Assembly (NCBI GenBank): GCA_964016885.1 | Contig: OZ024747.1 | Location: 34,038,001 to 34,102,000 of the forward strand | Source of the DNA: Eledone cirrhosa | Lineage: Eukaryota | Direction of reading: 5' to 3' | Length of the DNA stretch: 64,000 nucleotides | Shown here: positions 1-64,000 of the stretch, one piece after another | Numbering within the stretch: the stretch's first letter is position 1 | Layout of the letters: every line of letters begins with the position of its first letter | Notes under the pieces: generated by a model | What the model was told of the DNA's origin: nothing | The model's database searches: none | The model's input: only the letters and a program-made list of their open reading frames with translations | Made by a program: the position numbers and the translations under genes

Positions 1-35
1 AAATATTGCGTGCTGCGTGGTTGTAAATGGGTTAC

Positions 36-582
36 ATATGAATAAATTTAGTCCTTCGTCAGTGACCTTCCAGCCTTCATTGGTATTTCATCGCTTTAAA
101 GACCATATACCTCTTGTTGGTGCGAGCAACGGCTAAAGAAAGTCGTTGGGACACGTAAATAGGGGGAACGAGCGAGACAGTAAACAAACAAAATGGTAAT
201 GCAACGAAAAGTGGGGAAGAAAGAGTCAAGTACCTGAAATCGATGAACATAAGTTCTGTGAAATCGTAGACGAGAGAGAATAAAGACCATCCGAACTGGT
301 CGAAGTGTGAGTGAGGAAAGAATCGGATGGTCTTTACTCTCTCTCGTCTACGATTTCACAGAACTTATGTTCATTGATTTCAGGGACTTGACTCTTTCTT
401 CCCCATTTTTAGTTGCATTACCATCTCTGTTTGTTTACTGCCTCACTCGTTCCCCCTATTTACGTGTCCCAACGACTTTCTTTAGCCGTTGCTCGCACCA
501 ACCAGAGGTATATGGTCTTTAAAGCGATGAAAAACCAATGAAGGCTAGAAGATCACTGACGAAGGACTAAATTTATTCATAT
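36..582. repeat. Fold-back inverted repeat (arms ~36-294 and ~322-582), probably a PLE terminal fragment
   Basis: Arms are near-perfect reverse complements with a ~27-nt spacer. Each carries CTGACGA-AGG (5' half of an HHR core). Right arm ends in (TA)n. Confidence 0.85.
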
Positions 583-588
583 ATATAT

Positions 589-890
589 ATTATCATAATC
601 ATCAGGTCTAGCTTGCTCGGCTTTCTACGACACTTTTCCTCCATCCATCTATGTCTCTCATAGCGTTTGCCAGTTCTTCTGCAGTGCACCCGGTATCGAC
701 CTCAGGTTGCTTGACCTATGTCTTGGGACGACCACCGTTTCTTGCTCCATGAGATGGACTTCATAACAACACATCACATGCTATGTCTTCCTTGCTGCGC
801 CAACAGTGGCCAGCAAATCTGAATCTCTGTCAACGTATTGATCTGCTGATAGGTGGTATATTGCCATAGAGATCCTTATTTGTTGGGTGT
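589..890 (-). mobile_element. RTE-clade LINE 3' end (degenerate RT C-terminus plus tail)
   Basis: Minus strand reads HPTNKDLYGNIPPISRSIR..RFRFAGHCWRSKEDIACDVLL..PSHGARNGGRPKT, then a (TGA/GAT)n-like tail. Confidence 0.8.
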
Positions 891-892
891 TA

Positions 893-1118
893 ACATCAGA
901 CTGGGAAAAGCCTGGGAAGCATTGAATGCAATGGAAAAGATATGGAAATCAAACCTGCCGACTTAAACTGAAAAGGAATTTCTTCAGAGCTGCTGTGGAA
1001 TCTGTACTTGTTTATGGCTCTAACACTTGGACGCTAACGTCGAAACTGGAGAAAAATGTAGACGGGGCATACACACGTATGGTCCGCGCTGCTTTAAACG
1101 TGTCTTGGAGGGAACACC

Positions 1119-1127
<9 letters not shown>
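893..1127 (+). mobile_element. Inverted 5' segment of the same RTE-clade LINE
   Basis: LKRNFFRAAVESVLVYGSNTWTLTSKLEKNVDGAYTRMVRAALNVSWREHPTN directly precedes the 589-890 peptide in the element but lies on the opposite strand. Confidence 0.8.
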
Positions 1128-1180
<53 letters not shown>

Positions 1181-1185
<5 letters not shown>

Positions 1186-1376
1186 AACGAGTAGGACCCC
1201 GACGGCTGAGCTCAAGCCGTTTCGACGGCTAATTCTGGTCCAGAATTAGCCGTCGAAACGGCTTGAGCTCAGCCGTTGGGGTCCTACTCGTTCCTATTAC
1301 CCACTCTACTACCCTAAGTATTGAGTACTTTGGTGCGTTATGGTCCATCTGGTTCCTTACCACATTTCCTTCGTTA
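1181..1376 (+). mobile_element. Palindromic HHR mini-element derived from the Naiad-type PLE terminus
   Basis: Palindrome 1181-1297 centred at ~1239, plus tail ending ...CCTTCGTTA. Matches 34296-34426. (TA)n on both sides. Confidence 0.85.
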
Positions 1377-1502
1377 TATATATATATACAAGTGGAATCT
1401 TAGTAAAATCGAAGCTTTGGCTGTGGCCGCCAAGAAAAGTCGACCTACAATAGGAATGAGTTAGCAAAGCACTCAATAAATGGGAGGTCCTTAGAGTAAT
1501 AA

Positions 1503-1692
1503 CTGTTTCTACTTTTGGCACAAGGCCAGCAAGTACCCAGTACATTACTGGTACTTTATTTTATCGACCTCGTAAGGGTGAAAGGCAAAGTTAACCTCGG
1601 CGGGATTTGAACTCACAATGGCAAGGGCCGTAACTCTATGCGTCAAAGCATGGCGTCCGACCCTCTACTGATACTGCCAATCCACCGCCCTT
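1503..1692 (-). mobile_element. tRNA-derived SINE with Nin-type central domain
   Basis: A-box-like TGGCAGTATCAGTAG, B-box GAGTTCAAATCCC, core GCCTTTCACCCTTACGAGGTCGATAAAATAAAGTACCAG. TSD TTAGAGTAATAAC. Confidence 0.85.
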
Positions 1693-1781
1693 AGAGTAAT
1701 AACATACGTTTGACAAATTGAACATTGCGGGAGGTAAAACCCAACCATACAATACCAAAGTAACGAAAGAACTAACAGGTT

Positions 1782-1834
<53 letters not shown>

Positions 1835-2023
1835 TAGTGTGTGTGTGTGTGTGTGTGTATATATGCAATTTCTCCCTCTCCCTCACGCACGCACACCACG
1901 AAATAAAAAAATATTCATACACATATTTTTCCAAATAACCTCTCGACCCACCGCAAAAAGACATGTGACTAGTAAACAAACTAAAACACACACACCACAC
2001 TACAAAAATAAATATATATATAA

Positions 2024-2213
2024 TTGTTTCTACTATTGGCACAAGGCCAGAAATTACCCAGTACATTACTGGTACTTTATTTTATCGACCCCGTAAGGAT
2101 GAAAGGCAAAGTTAACCTCGGCGGGATTTGAACTCAGAATGGCAAGGGCCGTAACTCTATGCGTCAAAGCATGGCGTCCGACCCTCTACCGATACTGCCA
2201 ATCCACCGCCCTT
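2024..2213 (-). mobile_element. tRNA-derived Nin-type SINE
   Basis: Near-identical to 1503-1692. Confidence 0.85.
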
Positions 2214-2257
2214 AATAAATATATATATAATATATGTATGTGGTGTGGGTATGTATT

Positions 2258-2302
<45 letters not shown>

Positions 2303-2399
2303 CTATATATATATAAATTAAATAAATATGACGTAGGCATTACAATACAATACCACGCATGATGTCGCAGATGTGTGACGAAAGAACTTTGATGGACTA

Positions 2400-3708
2400 T
2401 CTCTATAAATATAAAACAGAAGATGTCCGTCTGTGTGTGTGTGTGTGTATGATTTTTATGGATTTCCACATTTCTCTACCGATTTTGATGATTTTTTTTC
2501 CAATGTGCTCCAAATTTACCAACGATGGTAATAAACTTTGCCAAACATTTCCTTCTTCTATGAAAAAATCGATAAAACTAAATACATGCTGTAACCCTCT
2601 CTCTTTCACTCTCTCTACTACCCAACAGCGACAAGACTTCGTTCAGGAACGCGACATAAACATTGAAAACTAAGCAACACATCATTTTATTCAACAACAA
2701 ACATAGTCATAACGCTCTCTCCGTTGCTCTTCCCTCTCTCTATAATATATCATTCCCCCTCTCTATAATTTAACTGCTTTACTCTCTTCATGCTTTGAGA
2801 TTTAACTCACCTTCCTATAGTTTCTTAGCTTTACTATCTCCGTCGCTCTTCCCTCTCTCTATAATAGATTATTCCCCTTCTCTACAATTTAATTGCTGGG
2901 GAGTCATTGGAGTTCCGTATTGACATACGGCTTTTCTGGGGTATTTTAAATCGGCTTATTGCAAATAACAACCCGCAAAATAACACTTCATATAACAGAT
3001 TGATGCTATAGACATATGAATCAGAATGTTTAAATTATTTATTTTTTACAACTTTCATTGGTTAAATACTAATATTACAACACCCATAGTATTGTACTTC
3101 TGGCAATTCTGCCGAATACACTGCCAAGCATGAATCTTTTCCCATCGGCGTCAGATATCCCGTTCGATTTCCGGCGATCCAAATCCCGGTGAGACCATGT
3201 TTTGCCATGTCAATTAACAATTCACCAGAGCAAACATTGTCGGTGGCGGGCATCCATTTGGGGGAGCCATACTTCTCCCATGGCCAACTTTATGTTGCCT
3301 GTTCCCACGTAGGGAGCAGGAATGCACTTTTTGCTTACACTCCTCAAGGGATGACACGCAATATCTTCTACAAAGAGGTGCTATAGATGTTAGCGCAGGT
3401 TCTGGAGGTGTTGCAGCTATGCCGCCTGGAAAACCATTTCCTGGTAGGGTCACCCATGGCGGACAATCTGACACCCAGCGGCATCAGGGCTACTATCATG
3501 CAACTTTCGTCTGCTAAATTCGCTATTGGAAGATTATTAACCCATCATTGATTGTCCAAAATGCTAATTGGTTCGTAAGTTTTAATAACCGCTTCAATTG
3601 CTTTCTGCACTTAATTGATAAGCTTATTCGCTTTCAAGCCACGTTTACCTGTATGTAACTTTTCATAGCAAATGAACAAACCCGAGCAACGCCGGGCTAA
3701 ACTGCTAA
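2400..3708 (+). mobile_element. Non-autonomous (internally deleted) Helitron
   Basis: 5' TC(TCTATAAATATAAAA...), 3' hairpin CCCGAGCAACGCCGGG followed by CTAA. Inserted between A and T without TSD. Flanks rejoin to a sequence homologous to 10790-11030. Confidence 0.8.
3180..3386 (+). pseudogene. Helitron PIF1-like helicase C-terminal fragment
   Basis: PVRPCFAMSINNSPEQTL..GIHL..PYFSHGQLYVACSHVGS...TRNIFYKEVL* matches helicase motifs V/VI of Helitron RepHel. Confidence 0.85.
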
Positions 3709-4078
3709 TATATATATATTTATATCTGTAATTTTAACCGTTGGTCAATCAATATTAAACATTGACTGCCAGATAAATTAACTATGGAAATATAAAAGAT
3801 ACAGAAGCGTAAACCAACCCAAACCAAACAGTGAGTGTGTTCTGGTATTATTTCGGGCAATATTATAAGAATATTACCCTCCCCAAGTATAACAATATAT
3901 ATATAGAATATACCTTAAACCTCTCCATCTTTTGGGTTTTTTTTGTTTCTTTCCTCTAAAAATATTTCTCTGACCAAGTTTTGATCCATCACATTTACAA
4001 TAAGACACGCATACACACACAGGCGTGCGTACGCCCGCAAACGCACGCACGCCTGTGTGTGTTTATATATACACAATA

Positions 4079-4264
4079 ATTGTTTCTACTTTAGGCACAA
4101 GGCCAGCAATTACTCAGTGCATTACTGGTACTTTATTTTATCGACCCCGTAATTATGAAAGGCAATGTAAACCTCGGCGGGATTTGAACTCAGACCGTAA
4201 ATGGACGTAACTATGCTGGAAAGCATGGCGTCCGACTCTCTACCGATACTGCCAATCCACCGCA
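4079..4264 (-). mobile_element. tRNA-derived Nin-type SINE
   Basis: Homologous to 2024-2213. Confidence 0.85.
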
Positions 4265-4406
4265 ATAATTTCACTCTGACGAATCAAAGAAGAAAAAAAT
4301 AAAAACAGATCCAAGAAATATACTTTTCGAGCTACTTTCAATTCCACTTTCTCTTTATAAACTCCGTCTTGTATAGAACCTTACTCCTTTTTTCATATAT
4401 ATATAT

Positions 4407-4530
<124 letters not shown>

Positions 4531-4645
4531 GTTTGGAGTTAGAAGGCCAGAACAATGCAGGTATGGATATAGAATAGATATACAAATGCAAAAGATACCG
4601 CAGACAATTAGTTTTTTACCTTAAATTTATTTGTATATCCTGATA

Positions 4646-4673
4646 TTTCGAGATAATATCTCTTCTTCGGAGG
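4646..4673 (-). ncRNA. Degenerate minimal hammerhead ribozyme
   Basis: TCCT-CCGAAGA-(A)GAGAT att ATCTC-GAAA-TATC-AGGA; one core mismatch. Confidence 0.45.
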
Positions 4674-4789
4674 AAAGTAAAGGGGTTAATCCAGTATTCT
4701 ACTTAGCTTGCCAAGTCATGCTGATAGGAAGTAGTATAGAAATGTCATTCTATTTTTATTTAACATCATTCTATTCCGTATTTAATATC

Positions 4790-6530
4790 TTACAGAAAGA
4801 GAAGAAGATAGCCCCAAACCTCTCCAGGACGCAACAACTCGTCCTGAAGAAACTGCGGAATAGGGAACTCATATACATACCATCCGACAAAGGTAAAGAG
4901 TTTTGTGTAATCTCTCAAGCCACATACAACAACCTAGCCTTTGAACACTTAAGCGACAACAAACTGCATACAGAGGTCCTGGACATAACTGCAGCCCAGA
5001 TCGAAAAACAGGCCAACTCCATCTGGTTCGACAACTATAGTAGAAGACAACTCCCAAATAAATTTAAGTCCAATTACACCACTAGAACTAGCAGACTGCC
5101 CAACTTCTATCACCTCATCAAGACCCACAAGAATAGTACTAAGACACAAATAAGACCCATCGTCTCTCGCATAGAAGGGCCCCTATACAACATTTCCTCG
5201 CTCCTCTCCCAGGTCCCCAAGCCTCTATTATCCACATTTCCCAGGCATGTCAGTAGCTCCGACGAGGTCATACGTAGTCTACACCAACTCCAGCCAGAAC
5301 AACTTAAACTCAATAGATACGCTTTTAGCCTCGACGTTGTCTCCCTCTACACTACAGTGCCCGCTCATCCAGCTGTTGATTTATTGACGGACTGTGTGGT
5401 CGCCGACGACGTCCACTGCTACGGCCTCCATCCGACGGACATACACTGGCTTTTGTCCTTCACAGTGGACAACACATACTTCACCTTCCACCACTACACA
5501 TACAGACAGACAACAGGATTACCCATGGGATCCAGCCTATTGGGCCTGCTGGCCATCACTTATATGAACCAGCTGGAGTGCCGAGCCCTCAACATCTGCC
5601 ATTCCTATACCTTCTTCACCCGATATGTAGATGACATACTCATCCTTACATCATCCCGTGAATAAGCGAATAAAATATACATGACATTCTCCAGCATGGA
5701 CGCCAGTATAAAGTTCAGCATGGAACATCCCGATGACCGCGGATCCCTATCCCTATTAGACTTCCAGCTCAGGGTAACAGAGGAAGGCGACATCCATGCC
5801 TACTTCTATAAAAAAGCCGCCAGCAGGGACCTGTTCGTCCATTTCAGATCAACCCTCCCACTCAGTGCTAAGTTCGGATACATAAGGAACGAAGTGACAC
5901 GTATCCAGAACAAATGCACCGTCGCAAGAGAGCGAACACACACACAGCACACCCTTCCTGGAGGTACTTAAACTGAACCGATACCCGACGTCCACCGCGA
6001 ACCGTGCCAGAAACAACAGAGGACACCACACCCGAGGCACTAACACCTGCTTCCTGAAGCTGCCACACTTCAGTGACGAAACTACAAGCCATCCGCAAGG
6101 CTATCAGACGAGAGAGACTAGATATCCAGCTATCCCACTCAGGATCCTCTCTACACGGACAGCTAACCAAAAACACTTCACCAGATATGACAGTCACTGC
6201 AGGCTAGCCAACTGCCCCATCAACGACACAGACCTATGCCACCAGTCTTACGTCGTATACAGATTAGAGTGCGACAAATGCAGCAATTTCTACATAGGTA
6301 TCACCACCAGCCCACTTCACATTAAAATAAAAGAACACCTCAACACTAATGCTTCCTCATTTAAGAAACACATAGTGAAATGCAAAAGCACTGACAAAAA
6401 CATAATAGTTAGGATAGAAGCTAAGGAGAGAAACCTTGGCAATCTTAGAATTAAAGAAGCACTTATTATTGACAAAACGCAACCACCAATCAATAACAGA
6501 CTAGAACTCAACACCCAATTTTTAACATGA
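4790..6530 (+). pseudogene. Penelope-like element ORF (RT plus GIY-YIG), Penelope/Poseidon/Neptune-like, with stops and frameshifts
   Basis: IPSDKG, FYHLIKTHK, IRPIVS, SLDVVSLYTTVP, QTTGLPMGSSL, RYVDD, then VVYRLECDKCSNFYIG..HIKIKEH. Stop at 5663-5665. Confidence 0.9.
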
Positions 6531-7335
6531 TGGAGCACCTAGCCCCCACACTTACAGCTCGTATCCTCTCACACTCACACACACACGCACACGTACACAC
6601 ACACACACACACGCATGCTTACACTTTTACTTATTCTCTCACGCATACACATACACACACTTAGACCAGTTGATTAAGTTGCGTCACTCGATCTCAAATA
6701 CATTATTTCCCTGTGATCAAATTCTCAGAATACAAATAATTCATACATGGCAACCCCATTAAGACAAGACAATCAGTAAAACATTTACCACACACACTTG
6801 TCAAAAAAACCCTTCACCATCCACCCTTAGCCCTTGGGTCTCATACTAGTATCTCCCAATTAATTTCTAATTTATTGCTGTTTCTTTTATCTGTCATTTG
6901 TTACTACTTCAGATTCTCTACACGTATGTTTCGAATATGGCTTTTCATGTTAGCACTACATCCACCACAGTATCCTTATACAGACACTTACTTACCACCA
7001 CCACTATCATATTCTGTACTTATATGCTCTCACTTATCTTTATTTCTTTCTATTTTTATTATGTTTCCATTTTCCTACTTTTTAATTGTATCTTTTTTCT
7101 TACTTTTTACTTTTTACTTTTTACATTTGTAACTTCTTTACCTATTTATCAGATATTTTATTATTGCTGTTATTGTTTTAATTCTACGCTATTTCTCTAT
7201 TAATTTGTGAAGCAGAGAAAAACGAATGTGTATATATTTAGTGGTTTGTGCTATTAGGCTTATGCCGTATATACGGCTCACAAAAACAAAATTGTGTAAA
7301 ACAGAAAAAGGATGAGACAGAAAGTAACAAAGCTA

Positions 7336-7375
7336 GTCACTGAATAGGTCACAGAATGTGTGACGAAAAGGCTTT
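7336..7375 (+). ncRNA. Degenerate hammerhead motif in the PLE 3' UTR
   Basis: CTGAATAG-GTCACA gaatg TGTGAC-GAAA. Confidence 0.45.
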
Positions 7376-7809
7376 GAGTATCAACAAGTAAACAACCCTC
7401 CAGCTACTAGTCTAACTATCTAGGAAAGTATAATCGTAAATTGAAGCGAAAATCAACTGGTAGATTTATTTTATTGGCAGCAAGTCCCCTTCTGAAATAT
7501 AGCAAAATCTGTTTCGACAAAGTTTATGACAAAAATCTTGCAAAATAGAAGTATATATAAATATATATACACAAACAAACTGAAGCACACACACACACAC
7601 GTGTGTGCAGACACACATATATATGGAGATAGGCCCATATATAAATGTGTGTGCGCACCCGCCTTTGTTTGTTTAACTACAGCCAAATATCCACAGGTTG
7701 TTTCTACAAGAAAACTGTTATATTTAGTGACTATACAGAATATTATATTCTTCCACCTATCTGTCAACTTACTTATCTATCTGTGTTTTCTATCTCTATA
7801 GCTCTATCT

Positions 7810-7943
<134 letters not shown>

Positions 7944-8594
7944 TATATGTCTATCTCTATGTTTATCATATACTGTAATAGGGTAAATGCAGCGATACTT
8001 TGCTTAAAATTTAATCTGTACTGATAATAAATATATATATGTTTATCTATATTCTTTTCTATCTAATTTATTGTCTCACTATTAGTCCACCAGCCTACAT
8101 TATCTATCTATCTATCTATCTATCTACTTAGATGCAATATATACATACACCTAAACAAATACACATACGCACATACAAACACACGTAACTAAGGAGCTGT
8201 AACACAAGGCTCATTACTTACGGAAAAATAATACACTTCGATCCCTCTTATATGTATGTGTGTGGGGATATATATATATATATCTATATATATCTATGTG
8301 TGTGTGTGTGTGTGTGTATGTGTGTGTGTGTATGCATGTATGCATGTGCGTATGTATGTGTGTATGTATATATGTATGTTTGTATGTGCGTATGATTGTA
8401 TGCATATGTATGTATATATGTTTGCATGTATATATAGATGTATGTATATATGGATGTATATTTATATCTATATTAATAGGTATTTTACAAATAAATATCT
8501 AACAAGCTTCTTTTGTTATTACTCTACGTTAACCTTCAAGATCTCAAACAGAAAGCCATTGTCCCAAACTAACAGTATTTTTTTTAGTTTCTAG

Positions 8595-8619
8595 GAAAAG
8601 TGCCATTAACGTGGAACAG
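8595..8619 (+). other. Candidate 25-nt host micro-exon
   Basis: Branch point ACTAAC (~8567), T-tract and CTAG acceptor, CAG|GTGAGT donor. Open in two frames (KSAINVEQ or KVPLTWN). Confidence 0.45.
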
Positions 8620-9289
8620 GTGAGTATGATGTTAGCTTTTGTTATGAAACATACAATTTCTAAAGAACTAAACGATCTGCTAGACATGGAGTGTATTCAA
8701 ATTCAAGCCTGTGGGGAAATTACTCCAGCTGATATCTAATAGATTTGGTAAAATATTCTCATGTGTAAATTCTTGTATGTCATTATTTACACATATACAT
8801 ATACACACACATATACCCATACATACACATTGAAGGATTCTCCGTCAGTCTTCATGCTGAGTCTTCAGATATTCAGCGAATTAAATTGTGTATTCTGCAA
8901 TTCTAAAGTAGAATCAGTAAATATCAATTAATTAGAAAGCGAGAGATAAATAGAATGATAACTCTGAAGTAGTGGACGGTGACATTACTGTTTGACACAG
9001 ATGGGATCAATATAGTTAATCGCAGTGATGTTTGAACTCAGAACATAGCAATATGAGCCAACAGGAACACTGCAAGCCATGCAAACCGATGCTTAATTGA
9101 ACTGTTGATGTTGATTATGTATATATATACATATATAAATTCGAATGGATGCAGTAAAAATCTGTTAGTCCATTACTCACCAGAGTACTCGATACTTGGG
9201 TTAGTAGAGTGTGCTAATATGACGGATTTGGTACCCCCGACGGCTGAGCTCTTGCCGTTTTCAACAGCTAGTTCCGAACCTGTATCCAT

Positions 9290-9370
9290 ATATATATATA
9301 TATATAATATATATATATATATAATATATATATATATATATTATAATATATATATATATATATAATATAT

Positions 9371-9450
<80 letters not shown>

Positions 9451-9733
9451 ATATATATAATATATATAATATATTATATATAATATATATTATATATATT
9501 ATATATATTATATATATTTATATTATATATTATATATATATACATTATATATTATATATATATAGATATATACAATTATATATATATAATATAATATATA
9601 ATGTATATATATATATATATATACATTATATATTATATATATATATATATAATTATATATTATATATATATAATATATAATTATAATATATATATATATA
9701 ATATATATAATATATATATATAATATATATAAT

Positions 9734-9780
<47 letters not shown>

Positions 9781-9951
9781 TAATATATATATATAATATA
9801 TATATATATAATATATATAATATATATATATAATATATATATATATAATATATATAATATATATATATAATATATATTATATATATAATATATATAATAT
9901 ATATATATAATATATATTATATATATAATATATATAATATATATATATATA

Positions 9952-9998
<47 letters not shown>

Positions 9999-10000
9999 TA

Positions 10001-10043
<43 letters not shown>

Positions 10044-10062
10044 TAATATATATATATATATA

Positions 10063-10103
<41 letters not shown>

Positions 10104-10143
10104 TAATATATATATTATATATATTATATATATATATATATAT
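9290..10143. repeat. ~850-bp compound (TA)n / (TATAA)-variant array
   Basis: Almost pure A/T with periodic phase shifts. Confidence 0.95.
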
Positions 10144-10199
10144 ATGGATACAGGTTCGGAACTAGCTGTATAGCATAAGATGTACAGAACTAGCTCTAT

Positions 10200-10532
10200 A
10201 GCATAAGATGTACAGAGGGTACTTGCAGAAACATGACAACAACATACATAGGTGAGACAGCTCGTAGCATAGGTGAAAGGATAGACCAACACTGGGGGGA
10301 ACTAAAAGGACGAAAAAACGGGTCAGTACTATACGAACATACTAAAAAACAACATGACGGTAACATAGACAACATAGAAATTAGAATAATATCTAAACAT
10401 AGAAATGACCCAGCAGATAGGCAAATCAGAGAGGCCAGTGAAATAGAAATTAGAAGACCAAGACTAAACAGAAAGAATGAATGGAATAACAACAACACCC
10501 AAACAAGCAACACTGACCTAAGAGAAGTATAA
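10200..10532 (+). pseudogene. PLE GIY-YIG endonuclease C-terminal fragment
   Basis: TYIGETARSIGERIDQH...SVLYEH...RQIREASEI...LNRKNEW. Confidence 0.85.
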
Positions 10533-10785
10533 ATAAGTAAATGAAATAAAATAAATAAATAAATAAATAAATACATACACAAGCACAATAACAACAAGCA
10601 CATAAACACACACTAGTCACCCATCACACATCAAACAAAACACTATACACACACGCAAACGCATGCGCAACGAAGACAAAATAAAATAAACAAACAAGCA
10701 AATAAATAAATAAATATATAGACAGACTGAATAAAAATGGCGTAGACATACAATACAACAGGAGGAAAAGATATCACCACTGACG

Positions 10786-10810
10786 ATGTTGCAGATGTGC
10801 AACGAAATAT
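10786..10810 (+). ncRNA. Hammerhead core plus stem II in the PLE 3' UTR
   Basis: CTGACGA-T-GTTGCA gatg TGCAAC-GAAA. Stems I and III not resolved by eye. Confidence 0.55.
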
Positions 10811-11082
10811 TTATGATAAACTATATATATGTGTTTGTGTCTATATTGTAGCTGTATTATTTTTGACCGTCGGTCAGTCAATGGCAACATTGAGGACCGA
10901 GTAAGTTAGATTACCCATATAAAAGACACAGAAGCGAGAAGCGAAAAAACCAACCAAACAGTGAGTGTGTTCTGTTATTAATTCTGGCAATATTACACAA
11001 ATATGACCCTCCCCAAGTATAACAATATTTGTTTCGACACACGATTTCATATAAAAAACCTCGCAAAACTAATTCATCGCCG

Positions 11083-11224
<142 letters not shown>

Positions 11225-11921
11225 ATACAGGTTCGGAACTAGCTGTTGAAACGGCAAGAGCTCAGCCGTCGGGGTACCAAATTCGTCATATTAGCACACT
11301 CTACTAACCCGAGTATCGAGTACTCTGGTGAGTAATGGACTAACATATTTTTACTGCATCCATTCTGATTTATATATATATATATATACATAATCAACAT
11401 CAACAGTTCAATTAAGCATCGGTTTGCATGGCTTGCAGTGTTCCTGTTGGCTCATATTACTATGTTCTGAGTTCAAACATCACTGCGATTAACTATTTTA
11501 ATCCCATCTGTGTCAAACAGTAATGTCACCGTCCACTACTTTAGATATATATCTAAGGAAGGAAAAATTCTAAACACATTGCTTTCTGATTCGGGCTCTA
11601 GTCTGCTTAAATAAATGTATTGAACATTTCCTCCCAAAGAAAGGAAAATGTGGTGTGGCGTATTAAGGGCATCACATCTTGATTTGTTGATAAATCTGTC
11701 TGTCATTGTCTGTTAAGAATGATGCGTTGATCATGAAATCAATCAAACAAAAGACAAAATAATTTGTGACACTTAGTTACGTCATTTTACATTCTCAGTT
11801 CAAATTGCAACCAGGTCTACACTGATTAAATAAATATTGGGGTGGCTATAATCAATTTATACTCTAGAATGTAATGCCCCAGCATAGCCAACTTTTATAA
11901 GCTCAAAACATCAAAATAATA

Positions 11922-12275
11922 ATGGTTTCTGATTTAGGCACAAAGTCAAAAGTTTGGTGGGGAGCAAAAAGTCGATTAAATCGACTCCAGTAAGTTACTG
12001 GTACTTTATTTTATCAATCCCATATGGATTAAAGGCAAAGTGAACATCAGCAGGATTTGAATTCTGGACGTAAAGTGCCATAACTATATGCCGCAAAGCA
12101 ATTTGTCCGACGCTCTACATATTCGGCCAATCAACCGCTCTCGAACAATAAAATAAAAATGGTTTCTGATTTAGGCATAAGTTCAACAATCTTAGGGCAG
12201 GGCGGGGACAGTCGATTAAATCGAACCCAGTGTGTTACTGGTAATTTATTCCATTGACCCATAAGGATGAATAAC
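11922..12275 (-). mobile_element. Two tandem older tRNA-derived SINE copies (one partial)
   Basis: GGTTTCTGATTTAGGCAC...TTACTGGTACTTTATTTTATCAATCC...GGATTTGAA; diverged relatives of the 2024 SINE. Confidence 0.75.
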
Positions 12276-13679
12276 AAAACATCTATTGCAACGCCCCCCC
12301 CCCCCCCCCAAAAAAAAATACTAAAAAAACATATGTATCGCATGCTCATATAACCCACCCCCCACAAGAAAAACAGACACAATCCGGATAAACAGAACTA
12401 ATCATTGATCTCACTATATTAAGGTGGAGAGATGGAATGATATACGCTAAAGTATATTGCCTATATGTCATATTAAAGAGAGTTTTAATGTGTAGTAAAA
12501 TGATGAAATACTTGCTAAAATGGCTACACAGATATGATATATAAACCTGAATCATTTAATGGAATTTCAGCATCTATCTCATAGAATACTAAATTGACAT
12601 CCTATTTCAATGCTTAAGATGCAATGCACTAACATTAACAGAATTTTTTTTTGTCATAAGTCTGCATATTCTGTGCATGTTTTCAGCAAATCTAATATTT
12701 TGTGTATACGTTAATCTAATTTATGAGTTGTTCGCTGATTGCATAGCATATGTACGCATCATAGCAAGAAGATTGGTGCCATTTCTCCTATATGACAGAT
12801 TAGATGCCACTTATCTATAAATAATTCCACATAAGTATTAGAACTTCGAAATATACTTGTAGGGGAGGATGAAGACAACCCCACCCTACTTCATCCCAAA
12901 TATATATATATATATATGTATATTAAAAAATTGAAATTATCTGTTTTGAAATTTTGTAAAGATTAATTTAAGTAAAGAAAGTTTAGTAATTTATCCAAAA
13001 TATAAAGATAGAAAATTGCGATATTCAGGAAAAGAAAAAGGAAAAGAAAAACGAAAAAATACAAAATGCCAATATACCCACAAAACAAACAGCAACAAAA
13101 ACAGAACATTAAAATATATAATGCCAATATACCCAGCATACAAAAAACAGCAACAAAAACAAGACAGTGAAATTTATAATGCCAATATACCCACCATACA
13201 AACAAAAACAATAAGAAACAAAACAGTAAAATATAAAATACCAATACACATCACCTACAAAACAACAACAACAAAACAAAGAAATAAAAAAATAGATTTA
13301 ACAACACAAAGAAATAAAGGAAAGAGAAACACATTAAGATAAATGTTTCCGATATTTGTCTTATGGTTTTTGTCTTTTGTAAATTTTTAGTGAATGGCAG
13401 TTATTAAGTAAGATTAGTAGTTTTCAGTCTTTAGTAATTAGTTTGAATGTAAGTTGTAAGTCCATCAGGTAGTTGCTGGCAATGATCAATGCAAAGATAA
13501 TGGAAAATAGTCAGTGCTCTTTGGTCATACACTTTTCTATTGATCTTCTGGCGCTAATGTTGCTTTATATATATACCATATAAAATGTGTACACACAGAC
13601 ATAAGTAAATGTATATATATATATACACACACACACAAATGCATGCATATATATATATGTGTGTTTTCATGTATGTATT

Positions 13680-13715
<36 letters not shown>

Positions 13716-13730
13716 ATGTATGTATGTGTA

Positions 13731-13773
<43 letters not shown>

Positions 13774-13879
13774 ACACACAAACACACACAAATGCATGTA
13801 TATATATATATATATGTGTGTTTTCATGTATGTATTTATGTATATATATATATATATATAAACATTGTATGTATGTGTA

Positions 13880-13945
<66 letters not shown>

Positions 13946-14392
13946 TGTGTGTATGTATGTATGTGTATATATGTATGTATATATATATATATATTATATA
14001 TAAATATGTGTGTGTGTATTGTATATATACCTACATATATAAATACCTACAAACATCAATATATATTTGGTTCTCAGCAATGTGTATTGATAGATTTAAT
14101 CGGAGAATTTCTCATAGTTTCATCCGCTTGATAAGGCTGTATACATACACAATTATGCTAGTGTGTGTGTGTAAAAACAACATAAAAGAAAGACTCTTTG
14201 AATAAACTTTCTGCTAATGTCACACATACTCACTCATATATATATATACATATATATATACATCCATATGTAAATGTTATAGTAATAAAAATAATAATAT
14301 ACATGTATATACATGTATATATATAACTTTGATAGGTTTCGGACAGTATTGGCCCAGCTGATGTCTGACTTAATAGCACCACCATAAATATG

Positions 14393-14457
<65 letters not shown>

Positions 14458-14647
14458 CAATAATAATAAATTTGAAGACTAAAATCCAAAGAGGACTCGA
14501 TAAGGATTAATATATATCAAATATATAAGAACCGTAGAGCAAATATTTATTAAAATAACACACACATATATATATATATGTTATTTTAATAAATATATAT
14601 ATATATATATTATATATATAAGTATTATATATATTATATATATATAG

Positions 14648-14702
<55 letters not shown>

Positions 14703-14828
14703 GTAGGAGGTGAGTTTTATTGTAGTACAATAAAGCAATGCAGATATCGGATAAGAAGCACTCTACAGTTTGTAGGACTGGAGTATACATAATATATAAG
14801 AACAAAAGATGGTTAAAGGAGTTCCATG

Positions 14829-14899
14829 TATTTCATTATGCGCATTTCAAAAACAAACATCATCATGCAATAATATTTGTGTTTTCATCAGATAAAACA
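14829..14899 (-). ncRNA. Type I hammerhead ribozyme
   Basis: Reverse complement of 19701-19771 with intact CTGATGA/GAAA. Confidence 0.8.
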
Positions 14900-15743
14900 G
14901 GAGGACATGATATGAAGGCTAAAAAGAACACTAGTGGATAGTGCAGTTTTAAATCAACATATGAGAAGTAGTTTTAGATTGATGTGTGATATTGGTAAAA
15001 ATATTTTATTTAGAGGGGGGAGGATGAAAAAAAGAGGAGGAGATGAGAGTGAAGGTGGAGAGGGAGGAATATAATGAGGAAGGATGAGATAGGAGGAGAG
15101 ATGGGTGATAGAGAGAGAGAGATTTTTTTTTATAACTGAGAAAGATATATTGTTTTACATAGAGAGGTTGAAAACCGTTGGAAGATAATGTATAAATTAA
15201 AAGAATTTGAAAATTAACGAAGGGAAAAATATGTGCGACGAAGGAGATGGAGTTAATATCTATTTAGAATGATGAGTTTGATGATAGACAGAATAGAATA
15301 ATGAATTGCGGATGAATATTCTAACGTCAAAAAAAGTGTGTATGTTTACAAGTATTATGGAAATTTGAAAATTAACGAAGAGAAAAAAAAAAAAATTAAG
15401 GTTTGTGTATTGAAGGATTTGAGAAAAATAATGTGAAGTTAAGGTTTGTATATTGAAGGAATTGATAATATGTGCGAAGAAAAAGTTAATATGTATTGAG
15501 AATGAGTTAGATGATAGGGAGAAAAAAATAATGAATTAAGGATGAATAATCTGGCGTCTAAACAAATGTATATGTTTACGAAGGATTTTACAAGGTGAAA
15601 ATAGAGTAAGGGTAATGAGTAAACAAGTATTATAGAGTGTATAATACCCTTTGAAATAAGGTAGGAAGATGGGTATATTTTAAAAGAGGTGTATGTATAT
15701 GTGCCTTTGAGAAAAAGATTCTACATTGATAAAGAATTGAATA

Positions 15744-17020
15744 TTAGCTGTATACTTTGTGAAATGTTTTATGGAATTTATGCAAGCAGATAGAAAACAA
15801 GTCAGTTCGTCTATTTATTATAGAATCTAGATTAGAGATAATGGTAAATTTTTCATTTAGGCAGAGATTGCAGATTTTAGATAGAGAGCTGTTCAAGTAT
15901 GGAGACGCAGAAGAAACCTTCTTCCAAAAGATGGTATATTTAATGTTTTTGTCTTTCAAGGACCATATGAGTTCTGAGAGAGCCGTGTTGGTTCTTTTAA
16001 GTTTGTATTTAAAAGATCAATGATGATTATAGAGACGAGCTTTAAAATAGGTGGAAGTGGAGCCAAAATAGGTGGAGGAATTGGTGTTAGTTATAACTTT
16101 ACATTCATAAATTAAGTTTTTATCAAGACAATGGTTGTTGAGAGGACATTTATTTTTAATAGGGCAATTGCAATTGCAATTAGAGAGATTATTAATGAGT
16201 GACCTAGTGTTTTCTATAGAAGGAATTGGATTGGAGAAGTTGTTTGCGATAGGAATAATAGTTTCTTGATTTAGAGTTGGATTATGAACATTTAGCGAAG
16301 TTGTGTTTGACGTTGTATTTGGGTTTGCAGAAATTAGCCTAGGGTTTACAATGACGCCGGGAGTACTATTACTATTATTATGAAATTCAGTGTTGGAAGG
16401 AAGAGATTTAGTATTTAGTATTTTATTGTTGTGTTTAGAGATAATGTTGGAAATATTGGAGGATGTAGAATAAGAAAATTTTATGGTGTGTTTGTTAAAT
16501 ATTTTACTATAGATATGTGAGGGAGGGAAGCATTTATTTAAGGCACTAAAGAATAATTTAGGAATATTGTTATTAATAGAGATGGATAAAGGAGCATTAT
16601 ACCAGATTATATTTTTGTATCTAGGTCTTTTATTAAAGTTATTGGAATGATCATGATTAATTATTCTACTGTAAGTTCTTCTAGAATTTATTTCTTTTCT
16701 ATATTTGATTTTATCAGGATAGCCGGCTTTAGAAAGTGCGTTATTATAGTAATTGGCGTTAGCATCACAGATGTTTTTATTAGAAGATAGGTTAGATATT
16801 CTTTTTCCAATATTACTAACTATAGCATTCTTAATATTAGTAGGATGGTTAGATTTAAAGTTAACATAATTTAGGTTCTCATTGTTTTTATGGTAAGGGT
16901 AATATAGGCCAGTGTCAAGATTAAGAGATACATCCAAGAAATTAGCTATATTGCAATTTAAGATAGTAAAGAGTCCATCGTCACGATACATTCCACCGCG
17001 AAGTTGAGGAATTTTCCGAC
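15744..17020 (-). pseudogene. Naiad-type RT C-terminus plus GIY-YIG (inverted arm)
   Basis: GGMYRDDG, NFLDV, SNHP, WYNAP, CNCNCP..CPL...C, LIYEC...YFGST, CNLC..EK. Confidence 0.88.
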
Positions 17021-18895
17021 TCAAAAGACCGAACCATTCCTCCCAAGAACACCGAGGATAAATCTCAGTGATCACAAAAACAATTTTCGCACTGAACTAC
17101 CTGTTAGATTAATCGCCCCCTCTAAATCTGATCTGGGGGTTGTTAGTAAAGCCATCTTGGATAGAATTATCCCACAGGTTCGTTCTAATTGCTCTTCTTT
17201 GAACCTAAATTCATGGTTTGGCACTTCTGAAGTGATTGGCTGGTTCAACAAATTGGATAGTAAAAACAAACTAAAATTTATTCAATTTGATATTGCCAGC
17301 TACTATTCCTCCATTTCGCCTTCACTTCTCAATAATGCACTATCTTTCGCACTTAAATATTCTGACATCACCACATATGAACTTCACATCATCCTCACCG
17401 CACGTAAAACCATCCTAGAGTTCAACAACGAATATTGGCCAGAGCCGATACCTCTAACAAATTCAACATCACAATGGGAGCATCCGATTCATCCCAATTG
17501 ACTGACTTAATTGGTATCTTTATTTTGAACTCTTTGAGTCGGAAAATTCCTCAACTTCGCGGTGGAATTTATCATGACGATGGACTCTTTACTATCTTAA
17601 ATTACAATATAGTTAACCTTAATATTATTAAGAACAATATACGTAATCTCTTTAACCAACATAACCTACAAATTGAATTTGATAACAGTATCAAACTAGC
17701 TAATTTCTTGGATGTATCTTTTAATCTTGACACTGGCCTATATTACCCTTACCATAAACACAATGAGAACCTAAATTATGTTAACTTTAAATCTAACCAT
17801 CCTACTAATATCAAGAATGCTATAGTTAGTAATATTGGAAAAAGAATATCTAACCTATCTTCTAATAAAAACATCTTTGATGCTAACGCCAATTAATATA
17901 ATAACGCACTTTCTAAAGCCGGCTATCCTGATAAAATCAAATATAGTAAAGAAACAAATTCTAGAAGAACTTACAGTAGAATAATTAATCATGATCATTC
18001 CAATAACTTTAATAAAAGACCTAGATACAAAAACATAATCTGGTATAATGCTCCTTTATCCATCTCTATTAATAACAATATTCCTAAATTATACTTTAGT
18101 GCCTTAAATAAATGCTTCCCTCCCTCACATATCTATAGTAAAATATTTAACAAACACACCATAACATTTTCTTATTCTACATCCTCCAATATTTCCAACA
18201 TTATCTCTAAACACAACAATAAAATACTAAATACTAAATCTCTTCCTTCCAACACTGAATTTCATAATAATAGTAATAGTACTCCCGACGTCATTGTAAA
18301 CCCTAGGCTAATTTATGCAAACCCAAATACAACGTCAAACACAACTTCGCTAAATGTTCATAATCTAACTCTAAATCAAGAAACTATTATTCCTATCGCA
18401 AACAACTTCTCCAATCCTTCTATAGATAACACTAGATCACTCATTAATAATCTCTCTAATTGCAATTGCAATTGCCCTATTAAAAATAAATGTCCTCTCA
18501 ACAACCATTGTCTTGATAAAAACTTAATTTATGAATGTAAAGTTATAACTAACACCAATTCCTTCACATATTTTGGCTCCACTTCCACCTCTTTTAAAGC
18601 TCGTCTCTATAATCATCATTGATCTTTTAAATACAAACTTAAAAGAACCAACACGGCTCTCTCAGAACTCATATGGTCCTTGAAAGACAAAAACATTAAA
18701 TATACCATATTTTGGAAGAAGGTTTCTTCTGCGTCTCCATACTTGAACAGCTCTCTATCTAAATTCTGCAATCTCTGCCCAAATGAAAAATTTACCATTA
18801 TCTCTAATCTAGATTCTATAATAAATAGACGAACTGACTTTATTTCTATCGGCTTGCCTAAATTCCATAAAACATTTCACAAAGTATACAGCTAA
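17020..18895 (+). pseudogene. 5'-truncated Naiad-type RT plus GIY-YIG with frameshift and stops
   Basis: LSDHKNNF..VRLIAPSKSDLG, FIQFDIASYYSSI, ITMGASDS, GIYHDDG, NFLDV. Confidence 0.9.
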
Positions 18896-19700
18896 TATTC
18901 AATTCTTTATCAATTTAGAATCTTTTTCTCAAAGGCACATATACATACACCTCTTTTAAAATATACCCATCTTCCTACCTTATTTCAAAGGGTATTATAC
19001 ACTCTATAATACTTGTTTACTCATTACCCTGACTCTATTTTCACCTTGTAAAATCCTTCGTAAACATACACATTTGTTTTGACGCCAGATTATTCATCCT
19101 AAGTTCATTATTTTTTTCTCCCTATCATCTAACTAATTCTCAATACATATTAACTTTTTCTTCGCACATATTATCAATTCCTTCAATATACAAACCTTAA
19201 TTTTTTTTTTTCTCTTCGTTAATTTTCAAATTTCCATAATACTTGTAAACCTACACACTTTTTTTGACGTTAGAATATTCATCCGCAATTCATTATTCTA
19301 TTCTGTCTATCATCAAACTCATTATTCTAAATACATATTAACTCCCTCTCCTTCGTCGCACATATTTTTCCCTTCGTTAATTTTCAAATTCTTTTAATTT
19401 ATACATTATCTTCCAACGGTTTTCAACCTCTCTATGTAAAACAATATATCTTACTCAGTTATAAAAACTATCTCTCTCTCTCTATCACCCATCTCTCCTC
19501 CTATCTCATCCTTCCTCATTATATTCCTCCCTCTCCACCTTCACTCTCATCTCCTCCTCTTTTTTTCATCCTTTCCACCACCCCCTCTAAATAAAATATT
19601 TTTCCCAATATCACACATCAATCTAAAACTACTTCTCATATGTTGATTTAAAACTGCACTATCCACAAGTGTTTTTTTTAGCCTTCATATCATGTTCTCC

Positions 19701-19771
19701 TGTTTTATCTGATGAAAACACAAATATTATTGCATGATGATGTTTGTTTTTGAAATGCGCATAATAAAATA
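19701..19771 (+). ncRNA. Type I hammerhead ribozyme
   Basis: TGTTTTAT-CTGATGA-stem II-GAAA-TGCGCA-TA|ATAAAATA: stem I closes, palindromic stem III, AUA cleavage triplet. Confidence 0.85.
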
Positions 19772-20087
19772 CATGGAACTCCTTTAACCATCTTTTGTTC
19801 TTATATATTATATATATATATATATATATAATTTAAAACAATGAAATAAAAGGTTATCACCCTTTGAAAGGAATGGTTGAAGGGTGTTAACAGTAGATTT
19901 GGCATACAAATCTATTAGGAGAAAAGGGAATGTCAAACTGATAGTTGAATGTATCTTGTATAGTGAATTTAAAAGGAATGTCAAAATAAATGGTGATTAG
20001 TGTTGTGTTGAGTTTTATGGTGAATATCAATTAAGGTTATGGCTAGGAAAGATATTATATTAAAAGATGAAAATCATAATAAGATAA

Positions 20088-20266
20088 TTGTTTCTACTAT
20101 TGGCACAAGGCCAGCAATTACCCAGTACATTACTGGTACTTTATTTTATCGACCCCGTAAGGATGAAAGGCAAAGTTAACCTCGGCGGGATTTGAACTCA
20201 GAATGGTAAGGGCCGTAACTCTATGCGACAAAGCGTCCGACCCTCTACCGCTACTGCCAATTCACC
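20088..20266 (-). mobile_element. tRNA-derived Nin-type SINE with 8-bp TSD
   Basis: AAGATAAT duplicated. Empty site is seen in the mirror arm at ~22368. Confidence 0.9.
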
Positions 20267-21629
20267 AAGATAATGAAGTACAGTAATGCGATAATATACA
20301 ACTTAACCAGCACAATATAGTGCTGTGTGGTAAATTGCAATTAGCATAATATAGCATCTGATACACTCTAAAATACTATCAAGTATGTTGATGTATAAAT
20401 AATCAAACTCAGATAAATACATGTTGGCATAAATTTCATGAAAAACCACAACAACCACACTACACGATCTATGACCAATGTTATAACCCAGAAATTTCAT
20501 GAAAAACCACAACAACCATCACTACACGATATATGACCAATGTTATAAACCCACATATGAATACCAAGCACTAAAAATCTCATAATCTACCAAAAGATAA
20601 AACCAAATATAACCACGATAATTTACCAAATTCCACAAATAAGGACACTAACAATAGGAATTATTCTAGAACACAACACAATAATATAAGTGAAAATAAG
20701 AACTTAACTAAAAACCGCAAAAGAAACATAACATGGTACAACGCACCTTTCAACCTGCAAACTATTGGACAAATCCACAACACATTCTTTGAAATTCTAC
20801 ATAAGCATTTTCCACTAAACCACGGATACCACCAAATATTTAACAAATATACAGTTAAATTCTCATACTCTACATCAAGCAATCTCAAACAAAAAATAAG
20901 CAGCTTCAACATTTATAAACTTAATAATAATAGGACTACACCATCGCAACATAATTTAAATAGGACTGCACCTTTAAAAAAGCAAATAATACAATCCTTC
21001 AACCTAGAATACACAACCACATAAATCACCAACACAAAAACAACAAAACACAAAATCGCAATACAACCCTAGCACCAAACCACCCACAAAGCAACCTTCA
21101 TTCTCCTGCTATCATTAATTACGATAGAAATAGCTCTAGAATAAATGAGAATAGTATAGGCACCCACAATAACCATCTTACGTATGGCTGTAATTGCAGA
21201 AATAGAAGCATTTGCCCCTTAAATGGAAACTGTTTGATTAATAATGTAATATATAAATGCACAGTGTCTACTACAGACTCCAACAAAACATATATAGGAT
21301 CTACATCAAACACATTTAAGAAAAGATTTTACGCACACTCTTGTAGTTTTAACAATACTAAACTAGCTGACACCACATCTTTAACTGAAGCGGTAAATAA
21401 TTATGAAAAGAAAAAAAATAGATTTCAAATTATCGTGGAACACCATTCTACAAAGAACTCCATATCTTGGGAACAGAAGGGAATGCGGATTATGTTCAGG
21501 GGAGATCTTAGAGATTACTAAATCTAAGGACGATTTATTAAATAAAAGATAGGATTGATCATAGTTTGTAATCACCGTATACGAAATACATTTAAATACT
21601 ATACACCTAATTAAATACTATAAACCTAA

Positions 21630-21885
21630 TTAAATATTCTAAATAGCAACTCACTATAATTCCATATAGGATAACATTTATTAGAACCTCATTCCCCTAA
21701 TTATATGCATTCATACTTATCTTTTGCCTTTTAATCTTTTAGCTTTCTTAGATATATACCTTAAATATTCTAAATATCAACTCACTATAATTCCATATAG
21801 GATAACATTCATTAGAACCTCTTTCCCATAATTATATGCATTCATACTTATCTTTTGCCTTTTAATGTTTTAGCTTCCTTAGATT
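21630..21885. repeat. ~125-bp tandem duplication in PLE 3' UTR
   Basis: TTAAATATTCTAAATA...GCTTTCTTAGAT occurs twice. Confidence 0.85.
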
Positions 21886-23051
21886 TATGCATTAATGACT
21901 TAAGGCAATAGGATGCACAACCACCCGTTAATTGCATGAGTAAATATATATCTATGTATGATATGGAGATATATTTATGTATGTGTATGTATGTATGTGT
22001 ATGTATGTGTATATATGTATTCATGAATGTGTATGCGTGTATATATATATATACTTAAATGATTATGTGCATGCGTGTGGATATATATTTAGATTTGCAT
22101 CTATATGTGCGTATGTATATTTTTGACTCGATATCAATTTAACTGTACCTCTCTCTATATATAGTGTGGGTATATACACCTTATAATCAATGAAATTTAT
22201 GAGTTTTAACTATGCCAACATGTATTTATCTGAGTTTGATTATTTATACATAAACACACTTGATAGTATTTTAGAGTGTATCATATGCTATATTATGCTA
22301 ATTGCAATTTACCACACAGCACTATATTGTGCTGGTTAAGTTGTATATTATCGCATTACTGTACTTCATTATCTTATTATAATTTTCATCTTTTAATATA
22401 ATATCTTTCCTAGCCATAACCTTAATTTATATTCACCATAAAATTCAACACACCACTAATCACCATTTATTTTGACATCCCTTTTAAATTCACTATACAA
22501 GATACATTCAACTATCAGTTTGACATTCCCTTTTCTCCTAATAGATTTTTATGCCAAATCTACTATTAGCACCCTTCAACCATTCCTTTCAAAGGGTCCT
22601 GACCTCAACTTTCCATCTTAACACCATAAGGAAAAAGCAATTTGATTCGTTGATTCTTCAACTGCCTCCAAATAAGGACATGATACTAACACACTACTAA
22701 TTCTGAATATAATCATTATTGAATAAAATTATTATTGCTTTTGAAAACAGCTGGTCATATGCATGTAAGTAAATATTCTCTTTATTTGATAGTTTGTAAC
22801 TAACCTTACATAGATCGATTACTGGGTATAGATACAATGTATTATCATCATCTAGAAACGATCGTAAAGCAGTGAAGTATATCTCTAATGACTTGATTTT
22901 TTATTTCATTGTTTTAACTTATATCATAACTCTGTTTTCCTTTTATTGTTTTATTGTTTTCTGAGATTTATCTTAACTTACAACATTTTCAACATATGGA
23001 TTACATCGAGTTCTTCATGCAGAATAGACCCCACAACTTACTGTGGATACC

Positions 23052-23087
<36 letters not shown>

Positions 23088-23089
<2 letters not shown>

Positions 23090-23210
23090 AAAATGTTTGA
23101 CCCCGACGGCAGAGCTCCATTTTCCTAATACCCACTCTACTACCCTAAGTATTATGTACTCTGGTGCCTTATGGTCCATCTGCTTCCTTACCACACCTCC
23201 TTCGTTTTAT
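23088..23210 (+). mobile_element. Rearranged copy of the HHR mini-element terminus
   Basis: GACCCCGACGGCAGAGCTC (inverted piece) joined to CCTAATACCCACTCTACTACCCTAAG...CCTTCGTT. Confidence 0.7.
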
Positions 23211-23217
23211 TTATATA

Positions 23218-23772
23218 TGAATGTATGTATAGTATATTTGATAATATACTGTATGTTTATTTAAACACATTTTGAAAACCATTCGCTATGAGTTTTAAAG
23301 TAGTGACTATGTCACTTACTTTTTCTCGGCAAATATAAAGAGAAGCAACCGACAGCTGTTTCTCGTTTGTTAACGGTTATCAAGATTGCTTATCCCCTCC
23401 CATCTGCCGAGACATATCGAAGCTGGATTCTTATAGAATTCCAGTTATGTTTAAGAGCTGATTAAGCAGAGCAGTTGCCGGTCCAGCAAAATTAGAAACT
23501 AGTATCAGTGCTCTGAAATAGCAATGTATGTATGAATGAATCCAGATTCGATAAGTCTCGACAGAAGCGAGGGGATAAGCAATCTTAATAACCGTTAACA
23601 AACGAGAAACAGTTGTCGTTTTCTTCCCTTTATTTTTGCCGAGACAAAGTAAGTGACATAGACACTACTTTAAAACGCATAGCGAATGGTCTTCAAAACG
23701 TTTTTAGATAAACATACAGTATATTATCAATACATACATTCATACATACATCGTTATTTCAGAGAGCTGATA

Positions 23773-23780
<8 letters not shown>
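23218..23780. repeat. Fold-back element with an HHR motif in each arm
   Basis: 23218-23430 vs 23538-23745 inverted. Minus strand 23343-23391 reads AAGCAATC-TTGATAA-stem II-GAAA-CAGCTG-TC|GGTTGCTT. Confidence 0.8.
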
Positions 23781-23848
<68 letters not shown>

Positions 23849-24043
23849 GATAAATCTACCAAAAGTTTACGGTAGTGTCCAATCCGTATGAAGAACTCAA
23901 TGTAATCCGGATATCATGAAAAGAGAAGATGCATTCAAAAACTACTTTCGGTGAAAAATAAACGGAAAACAAAGTCAAGATAAATTATTAAAAAAATAAT
24001 GAATAAACAAAGAAACAGTTCCTTATATTAAACAAAAAAAATT

Positions 24044-24184
24044 CATTATTTTACGATCGTTTCTAGGATATATATGTGTGTTAGAATTGGTATGCATATT
24101 CTATAGATCTATGTACAATATTTATACAAACTATCAGAGGGAATATACATACCTTCACATATATATGCTGTCTTCAGAAATAAT
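24044..24184 (-). ncRNA. Type I hammerhead ribozyme with ~105-nt stem II
   Basis: ATTATTT-CTGAAGA-CAGCATATATATGTG...CACATATATATCCTA-GAAA-CGATCG-TA|AAATAATG. Confidence 0.8.
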
Positions 24185-24374
24185 TGTTTCTACTTTAGGC
24201 ACAAGGCCAGCAATTAACCAGTGCATTACTGGTACTTTATTTTATCGACCCCGTAAGGATGAAAGGCAAAGTCAACCTCGGCGGGATTCGAACTCAGATC
24301 ATAAAGGGACGCAACTATGCTGGAAAGCATGGCGTCAAATCCTTTACCGATACTGCCAATCCAGGCCGTATCAG
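24185..24374 (-). mobile_element. tRNA-derived Nin-type SINE with 18-bp TSD
   Basis: GCTGTCTTCAGAAATAAT at 24167-24184 and 24375-24392. Confidence 0.9.
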
Positions 24375-24573
24375 GCTGTCTTCAGAAATAATGATACTTG
24401 TTTATTGATAAGAACAAAGATTCAATACAATAGGTCTGTTTGGGAACAGGTTTTGAATTGACCAATCAGGAGATAGTGAGGGTCAAGATAGTGATATAGC
24501 ATTAGGAGAACCTTAAATTATGGGTAGGGGAAGTAGATTTCAGTTTTGGATGGAAAAGAGTATTATTAATGAA

Positions 24574-24755
24574 GGATTACTTTAGGGAAGAAGTAGGTCA
24601 TATGCTGACCTCAGAAATAATTTTATTTGTTCATTGAATAAAACCAACAAAGATCCAATATAATAATGGATTACGTTAGGGAAGAAGTAGGTCATATGTT
24701 GACCTCAGAGATAATTTTATTTGTTCATTGAATAAAACCAACAAAGATCAAATAT
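24574..24755. repeat. ~90-bp tandem duplication
   Basis: GGATTAC.TTAGGGAAGAAGTAGGTCATATG...ACCAACAAAGATC occurs twice. Confidence 0.85.
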
Positions 24756-25010
24756 ATTCTGTCTGTTTGGTAAGAGGTTTAGAATTAACCAATAGAAAGT
24801 TAATATTTGGCCAAATGGTAAAATAGTAGTAATTGAAATTTATTTTAGGGGTGTAATTAGGTCAGGTGGTCAGTAGAAGGTATACAAGCAGTTGCTGTTA
24901 TAAAATAGTGATGCCAATACAAATAACTAGGGTGACCAGAGTTTAAGATAAGAATGTTAGTGAAAAAAATACATCTATGAAAAGGATATAAAATTAATTT
25001 AATTGATGGG

Positions 25011-25077
<67 letters not shown>

Positions 25078-25238
25078 ATAAAATTATACTAATACATATA
25101 GATGTGATAAATAAGAGTTAGAAGCAGTTGAAAAGTGCTGTTAAGGATGAGGGGAAATTAAAAGGATATAAAAATAATATATATATATATATACATATAT
25201 ATACCTACATATATATACACATACATACACACGCGCAT

Positions 25239-25299
<61 letters not shown>

Positions 25300-25442
25300 C
25301 ATACACATACACACACAAACATATACCCATACATACATATATATATATATATATACGCATATACATATGTACACATACATACACACACACAGACATATAT
25401 ATATATATATATATATATACACACTCACACACATATATACAC

Positions 25443-25499
<57 letters not shown>

Positions 25500-25679
25500 T
25501 ATGTATTTTTACACTCACATACATACACACATACATATATACACACTTATATACACACACATCCGCACTTACATATACGTATAATTATTGGGGGGGGGGG
25601 GGATTACATTTATTAGTGGGAAATAGTAAATATATATAGGTTTCAAGGAACATAGAGTCATAACCTGAAGTTAAATCAC

Positions 25680-26180
25680 TTAAAGGTATCAGTTTTAGGA
25701 AATGATATTTGTAAGAAGGAAAGCCAAATTATGTAGTTCATCATTAGTAGAATATTAATTATAGGTTAACTAAAATAAAAAAGTTTATATATTAATTTCT
25801 AAGGTGTATAATAATTAGGTTTATAATATTTGAAGCGGAATTATGTAGTTCATCAGTAGTAGAATATTAATTATAGCTTAACTAAATTAAACATAATTAC
25901 ATATGTTTACTTAATGGTATCATTTTTAGGAAATGATATTTGGATGAAGGAAAGCCAAATTATGTAGTTCATCAGTAGTAGAATATTAATTATAGGTTAA
26001 CTAAATTAAAAAAAGTTTATATATTAATTTCTAAAGTGTATATTAATTAGGTTTATAATATTTAAAGCAGAAATTTGTAATTCATCTGTAGTAGAATATT
26101 AATTATAGGTTAACTAAATTAAAATTAATTTATATATTAATTTCTAAAGTGTATATTAATTAGGTTTATAATATTTAATT
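25680..26180. repeat. Degenerate tandem repeats (~115-120-bp units) overlapping the PLE stop codon
   Basis: Repeated GTAGTTCATCAGTAGTAGAATATTAATTATAGGTTAACTAAA...TAGGTTTATAATATTT. Confidence 0.8.
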
Positions 26181-28099
26181 GTTTTTCTCAGTTTATGATT
26201 ACACGATATTATTAATTCTTGTCGCTTATTTAATAGGATATCCTTAGATTTCATTATTTCGAAAAGTTCTTGGGAACACAATCTACATTCATTTCTACTA
26301 TTTTGATAAGGGGTGGCTCTTTTGAGCACACTCCAGTTCAGATCATATTCTATATTCCTCTTTCTATAACTATTAATTTTTTCAGCTAGAGATGTTGTAT
26401 TAGCTAGTGCGGCATTTTTAAAACTATGTTTGTGGGTATTAAATCTTACCTTAAAATTGTTAGAGGTAGCTCCTATATATGAACAAATAGAGTCCTTAGT
26501 GTTAACTTTACATTTATATATTATGTTATTAACAAGGCAATTTCCTTTTAATGGACAGTTTGCCTTGTTTCTACAGTTACAACTTTTCGTGAATCCTGTA
26601 TTTGAGGAGATATTATGGCTAGTGTGATGTACTGGTGGTATACTTATGGTTTTTTTACATTTATATGCATTATAGGCACTTATATTTTGTTTTATGTTTT
26701 TGGTTGTTGAGTAGGAGAATTTAACTGTTGATCTATTTAAGATTTGATGGTGTTTGTGGTTTGGCGGGAAGTTTTTCTCTAGGATATTAAAGAATGTTTT
26801 AGGTATATTATCCTTAACTTGTAAATTAAATGGAGCATTATACCAAGTAACTCGTCTATTACGGTTTCTATGTTGTTTATTGTTTTTATAGGATGCATCC
26901 TGATGTTTACTAGGAGAATTATTGTTAATGACCTCTCCACACACATTTTTAGTTAGATTTATTGATTTAGGTGTTTTAGCTTGTTTATTAGGAGTTTTAT
27001 TATTAACATTTATTAGAGTTGTAGGATGAGTAGTTTTTTGAGAGTTACTATACTGTATATTAGAGGGGTTAGATAAATTTGGTTTTATGTTGGTATTTTG
27101 GGGTATAGTGTGAGTGGCATTTAGGTGTGTACGTTTCATTTGGTGTTTGTTGGTAATATTAGGTTGTATGTTTGTAGTGTTATTGGTAGAAGGTATATAT
27201 TCTAATCTATTTTTGTGGCCACTTCTAGCTAGAGCTTCGTTATAAAAGGTCGCATTTTTATCAAATACATCTTGGTTAGACGAAAGGTTAGAAATTCTAA
27301 GTGATATATTATATGCAAGGTTTTTAAGGATAGATTTAGGGTGATTAGATTGTGAGTGTATGTAGTGTAAATTTGGGTTGGGTTTATGGTAAGGTTGGTA
27401 GATACCCGTAGATAAGTCTAATGTTATATCTAGGAAATTAACTACTTTACTTGTGTTTTCAAATGTAATATCTAGACTATAATAGTCTTTAAGGAAAGTT
27501 CTAATAAGCTTTTTATTTTTTTCTATCTCTGAGAGGCTAAGGTTATTGGACAGAAGAAGACAGTCGTCACGATATAAACCACCTTTAAGGTGGGGAAAGG
27601 AAGCATTTATGTTAAAAAGAAGAAAGAGGCCCACAAGATCAGTAATTTGGGCAGAATCGCTTGAGCCCATAGTAATATCAAATAGATTACTATATGTGTT
27701 TCTGGTCCAGTATTCATTCTGAAATTCCAGTAGTGTTAGTCTAGCATGTGTAATAATATTAATGTCATCCAAAGTTAAGTTAGATCTATTTTTAGCAAAT
27801 ATCAAGGCTTTGTTCAGGAGTATAGGTGATATAGAAGAATAGTAATTATCTATATCAAATTGTAGAAATGAAGCAGAGGATTTATATCTAATATTATTAA
27901 ACCAGTTAATTACCTGGGATGTGTTTTCCCAGAGTGGTAAATTAACATGTTTTCTTATTTGTGGGATGACTCTATCTAAAATTTTTTTACTAATTATTCC
28001 AATATCAGATTTGGAAGGGCATATAAGTCTTATAGAAGGATTAGAGTTAAAGTTTGATTTATGATCTTTCAGGTTGAAGTGTGGTCTTTTCAATGCCAA
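26156..28099 (-). CDS. Naiad-type Penelope-like polyprotein, open for 647 aa (RT, Asn/Thr-rich linker, CxC..CPLxxxC, GIY-YIG, CxxC..CxH); N-terminus frameshifted/truncated
   Basis: NLKDHK, IRLICPSKSDIG, FLQFDIDNYYSSI, ITMGSSDSAQITDLVG, GLYRDD, NFLDI, SNHP, WYNAPF, IIYKC..SYIGAT, CRLC..E, LLNKRQE..SCNH. Confidence 0.9.
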   Translation of the reverse strand: MALKRPHFNLKDHKSNFNSNPSIRLICPSKSDIGIISKKILDRVIPQIRKHVNLPLWENTSQVINWFNNIRYKSSASFLQFDIDNYYSSISPILLNKALIFAKNRSNLTLDDINIITHARLTLLEFQNEYWTRNTYSNLFDITMGSSDSAQITDLVGLFLLFNINASFPHLKGGLYRDDCLLLSNNLSLSEIEKNKKLIRTFLKDYYSLDITFENTSKVVNFLDITLDLSTGIYQPYHKPNPNLHYIHSQSNHPKSILKNLAYNISLRISNLSSNQDVFDKNATFYNEALARSGHKNRLEYIPSTNNTTNIQPNITNKHQMKRTHLNATHTIPQNTNIKPNLSNPSNIQYSNSQKTTHPTTLINVNNKTPNKQAKTPKSINLTKNVCGEVINNNSPSKHQDASYKNNKQHRNRNRRVTWYNAPFNLQVKDNIPKTFFNILEKNFPPNHKHHQILNRSTVKFSYSTTKNIKQNISAYNAYKCKKTISIPPVHHTSHNISSNTGFTKSCNCRNKANCPLKGNCLVNNIIYKCKVNTKDSICSYIGATSNNFKVRFNTHKHSFKNAALANTTSLAEKINSYRKRNIEYDLNWSVLKRATPYQNSRNECRLCSQELFEIMKSKDILLNKRQELIISCNHKLRKTIKYYKPN

Positions 28100-28289
28100 A
28101 GGTCAGTTCTATCTTCAATATTAAGTCTATTCACTATGCTGTGTGTTTTTTTGTTGATGTTGGTAAGTGACGCATTATTTGTTTTTCTATACTTTTTCCT
28201 GAGTTATTTATATATGAACTCATTGTAATTTTCAATATCCATGTGATATAGGTTTCCAGTTTTGTCCGAGTGGACATGGATTTTCTTAG

Positions 28290-28358
<69 letters not shown>

Positions 28359-28415
28359 CATATGTATAATATATATATATATATTATATATTATATATTA
28401 TATGTATATTATATA

Positions 28416-28494
<79 letters not shown>

Positions 28495-28804
28495 TTAACG
28501 TATATGATAAACACGAAATGTGTTTACATTGCAACAGACAAAGTTAGCTATTAATGAAATAAACTAATAAAAGTGAATACAATTTGTCTGTCTCGATACA
28601 AGTCAATAAAGACAAGATTATATTCCTGGAGCTTAATTATTGTAAACGACTGAGAGTTTATTCTCAAAATATAATATAATATATATATATATATATAATT
28701 TATATATATATATATATAGTAATAATAATACATTTGAAGACTAAAATCCAAAGAGGGTTCGATAAAGATAAATATATATCAAATATATAAGAACCGTAGA
28801 GCAA

Positions 28805-28956
28805 ATATTTATTAAAATAACAGATTAAAGTTTAAGCAAAGAATCGCTGCTTTCACCGTTAACAGCATCTTCTGAAACTCTGAGTTTCAGAATATCCCGT
28901 TAAGGGTGAAAGCAGCGATTCTTTGCTTAAACTTTAATCTGTTATTTTAATAAATA
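28805..28956. repeat. ~150-bp hairpin, degenerate HHR-like arms
   Basis: TATTTATTAAAATAACAG...TTCTGAAACTC-T-GAGTTTCAGAA...CTGTTATTTTAATAAATA. Related pieces at 14470-14560 and 51720-51790. Confidence 0.8.
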
Positions 28957-28969
28957 TATATATATATAT

Positions 28970-30175
<1,206 letters not shown>

Positions 30176-30184
30176 TTTATATAT

Positions 30185-31498
30185 ACATATTATACGATGG
30201 CTCCAAACTCGTATTCAATCATTGCCATCGCTGATAAAAGTGTGAGGCCTGAATGTGGCTCTTTAAACCACCCAAATACTTGCACCCTCTGGCATATATA
30301 TGGCAACAGTAGGCTCCTCCGGGACCTTCCATTACTTGGTTCTCGCTGTGTTCTCATGTGTCTTTTGTGATCTCCCATGCTAGCACATTCATTGCCACAT
30401 TCCTTACACCTTTACAGATCATATCTATATGAGGTCTACTGATATGACTTTTTTCGTTTCTAATCAAACCAGCTTAACTCAGGTAGACTCGACCACAGTG
30501 CTCGCAAACCAGATTATGTTCAACAGCAGGCAGGCAGTTCAGAATAATCTCCTTTCTTTACCTTTCTTTTCAGTGTAAGGTGTTCTCTCCGATGAGTTTC
30601 AAAATGTTCACTACCTGACTTGATCAAACGTCTCCACTTCACTCACTCATCTGCCATTTTCTCCCATTTGTCAGATCAAATTCCAGCACAAACCAAGGTT
30701 CCCCTGACACAGTCCCAGTACCGCATTTTTGATTTGTGTGGTGGTCGCGTTCATCACACAGTTCTCCTTAGAGAAGTTGCTTTGGAATGCGATCATCAGA
30801 CATGCAGACCACGTGTCCACACAACCTCAACCGATGCCGAAATATCATGCTCTCTATAGTCACCCACCTGCTCCGTACGAGAACTTCCAAATCACTGACG
30901 AACATTTTCCATCGCACCCCAAGTAACTTACGAAGTGATTGTTCGTGAACTCTCTGCAGTTCCTTGGTGTGCTTTCTGTATGTGACCCATGTTTCACAAG
31001 CATAAAGCAAATAGAAGACGACACAAGTCAAATACACTTTCACCTTGGTTTCGATATTGATACCTCGTTGGGACCATAACTGTTCATGCAGCCATCCAAA
31101 AGCATCACTGGCTTTCTTGATTCTTAAGCATATCTCATTATCCAGTATTCACAAATTGTTCAGCGTACTAGCAAGGTACAGAAACTTGTCAGCAACATTT
31201 AGCCACTTCCGTACAGAGACATACTTGGTGTAGTGTGCTCTTTTCCAGGTGGTGACTGATACATTACAACATTCTTTTCGAAGCTTACTCTGAGGCCCAA
31301 AGTGCTGCAAGCTTCAGAAAATGAGTTCATAACTTGCGGCATGTCACTTTGTGAGTGTGCAAAAATATCGTAGTTATCTGCATACAAAAACTCTCGGATA
31401 ATAGGTGTTAATACCTTTGTGCTTGCACCAAAGCGCGTGATGTTGAACAACCTTCCCAAAGTGCGATACCTGATGTAAACCCCATGCGAACAATTCTT

Positions 31499-31500
<2 letters not shown>
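30185..31500 (-). mobile_element. RTE-clade (BovB-like) LINE, 5'-truncated and degraded
   Basis: GRLFNITRF...IREFLYADN, ACSTLGLRVS, KVY..VV..LLYACETW, RLRLCGHV..MSDDRIPKQLL; C2H2-like motifs near the 3' end. Confidence 0.88.
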
Positions 31501-31533
<33 letters not shown>

Positions 31534-31677
31534 ATAGTAGAAAGGAAAACGATTCTTTGAGTAGAAAATGTTGAAGAGACTCTTTTTCAGAGAGATATTA
31601 AAACATTAATTTATTTACCATACCGGTTTCAGATTGTTAAGTTGCAGATTTGTACAAATAGTGATAATAGTAATAAT

Positions 31678-31826
31678 AATTGTTTCTACTTTTAGTACAA
31701 GGTCAGCAATTATCCCAGTGTATTACTGGTACTTTATTTTATCGAACCCGTAAAGATGAAAGGCAAAGTTAACCTCGGTGGGATTTGATCTCAGACCATA
31801 AAGGGCCGTAACTCTTTGCTGCAAAG
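31678..31826 (-). mobile_element. Partial tRNA-derived Nin-type SINE
   Basis: Homology to 2024-2213. Confidence 0.8.
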
Positions 31827-31961
31827 ATAATAGTAATAATAATGATGAAGGCAATGGAAATAAAATAAAAAGGGGAAGAAAAAAAATTGCTTAATTCTTA
31901 TATACATGTTCTTACAGAGCAGGCATTTCTCTGTGTCTGTCCTACTCTGCTTCTATATATA

Positions 31962-32139
31962 TTACGAAGGAAGTATCGTAAGGAACCAGGTGGAGCATAA
32001 CGCATCATAGTACTCGATACTTTGTGTAGTAGAGTGGGTAATAGGAAAAGAGACGTATGAGCTCCGGCCGTTTCGACCGCTAGTTCAGAACTAGCGGTCG
32101 AAACGGCCGAAGCTCAGCCGTAGGGGCCCTGGCTCTTTT

Positions 32140-32142
<3 letters not shown>
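31962..32142 (-). mobile_element. Palindromic HHR mini-element (divergent subfamily)
   Basis: Palindrome centred at ~32087 (GACCGCTAGTTC-A-GAACTAGCGGTC); tail homologous to 1297-1376. Confidence 0.8.
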
Positions 32143-32193
<51 letters not shown>

Positions 32194-32914
32194 ACCATTG
32201 AAGTATGAATGTTGAATTTTTACTAAAGTAGGATGTTTATTGCCGTTTGTTTAAAGTAAATCATGTACATAAAAATATTATTAGTTTTGCCCAGTGGTGA
32301 TTTTTTAACACTGCTCCCTGTTAGTTAGCATATATAATGCTTCGCCCTTGGAAGAATCATTAGGTATGTTGTCAGGGAAAAGGGCATGACCCCAAAAATA
32401 AATTTAGATTTTATTGTCCCTTTTTTTTGCGCAATTAGAACCTCTGAAATTCAAACAAAATGTGAAAGCTATTTTAAAAAGCATAAATAAAATAAAATAA
32501 AATTTGCCATTGGTTTATCAATGAATGAAGAATTTACTTACTCATTTCTGTAATTCAGGAAAGTTTGTTTAAATCTATGTAAGTGTCGTAAATATATACA
32601 CCAGAAACCAAACTCCACTGTCACTGCCTCCATCTCTCCCGATCTCCCCATCGGGAATTCCCATGCAGGTTAATCTTGGAGTAATAATAGTGAAAAAGTG
32701 AAGAATAACATGGTCAACAGTACAAAAAGGGTTTTATTTACAGTATTAACAATTGTTTAGGGTGTCTAAAAATTGCTAATCACTTGAAGTTGTGTCACTC
32801 AATTTTAAATACAATGTATGCCTAATCAAATCATCAGAATAACTGATTAAAATTATACACGGCGTTTGTAATGTACTAGGAAAATTCAAATCACATCAGT
32901 AATAAAGAAAACAA

Positions 32915-33110
32915 GAGAAAAAAGAAAAAAAGAAAAAAGAAAAAAAAAGAAAAAAAAGAAAAAAAAGAAAAAAAAGAAAAAAAAGAAAAAAAAAGAAGAA
33001 AAAAAAGAAAAAAAAGAAGAAAAAAAAGAAAAAAAAGAAAAAAAAGAAAAAAAAGAAAAAAAAAGAAAAAAAAAAGTAAGAGAGAGAGAAAAAGAAAAAA
33101 GAAAAAAAAA
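32915..33110. repeat. (GA7-8)n purine-only repeat
   Basis: GAAAAAAAA units with ~8-9 bp period. Confidence 0.9.
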
Positions 33111-33349
33111 CAAAAAATAATAAGTAAATAAAAATAAATAAGTTAGAATGAAGATGATAAAAATAAGTAAAAAAATATATATGTGTGTGTGAAAAAATGT
33201 CTCTTAACATAATATGATTGTCGAAACCAGTTGTGGCGGCGGTTGTGGTGGTCAAAGTATAAAGATGTGACGTTAGAAATATGATACATCAAACACACAC
33301 ACATGTATTGGTTAAATAATATGAAGAAATAGTACATATATATATAGTC

Positions 33350-33436
<87 letters not shown>

Positions 33437-33438
<2 letters not shown>

Positions 33439-33618
33439 CGAAGGAAGTGTGGTAAGGAACCAGATGAACCATAACGCACCAGAGTACTCAATACTTAGGG
33501 TGGGTAATAGGAAAGTGTTCAAGACCCCGACGGCAGAGCTCAAGCCGTTTCGACGGCTATTTCTGGACTGAAATAACTGTAGAAACGGCTTGAGTTCTGT
33601 CGTCAGGGTCTTGAACAT
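33437..33618 (-). mobile_element. Palindromic HHR mini-element
   Basis: Palindrome 33515-33618 centred at ~33566; tail ends at AACGAAGG next to (TA)n. Confidence 0.8.
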
Positions 33619-34244
33619 ATAGATATATATCGTACGTGCATTTATGTAGTTTGTATTAGAATGTTTGTATCGTAGCGCCATATTAGTATTCATATTCGGG
33701 ATTTTGAATTATTATTTCGTATTAGTTTCGGAATTCTGAATTATTATTTCGTAGTAGTTTCTTTAGTACTTTGGCCCCCTACTTGTTAACCTGTCACTGT
33801 AAGATAGATTTGGTTGATTACTACTAACTCATAAAATTCTTTCACTACAATTCCGTCCCACCTTGTAAACTTTTCTATAGTTTAGCAGTACCAGTGAGAG
33901 ACTTGATGATTGTGGTAAGGGAATAGTAACCAGAAATTGTTTTTTTATAGTTTTAACATTCTTATTATTCTTCTATATATTTACTCCATATTGATTTACT
34001 TATTGTTTCGACTTCCTCCCCCTCTCCCTCCCTAGTATACTTTTTTGACCTCCTGCCCTTAGGATTCTGCTGTAGTTGGCACTATCAACGCACGACTGGG
34101 TTTCCTCCACTCCCTCTCCCTCTTTCTTCTACTGGCAGGTTCAGCTACCCCTTCCTTCCACAAATTGCCATGATAGAATTATGTGTCTCAACAACAAACT
34201 TTTGACCAATCCTTGTGACAATCACTTATACCATATATGGAATT

Positions 34245-34342
34245 ACGCCCTGAGAAGCTCGGCTATTCATGTACCAGGATAAAAATGTTCATTTAGTCCA
34301 GAATTAGCCGTCGAAACGGCTTGAGCTCAGCCGTCGGGGTCC
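34245..34342 (+). ncRNA. Hammerhead-like motif with variant core (also 37755-37852)
   Basis: CTGAGAA-G..CGGCTATTC...GAATTAGCCGTC-GAAA-CGGCT tgagctc AGCCG-TC|GGGGTC. Strong stem III, GUC triplet, weak stem I. Confidence 0.6.
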
Positions 34343-34517
34343 TACTCGTTCCTATTACCCACTCTACTACCCTAAGTATTGAGTACGTTATGGTCTATCT
34401 GGTTCCTTACCACATTTCGTTCGTTATCTAGTTCCTATTCCCGTAGTAGAGCACTTTCCGACCCTACCACGCCGTATCCAGACTCTTCCGCTAAGCTCAA
34501 GTTCTTTCACCCGCACC

Positions 34518-36649
34518 ATGCGAAAACACAACATCGACTTCTCCACCAAGAACATCCCGGTTCCACCGAAAAAACTTTACCTTCGGGTGCTCACGCAAAA
34601 AAATCGACCTATTTGCGAAAAGACTTAGATGGAGAACTTTTTCTACGACAGATATTGCGACAATCAGGACTTCGGTACCAAGGAGAGATTCGGATTTAAT
34701 ACCTACAAATCTCCCCCTCCGAACCCTATGCTCTCACCCTTCGAGAATGACCTTTTCCAACTGGTCAAGAATATTAAATTCAAACCCAGACACAACAGAT
34801 TCCTACAAAAACTCCGTAGCAACTTAACAGAGTATGATAACACCAATGACATCATGGTGCACTCGGATAAAACTGGTAAGCTCTACTTCGTCAATCCCGA
34901 CAGATACCACACACTGATCAGGAGCAGCCTAAACTCCACCTATAAAAAGACTAACCACTGATGCATCGAGGATAAAATCGAGATGGACAACAAATTACCT
35001 CCAGCCTCGGGGTCGCCGACCGCACGGAACCCCTAGATCCACGGACACCCTACTTCACACTGAAGGACCACAAATCCGATTTCGACTGTAAACCTTCTGT
35101 CAGGCTTATAAACCCAACGAAATCCGACATAGGGAGAATCAGTAAAAAAATCCTAAACCGCGTTATATCAAAAGTTAAGCAAAACGCCAGACTTAGCCTA
35201 TGGGTCAACACGCAGGAAGTAATCTCATGGTTCAGCAATATGGAGGACAAACGAGACACACAATTCATCCAGTTTGACATAGAGAGTTACTATGCTTCAA
35301 TTACCTTACCGCTCCTTACGGCTGCCTTGGACTTTGCCGAGACACTTGCGCCCATTACTGACCAGGAAAGAAATATCATCCTCCACGCCAGGAAGACAGT
35401 CCAACTTTTCGACAACTCCAAATGGATAAAGAGAGCTCCCGACGCACCCTTCGACGTCAGCATGGGCGCAACGGATTCGGCTGAGGTCACAGATCTTATA
35501 GGATTATTCCTACTAGTTAAACTCACCGATATGTTTCCTGCATTCGTTGGTGGATTGTACCGTGATGATGGGCTCCTTACCTTTAAAGGGTACAACCCCA
35601 GTAGTACAGACCGGGTCCCTAAACAATTAATCAGCTTCTTTCACGACTGGGGATTTAAAATAACCCTACAAACGTCCCTGACACGAGTAAACTTCCTGGA
35701 CGTTACACTTGATCTCGATAATGACCTGTACTACCCATACAGGAAACCCAACGACAACCTGCACTACATCCACCGCCGGTCAAACCATCCTAGGAACATC
35801 ACCAATAACCTGGTTAAAAACATCTCCCTCCGCATATCTCGTTTGTCCGCTAATGAGCAGATATTCGAGGAACATGCGCCTTATTACAACCAGGCCCTCA
35901 AGCGGAGTGGCTTTCGGGAGGAAATATCCTACTGTCCAGTTCCATTAGCAGAACCAGCAGGCGACACTGCCCCTCACGCAATGTAACATGGTTCAATCCT
36001 CGCCACAACGCCGAGGTGAGAACACCTATCGAGAAAATCTTCTTTAGGCTCATCGAAAAACACTTCCCACTACAACACCGCTAACACAACATAATCAACA
36101 AAAATACCATCAAACTCTCCTACAGCACCACACCTAACTTTGCACAAAGCGTCGTCTCCTCTAACAACAAAAAAATCAACCCTATGGAAGAAATAACCTA
36201 AATAACAGCGGAGAGCCGACCAGGAGGTGATGGATCCATTTTCCCCCTCGACAACAGATGCAGAGATTGTAATGTGATCTACCAGTGCAACGTGAGGACG
36301 GACACCTCCAACAAGCTTATATAGGATTAACCGCATGTGACTTCAAGACCCGGCTATACCAACACAGACTTACTTTCCGAAACACGGCCCGGCGTCAAGC
36401 CAACACACTTTCGGGCCACATCGGGACCTCAAAGATAACAATATTACCTATGATCTCACTTGGAGCTTACTATCCAGAGCCAACTCTTACACGGGAGGAC
36501 GCCATCCGTGCAATTTATGCTCGGAGGAAACTTTACAAATGCTGTTTTCGACAGACCAACTCCTAAACAAGAAAGACGAACTGGTAACTGCATGCAAACA
36601 CATATTGCGTAGGACTTACCTCGCCCTCAAACCCCATAATGTCTCGGGG
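34518..36649 (+). pseudogene. Complete-length Naiad-type ORF with several frameshifts and stops
   Basis: MRKHNIDFSTKNIPVPP..RLRWR.FF, SDKTGKLY, TLKDHK, FIQFDIESYY, VSMGATDSAE, GLYRDDG, NFLDV, VTWFNP, YIGLT, CNLC, LNKKDEL..CKH. Confidence 0.9.
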
Positions 36650-38312
36650 TGGGGGTAGACAAGGGCTGTAACACCCCACTTGCCGACTTTGTAATGGGTA
36701 ACCCCTGCTTGCAATGGTAGACGTAAGATTTTCTATTATATCTTTTTATCGTTTCCGCTATATTTCCTTCTTCACCCCATCCCTGCCTAGTCCTTCCACC
36801 CCAGTTCTCCTTCTTTGTCGTCGTCCTTTTCACTTTCTCGCCCACCCCGAGGCAGCCCTTCGGTCCTTTGTAGCCTCCAACCGCCACCCCCATCCCCTAT
36901 TCTATGATAGAATTGGCCGACTCCGCTTTTTATAGCAGATGTGATAGACCCCAGATACTTGCTTTCTTATCCGATGGCTGCCCCATTTCCGTGCTTTCTA
37001 CTTTTCCTATTGGTATCTCTGCTTTAGTTTCTCGTATAACAGTATTTATTTATTTTTGGGGTGGTGGTGGTGGTGGGGTAGCGGGTGGGGGATTCTGAAT
37101 TAATTTTCCGTATCAAACTTTTCATTTATATCGTACGAGCATTTATGTAGTTTGTATTATAATTTTTATATCGTAGCGGCACCCTTATATATAGTATTAG
37201 TATTCTTTTTCGGGATTCTGAATTATTATTTCGTATTAGTTTCGGAATTCTGAATTATTATTTCGTAGTAGTTTCTTTAGTACTTTGGCCCCCTACTTGT
37301 TGACCTGTCACTGTAAGATAGATTTGGTTGATTACTACTAACTCATAAAATTCTTTCACTACAAATTCCGTCCCACCTAGTAAACTTTTCTATAGTTTAG
37401 CAGTACCAGTGAGAGACTTGATGATTGTGGTAAGGGAATAGTAACCAGAAATTGTTTTTTTTATATTTTTAACATTCTTATCATTCTTCTATATATTTAC
37501 TCCATATTGATTTACTTATTGTTTCGACTTCCTCCCCCTCTCCCTCCCTAGTATACTTTCTTGACCTCCTGCCCTTAGGATCCTGCTGTAGTTGGCACTA
37601 TCAACGCACGACTGGGTTTCATCCACTCCCTCTTTCTTCTACTGGCAGGTTCAGCTACCCCTTCCTTCCACAAATTGCAATGATAGAATTATGTGTCTCA
37701 ACAACAAACTTTTGACCAATCCCTGTGACAATCATTTTTACCATATATGGAATTATCCACTGAGAAGCTCGGCTGTTCATGTACCAGGATAAAAATGTTC
37801 ATTTAGTCCAGAATTAGCCGTCGAAACGGCTGAAGCTCAGCCGTCGGGGTCCTACTCGTTCCTATATATATATAGAATATATCTATCTATATATATATAT
37901 ACATGCATACACACAATCATACATATATACACACGTACATACACACACATACATACAAACATATATATACGCATACATACGCATGCACAAATATAGATAC
38001 ATGTACACACACCTACATACGCACACACAAATAATAAAAAAATATAATAATAAAAATACCGTCACATAAGAATAAAAAATAAATGTAAAAATTATTATAA
38101 AGTTGACAGCGATACAGGCAACAGATAAATGAACAAACACACGTGGTGAGCAATACACACAATTGCACATGCATATATATATATAAATATATATATATAT
38201 ACATATATATATATACATACATATACACAAACACATACAAATACATACACACACATATGTATGTGTGTGAAACTCATTCTTAGATGTATTCATATGAACC
38301 TTGTTTAACTCT

Positions 38313-38388
<76 letters not shown>

Positions 38389-38736
38389 AATACATATATA
38401 TATACATATACACACACATACACACACACATATATATATCAGAAAATACATAAATATTATATATATATATATAAATAAAAATTTGGGAATACGACAAATA
38501 ATAAATAAATAAATAATTAGAAAAAGGTATAAGTGTTTATAGCTGATTTAGAGCACTCAACAAGTTGCTGGAGCAAATGATCTATGAAAATAAGCATTAC
38601 ATCACTGTATGTAATATACACACACATATACATATACATATACATATATATATATATACACAAACACACACACACGCAACCATACAAATACACACATATA
38701 TACATACATATACATACATATACGTATATATATATA

Positions 38737-38845
38737 CAAATCGCGCCGAGGTTAACTTTGCCTTTCATCCTTACGGGGTCGATAAAATAAAGTACCGGTA
38801 ATACACTGGGCAATTGCTGGCCTTGTGCCAAAAGTAGAAACAATT
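38737..38845 (+). mobile_element. 5'-truncated tRNA-derived SINE
   Basis: GCCGAGGTTAACTTTGCCTTTCATCCTTACGGGGTCGATAAAATAAAGTACC...GTAGAAACAATT. Confidence 0.85.
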
Positions 38846-38918
38846 ATATATATACACAAATAAAAAAATTATATAAAAATACACACAAATAAATATACAC
38901 ACGCACACACACACACAT

Positions 38919-38944
<26 letters not shown>

Positions 38945-38951
<7 letters not shown>

Positions 38952-39314
38952 AGATCAAAAGATGGTTAAAGGAGTTCCATATATTTTATTATGCGCATTT
39001 CAAAAACAAACATCATCAAGCAATAATATTTGTGTTTTCATCAGATAAAACAGGAGAACATGATATGAAGGCTAAAAAACACTTGTTGATAGTGCAGTTT
39101 TAAATCAACATGTTGATTTAAAACTGCACCATGAAAACACAAATATTATTGCTTGATGATGTTTGTTTTTGAAATGCGCATAATAAAATATATGGAACTC
39201 CTTTAACCATCTTTTGATCTTATATTATGCATACTCCAGTCCCACAAACTGTAGAGTGCTTCTTATCCGATATCTGCATTGCTTTATTGTACTACAATAA
39301 AACTCACCTCCTAC

Positions 39315-39316
<2 letters not shown>
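38945..39316. mobile_element. Fold-back mini-element of the 14700-19806 Naiad family with intact HHR on the minus arm (38982-39052)
   Basis: Pivot AAATCAAC-AT-GTTGATTT (~39110). Right arm lacks the HHR core start but carries the family 3' end (…CCTCCTACAT). Confidence 0.85.
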
Positions 39317-39345
<29 letters not shown>

Positions 39346-39432
39346 AATACAACAGAAGCATATAAAATACAATTATATACGCACATACATATACATACAG
39401 ATATATATAAACATACATACACACATGCTTAT

Positions 39433-39509
<77 letters not shown>

Positions 39510-40458
39510 TTATAGCACACACACACTTTATCCTACATTATTTCTCACTACTCCATATTCATTTTCATTACTTTTTCACCACTTTTTCATTTATTCTTTA
39601 TTCTTTATTCTCTATTTATTTATTTATTCTCAAATTATACAAATTATATTAATTATGTTATTATATTATTTATTTATTTACTGTTTTCTTCATTTATTGC
39701 CTTATATTTCTTCATATACATGGAAGAACCCCCCACCACCACCACTATGATGGTGGCAGAAGGGATGAAGAAAAAACACACACTGGATACTTCTAAATTA
39801 TTAGCAGCAGCAAGATATAAGCTGACCACAACACCAACAACACTACCAAAATAATGGTAGAGATCAAATGTACTGAACAATAGCAGGCAAAAACACTACA
39901 GGGAGCTTCACCCCAGAAAGAATTCTATAGACTTCTGACTGAGGAATGCTCTCAGAACTGACCAATGGGAAGTTTGACACTTTTTTTTGTTATTTTGTTC
40001 CTTTAACACCTTTTCCCTTCTACCATTTTATCCATTTTAAAGCTAACTCCAACAATAACAACACTTAGAATGAAGAATGTTCTAATAACTGACCAATGAG
40101 AGGAGAAGAGGACCTTTGACACTGAAATTCGTTTGTTTGAATTCATATGACTCCAGTTCCTCAGTGAAATAACAACCCAACAAGAAACTGGGCATATCAG
40201 AGTATTTACAATATTATACACCTAAACAACATATGTACTTGTCTATACCATACTAATTCAAACTGATTGAAGAGGTCACAGCCAAAGATGGATGTCACTG
40301 AAATATATATACCAGTAATAAACGAAGCTAAATTTTAATCATTTGACTATTATTTAAATTTATTTTACACTACTCCGGAGTAACCAAACCAACCTGCGCA
40401 CTTCGTCGAGTGCTGCAGGCTGCATACTGAGGTGTAGGTATACAACCAACATAAACTC

Positions 40459-40574
<116 letters not shown>

Positions 40575-40844
40575 TGCAACACACACACACACACATACAC
40601 ATAAATAAATGTCTAAAAATAAAAAAGGTGGGAATGTGAAGGGTAACGTAGAAAGTAGGGGAGAAAAATAGGGAAAATAAATGACATAGGAAAAAGTTTA
40701 AATTTAATGGGAGATAAGGGAGAAAAAGAATATAAGAGTACAGAAAGTGAATTCAGAAGGTAAAAAAATCGTAGTGGATGTAAGGCGTAGAGAGCAGAGA
40801 AGATGTTCGAGGTGGTTGAGTTATCGTAGGAATGTCAATCCAGT

Positions 40845-41060
40845 TACAGAACAGATGTGATTTCAGGTGAGGACAACATCTGAAGATCTCGGTCTTGGGG
40901 TTCAGGCAAGTTGAAGTGGCTTTCAAGTTTTGTAAAATCCTAAATTTTTTCGTGCTACACAAATAACAATTCTTTGTGCCCCTTTGGTACTCCCTCGAAT
41001 GATCTAAAATAGACCAATCGATAGATTACGGGATGTTTTTATCCTTGAATTAACACACCT
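40845..41060 (-). pseudogene. PLE GIY-YIG C-terminal fragment
   Basis: DWSIL...YQRGTKNCYLCSTKK..IL...LNPKTEIFRCCPH. Confidence 0.75.
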
Positions 41061-41161
41061 TATATATATATATGTATATGTGTATATATATATATATATG
41101 TATATATGTGTGTATGTGTATGTATATGTGGATGTGTATGTATGTGTATATGTATATGTAT

Positions 41162-41249
<88 letters not shown>

Positions 41250-41541
41250 ATTTATTTTTATGTATGTATGTGTATGTGCAATCGAGTGTATTGCTTACCA
41301 CGTGTGTTTGTTCATTTATTTGTTGCCTGTATCGCTGTCAACTTTATAATAATTTTTACATTTATTTTTTATTCTTATGTGACGGTATTTTTAATATTAT
41401 ATTTTTTCTTATCATTATTTGTGTGTGTACGTATGTAGGTGTGTGTACATATATCTATATTTGTGCATGCGTATGTATGCGTATATATATGTTTGTATGT
41501 ATGTGTGTGTCTGTACGTGTGTATATATGTATGATTGTGTG

Positions 41542-41602
<61 letters not shown>

Positions 41603-41606
<4 letters not shown>

Positions 41607-42177
41607 TGGCTGCCAACTCGTTTTCGAGTACGGCCACTACTTTATATCCATGTAGGAGAACCCCTACCGATGCGCTGAACGAGTGTGACTTTTTAGTCCA
41701 ACCAGCGACTTGAAAACTCTGGTACAAACACTACACTTGTGACAATTATCGACACATAGTGCTTTGCCTTTGGCACTATGTGACGACAAGTGCAGAGAGA
41801 TCTCCAGATACAAAACAATGCCTGTGCCATGAAGCTTTTATAGTGAGCAAAAGCACTGCACAAAGCCAGTCCCACTCTCTTAACCAAGATGATATTTACC
41901 AAAAAGAAGAACAAGTCAACATCATTGGATACCATCAGGGTTGCAGGTGTTATATCAGAGCTTTCCTTCTCCTAGAATTCTGCCTTGACAAAGGCTAAGG
42001 GGTCATCTCTCCCAGTGATTTTGGATGGCCATTGACTCTTAAGAGCTCCTTTGCCCTTTGACAGGTTTTGTTTTTAGTCCTGCAGGATGTCCAAAGCCAC
42101 CCTCCTCACCAAGAAACCTTGGTGGGGTTGCCAGTTTAGTCGCCAACGACGCGACCATGAGACAGGTATTACTGGGA
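41603..42177 (-). mobile_element. ~570-bp SINE-like element with RTE-type 5'-UTR sequence
   Basis: Three copies in the window. Contains CCTTAGCC...GGCAGAATTCTAGGAGAAGGAAAGCTCTGA, a motif recalled from RTE 5' UTRs; ends in (TA)n. Confidence 0.65.
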
Positions 42178-42256
42178 TACATGTACACATACATATACAT
42201 ATACATACATATATATATACATACACACATACATACATATATATATACATATATAC

Positions 42257-42703
42257 ATGGTGGCTGCCAACTCGTTTTCGAGTACGGCCACTACTTTATA
42301 TCCATGTAGGAGAACCCCTACCGATGCGCTGAACGAGTGTGACTTTTTAGTCCAGCCAGCGACTTGAAAACTCTGGTACAAACACTACACTTGTGACAAT
42401 TACTGACACATAGTGCTGGGCCCATGGTACCATGTGACGACAAGTGCAGAGAGATCTCCAGATACAAAGCAATGCCTGTGCCGTGAAGCTTTTATAGTGA
42501 GCAAAGGCACTGCACAAAGCCAGTCCCACTCTCTTAACCAAGATGATATTTACCAAAAAGAAGAACAAGTCAACATCATTGGATACCATCAGGGTTGCAG
42601 GTGTTATATCAGAGTTTTCCTTCTCCTAGAATTCTGCCTTGACAAAGGCTAAGGGGTCATCTCTCCCGGTGATTTTGGATGGCCATTGACTCTTAAGAGC
42701 TCC
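42257..42703 (-). mobile_element. Second, 5'-truncated copy of the 41603 element
   Basis: Near-identical tandem copy. Confidence 0.75.
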
Positions 42704-43014
42704 TATACATATGTGTGTGTGTGTGCGGGTTTGTGTATTTGTGTGTATGTGTATGTATGGATATGTTGATATATATGTGTGTATGTATGTATATGTATAT
42801 GTATGTGTATGTATATATATATATGTATATATATATATGCATGTGTATGTATGTGTATATATATGTGTATGTATATATGTGTGCGTATGTAATTGTATGT
42901 GTGTGTGTGTGCATGTGTGTTTATTTTTCCTTCCCTTCTTCCTTTTCCAGCATCACTTTCATATAGAATATAATTTTGTTTTTAAAATCTCATGTTAATA
43001 AATACACCAAGATT

Positions 43015-43075
43015 TTTCATTCTGATGATTGAAAGCAAAATTTGTTTGCTTTCAAGAAACCACTGGTAAATGAAA
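43015..43075 (+). ncRNA. Type I hammerhead ribozyme, canonical
   Basis: TTTCATT-CTGATGA-TTGAAAGCAAA atttg TTTGCTTTCAA-GAAA-CCACTGG-TA|AATGAAA. Confidence 0.88.
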
Positions 43076-43202
43076 TAATTGCCTTGTTGTTTATTACATA
43101 ACTATTAAGCTCTGTAACCTACATAGAGGACTCTTTTTTCCTGGACATTTCTGACGGAATTACTTCATAAGTAAGTTAATTTTATAATTTTCTTATTTTA
43201 CG

Positions 43203-43264
<62 letters not shown>

Positions 43265-43265
<1 letters not shown>

Positions 43266-46200
43266 TTAGTAATGTTCCATATATTGGTATTTTACTATGG
43301 TGCCCTGGGTATATCAATTGTCTGCCATAGTCGAGCAGTATTCTTCTGTCGAGGCTGCATTGTGTGAGATCTGCCTATGGGTAACAAGATGGCCGCCAAT
43401 AGACATATTTACCTTACTAATTAGAGGGTGGTTTCAGGGGAGGTAACTCCTCGAGAGATTAGAAATTGTGGGTAGTTTATAGTTAAGTGCTAATTTTTTA
43501 ATTGAGAGACAATGTAAGAGAAGTAACTTATGATTATCTAAGTTAGTTATTACTATTTAACTTATTAGCTACAAGTAAAAATGGGGCAAGATGACTATGT
43601 TAGGTAAAATATTCTGTTGGCGGAGGAAATAGCCCTTCGATGTTGACAGCTAATAGTTACCTCCGTTCTATCGTTAATCGGTAGAGGTCGTGATAGAGTT
43701 ATCTAATATGCTTCGGTAAGACAGAGATCACAACATTTTCTTCGTCCATTGAACGGTTGGTCCCTAGCCAAGATATCCCATGTTAGTGAGTGTTCAATGT
43801 TGGTTAATTTAAGGTTTTTAATGAACCTAGCTAGAGATGTCGAACATCCTTTGCTAGGGTCTCGGAAGGAAAAAGTGTGCGCGTTATAGCATACCTTAAA
43901 AGGGTTAGAGGTAGACCCGATATAGGAGCTGGTATACGAAGCAGTTTTAACCGTGCACCTATAGACTATGTTGTGTGTCAGGCAATGTCGATTTAGAAGG
44001 CATGCATTAGGGTAACGGCAGTTGCAGTGACTTCTGCGGTTAGTGAGAGTTTTGTTGTTTAATCTAAGCGGTTGGTCAGTGCTAGAAGAATTAGATGCGG
44101 GAGGTGTGCTACTAGTGTAAGTATTGGTGTAGTGGCGTGGTGTATTTAATGGGGCTGGTGGTACCGCGGTGTGGGACCTATACTGTCTTAGTTTATGATG
44201 GTTACTGAATGAGATGTGGCTAGCTAGCTTAGGTGTTGTGGAGAATGAGATTTTAATGTTATTTTTATTAAAGAATTTGTAATATCTATGGTTGGGGGGG
44301 GGTGCTTAGATAGGATAAAGAAGAAGCGTTTACGGATATTAGTGGCTAGATTAGATGATTATGTAGGGTTAAGCCAGGCGATATTTCTAGGCCTATTCCT
44401 TCTAGGGTTTCTAGTGGAGTTGGTAGGGGCCTTCATAGGATTATTATTACCTTGGCATTTGTCATCACATTGCTCATTCCTATTCTAGGGTTGATTCTTA
44501 GTTTGCTACTTGGAGTGGATAGCAGGCCACTGCCATCATTATGGTTCCCTGTATAAGTGCTGTTACTGCTAAAATTCCGGCGAATCTGGCTATATGCTAA
44601 GGTATTTTTAGTTCTAGTGTTAAGTTTATTATGGCTGTGGGGAATTGCTGTGTTATGACATTTAGGTATGTAGTAAATGGACTGTTCATAACCAGATCAG
44701 AAAGAGCCTTATTATAATATGCTGCATGGTTTATAAATATCTCCTCATTTGCTGATAGCATGGAGATCCTATACGAGATAGATTTGATTACTGCTCTCAT
44801 GACTGCCGGTGGTTGGTTAGAGTGTCGGCTAATATATGTAAGTATTTCCCCTTGGTTTATGGTAAGGGTAATATAGGTTATTGTTAAGACCCAAGGTAAC
44901 GTCTAGGAAGTTTACTACTTTCTGGTTCGGCTCGATGGTGATAGAGAGACCGTTATTTTTAAAGAATCTATGTAATTGTTTTTTGAGCAAGTCAATGCCT
45001 ACAAATATCACCTGGCTTAACCCCCCCCCCCATGCAATTGTGGACTGCAAATAGGGCGTCGTGCCTGTATATTCCGCCTTGCAAGTGTTGGATTTCGGCT
45101 CTGATGTTATATAATAGGTAAATTCCAACTAAATCGGTGATTTGTGCAGAGTTACTTGAGCCCATCGTGATATCAAAGTTGTCTGTTCTGTCTTTTCTAT
45201 TCCATAGTGCTCCGTTGAATTCAATGATGGTCTGCCTAGACATTGACAGCTATTACGCTTCAATAATCCCGGAACTGCTCAACAAAGCATTAACCCTAGC
45301 CAGCACCAAATCTGACATAACCAATAATGATATTGTCATCATACTTATGGCTAGGCAGACCATCATTGTATTCAACGGAGCACTCTGGACTAGAAAAGAC
45401 AGAACAGACAACTTTGACATCACGATGGGCTCAAGTGACTCTGCGCAAATCACCGATTTGGTTTGAATTTTCCTATTAAATGACATCAGAGCCGAAACCC
45501 AACCCTTGCAAGGCAGAATATACAGGGACGACGCCCTATTTGCAGTCCACAATTGCACTAATCGAGGCATTGACTTACTCAAAAAACAATTTCATAGATT
45601 CTTTAAAAATAGCGGTCTCTCTATCACCATCAAGCCGAACCATAAAGTAGTAAACTTCCTAGACGTTACCCTGGATCTTAACAATAACCTATATTACCCT
45701 TACCATAAACCAGGCGAAATACTTACATATATTAGCCCACACTCTAACCACCCTCCGGCAGTCATCAGAGCAGTAATCAAATCTACCTCGTATAAGATCT
45801 CCATGCTATCAGCCAATGAGGAGATATTTATAAACTCTCTGAATCTGGTTATGAACAGTCCATTTACTACATACCTAAATGTCATAACACAGCAATTCCC
45901 CACAGCCATAATAAACTTAACACTAGAACTAGAAAAACCTTAGCATATAGCCAGATTCGCCGGAATTTTAGCAGTAACAGCACTTATACAGGGAACCTTA
46001 ATGGTGGCAGTGGACTGCTTCCCACTCCAAGTAGCAAACTAAAAATCAACCCTAGAACAGGAATGAGCAATGGGATGACAAATAACAAATGCCCAGGTAA
46101 TAATAACCCTATGAAGGCCCCTACCAACGCCACTAGAACACCTAGAAGGAATAGGCCTACAAATATCACCTGACTTAACCCCCCCGCCCATTCTCATCTA

Positions 46201-47540
46201 ATCTTGGCACTAATATCCCTAAACGCTTCTTCTCTATCCTATCTAAGCATTTCCCCCCACCCATACATATTACAAACTCTTTAATAAAAATAACATTAAA
46301 ATCTCATTCTCCACTACACCTAACCTAGCTAGCCACATCGCATTCAGTAACCATCATAAACTAAGACAGTATAACTCCCACACCGCGGTACCACCACCCC
46401 TATGAAATACACCACGCCACTACACCAATAATTACTCTAGTAACACACCTCCCCCATCTAATCCTTCTAGCACTGACCAACCGCTTAGGTTAAACAACAA
46501 AACGCTCACTAACCGCAGAAGTAACTGCAACTGCCGTTACCCTAGTGCATGCCCACTAAATGGAAATTGCCTGACATCCAACATAGTCTATAGGTGCACG
46601 GTTAAAACTGCTTCGGATACCAGCTCCTATATCGGGTCTACCTCTAACCCTTTTAAGGTACGCTATAACGCGCACATTTTTTCCTTCCGAGACCCTAACA
46701 ACAGATGTTCAACATCTCTAGCTAGGCTCATTAAAAACCTTAAATTAACCAACATTGAACACTTACTAACATGGGATATCTTGGCTAGGGCTCAACCGTT
46801 CAATGGACGAAGAACATTTTGCGACCTCTGTCTTACCGAAGCATATTACATAACTCTATCGCGACCTCTACCGATTAACGATAGAACGGAGGTAACTACT
46901 AGCTGTCAACATCGAAGGCCTAATTCCTTCGTCAACAGAATATTTGACCCAACTTAGTCATCTAGCCCCATTTTTACTTGTAGCTAATAAGTTAAATAGC
47001 TATAACTAACTTAGATAATTATAAGTTACCTCCCTTACACTGTCTCTCAATTAATAAATTAAAAAAATAGCACTTAACTATAAACTAACCACAATTTCTA
47101 ATCTCTCGAGGAGTTACCTCCCCTGAAACCACCCGCTAATTAGTAAGGTAAATATGTCCATTGGCGGCCATCTTGTTACCCATAGGCAGATCTCACACAA
47201 TGCAGCCTCGACAGAAGAATACCGCTCGACTATAGCAGACAATTGATATACCCAGGGCACCATAGTGAAATACCAATATATGGAACATTACATTTATGTA
47301 ACATTCTTTCCATATTTTAATTTGTAGTGCTTTTGAAGTTCCAATGAGCTGCTCTATCTTTACCTATGTTAATTATTTTCAACTGAACCTGATCAATAAT
47401 GATATATAATCATTTGATCCAGAAATATTATATGGAGTAGCGAAACAATTGTAAACGGACATTATTATTATTAATATTATTATTATAATTCTCTACATTA
47501 CTTACATCAAAATAAAATATGTTGACAATCTTTTAATAAT
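43265..47540. mobile_element. Naiad-type PLE as a ~4-kb palindrome (minus arm 43265-45243, plus arm 45237-47540)
   Basis: 43268-45243 is the reverse complement of ~45350-47292. Degenerate HHR at ~47381-47430. Confidence 0.92.
45237..46957 (+). pseudogene. 5'-truncated Naiad-type RT plus GIY-YIG
   Basis: DIDSYYASI, ITMGSSDSAQITDLV, IYRDDA, NFLDV, SNHP, CNCRYPSACPLNGNCL, YIGSTS, CDLCLTE. Confidence 0.88.
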
Positions 47541-47761
47541 GTCTTCCTTGTGAAATGTCTGGCCTTGTTTTACTTAACTAATGAATATTTCCACCTCTGT
47601 GCACCTAACCTCTGCATGAACCCAGCCACCTAGCTGCTTTCCACTGCATATTGCACATTGAGCACGCCTTTGCTCTTTGGCTTCTAACTAATTCACCAAT
47701 CTCTCCTCTCCTATCTCCTCTCCTATCTCCATCTCTCTCTTTAAGATTGGTTACTCTTGAA

Positions 47762-47814
<53 letters not shown>

Positions 47815-47819
<5 letters not shown>

Positions 47820-47945
47820 TAACATAGAAATAACTTCTATAGGACTAGAACTGTTCCATTGAAATTAAACTATCAGGAGAGACTGATGATTTCTTTTGAA
47901 TGAAACAATTTCAGTCCTGTAGAACCCATTTCTATATTAAATATG
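47815..47945. repeat. Small imperfect fold-back with back-to-back degenerate HHR cores
   Basis: CTGATGA..GAAAC (47883, +) mirrored by CTGATAG..GGAAC (-); (TA)n on the left. Confidence 0.6.
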
Positions 47946-47973
47946 TTTACACCCTATTAATGTATTGAGTACC

Positions 47974-48007
<34 letters not shown>

Positions 48008-48149
48008 CTGAGGGTTGGTGAACTAAATTACTACCACTACATGAATTGAATAATCGAAACCTTAGCGGTATGGCCCTATCCAATCTTTCATATATTTTAT
48101 CTGATCAAAATGTACTGTTACACCATTATACCTTCGAAATATATATAAT

Positions 48150-48330
48150 AATTGTTTCTTCTTTTAGCACAAGGCCAGCAATTACCCAGTGCATTACTGG
48201 TACTTTATATTATCGACCCCGTAAAGGATAAACGGCAAAGTTAACCTCGGCAGTATTTGAACTCAGATCAGAAAGAGGTCTATATTCTGTGCTGCAAAGT
48301 CTGTTGTCCGACCCTCTACCGATACTGCCG
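48150..48330 (-). mobile_element. tRNA-derived Nin-type SINE
   Basis: Homology to 2024-2213. Confidence 0.8.
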
Positions 48331-49445
48331 ATATAATAATATATATATTTTGGTTATGAGAATATTTTTCATTTATTAATATTTTGAATAATATATTTAT
48401 TTGCCTTACCAGCAAATGTCGATGCATGTGTAACGCACACTTAGGCACACGCTTCACGCTTGTTTATTTTGGGACTTCAAACAGTGTATTTAGCAGAAAA
48501 TTATTTACTTTCATTTGCAAGAACATATTTATGTTTTACTTTTATTTCAAGTATCCGTAAAAATATCACTTGCAGTAAATTTAATAGATGTGATGTTGAA
48601 ATGATGGTCAATGCTGTCCTCTAAAAACACTAAATGCCAGGTAAAAATCAAAGAACAGAATATATAACAAAAGCAATTCGAAGAGAGAAGAAAGAAAAAT
48701 TAATTGTAATAGCATCTTTCTAACACGCTGCTACATAGCAGTTCCTGATGAATGCGAGAATACGAGAGAATGTGAATACTATGTAGATGTATATTAAAAG
48801 AAGGTTTCTTTCAATATGTTTAAGAGGCATTAACAAAGAAAGTAAAAACAATGGCAAACAAACAACATCAAGAAATACAAGTGGGAAAGTTAAAGCAACC
48901 AAAAGGAAAATATGCTAGACCCCTACATAAAAAGGGGTGAGTTATTGGCAGAAAGGTACGATCCACTCATTAATGAATCTCACCTTTTAGTCCAAAAGAA
49001 TGTTCTCTCATGAATCTGTCTATTTCAATGCTTCTGCAATGAATTCTATCATTTTGAAGTGGCTAGCTGTTTATTTTAACCAAAGCCCAATTAGTGTAGC
49101 ACCCTCTCCCCTTCTCTCATCGAAGGCTTCCACTGAAAATTATATCTCACTTTCTTCCATAAAACAGTCACCCAGAATATCTTTACAGTCATTAACTTAT
49201 ATATGTTCGATCAAAACTAATGATCTTCACCAATTTGAAAGTGTATTCTCAATCATGAGAAACAGACCATCGATTTGACAATGGTGCTGCTGTATTTGCA
49301 TGATTACATACATAAATACATACTTAAACATACATAAATACATATATGCATGCATACACACATACACACATTCACACAATAGATACAGACAAATATACAT
49401 ACATACACACATATATACATATATACACACAATATATACATATAT

Positions 49446-49975
49446 ATGGTGGCTGCCAACTCGTTTTCGAGTTCGGACACTACTTTATATCCATGTAGGA
49501 GAACCCCTACCGATACGCTGAACGAGTGTGACATTTTAATCCAGCCAGTGGCTTGAAAACTCTGGTACAAACACTACACCTGTGACAATTATTGACACAT
49601 AGTGTTGGGCCCATGGTACCATGTGACGACAAGTGCAGAGAGATCACCAGATATAAAGCAATGCCTGTGCCGTGAAGCTTTTATAGTGAGCAAAGGCACT
49701 GCACAAAGCCAATCCCACTCTCTTAACCAAAATGATATTTACCAAAAAGAAGAACAATTCAACATCATTGGATACTATCAGGGTTGCAGCTGTTATATCA
49801 GACTTTTCATTCTCCTAGAATTCTGCCTTGACAAAGGCTAAGAGGTCATCTCTCCCGGTGATTTTGGATGGCCAGACTCTTAAGAGCTCCTTTGCCCTTT
49901 GACAGGTTTTGTTTTTATTCCTGCAGGATGTCCAAAGTCACACTCCTCACCAAGAAACCTTGGTGAGGAGGGTGA
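49446..49975 (-). mobile_element. Third copy of the 41603 element
   Basis: Near-identical sequence. Confidence 0.75.
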
Positions 49976-51085
49976 CATATATACATACATAGATACATAC
50001 AGAGTACTCAAAAATTCCTTCCAGTGGGTCCTGTCAGAAGCAACAGTTTTTAACTGATCCGGCTGGATACGCGAGTTTACCGGTGTTGGTCCGTGTTGGT
50101 CTGTGGAGGAGCTGTTCTCTTATATCACAACTAACCATCATATATGGTGGCCTTATCACTATTCACCACCTCTACTGAGAATAGCAGAATATCTATCAAA
50201 TGATAAAAACTGGACATTACACCAGCTCTATCACACACTGATCTTTGATATATCATTTACTATATTTTCAACAATCTATTTCCAGTACATTTATTTTGCT
50301 TTGTTATGTCTAACCTGCTGGCACTGAAACATCATAAATGTTATGCTAAAGTGGCAAAAACTTATGGCATTATACTTGCTAAGCTAGTTTCATCTCTTGA
50401 AGCTGAAAGTATCATCACATCCAGATAAACACCTCTTAGAAATTATGCCAAATTATTCTATTACATTAAATCCACCTAAAAGAGGTATACATTGAAACTA
50501 TATTTGATAATTAATTTTGGCAAATCTTTATAAAGTGCAACATTCTTCTTAGTATGTATAATCTTAAGTATATTACTCGTGCACACATACACACACACTC
50601 TCACAGACAAATATATATATTTCACTTTCGTGTATTTCCTTTATTCTTTAAAAGTAACTTCAAAGGAATATCTTAGCTGTAATGTACAAGTTGGTGCCTA
50701 TGTTACGCTGATCACTTCAAAGTAGCTAGAGTCACAGATGGCATCACGTGACCCGCCTTTCACTCCTCTCTCGCATTTCTTTACTGGCTTATGCCAAATT
50801 TTGTTCTCTTTCATTAACTGACTAGAAATGTAAAATAAGAGAAGAAATTAGAAAAATGATAATATACTTTAAATACTTTTCAGGTGTTGACGCTTATATT
50901 AGGAACAGCTATCAAATATTGATTTGTCAAATCTACACACCTGTCATGAATTGTTGGAGAGCAGTATTGATATAATGATTAAATTGTCTTCAGTTCATGC
51001 CAATTAGATATTGCAATGATCATAGATTGATGAAAATCTAAGTCGATCCATGCATACATTGAACTGACTGCAGAAACTGATGTAA

Positions 51086-51268
51086 TAATTGTTTCTACCT
51101 TTGGCTAGGCAATTATACCAGTGCATTACTCGTGCTTTATTTTATCGACCCTGTAAGGATGAAAGGCAAAGTGAACCTCGGCGGGATTTGAACTCAGTTC
51201 GTAAAGGGACGTAACTGTGCTGCAAACATGGCGTCTGACCCTCTACCGATACTGCCAATCCACCACCC
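51086..51268 (-). mobile_element. tRNA-derived Nin-type SINE
   Basis: Homology to 2024-2213. Confidence 0.85.
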
Positions 51269-51689
51269 TAATAACACAAAACAATCTCTAATACTCTAAA
51301 ATTTGTCATACAATTACACGATAATCTATCCAATATTAATACGTGGCTTGAATAGGGAGCACATTTTAAGTTTCTGTCAACATAAGACTTCAATGCAGTT
51401 TCAATTTCAAGCTGAAACTACTTCATTTTATTTTTCTCTCATTCTCATTTCTTGTAGTATGACATGCAAAATGGTTAGAGAAACAGATCAAGATTGTGAA
51501 CTTGACTAAGGAGTTATTTGTAGTATTATGAATTGACTCCAGGCCATTAGAAAATATCTGAAGCGGCAATCCCGAACAGCGTGCAGCAATGTCTGGTCAG
51601 GGTCCCCACAGTCGCACGCTGGGCTTTCTTATATTTTCTAGCCGATTTGACGTGTATTAACCATTCAATGATATTTTGGCTTAATTTTA

Positions 51690-51725
<36 letters not shown>

Positions 51726-51790
51726 TTATTAAAATAACAGTTTAAAGTTTAAGCCCTCTCTGGATTTTAGTCTTCAAAATTTATTATTAT

Positions 51791-51826
<36 letters not shown>

Positions 51827-51866
51827 GATATTAAACAAATGGAGACTATATTTATAAAACCATATT

Positions 51867-51932
51867 TATTTCATTATACATATTTCAGGGATACCATATT
51901 AAAAATATTGCATGCCTTCGTCAGATAAAATA
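51867..51932 (-). ncRNA. Type I hammerhead ribozyme
   Basis: TATTTTAT-CTGACGA-stem II-GAAA-TATGTA-TA|ATGAAATA. Confidence 0.7.
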
Positions 51933-51997
51933 CAATATATAAACAGTTTTATAAATAATTTTGACGTACCCTATTATAAGCGACCATTATATTTGGA

Positions 51998-52117
51998 AGC
52001 TGTCTGGATAGTGATTTGTTTATAATTATTTAGTTATAGTGTTAAGCACAGTTAGTTTTCTAACTGTGCTTAACACTATAACTAAATAATTATAAACAAA
52101 TCACTATCCAGACAGCT
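51998..52117. repeat. Perfect ~120-bp hairpin upstream of the HHR
   Basis: AGCTGTCTGGATAGTG...CAGTTAG tttt CTAACTG...CACTATCCAGACAGCT. Confidence 0.9.
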
Positions 52118-52150
52118 TGTTTAGCAGCCCGACAGCATGTGGCGACTGTA

Positions 52151-52190
<40 letters not shown>

Positions 52191-53656
52191 TGCCTTTCAC
52201 AGCAACATTGATTTTATCCATTTAGTGTGGATTATTATCGATATATCCTTCAGGATGTATGTGCTTCATTCACTGTTGGTTGTATGTTTTGTCAATATTT
52301 CAGATAACCTTCATGTTGATCTGTAAACCAAACATCTGTCACCATATAATTATCTCTTTTATCTCCACACTTTTCCTTGTTTCTCTTCCCTTGGAATTCT
52401 ACATTTTCTCTTTCTCTTGCTCTCACTCAACCTCCTTCTCGCTGTCTATCTCTATCTCTCTCTATCTATCTTTCTCTTTCTTTCTCTGCACCAATTCTCT
52501 TTCTTTCTTTCTGTCTTTCTTTCTCCCTCTCCATTTCTCCCTTACAACCAGTTTTGCTTCAACACCTATTCTGTATGTGTATTTTTGTTGTCGTTGTTAC
52601 TGCTGTTGCTTAACTCTATATCAGCAAACATATAATAAAAAACATTTTTACCTTAACACTTTAGCATTTAAATCGGTTGTATCCAGTCAGAATTTTTTCA
52701 CCTCTTTCTGTTTAAACTGACCATAACTAGCCACTCATACTGATTCTAAGGTATTGTTCTTAAAATAAATAACATTCAAATCTCAAAGATTCGATATTAT
52801 GTGAGATAATTTTGTGAGGTAAAGCCATTACCACGAAAATACATTAGTGTATATAGAGTAATGTATATGCTAAAAGGTTAAATATTCTCTATAATGTTGC
52901 ATCATTAACCGTACCGTCCAATGTAGCCTGCCATTTCTGAAGCAATAAAATTTGATTTGATTGAAATTTCACTGCTACTTCTGGCCTTTGCTGTATCCGT
53001 CTTAATTTGTCTTGTGATTAAGTCTGTCTCGATCTTTCTAATCACTGTTCAATCTTTTTCAATTGAAGTAATTGGTAGTTCCACCTTTTCCTTTTCTTAT
53101 CTTTTCTTGTCCACCCCTCCTACTTATTTTCGCTTTTACTTTCTCTACCTTTCAACTGTACCTCTCCGTATTTCAGCTGTCTTCAGAGTCATCTTCCTTT
53201 TCCTCTCTTCCCATCTCACTCCTTTTCTCTTTCTCTCCTAGTTCATTCCATTTATTTCTTTTCAACCAACGTTATCACATTAACACCGCATCTTCCTTTG
53301 CCGTATGTAACATCCTCAGGGGTACAACTCTCATTATCATACTTCATGTCCTCTTCCTATTACACTCATAGACATTCTTCTTTTCCGCACCTGTTTGTAA
53401 TTCACATCTGAAATTTTCAACTTTATAACAGCCACAGGTGAGGAAATGTGCAATATTTCTTCGTCATAAATTCTCTATCCTGTTTGTCTCCTGAAAATAC
53501 AAACACATGCTTATTCATCTTCTCTGCCCATCTATTCTTGTCTGTCCAACCTTCTTTGTCATATATTTGGCAGCCATGGCGATGCATTTTGTACTATATA
53601 TCTACATATCAAACTTATGTTTATGACAGACAAACGCATTCATACACACATACAAA

Positions 53657-53750
<94 letters not shown>

Positions 53751-54261
53751 GATTTGTGCTATTTATGCTATTTTCGGCATGATTTACACCAACTGAATTA
53801 CTTTGCCAAAATCTGGGGTTATTCCCCTTGTGATTTCCACACGTGGTTTAACTTACCACCGTGTCATTCACTTATTTGGTATAGAGCGAAATACCTGATG
53901 ATAACGTGATATTCCTTGTTCGATCGTTATACACAAAGCTTATATTTTTAAGCAGACTGTATTTTGATTTAGGTGTCACAGAAACTCTACATCGGATTTT
54001 AACAGCAATTCCGGGAGTCCAGGTCTGGTTATTACTTATTTTTTATCATTTATTTTGTTTTGACCTGTTTAGCTTGATTTGGTTTTTGGCTTGGGTGGTT
54101 AATACTTTCTTAACCAGCTTTTCAGTTTTGTATGGCTTCTTAACACATTGTTTAGCTCTGGTTTTTAACTATTGACCACTTTGCCAGTATCATTTTTGAC
54201 TTTTGCGTTTGGCTTCGCTTTTCCTGCCTGCCGAAAATGCGATTCTCACTGAATCTTTATT

Positions 54262-54301
<40 letters not shown>

Positions 54302-54304
<3 letters not shown>

Positions 54305-54479
54305 CGAAAGAAATGTGGTAGGGAACCAAAGTACCAAAGTACTCAATACTTAGGATAGTAGAGTGGTTAATAGGAACGAGTAGGACCCCGACGGCTGAGC
54401 TCAAGTCGTTTTGACGGCTAGTTCGTCCATAATTAGCCGTCGAAACGGCTTGAGCTCAGCCGTCGGGGTCCTACTCGTT

Positions 54480-54485
<6 letters not shown>
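54302..54485 (-). mobile_element. Palindromic HHR mini-element
   Basis: Palindrome 54370-54485 centred at ~54427; (TA)n on both sides. Confidence 0.85.
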
Positions 54486-54514
<29 letters not shown>

Positions 54515-54664
54515 TGACGTAGACAACGAAGCGTATGTGCATAAACGCACCTGCACCGTGTCGTATTTGTGACAGTATTGTATTAGCTCAATATACAACA
54601 AGAATAGAGCCGTTATATGTAAAAGAAATCAAAGAACGCCTACATACTCATACAATTTTTATTT

Positions 54665-54709
54665 GCTGACAATGTTTCATCCATACCATGGGGCAGGAAT
54701 CATCAGAGC
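54665..54709 (-). ncRNA. Minimal type I hammerhead ribozyme
   Basis: GCT-CTGATGA-stem II-GAAA-CATTG-TC|AGC. Confidence 0.7.
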
Positions 54710-55584
54710 TTTATAAACACAATTATAGTGCTGAGTATAAGCTCTACCAAGCTTAATCACACGAACATTAGATATACAGTACAGATAATAAGAGGAAGAT
54801 TGGAAATGGAAAGGATGGAGAGAGTGCGTAATGGGGTTGTTATGCAACATTACAGCTACATATGAGGATATAGGCAGATTTTCTCACAAGTGGCGGAGGC
54901 ACATGAGGGCACACAGAAACAAATAAAGCATTTAACGACAGTTAAAAAATATAATAATAATAAAGTAAAAGAAAAGTAGTAATACAAAAAGATAAATAAA
55001 TAATTTAAAAAATAATTAAAAAATTAAAGCACACAAAAGCCTGAAGAAATTATGCATTGGTCACTATATAGAACAGGTTATTTAGTTTCCCATAACTTAG
55101 AGTTATAGAAATATTTAGAGACCCCTAAGGTACTTTCAGAAAGTCCAAAGGGGATTTTATTCCTCCCCATATTATACATAATCAGGGTATACTAGTAAGT
55201 TACGGAATTACGTGAACCAGGGGTACTAAACCTGCATATAGACAGGCACCACATCAATACAAGCCAAACACAGGCAAAGCGGGGTTAATGCATGATCAAG
55301 CTGAAGCAAATAATACACAACAAACATAGTTTAGTCCCTGTACAAGGCACATCTGGCGAGGAGTCACAACATATGTATATCCATCGTAGAAGTTAATCCA
55401 ATCGGTTTCATACGCCCCGATTAGCGAGGATTATAATATAAGTAGATCGTCCCTAGATGGTAATCCAGTACAGAATTTACAACACATGTAGATCGTCCGT
55501 AAAATGTAATCCGGTCCGTAAAATGTAATCCTCGGGAATTAAACATATCTAGTCCTGTAGAAGACAGTTTTATATATATATATA

Positions 55585-55990
55585 CGAGGGCAATCCCAAA
55601 AGTAAGGTCTCCTTCCGATATTGCAACTTCCGATATTGCAACTTTTCCATTAAAATCCTGTGGATGGGACTTCAGCAAACCTCAGGAACCAAAATGCAGA
55701 GAGTATCCAGAGTGATCCGCCGATCTTTACGCAATTTTTCCTCGGAAGAAGACCTTACGTTTGGGATTGCTCTCTATATGATAACTGCGCGAAATTTGCA
55801 CTTGGCGGTAGCGTTCAAGGGGAGCTCCATTCTCAACGGCTGGCAAGCCAAGATTCAGCATCCCAGCGAAGCGCCCGCATGCTTGTTTGGGAATGAAGGA
55901 AGCACCAATCATAACAGTGTCGCCAACAGCCGTACGAACAGTTTCTCTGCGTCCTCACCGCTTTGGAGACCTTACTTTTGGGATTACCCT

Positions 55991-55992
<2 letters not shown>
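55585..55992. mobile_element. Tc1/mariner-derived MITE
   Basis: 28-bp TIRs CGAGGGCAATCCCAAAAGTAAGGTCTCC / GGAGACCTTACTTTTGGGATTACCCTCC, with TA flanks. Confidence 0.85.
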
Positions 55993-56043
<51 letters not shown>

Positions 56044-56749
56044 CATATAAAACGAAAAATCAGTGATGCATCTGAACTCAATTTATTGTGCGTTACAATT
56101 GTTTCGCCGGCGGACAGCTCGAGGCGCGATCATTGTGTGGATCTGTCTGATTCTGGACCCGCAGGTTCGACGGACACGTCTAATGGCTTCGGAGAATATT
56201 CCTCCACTGGGTTATCTGACCCTGTGGGCCAGTACTGTTAAAAGCTTCATCCTCCTTGCGCGTCCAGGGATTGGCCGCTGGTTGCCTACGTCATCATAAA
56301 TACTGACCACAGGTATTATTTCGCTGCCGCATGTCTGCTACACTTCAATGAATTACTGCTGTGTTTGGTAGTCCACACATCCACGCGCGCACTCACACAC
56401 ACACACACACACATACACACATACACACACATACACACACACACAAACACACAACCACATATATACCGATAGACGTATGCATAGGCTCCTGCTATACCCA
56501 CACAATAAGGAGAACATATAAACATATAAAGATACGCATACATTAATATTTAATATTTTTAATATTGCTAATATTTTAAATATTTTTATATATTTTATAT
56601 TTTATACTTTTGTATATACATGTATATGCGTATATGTATGTATATGTATATATATAGGTGTATGTATGTATTTTTTATATGTGTACATGTTTATAAAAAG
56701 ATGCATCCTTTCATGTACGACCCATTGTGTAAATAAAAAAAATCCTAGT

Positions 56750-58857
56750 GCATGCAGATAAAACTAAATATATATAGCTTAGATTACGATACTTATAGAA
56801 AATGTATATATAAGGAACTGCAGAGGAGCAACAGGAAAACTACTACTAAAAACCTAGAAGATATAAATATAGAAGGCCGTAGTATAGTGTGTAAATTAGG
56901 ACTTGAGAGACATACACAGCCAAACACCCCTACGCCCCCCCATATTCTCTCTGAAGGACCATAAAGAAGACTTCATTATTAACCCTTCAATAATACTAAT
57001 TTGCCCTTCCAAATCTGACATTGGTATTATCAGCAAGGACATATTAGATAAAATCATCCCACAATTTAAGCACAAAATATATCTTAACCAATGGGGAAAT
57101 ACAGGTGATGTTATTGAATGGTTCAAGGGTATTAAAGAGAGTAACAATGAAAAAAATGTATACAATTTGATATCAATTCATACTACACCTCTATTTCCCG
57201 TATCCTATTAAATAAGGCTTTAATTATGGTCATGAACAATAGTGACCTGACTAGATCCCAAATTGATGTCATGCTTGCGGCCCGAAATACCATAATTACA
57301 TTTGAAGATCAATTATGGACCCGCAAGGATACGCATAACAACTTTGACATAACTATGGGATCTCGTGACTCGGCGCAGGTCACTGATTTGGTGGGCCTAT
57401 ATCTACCAAATGAAATTCAAAAGCACCTACCCTACCTCAACGGTGGTTTATACCGCGTTGATGCACTACTCCTTATAGACTATAGCAAATTTAATATAGA
57501 AAACCTAGGAAACAATTACACAAAATGTTCAAAAACTTCAACTTAAGTATCACCTTAGATAAAACACTAAAAACGTTAACTTCCTTGATGGTACCCTTAG
57601 CCTAGACTCTAAAATATACACACCCTATCATAAACCTAACAAAAAACTAATTTATGTGAATACCAACTCTAACCACCCCAAATCCATATTAAACTCTATT
57701 ACTAAAGGAATATCTAATATAATCTCTAATCTATCATATAATGAAACCATATTTAACAATAATTCACAATACTATAATGAGGCCTTAGCTAAATCAGAAC
57801 ATAAGATTGGGATTGAATTCCTACCTATAAAATCACATAGTTACAACATTATTTCTCATAATATGGCCATGAGGAAAAATAATAAAAGTACTAGCCACTA
57901 TAACTTTAATACGAAGATTAATACCAAATTTAACTCGTACCAAAGTAAACACCACGGTAATAATATAAACAGGGATACCAATACCTCAAAAAATATTACT
58001 AAAAACAAAAATAGAAGAAGAACTAATACATTCTTCAATCCCCCTTTCGATCTAAACGTCTCTACCAACTTGCCTAAGGCTTCCTTCTCAATCTTAGAAA
58101 AAAACTTCCCACCCGGCCACAAGTACCATAATATTATCAATAAAAATACCATTAAAATCTCGTACTCCACTACACCTAACATATCATACCATATAGCTAG
58201 TAGTAATATAAGAAAGATTAATAATTATTTCCAACTAATTAAAACACAACAGGAGGTAAACGTAGTACCTGTAAACCATAGTAGTAATAATAGTAATAAT
58301 AATAATAATAATAATAGCACTAATGAAATCAATAACATACGAATGACAGACAACATTACCCTAGTGCTATCCCTAGCAACCAGAATTCTTCACAAGATAG
58401 TAACCGGCAAGCTAAAATCCACAATAAATGTAACTGTAGAACTAATAGAACTTGCCCCTTAGGTAATAATTACTTAACCAAAGACATCATCTACTCATGC
58501 ACCGTCAACGCAAACAACTCTTCTAAAAGATATATCGGCTCTACTTCGAACAGCTTCAAGACGAGATTCAACTCGCACCTCCACTCTTTCAAAAAACACA
58601 ATCAAGCCAACTCCACTTCTTTATCTAGCTACGTACACTCTCTGAAAACTAGGAATATACCATTTACACTGCAATGGGAAGTAGTAGCTATGGCCTCACC
58701 GTATAAACCACCGAATAAATTGTGTAATCTCTGTCTTCTAGAGACCCATACTATAATCTTTTCGAAACTAGACTTCCTTAATAGAAATCAGAGACATTTC
58801 CCTCGTGCCAACACCGATACCGTCACTCGTTCCATAACTTTAAACCTAGCTGTTAGT
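56750..58857 (+). pseudogene. Degraded Naiad-type RT plus GIY-YIG
   Basis: FSLKDHKEDF, ICPSKSDIG, ITMGSRDSAQVTDLVG, GLYRVDA, SNHP, FFNPPF, YIGSTS, CNLC. Confidence 0.88.
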
Positions 58858-60194
58858 ATATAGCAATGTCAGATTTGAATTCCCCACCACCATTAACACT
58901 TCACATCTAGGACTTATCAGCCCCCACAGCAACACACTCTTTGATTAGCTCTTTCCTCTACACAACTCCTAGTTATCTCTAACCTTATACTCTGCAATAA
59001 CTGTTAGAATTAAACATAAAGTTACCACATTTTGATATAACTACTATAGCTTAACTATATTATATACAATGGATATTATATGTAATGGATATTTAATATG
59101 TAGAGACATTTAATGTAATATGTAATAATAAACTACATATACATTTATAATTATATAATTAAATATTTAAATTAATTACATGTATATAAAGGATCTACCT
59201 TTAACACAATATTATAATAATAAAGTACATATACATTTATAATTAAATATATACTGTAATAGCATTGTATATAAGGGATTAACTTTTAACACAATAATGT
59301 ATATTATTACATAAATGGTATATCTATTTGGACATATAAACAGCTATACAATTTCCATAACATATATCTGGTCCAGTAATGAATAGATAACAATCTAAAG
59401 GGACCTTTAATGTGTTATAGTAAAATACACTGTATTGAAAATCAAGTATAAATATATAGTATTATGTAATAGTGATTCAATTGTATCACATTATAATGTG
59501 TATTAGAGCAAATAATTTAAATAACTGAATTTAATTAGCTAGTTACCTCCCCTTACGCATTAGCTCCCCTTACTGACTTCCGGAAATTAACCGTTGGAAA
59601 ATCTACCTGTTGAACAACTATAGTCCATGAATAAGAATACAATAAGACTAATTTACATTCCATTGCTTTAACTAACTTAAAACATTCAATATAAACATTA
59701 ACTAAAATATAATTCAAAATATGTAATGGAAAAGACTGCAATAACATTGTTTATCTCAACACACACACATTCAAACACTATCAACATATTACATCCACCA
59801 TAGATTTTTAATACATTAACATATTTGGTTAAAATACAGTATTTATTTATCTATATATGCATAATAACTTTGCTTATTTCCTTCTCATATATATGACAAA
59901 CGCATGTGCACTTTTTACACGCCTGGATATGTATTGCTAATGTACTATTTCTTTCTCAAAGCTCTTTTCTTAATGCCTCTTTAATTATTAGACTATTCTC
60001 TTGTATTACCTGTCGCATGCATTCCACTCGGTGCTTTTAATTTGAATTTGAATTTTTGTACAATTCTCGTAAAATATATGTCACATCCATTCCACGCTGT
60101 AAATACGAAACTGTTGCTGACAACATCAATATATATGTATCTATATTATTGTTCAGTTTAATAGGAGGTTAATTACATGTACAAACATTGATAA

Positions 60195-60240
60195 TGCTCC
60201 GATACTCCAAACGAGAGTTTGGAAGAAACGATTGTCAGCT
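60195..60240 (+). ncRNA. Degenerate hammerhead in PLE 3' region
   Basis: GCT-CCGATAC-TCCAAAC gaga GTTTGGA-A-GAAA-CGATTG-TC|AGC. Confidence 0.5.
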
Positions 60241-62269
60241 ATTAAATGATTTGAAAAAAACTTTGATAATTGTCTAATTTATTTATTTATTTGCAAATGA
60301 GATTAATCACCTCATTTACCCAGACGAGAAATGTATATATTCTCGGCTGTCTTCTAGTCTAGCAGTCGCAAGCGGTGGAAGGCCAGTTAAGCCTGAAATG
60401 CATAGACGGTTGTCCCCCTTGCTTCTGCTGGACATCACCAGAGGGCGTTAGTCCCCCAGTGTTTGCATAGCTACGGCTTCCTAAAACCTTGGAGATACGA
60501 AATATTTATACATATTGTATAAAGCTATGCTTGAAGCGAAATCCTATTTCTTTTTTATGTATAATATTATTTTTTTATTCGTGCGTGGGTGTGTATGGGA
60601 ATATGCGCATACTTCTTGGATTCTATATGGGCCTGTGTGTGTGTGTACAAGCACCCCTGTAGGGAAACGGCTTGTTTGTGTGTATATATATGCGTCTTTA
60701 CGAGGGTGTGTGCATCTGTGCGTGTATATATGGGTACGTGTGTATATATGTGTGTGTGCGTGGGTGGAGGGGGGTCTATGTTCATGACTGTACGTGTTTG
60801 AGTGTACGTGTATACATACGCGTATGCTTGTATATGAGTATGGTTGTGTGTCTATGTATATACGTGCCTCTCTGGATGAATGTATGCGTATGTTTATATG
60901 TTTATATGTTCTCCTTAATGTGTGGGTATTGCGGGAGCCTATGTGTACGAATGTCGGTATCTATGTAGTTGTGTGTGTGTGTGCGTGTGTGTTAGTGCGT
61001 GCGTGGATGTGTGGACTACCAAACACAGCAGTAATTCATTGAACTGTAGCAGACATGCGACAGGGAAATAATACCTGTGGTCAGTATTTATGATGACATA
61101 GGCATCCAGCGGCCAATCACTGGACGCGCGAAAAGGATGAAGTTTTTGACAGTTCTGGCCCACAGGGTCAGATACCCCAATGAGAGAATATGCTCCGAAA
61201 TCATTAGACGTGTCCGTCGAACCTGCGGGTCCAGAATCAGCCAGATCCACACAATGATCGCGTCTCGAGCTGTCTGCCGGCGAAACAATTGTAACACACA
61301 ATAAATTGCGTTCAGATGCATCACTAATTTTTCGTTTTATATTATATCATACTCTGCTCTGTAAGATCATAGAGTGCTCAGCCGGCATACCGCCTATGGA
61401 AGCACCCGACCCCCACCCGACCCCCCCATATATATATATATATATATATATATCTCACTCAGCTGATACTTTGATTCTGTCTTACTCCAATTTTTCTTCT
61501 CTATCTTTCTGGATTTGTACCAGCCTCTAGAAAAGAATTTGTATGATATCACTACCACTATTCTCTCTGTTCAACACACATAAATGCTTACAAATACACA
61601 TATTGTACATATAGTGTATATATGTACACATATTTCAACAACGACGATGTCACCGACTTTGCTGATGAGAATGCCAACCTCAACAACCACCTCCACCACT
61701 ATCAACACCACTTCCATCAATAACATTACTATTCCTATCACTATCATCACAATCTCACTTGCATCTTTACTGACACACATATATATACATACTGAAATAC
61801 ACATACCTCTCCCCTCCAGCCATTATCTAACAGCTTCACTTTAGAACTCTACCTTCTCACCCTCGCTTCTTCTCTTCCATTTCCCCCCTTACCATGACTT
61901 GTCACTTATTCCCTATCCATTTCCTCCCACTAATCGTTAACTACAAACAGTTCAATCGTTAACAGGAATACATTTTGCTCTACTCATTAGACGTCTACTT
62001 TCAATGTAAATTTGTGGCTTTACTGAAAAAACCCAAAAGAAAACAACAAAAAAACTCGCCCGAAAAGCAACTCGACTCAATGGCAACGTTACACATTAAA
62101 ACTGGTTGGTCGATGGTACTTAGTCGGAACTATCAGAAGACTGCAGAAACAGTTTTTCTTCTTTTTTTTATTAAGCAGAAATGGCATTTCATTAAGAATA
62201 TCATGACCATGAAATCAATATCGAAATTGGCAAGCAGAAATCGTACAGAAGAGGACTAAATAAAATGTT

Positions 62270-64000
62270 TTGCAGTACAATACGTTGCTGTGTCTTTATA
62301 AGTTGTATGTATGGTGCCCTGCGTATATATTGGTGGGAGTTCGAGGTGCACTGTTGTTTTATATACGGTGGCGTGTTTGACCAGTCCACGTTGAAGTTGC
62401 GTATAATTACTGGTATGGCTAGTGCATTAATGGCCTCTATTTCGTTCTGGTATTTAGTACATTCTTCATAATGGCTCTAATTCTTCGGACTTGTCACATT
62501 TATTGTGCCCGAATTTTGGTATCAGCACTAAATTGTTTTACAGTCTAAAGGAAGCCTTGTAGCTGCTGATTGTTCTCTTTTCTTTTTTGCCAAGAGAGTT
62601 TCAATTCATCTATATTGAAAAGATAATTGATGTGGCATTTATAAGCCTTATAACTATATTCAGTTTCATTTAGTAATTTGCTTCGGGGAATCAGTGTGAT
62701 GCAGGGCAATAAAAGGGTAATGAGTAATCTTCTATGTTTTCTCATTTGATACTGACAGAGTTAATATTGATGGTATCAGTATTAAGAATATATGTTGTTT
62801 TCCAAAGCTTCATGTCATTAGATAATATTTTCTGATTACAGGTGAGGTTCAGCTTATCTGAAGATATTTTTCAATCCAGCTGTGAGAAAACCTATCATAG
62901 GATTTTTAATAGTCTATCCATGTAATTGAAAGATACCTCTGCCTATTGTGAAATCATCAAGGATCATGTTGATTATATGTTGCTCCTTACATCCATAAGA
63001 ACAGCGCTTACTTCCTTTTTGTTTGACAAGAAATAGTTGTGTGTGGACTGTCAGAACTGATGAGGACTTTTGACAATGTTTTCGGGCATCTAAAGATCTA
63101 TCATTTTTTGGGGATATTGGTCTCATAACTTTTAAGGAGCAAGGTGTTCCCATTCACCAGTCACCGAGGGATCATTGGTGCTTTTTTATTACAAAATTGC
63201 AAAAGAAAATTAAGCTTGCTTTTTTGAGAATTCTTTAAGACATTCAACCAAAATGTGGGGATTTTATCCTTAACAGAAGATCTCGATTTATTAAATTTTT
63301 TTATTGAACGTTTTTCATCATCTACACTTATCTCCGTCCACCTCCGTTCTTTTATATGTTCTCTGTCTTGTTTTTGTTGATTATTCCATCACACATTACA
63401 ACTGGGTTCTAATTCATCATATATATCTTGTATTTCTTGTTTTGAGGGAGCATATTTTACTTCGATTAGGCTTGTTTTCCTATAATTATGTACAATCATT
63501 TTCGGGTAGCTTTGAACACGTTGTTGACTTTGAAGTGAGGAATCTAAATTCGTTTTCAAAGAGGCGTATGCGTGTAGATTTAACTCGCATTTTTCTATTA
63601 TCTTCGCTGCTGTTTCATCAATTTGGTTGTTTGATTCTATTTCATACATTCTCTTGATTTATTCCAATTTTTGAAAGTTTCATGTTGGAATTTAGCCTAT
63701 AGTATCCAGTATTTTTCTGCCAGAACAAAAAAAAAAAACATTCATTTGTTTCTTGATCTTTTCTTGCTGTACTGGCATTTTTCGAAGGTTTGCTACTTTG
63801 TTTCTGAGTTTCATGTCACATGTCTTTCTGTACACATTAGCAGCATCATATATTATATCATTGAAGGTTTTCATGTTTTTTTTTTTTTATCATGAAATAT
63901 TTATTTATCATAAAATATTTGCATGTCATTTCTGTTAGAGTTACGGATGTTTGAAAGATCATGGTGGTCGCTCATATCCATATTTGGACTTTGATCCATT
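62270..64000 (-). mobile_element. Degraded R4/Dong-like non-LTR retrotransposon (RT region), continues beyond the window
   Basis: PKNDRSL (PKNYRPI-like), KQKGSKRCSYGCKEQHIINMILDD, IGRGIFQ, INYLFNIDELKL (INHLLYMDDLKL-like), KFGHNKC, RNEIEAINALAIPVI. Confidence 0.75.

Follow-up and report, generated by a model that had tools for sequence, protein, structure and literature searches.

The window, a stretch of 64,000 nucleotides from Eledone cirrhosa (contig OZ024747.1, positions 34,038,001 to 34,102,000), contains an inverted two-armed insertion of about 5 kb. A minus-strand arm (14701-17025) and a plus-strand arm (17023-19811) meet head to head in this insertion and are flanked by (TA)n target arrays on the left (14566-14700) and right (19810-19830). 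Both arms are 5′-truncated copies from a Penelope-like element (PLE) family of over 9,000 copies, and their alignment over 2190 columns, with 49 mismatches (18 transitions and 31 transversions) and indels of 87, 6, 45, 1 and 7 nt, bears out the palindrome reported in a preliminary description of this DNA. The 87-nt indel is a deletion inside the minus arm only, lying between direct repeats close to the junction. Any target-site duplication is masked by the (TA)n on both flanks.

Throughout, “L” represents the tail end of the family unit and “S” represents an internal TA-rich end 88 nt further in. The minus arm is an L arm with the tail end ..CCTACAT|TA, and it alone carries the 88-nt tail between the two family-wide ends (14701-14788), a boundary at which opposite arms of other loci also end. 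Positions 14789-14799 are TA-like sequence common to both arms rather than unique tail; the preliminary description was correct that the terminal segment is one-sided, but its estimate of about 100 nt was too long. The plus arm is a frameshifted, stop-bearing S arm that ends, as had been described, at the internal TA-rich site (TTCTTATATATTAT at 19809-19811) and continues into (TA)n. Its additional 5′ sequence of about 510 nt, likewise reported earlier, was confirmed by arm alignment as a spacer of sense reverse transcriptase (RT) coding sequence found on the S arm only (17026-17532, given also as 17023-17532). A mini-copy of the same family at 38938-39316 has its S arm on the left (minus strand), its L arm on the right (plus strand, with an internal deletion of ~50 nt) and its centre at the hot stop considered below; one of its arms terminates at the same internal site as the focal plus arm, in agreement with the first account.

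A short microhomology does join the arms, but not the CTCAAA proposed earlier at ~17020. In five relatives the sequence upstream of the plus arm is ATTGAAAAAAA|GACC, so CTC is minus-arm sequence only and the shared junction is the 3-nt AAA at 17023-17025. Loose ends of public contigs also break at 17023 and 17025.

Translation of the plus arm, read alongside the open frames of relatives, gives an RT core (Y[H/R]DD), a thumb, a CxCX5C linker (about 18461-18493) and, C-terminally, a GIY-YIG domain without CCHH at 17533-18895, with the stop codon at 18893-18895. A relative retains a single open reading frame of 800 amino acids in which RT precedes GIY-YIG, and its IYECKVITSTNSFTYFG lacks two cysteines between GIY and YIG, the CCHH being absent. 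The RLRWT and SDKTNNLY of this frame represent RWT (not RWK) and DKT and fall in a region 5′ of the window's truncated arms, the linker reads CNCRIKNKC in the relative and CNCPIKNKC in the window, and CNLC..E..N..CLH supplies CxxC and CxH around E and N. Pfam searches of the 800-residue protein yielded no match to RT or GIY-YIG. A type I hammerhead-like motif was recognized by eye at 19702-19770 on the plus strand (CTGATGA, stem II, GAAA and a palindromic TGCGCA), with a predicted cut after 19763; an Rfam scan of 14500-20000 yielded no match, and the minimum-energy fold of the motif lacked a three-way junction. At one other locus (L074), both arms terminate within 1 nt of the predicted cut.

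Judged from domain order and motifs, the element is a Hydra-clade PLE. As RT precedes GIY-YIG, the Naiad label of the preliminary description named the wrong clade: Naiad is also a PLE with a (TA)n preference and inverted insertions with a tail, but its endonuclease is N-terminal and bears CCHH, and canonical hammerheads are lacking; in the focal element the order is reversed and CCHH is absent. With the Hydra clade, as described in the accessible text of PMC8557442 (Craig et al. 2021), it shares the C-terminal GIY-YIG, RW[T], DKT, the CxCX5C linker, the absence of CCHH, the CxxC and CxH around E/N and the (TA)n target, the last seen at both focal flanks and at nearly all listed family ends; the hammerhead-like motif recognized by eye is a candidate further likeness. 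Motif-by-motif likeness to Hydra-1_Amil and Hydra-1_Obim was judged by eye against the alignment text published there. The family unit of 3.85 kb and the tail of 88 nt differ from the lengths in the same text of generally under 3 kb for Hydra and 30-40 bp for PLE tails.

In order to count end pairing, which we report as sampled LL, LS and SS figures, typed two-armed insertions were taken from two tail-unbiased sets. L was paired with S in 74/76, with one LL and one SS (automatic typing gave L+S in 70/73, and manual corrections brought this to 74/76), an excess with P=4e-20 against free choice of ends. The two primers are thus not used equivalently, contrary to the earlier proposal that both 3′ ends of the break are equivalent. 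In a set of 60 regions, one-armed copies were S-ended in eight cases and truly L-ended in one, and from these S is a priming site in its own right. SS insertions were similarly rare among the first 100 S-end matches, where three pairs were seen and two of them retrieved and confirmed, which argues against inverted arms as fold-backs, since these predict many SS palindromes.

Across 127 L+S insertions, the S arm reached further 5′ in 54, the L arm reached further in 31, and the two were equal in 42. Part of the bias toward S (54 of 85 unequal cases, P=0.017) reflects the tail offset, and by raw length the L arm was the longer in 57/93. Insertions in which S reaches further are not makeable by snap-back, and 46 of these 54 have an S arm with no tail at all to copy from; the 42 equal and 31 L-further insertions are compatible with it. 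The spacer is therefore not always on the arm with the full 3′ end, but on the tail-less arm in 54 of the 85 unequal cases. In nine of the 127, though not in the focal copy, an L arm of 39-97 nt has little or no overlap with an S arm of 76-3788 nt, which is the layout of twin priming; among insertions with short L arms, the sequences of L044 and L047 were inspected. Arm lengths correlate (Spearman 0.75, 34 cases of the unbiased set), as would also be expected from a hairpin followed by central deletion. Junctions across the family are short microhomologies or fillers and are mostly unique, recurring at the hot stop and at a near-palindrome close to it but nowhere else except in L101/L104, a segmental duplicate whose flanks are also shared; copying of whole palindromes was rejected.

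Both arms of an insertion come from one source, as they share subfamily variants. At family-polymorphic sites the arms of 85 loci were discordant with each other at 55/2693 (2.0%), compared to 14% for other loci, and in the 16 insertions with long overlaps at 12/1125, compared to 20%. Arm-specific SNPs therefore do not match different source copies, a match the preliminary description had put forward for checking. The focal arms agree with each other against the majority at 97 columns and share three variants absent from every other sampled copy, and at 36 of their 49 differences one allele is found in no other sampled segment. The LL-like L040 is strongly discordant (9/29 sites); its arms are separated by 2.2 kb of unrelated sequence, and it has the look of two side-by-side insertions. 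Gene conversion as the reason for arm agreement was not supported by the 16 long overlaps, in which locus-unique shared variants numbered 0-5 and arm differences 0-35 (2 and 33 for the focal copy), with L083 as the exception. Seventeen tandem loci had too few clean sites to tell whether the inverted arm copied the upstream or downstream pLTR, and L071 has the same distinct upstream and downstream pLTRs on both arms.

Many arms end at a family hot stop, TCA+1TATG (unit position 3597; 19638 on the plus strand of the window), which other copies suggest to be a capped RNA 5′ end. Its mirror position on the minus arm is about 14962. Arms that continue past the hot stop have C as the templated base just ahead of it (155/155), but arms ending there without direct overlap carry G at that place in 21/45, and G outnumbers A genome-wide (2111 vs 570). 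On our reading, the partner arm could have served as template in about half of these 21 cases, an effect that inflates the genome-wide ratio as well. An untemplated G was seen on both arms of L046, L190 and L171-L174 (the last four chosen for that feature), as well as on S arms that have no L partner or one that stops early (L084, L179, L184, L187). This G resembles a copied RNA cap. By our count, no upstream pLTR among 22 in tandem copies starts at the hot stop, which does not support this site as the start of full-length templates.

The focal palindrome and its relatives are probably head-to-head insertions in which two target-primed reactions, begun at different RNA start sites (L and S), ran toward each other, a reading built on finished insertions. 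The endonuclease would cut both strands of the (TA)n target, and each of the two 3′ ends would prime a reverse transcript of the element's RNA, starting in one case at the tail end (L) and in the other at the internal S site 88 nt further in, with an asymmetric, probably dimeric ribonucleoprotein assigning one target end to each start site. The two cDNAs would extend toward each other until independent stops or run-off at the capped RNA 5′ end, their 3′ ends would anneal (through AAA in the focal copy), and host repair would complete the remainder. We lean very slightly toward a single RNA for both polymerases, with the leading cDNA displaced, over two RNAs of the same source locus. Very short arms occur on both sides (up to 100 nt for L in 11 insertions and for S in 8), so they are no proof that one polymerase blocks the other on one RNA; L arms clustering at the S site were likewise rejected as proof of collision, since S arms are short as often. 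The converging reactions and microhomology join that the preliminary description put forward thus fit the family data, but self-complementarity of (TA)n is not a requirement, as Pen2a_Av has the same layout inside another element in the accessible text of PMC3846280.

One alternative, which we consider unlikely, is a hairpin formed first, in which one L-primed cDNA folds back and is resolved onto the second end at the internal TA-rich site, the resulting near-perfect palindrome losing part of its centre later on one side or the other. One source, L+S pairing, junction microhomology, the correlation of arm lengths and a spacer that may lie on whichever arm would all follow. Near-total one-sided loss of kilobases would nonetheless be required in the nine cases with L arms of 39-97 nt, and the deletions would have to begin exactly at the hot stop yet spare the untemplated G of the S arm in L084, L179, L184 and L187. 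One-armed S-ended copies show S to be a priming site, and G on both arms together with non-palindromic filler (L172-L174) is better matched by two run-off cDNAs.

Less probable again are independent reactions from equivalent (TA)n primers on separate RNAs, with free choice of site and source copy. Priming from both ends fits, as do the rare LL (L082, L128, L129) and SS (L057, L175, L176) insertions, but equivalence is already largely refuted by the 74/76 pairing, the arms match each other far better than they match other loci, and the sole strongly discordant LL-like case is L040. Creation of the inverted arm by self-priming or snap-back, on an antisense template or from cDNA at a junction palindrome, is proposed in the accessible text of PMC3846280 and is very improbable for the family. 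Many centres are native micro-palindromes (the CATATG hot stop; L100, L116, L074), and eight tandem cases carry a tail in the upstream pLTR of the S arm; yet snap-back makes no S arm longer than its L arm without a second tail, as in the focal copy and 46 others, and the hairpin loop of L116 is oriented as a short L arm and not as the long S cDNA that would need to fold. For the focal copy snap-back is refuted, in keeping with the preliminary description, by the spacer and tail lying on different arms, and the 87-nt deletion of one arm also opposes it. We give equally little credence to two unrelated adjacent insertions (of which L040 is an example), an already existing palindrome copied in its entirety, or a fold-back made in assembly (no public contig searched over 16780-17500 crosses the junction, an absence that carries no weight), given the shared subfamily variants, the arms joined directly with no TA between them, their 2.2% mostly private divergence and their family-typical ends.

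Penelope-like elements are the closest mobile relatives of telomerase. The focal insertion and its clade are ordinary in themselves, one of thousands; counts from so large a family exclude simple snap-back and provide sharp predictions for the in vitro system, namely that each end uses one start site, that each insertion has one source and that ends on both strands are cap-copied. If true, converging priming would be a way of retrotransposing that differs from the second-strand synthesis of LINE and R2 elements and would steadily supply animal genomes with large palindromes, and the long-puzzling shape of PLE insertions would be explained by each cut end starting at a different fixed point. 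More tentatively, and at somewhat less than an even chance, PLEs as a whole may integrate by obligatory two-ended priming, in which a dimer would use two fixed start sites on a single capped RNA, one per cut end, and copy the template twice by strand displacement before a head-to-head join, with the tail, inverted pLTR and mini-palindromes as direct products.

The origin of PLE inverted repeats and one-sided tails is named an open question in section 15 of PMC8557442. EN+ PLE insertions, in the accessible text of PMC8557442 and PMC3846280, have an inverted 5′-truncated copy and a tail at one end, and Pen2a_Av has this layout, its TSD being 9 bp and its tail 31 bp long, and sits in another element rather than a (TA)n array. 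The present family likewise has partial tandems, an inverted copy joined head to head at the 5′ end, and a tail on one side, the tail being longer than described. In the same texts endonuclease resolution is given as the cause of the tail and self-priming as that of the inversion; unlike the present data, they include no tallies of how ends pair, which arm bears the spacer or where the arms come from. For the Poseidon PLE of Anolis carolinensis, both target strands are cut and extended in vitro (PMC11167929, Frangieh et al. 2024), with two adjacent RNA start sites, the tail between them and a predicted dimer; the steps after first priming were left unvalidated. The focal family shares the two adjacent internal start sites flanking the tail, but its sites are TA-like whereas those of the anole element are not homologous to the target. 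Start-site use in the anole assay was the same for both strands, which does not show strict pairing in vitro. The main text of PMC11167929 does not propose one site per end or converging cDNAs that make the inverted copy. The insertion architecture and the two in vitro start sites are thus already published, and our literature search found no paper stating the convergent one-site-per-end model, although Pyatkov 2004, Evgen'ev and Arkhipova 2005 or Arkhipova 2006 may hold an earlier statement and the supplements of PMC11167929 and a bioRxiv retrozyme preprint may bear on the point.

The nine insertions with non-overlapping arms look just like the product of LINE-1 twin priming. In that process, which Ostertag and Kazazian are said to have described in 2001, both target ends reportedly prime on one transcript and the products join by microhomology, with the second primer at variable upstream sites and the arms non-overlapping. 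The focal family differs in that its second site is fixed and its arms usually overlap, which yields a palindrome.

The focal copy of this Penelope-like element (PLE), at window positions 14701-19811, is an inverted repeat whose arms point their 3' ends outward and both run into (TA)n, confirming the palindrome proposed in the preliminary description. Arm-to-arm alignment places the minus-strand arm at 14701-17025 and the plus-strand arm at 17023-19811, with 49 differences over 2190 aligned columns and indels of 87, 6, 45, 1 and 7 nt. As had been claimed, the plus arm extends ~510 nt beyond the minus arm on the 5' side, and the last part of the family 3' end is confined to the minus arm, although its length is 88 nt (14701-14788) and not ~100. 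We call an end at the family tail end L and the internal end ~88 nt further in S; both end types recur in the mini-copy at 38938-39316. Comparison with five relatives reduces the junction microhomology from CTCAAA to AAA (17023-17025). No public contigs across the focal junction were found, which allows no inference either way. The divergence of the focal arms (2.2%) exceeds that of most other palindromes of the family (<1%) and is rich in transversions (31/49); older age, local mutation and assembly error are all candidate causes.

The coding order in the focal copy is RT, then GIY-YIG. As Naiad elements need an N-terminal endonuclease and the endonuclease here is C-terminal to the RT, the original Naiad label fails. 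In relatives, an uninterrupted frame of 800 aa encodes RLRWT, SDKT, CNCRIKNKC and CNLC..E..N..CLH but no CCHH, a pattern given for Hydra in section 11 of Craig et al. 2021 (PMC8557442), and the 800-aa protein of a relative follows the Hydra alignment of that paper when judged by eye. The focal copy is a real insertion of a known (Hydra) clade with a known shape. A hammerhead-like core was read by eye at 19702-19770, for which an Rfam search gave no score. The tandem unit of the family is 3854 nt, the tail end joining directly onto the ORF region in tandem copies, and exact 23-mer matches in the 3.0-Gb genome number 9064 for the tail and 9023 for the pre-tail.

Similar elements lie nearby. Mini-palindromes of a second family (1181-1297, 33516-33617 and 54370-54484) have, like the focal family, a one-sided tail of ~80 nt between two TA-ending sites, with a relative carrying a Hydra-type RT at 34376-37865. 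Two further families (56038-61347, with pieces of Hydra-type RT and endonuclease, and 28805-28957) each have a long end and a short end in (TA)n, with tails of ~85-95 nt. CxCX5C and GIY-YIG frames of Hydra type mark older palindromes and fragments at 43269-47291, 20700-26900 and 19851-22605, the last adjoining the right (TA)n of the focal copy. SINE-like repeats of ~190 nt are found at 1495-1693, 2020-2214, 4075-4263, 20084-20266, 24176-24363, 31674-31826, 38737-38854, 48146-48332 and 51082-51269. Other non-LTR retrotransposons have long open frames at four further loci (L060, L094, L103, L110), beside (TA)n arrays and family copies.

Loci elsewhere in the genome were sampled in four sets. Set A (60 regions from the first 100 matches of the 23-mer preceding the internal end) and set C (37 regions obtained from 41 matches to the RT spacer) are tail-unbiased; sets B (43 regions) and D are tail-anchored, the latter minus L001, L004 and L015 (the window itself and two tandem-junction matches). 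Among 127 L+S insertions, the arm reaching further 5' is S in 54 and L in 31, and the two are within 10 nt in 42. Snap-back of L-primed cDNA predicts zero S-further cases and is insufficient, as had been argued; nor does the spacer-bearing arm always contain the full 3' end. A second tail to copy is missing from the S arm in 46 of the 54 S-further insertions, and 9 insertions have an L arm of 39-97 nt, which reaches barely or never into sequence common with S. These spacer-side counts must be read with caution, as arm lengths are correlated (0.75 in set A), raw length is greater for L than for S in 57/93, and very short arms are found among both. A hairpin formed first and shortened afterwards by a central deletion is an unlikely origin. 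S-ended copies predominate among the one-armed insertions of set A (8, against 1 true L-ended copy), indicating that S is a priming site, although SS palindromes are rare.

The automatic tally of sets A and C gave L+S in 70/73 typed two-armed insertions. On re-inspection L092, L116, L117 and L118 were typed L+S, and L104 was removed as a segmental duplicate of L101. L089 was rejected as SS, being a single L arm interrupted by a later insertion; a member of the ~190-nt SINE-like family lies there at the TA-rich S site with a ~12-nt duplication. The corrected count, which leaves L070, L086, L098, L115 and the complex L102 untyped, is 74 L+S, 1 LL and 1 SS (L+S in 74/77 with the gapped composite L040), and the free-choice expectation is rejected (74/76, P=4e-20). 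Set B gave 32 L+S and 3 LL, and set D 21 L+S; SS pairs do occur, at least three among the first 100 S-end matches. This near-exclusive pairing implies that the two target ends are not used equivalently, contrary to the suggestion that both ends of a (TA)n break are equivalent primers; free use of such primers, despite the few LL and SS pairs, is very unlikely.

Arm discordance was scored at sites polymorphic in at least three other loci. Arms within a locus disagree in 55/2693 comparisons (2.0%, 85 loci), a figure raised by a few loci that combine neighbouring insertions, versus a weighted control median of 14%; in 16 long overlaps the values are 12/1125 and 20%. The suggested test for different source copies per arm thus points to a common source, and each insertion draws on a single RNA or on two transcribed at the same locus. 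Gene conversion does not account for the arm agreement, as private differences persist. In the focal copy, 36 of the 49 arm differences involve an allele absent from every other sampled segment. The focal arms jointly differ from the majority at 97 columns, of which 85-87 are common to three close relatives and 3 are found in none. At another locus, an 8.6-kb palindrome (L071:888-9537) has in each arm the whole unit plus the upstream pLTR, the variants of the upstream and of the downstream pLTR recurring in mirror image from arm to arm.

Many arms end at unit position 3597, the hot stop, where both arms stop in 29/122 L+S insertions and one arm in 24 more. Junctions there include 4-nt and 2-nt overlaps, blunt joins and short fillers, indicating that each formed anew. 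The preceding base is C in 155/155 arms reading through and G in 21/45 arms ending there without direct overlap; genome-wide, G outnumbers A by 2111 to 570, part of the G excess being templated by the partner arm. A clear extra G is present on both arms of L046 and L190 (and of L171-L174, selected for this feature). It is also present in L084, L179, L184 and L187, on S arms whose L partner is short or missing, which implies that S arms are themselves RNA copies. An extra G is a known signature of the reverse-transcribed cap in LINE-1, and the hot stop is likely an RNA 5' end. No full-length tandems begin there, so mini-copies ending at this position likely come from short pLTR transcripts. In six loci (L074:1433-1620, L092, L120, L145, L130, L029) an arm ends a few bases from the predicted hammerhead cut (unit 3720); both arms do so in L074, which suggests that ribozyme-cut RNA sometimes serves as template. 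In the junction fillers of L078, L170, L174, L181 and L187 the cDNA end is repeated in short templated stretches, resembling repeated slip-and-extend cycles in end joining.

Two converging primed reactions probably account for these insertions. A cut through both (TA)n target strands would leave one 3' end to prime at L and its partner to prime at S, in an enzyme geometry that we infer, and the two cDNAs, whether from one RNA or two, would converge, stop or run off the template, and anneal through a few bases. Self-priming is highly improbable beside the S-further insertions, and so is a composite or artefact. The genomic evidence from the family for this integration step is strong and testable; the step is not yet established.

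A literature search, beyond which older papers lie, found no statement of a convergent model with one site per end. An inverted copy with a one-sided tail of 30-40 bp is standard in PLEs (PMC8557442; PMC3846280), the latter paper preferring self-priming on an antisense template as the origin of the inverted copy. For an anole element, reverse transcription begins at two sites, both target strands are extended and the enzyme is predicted to form a dimer (PMC11167929).
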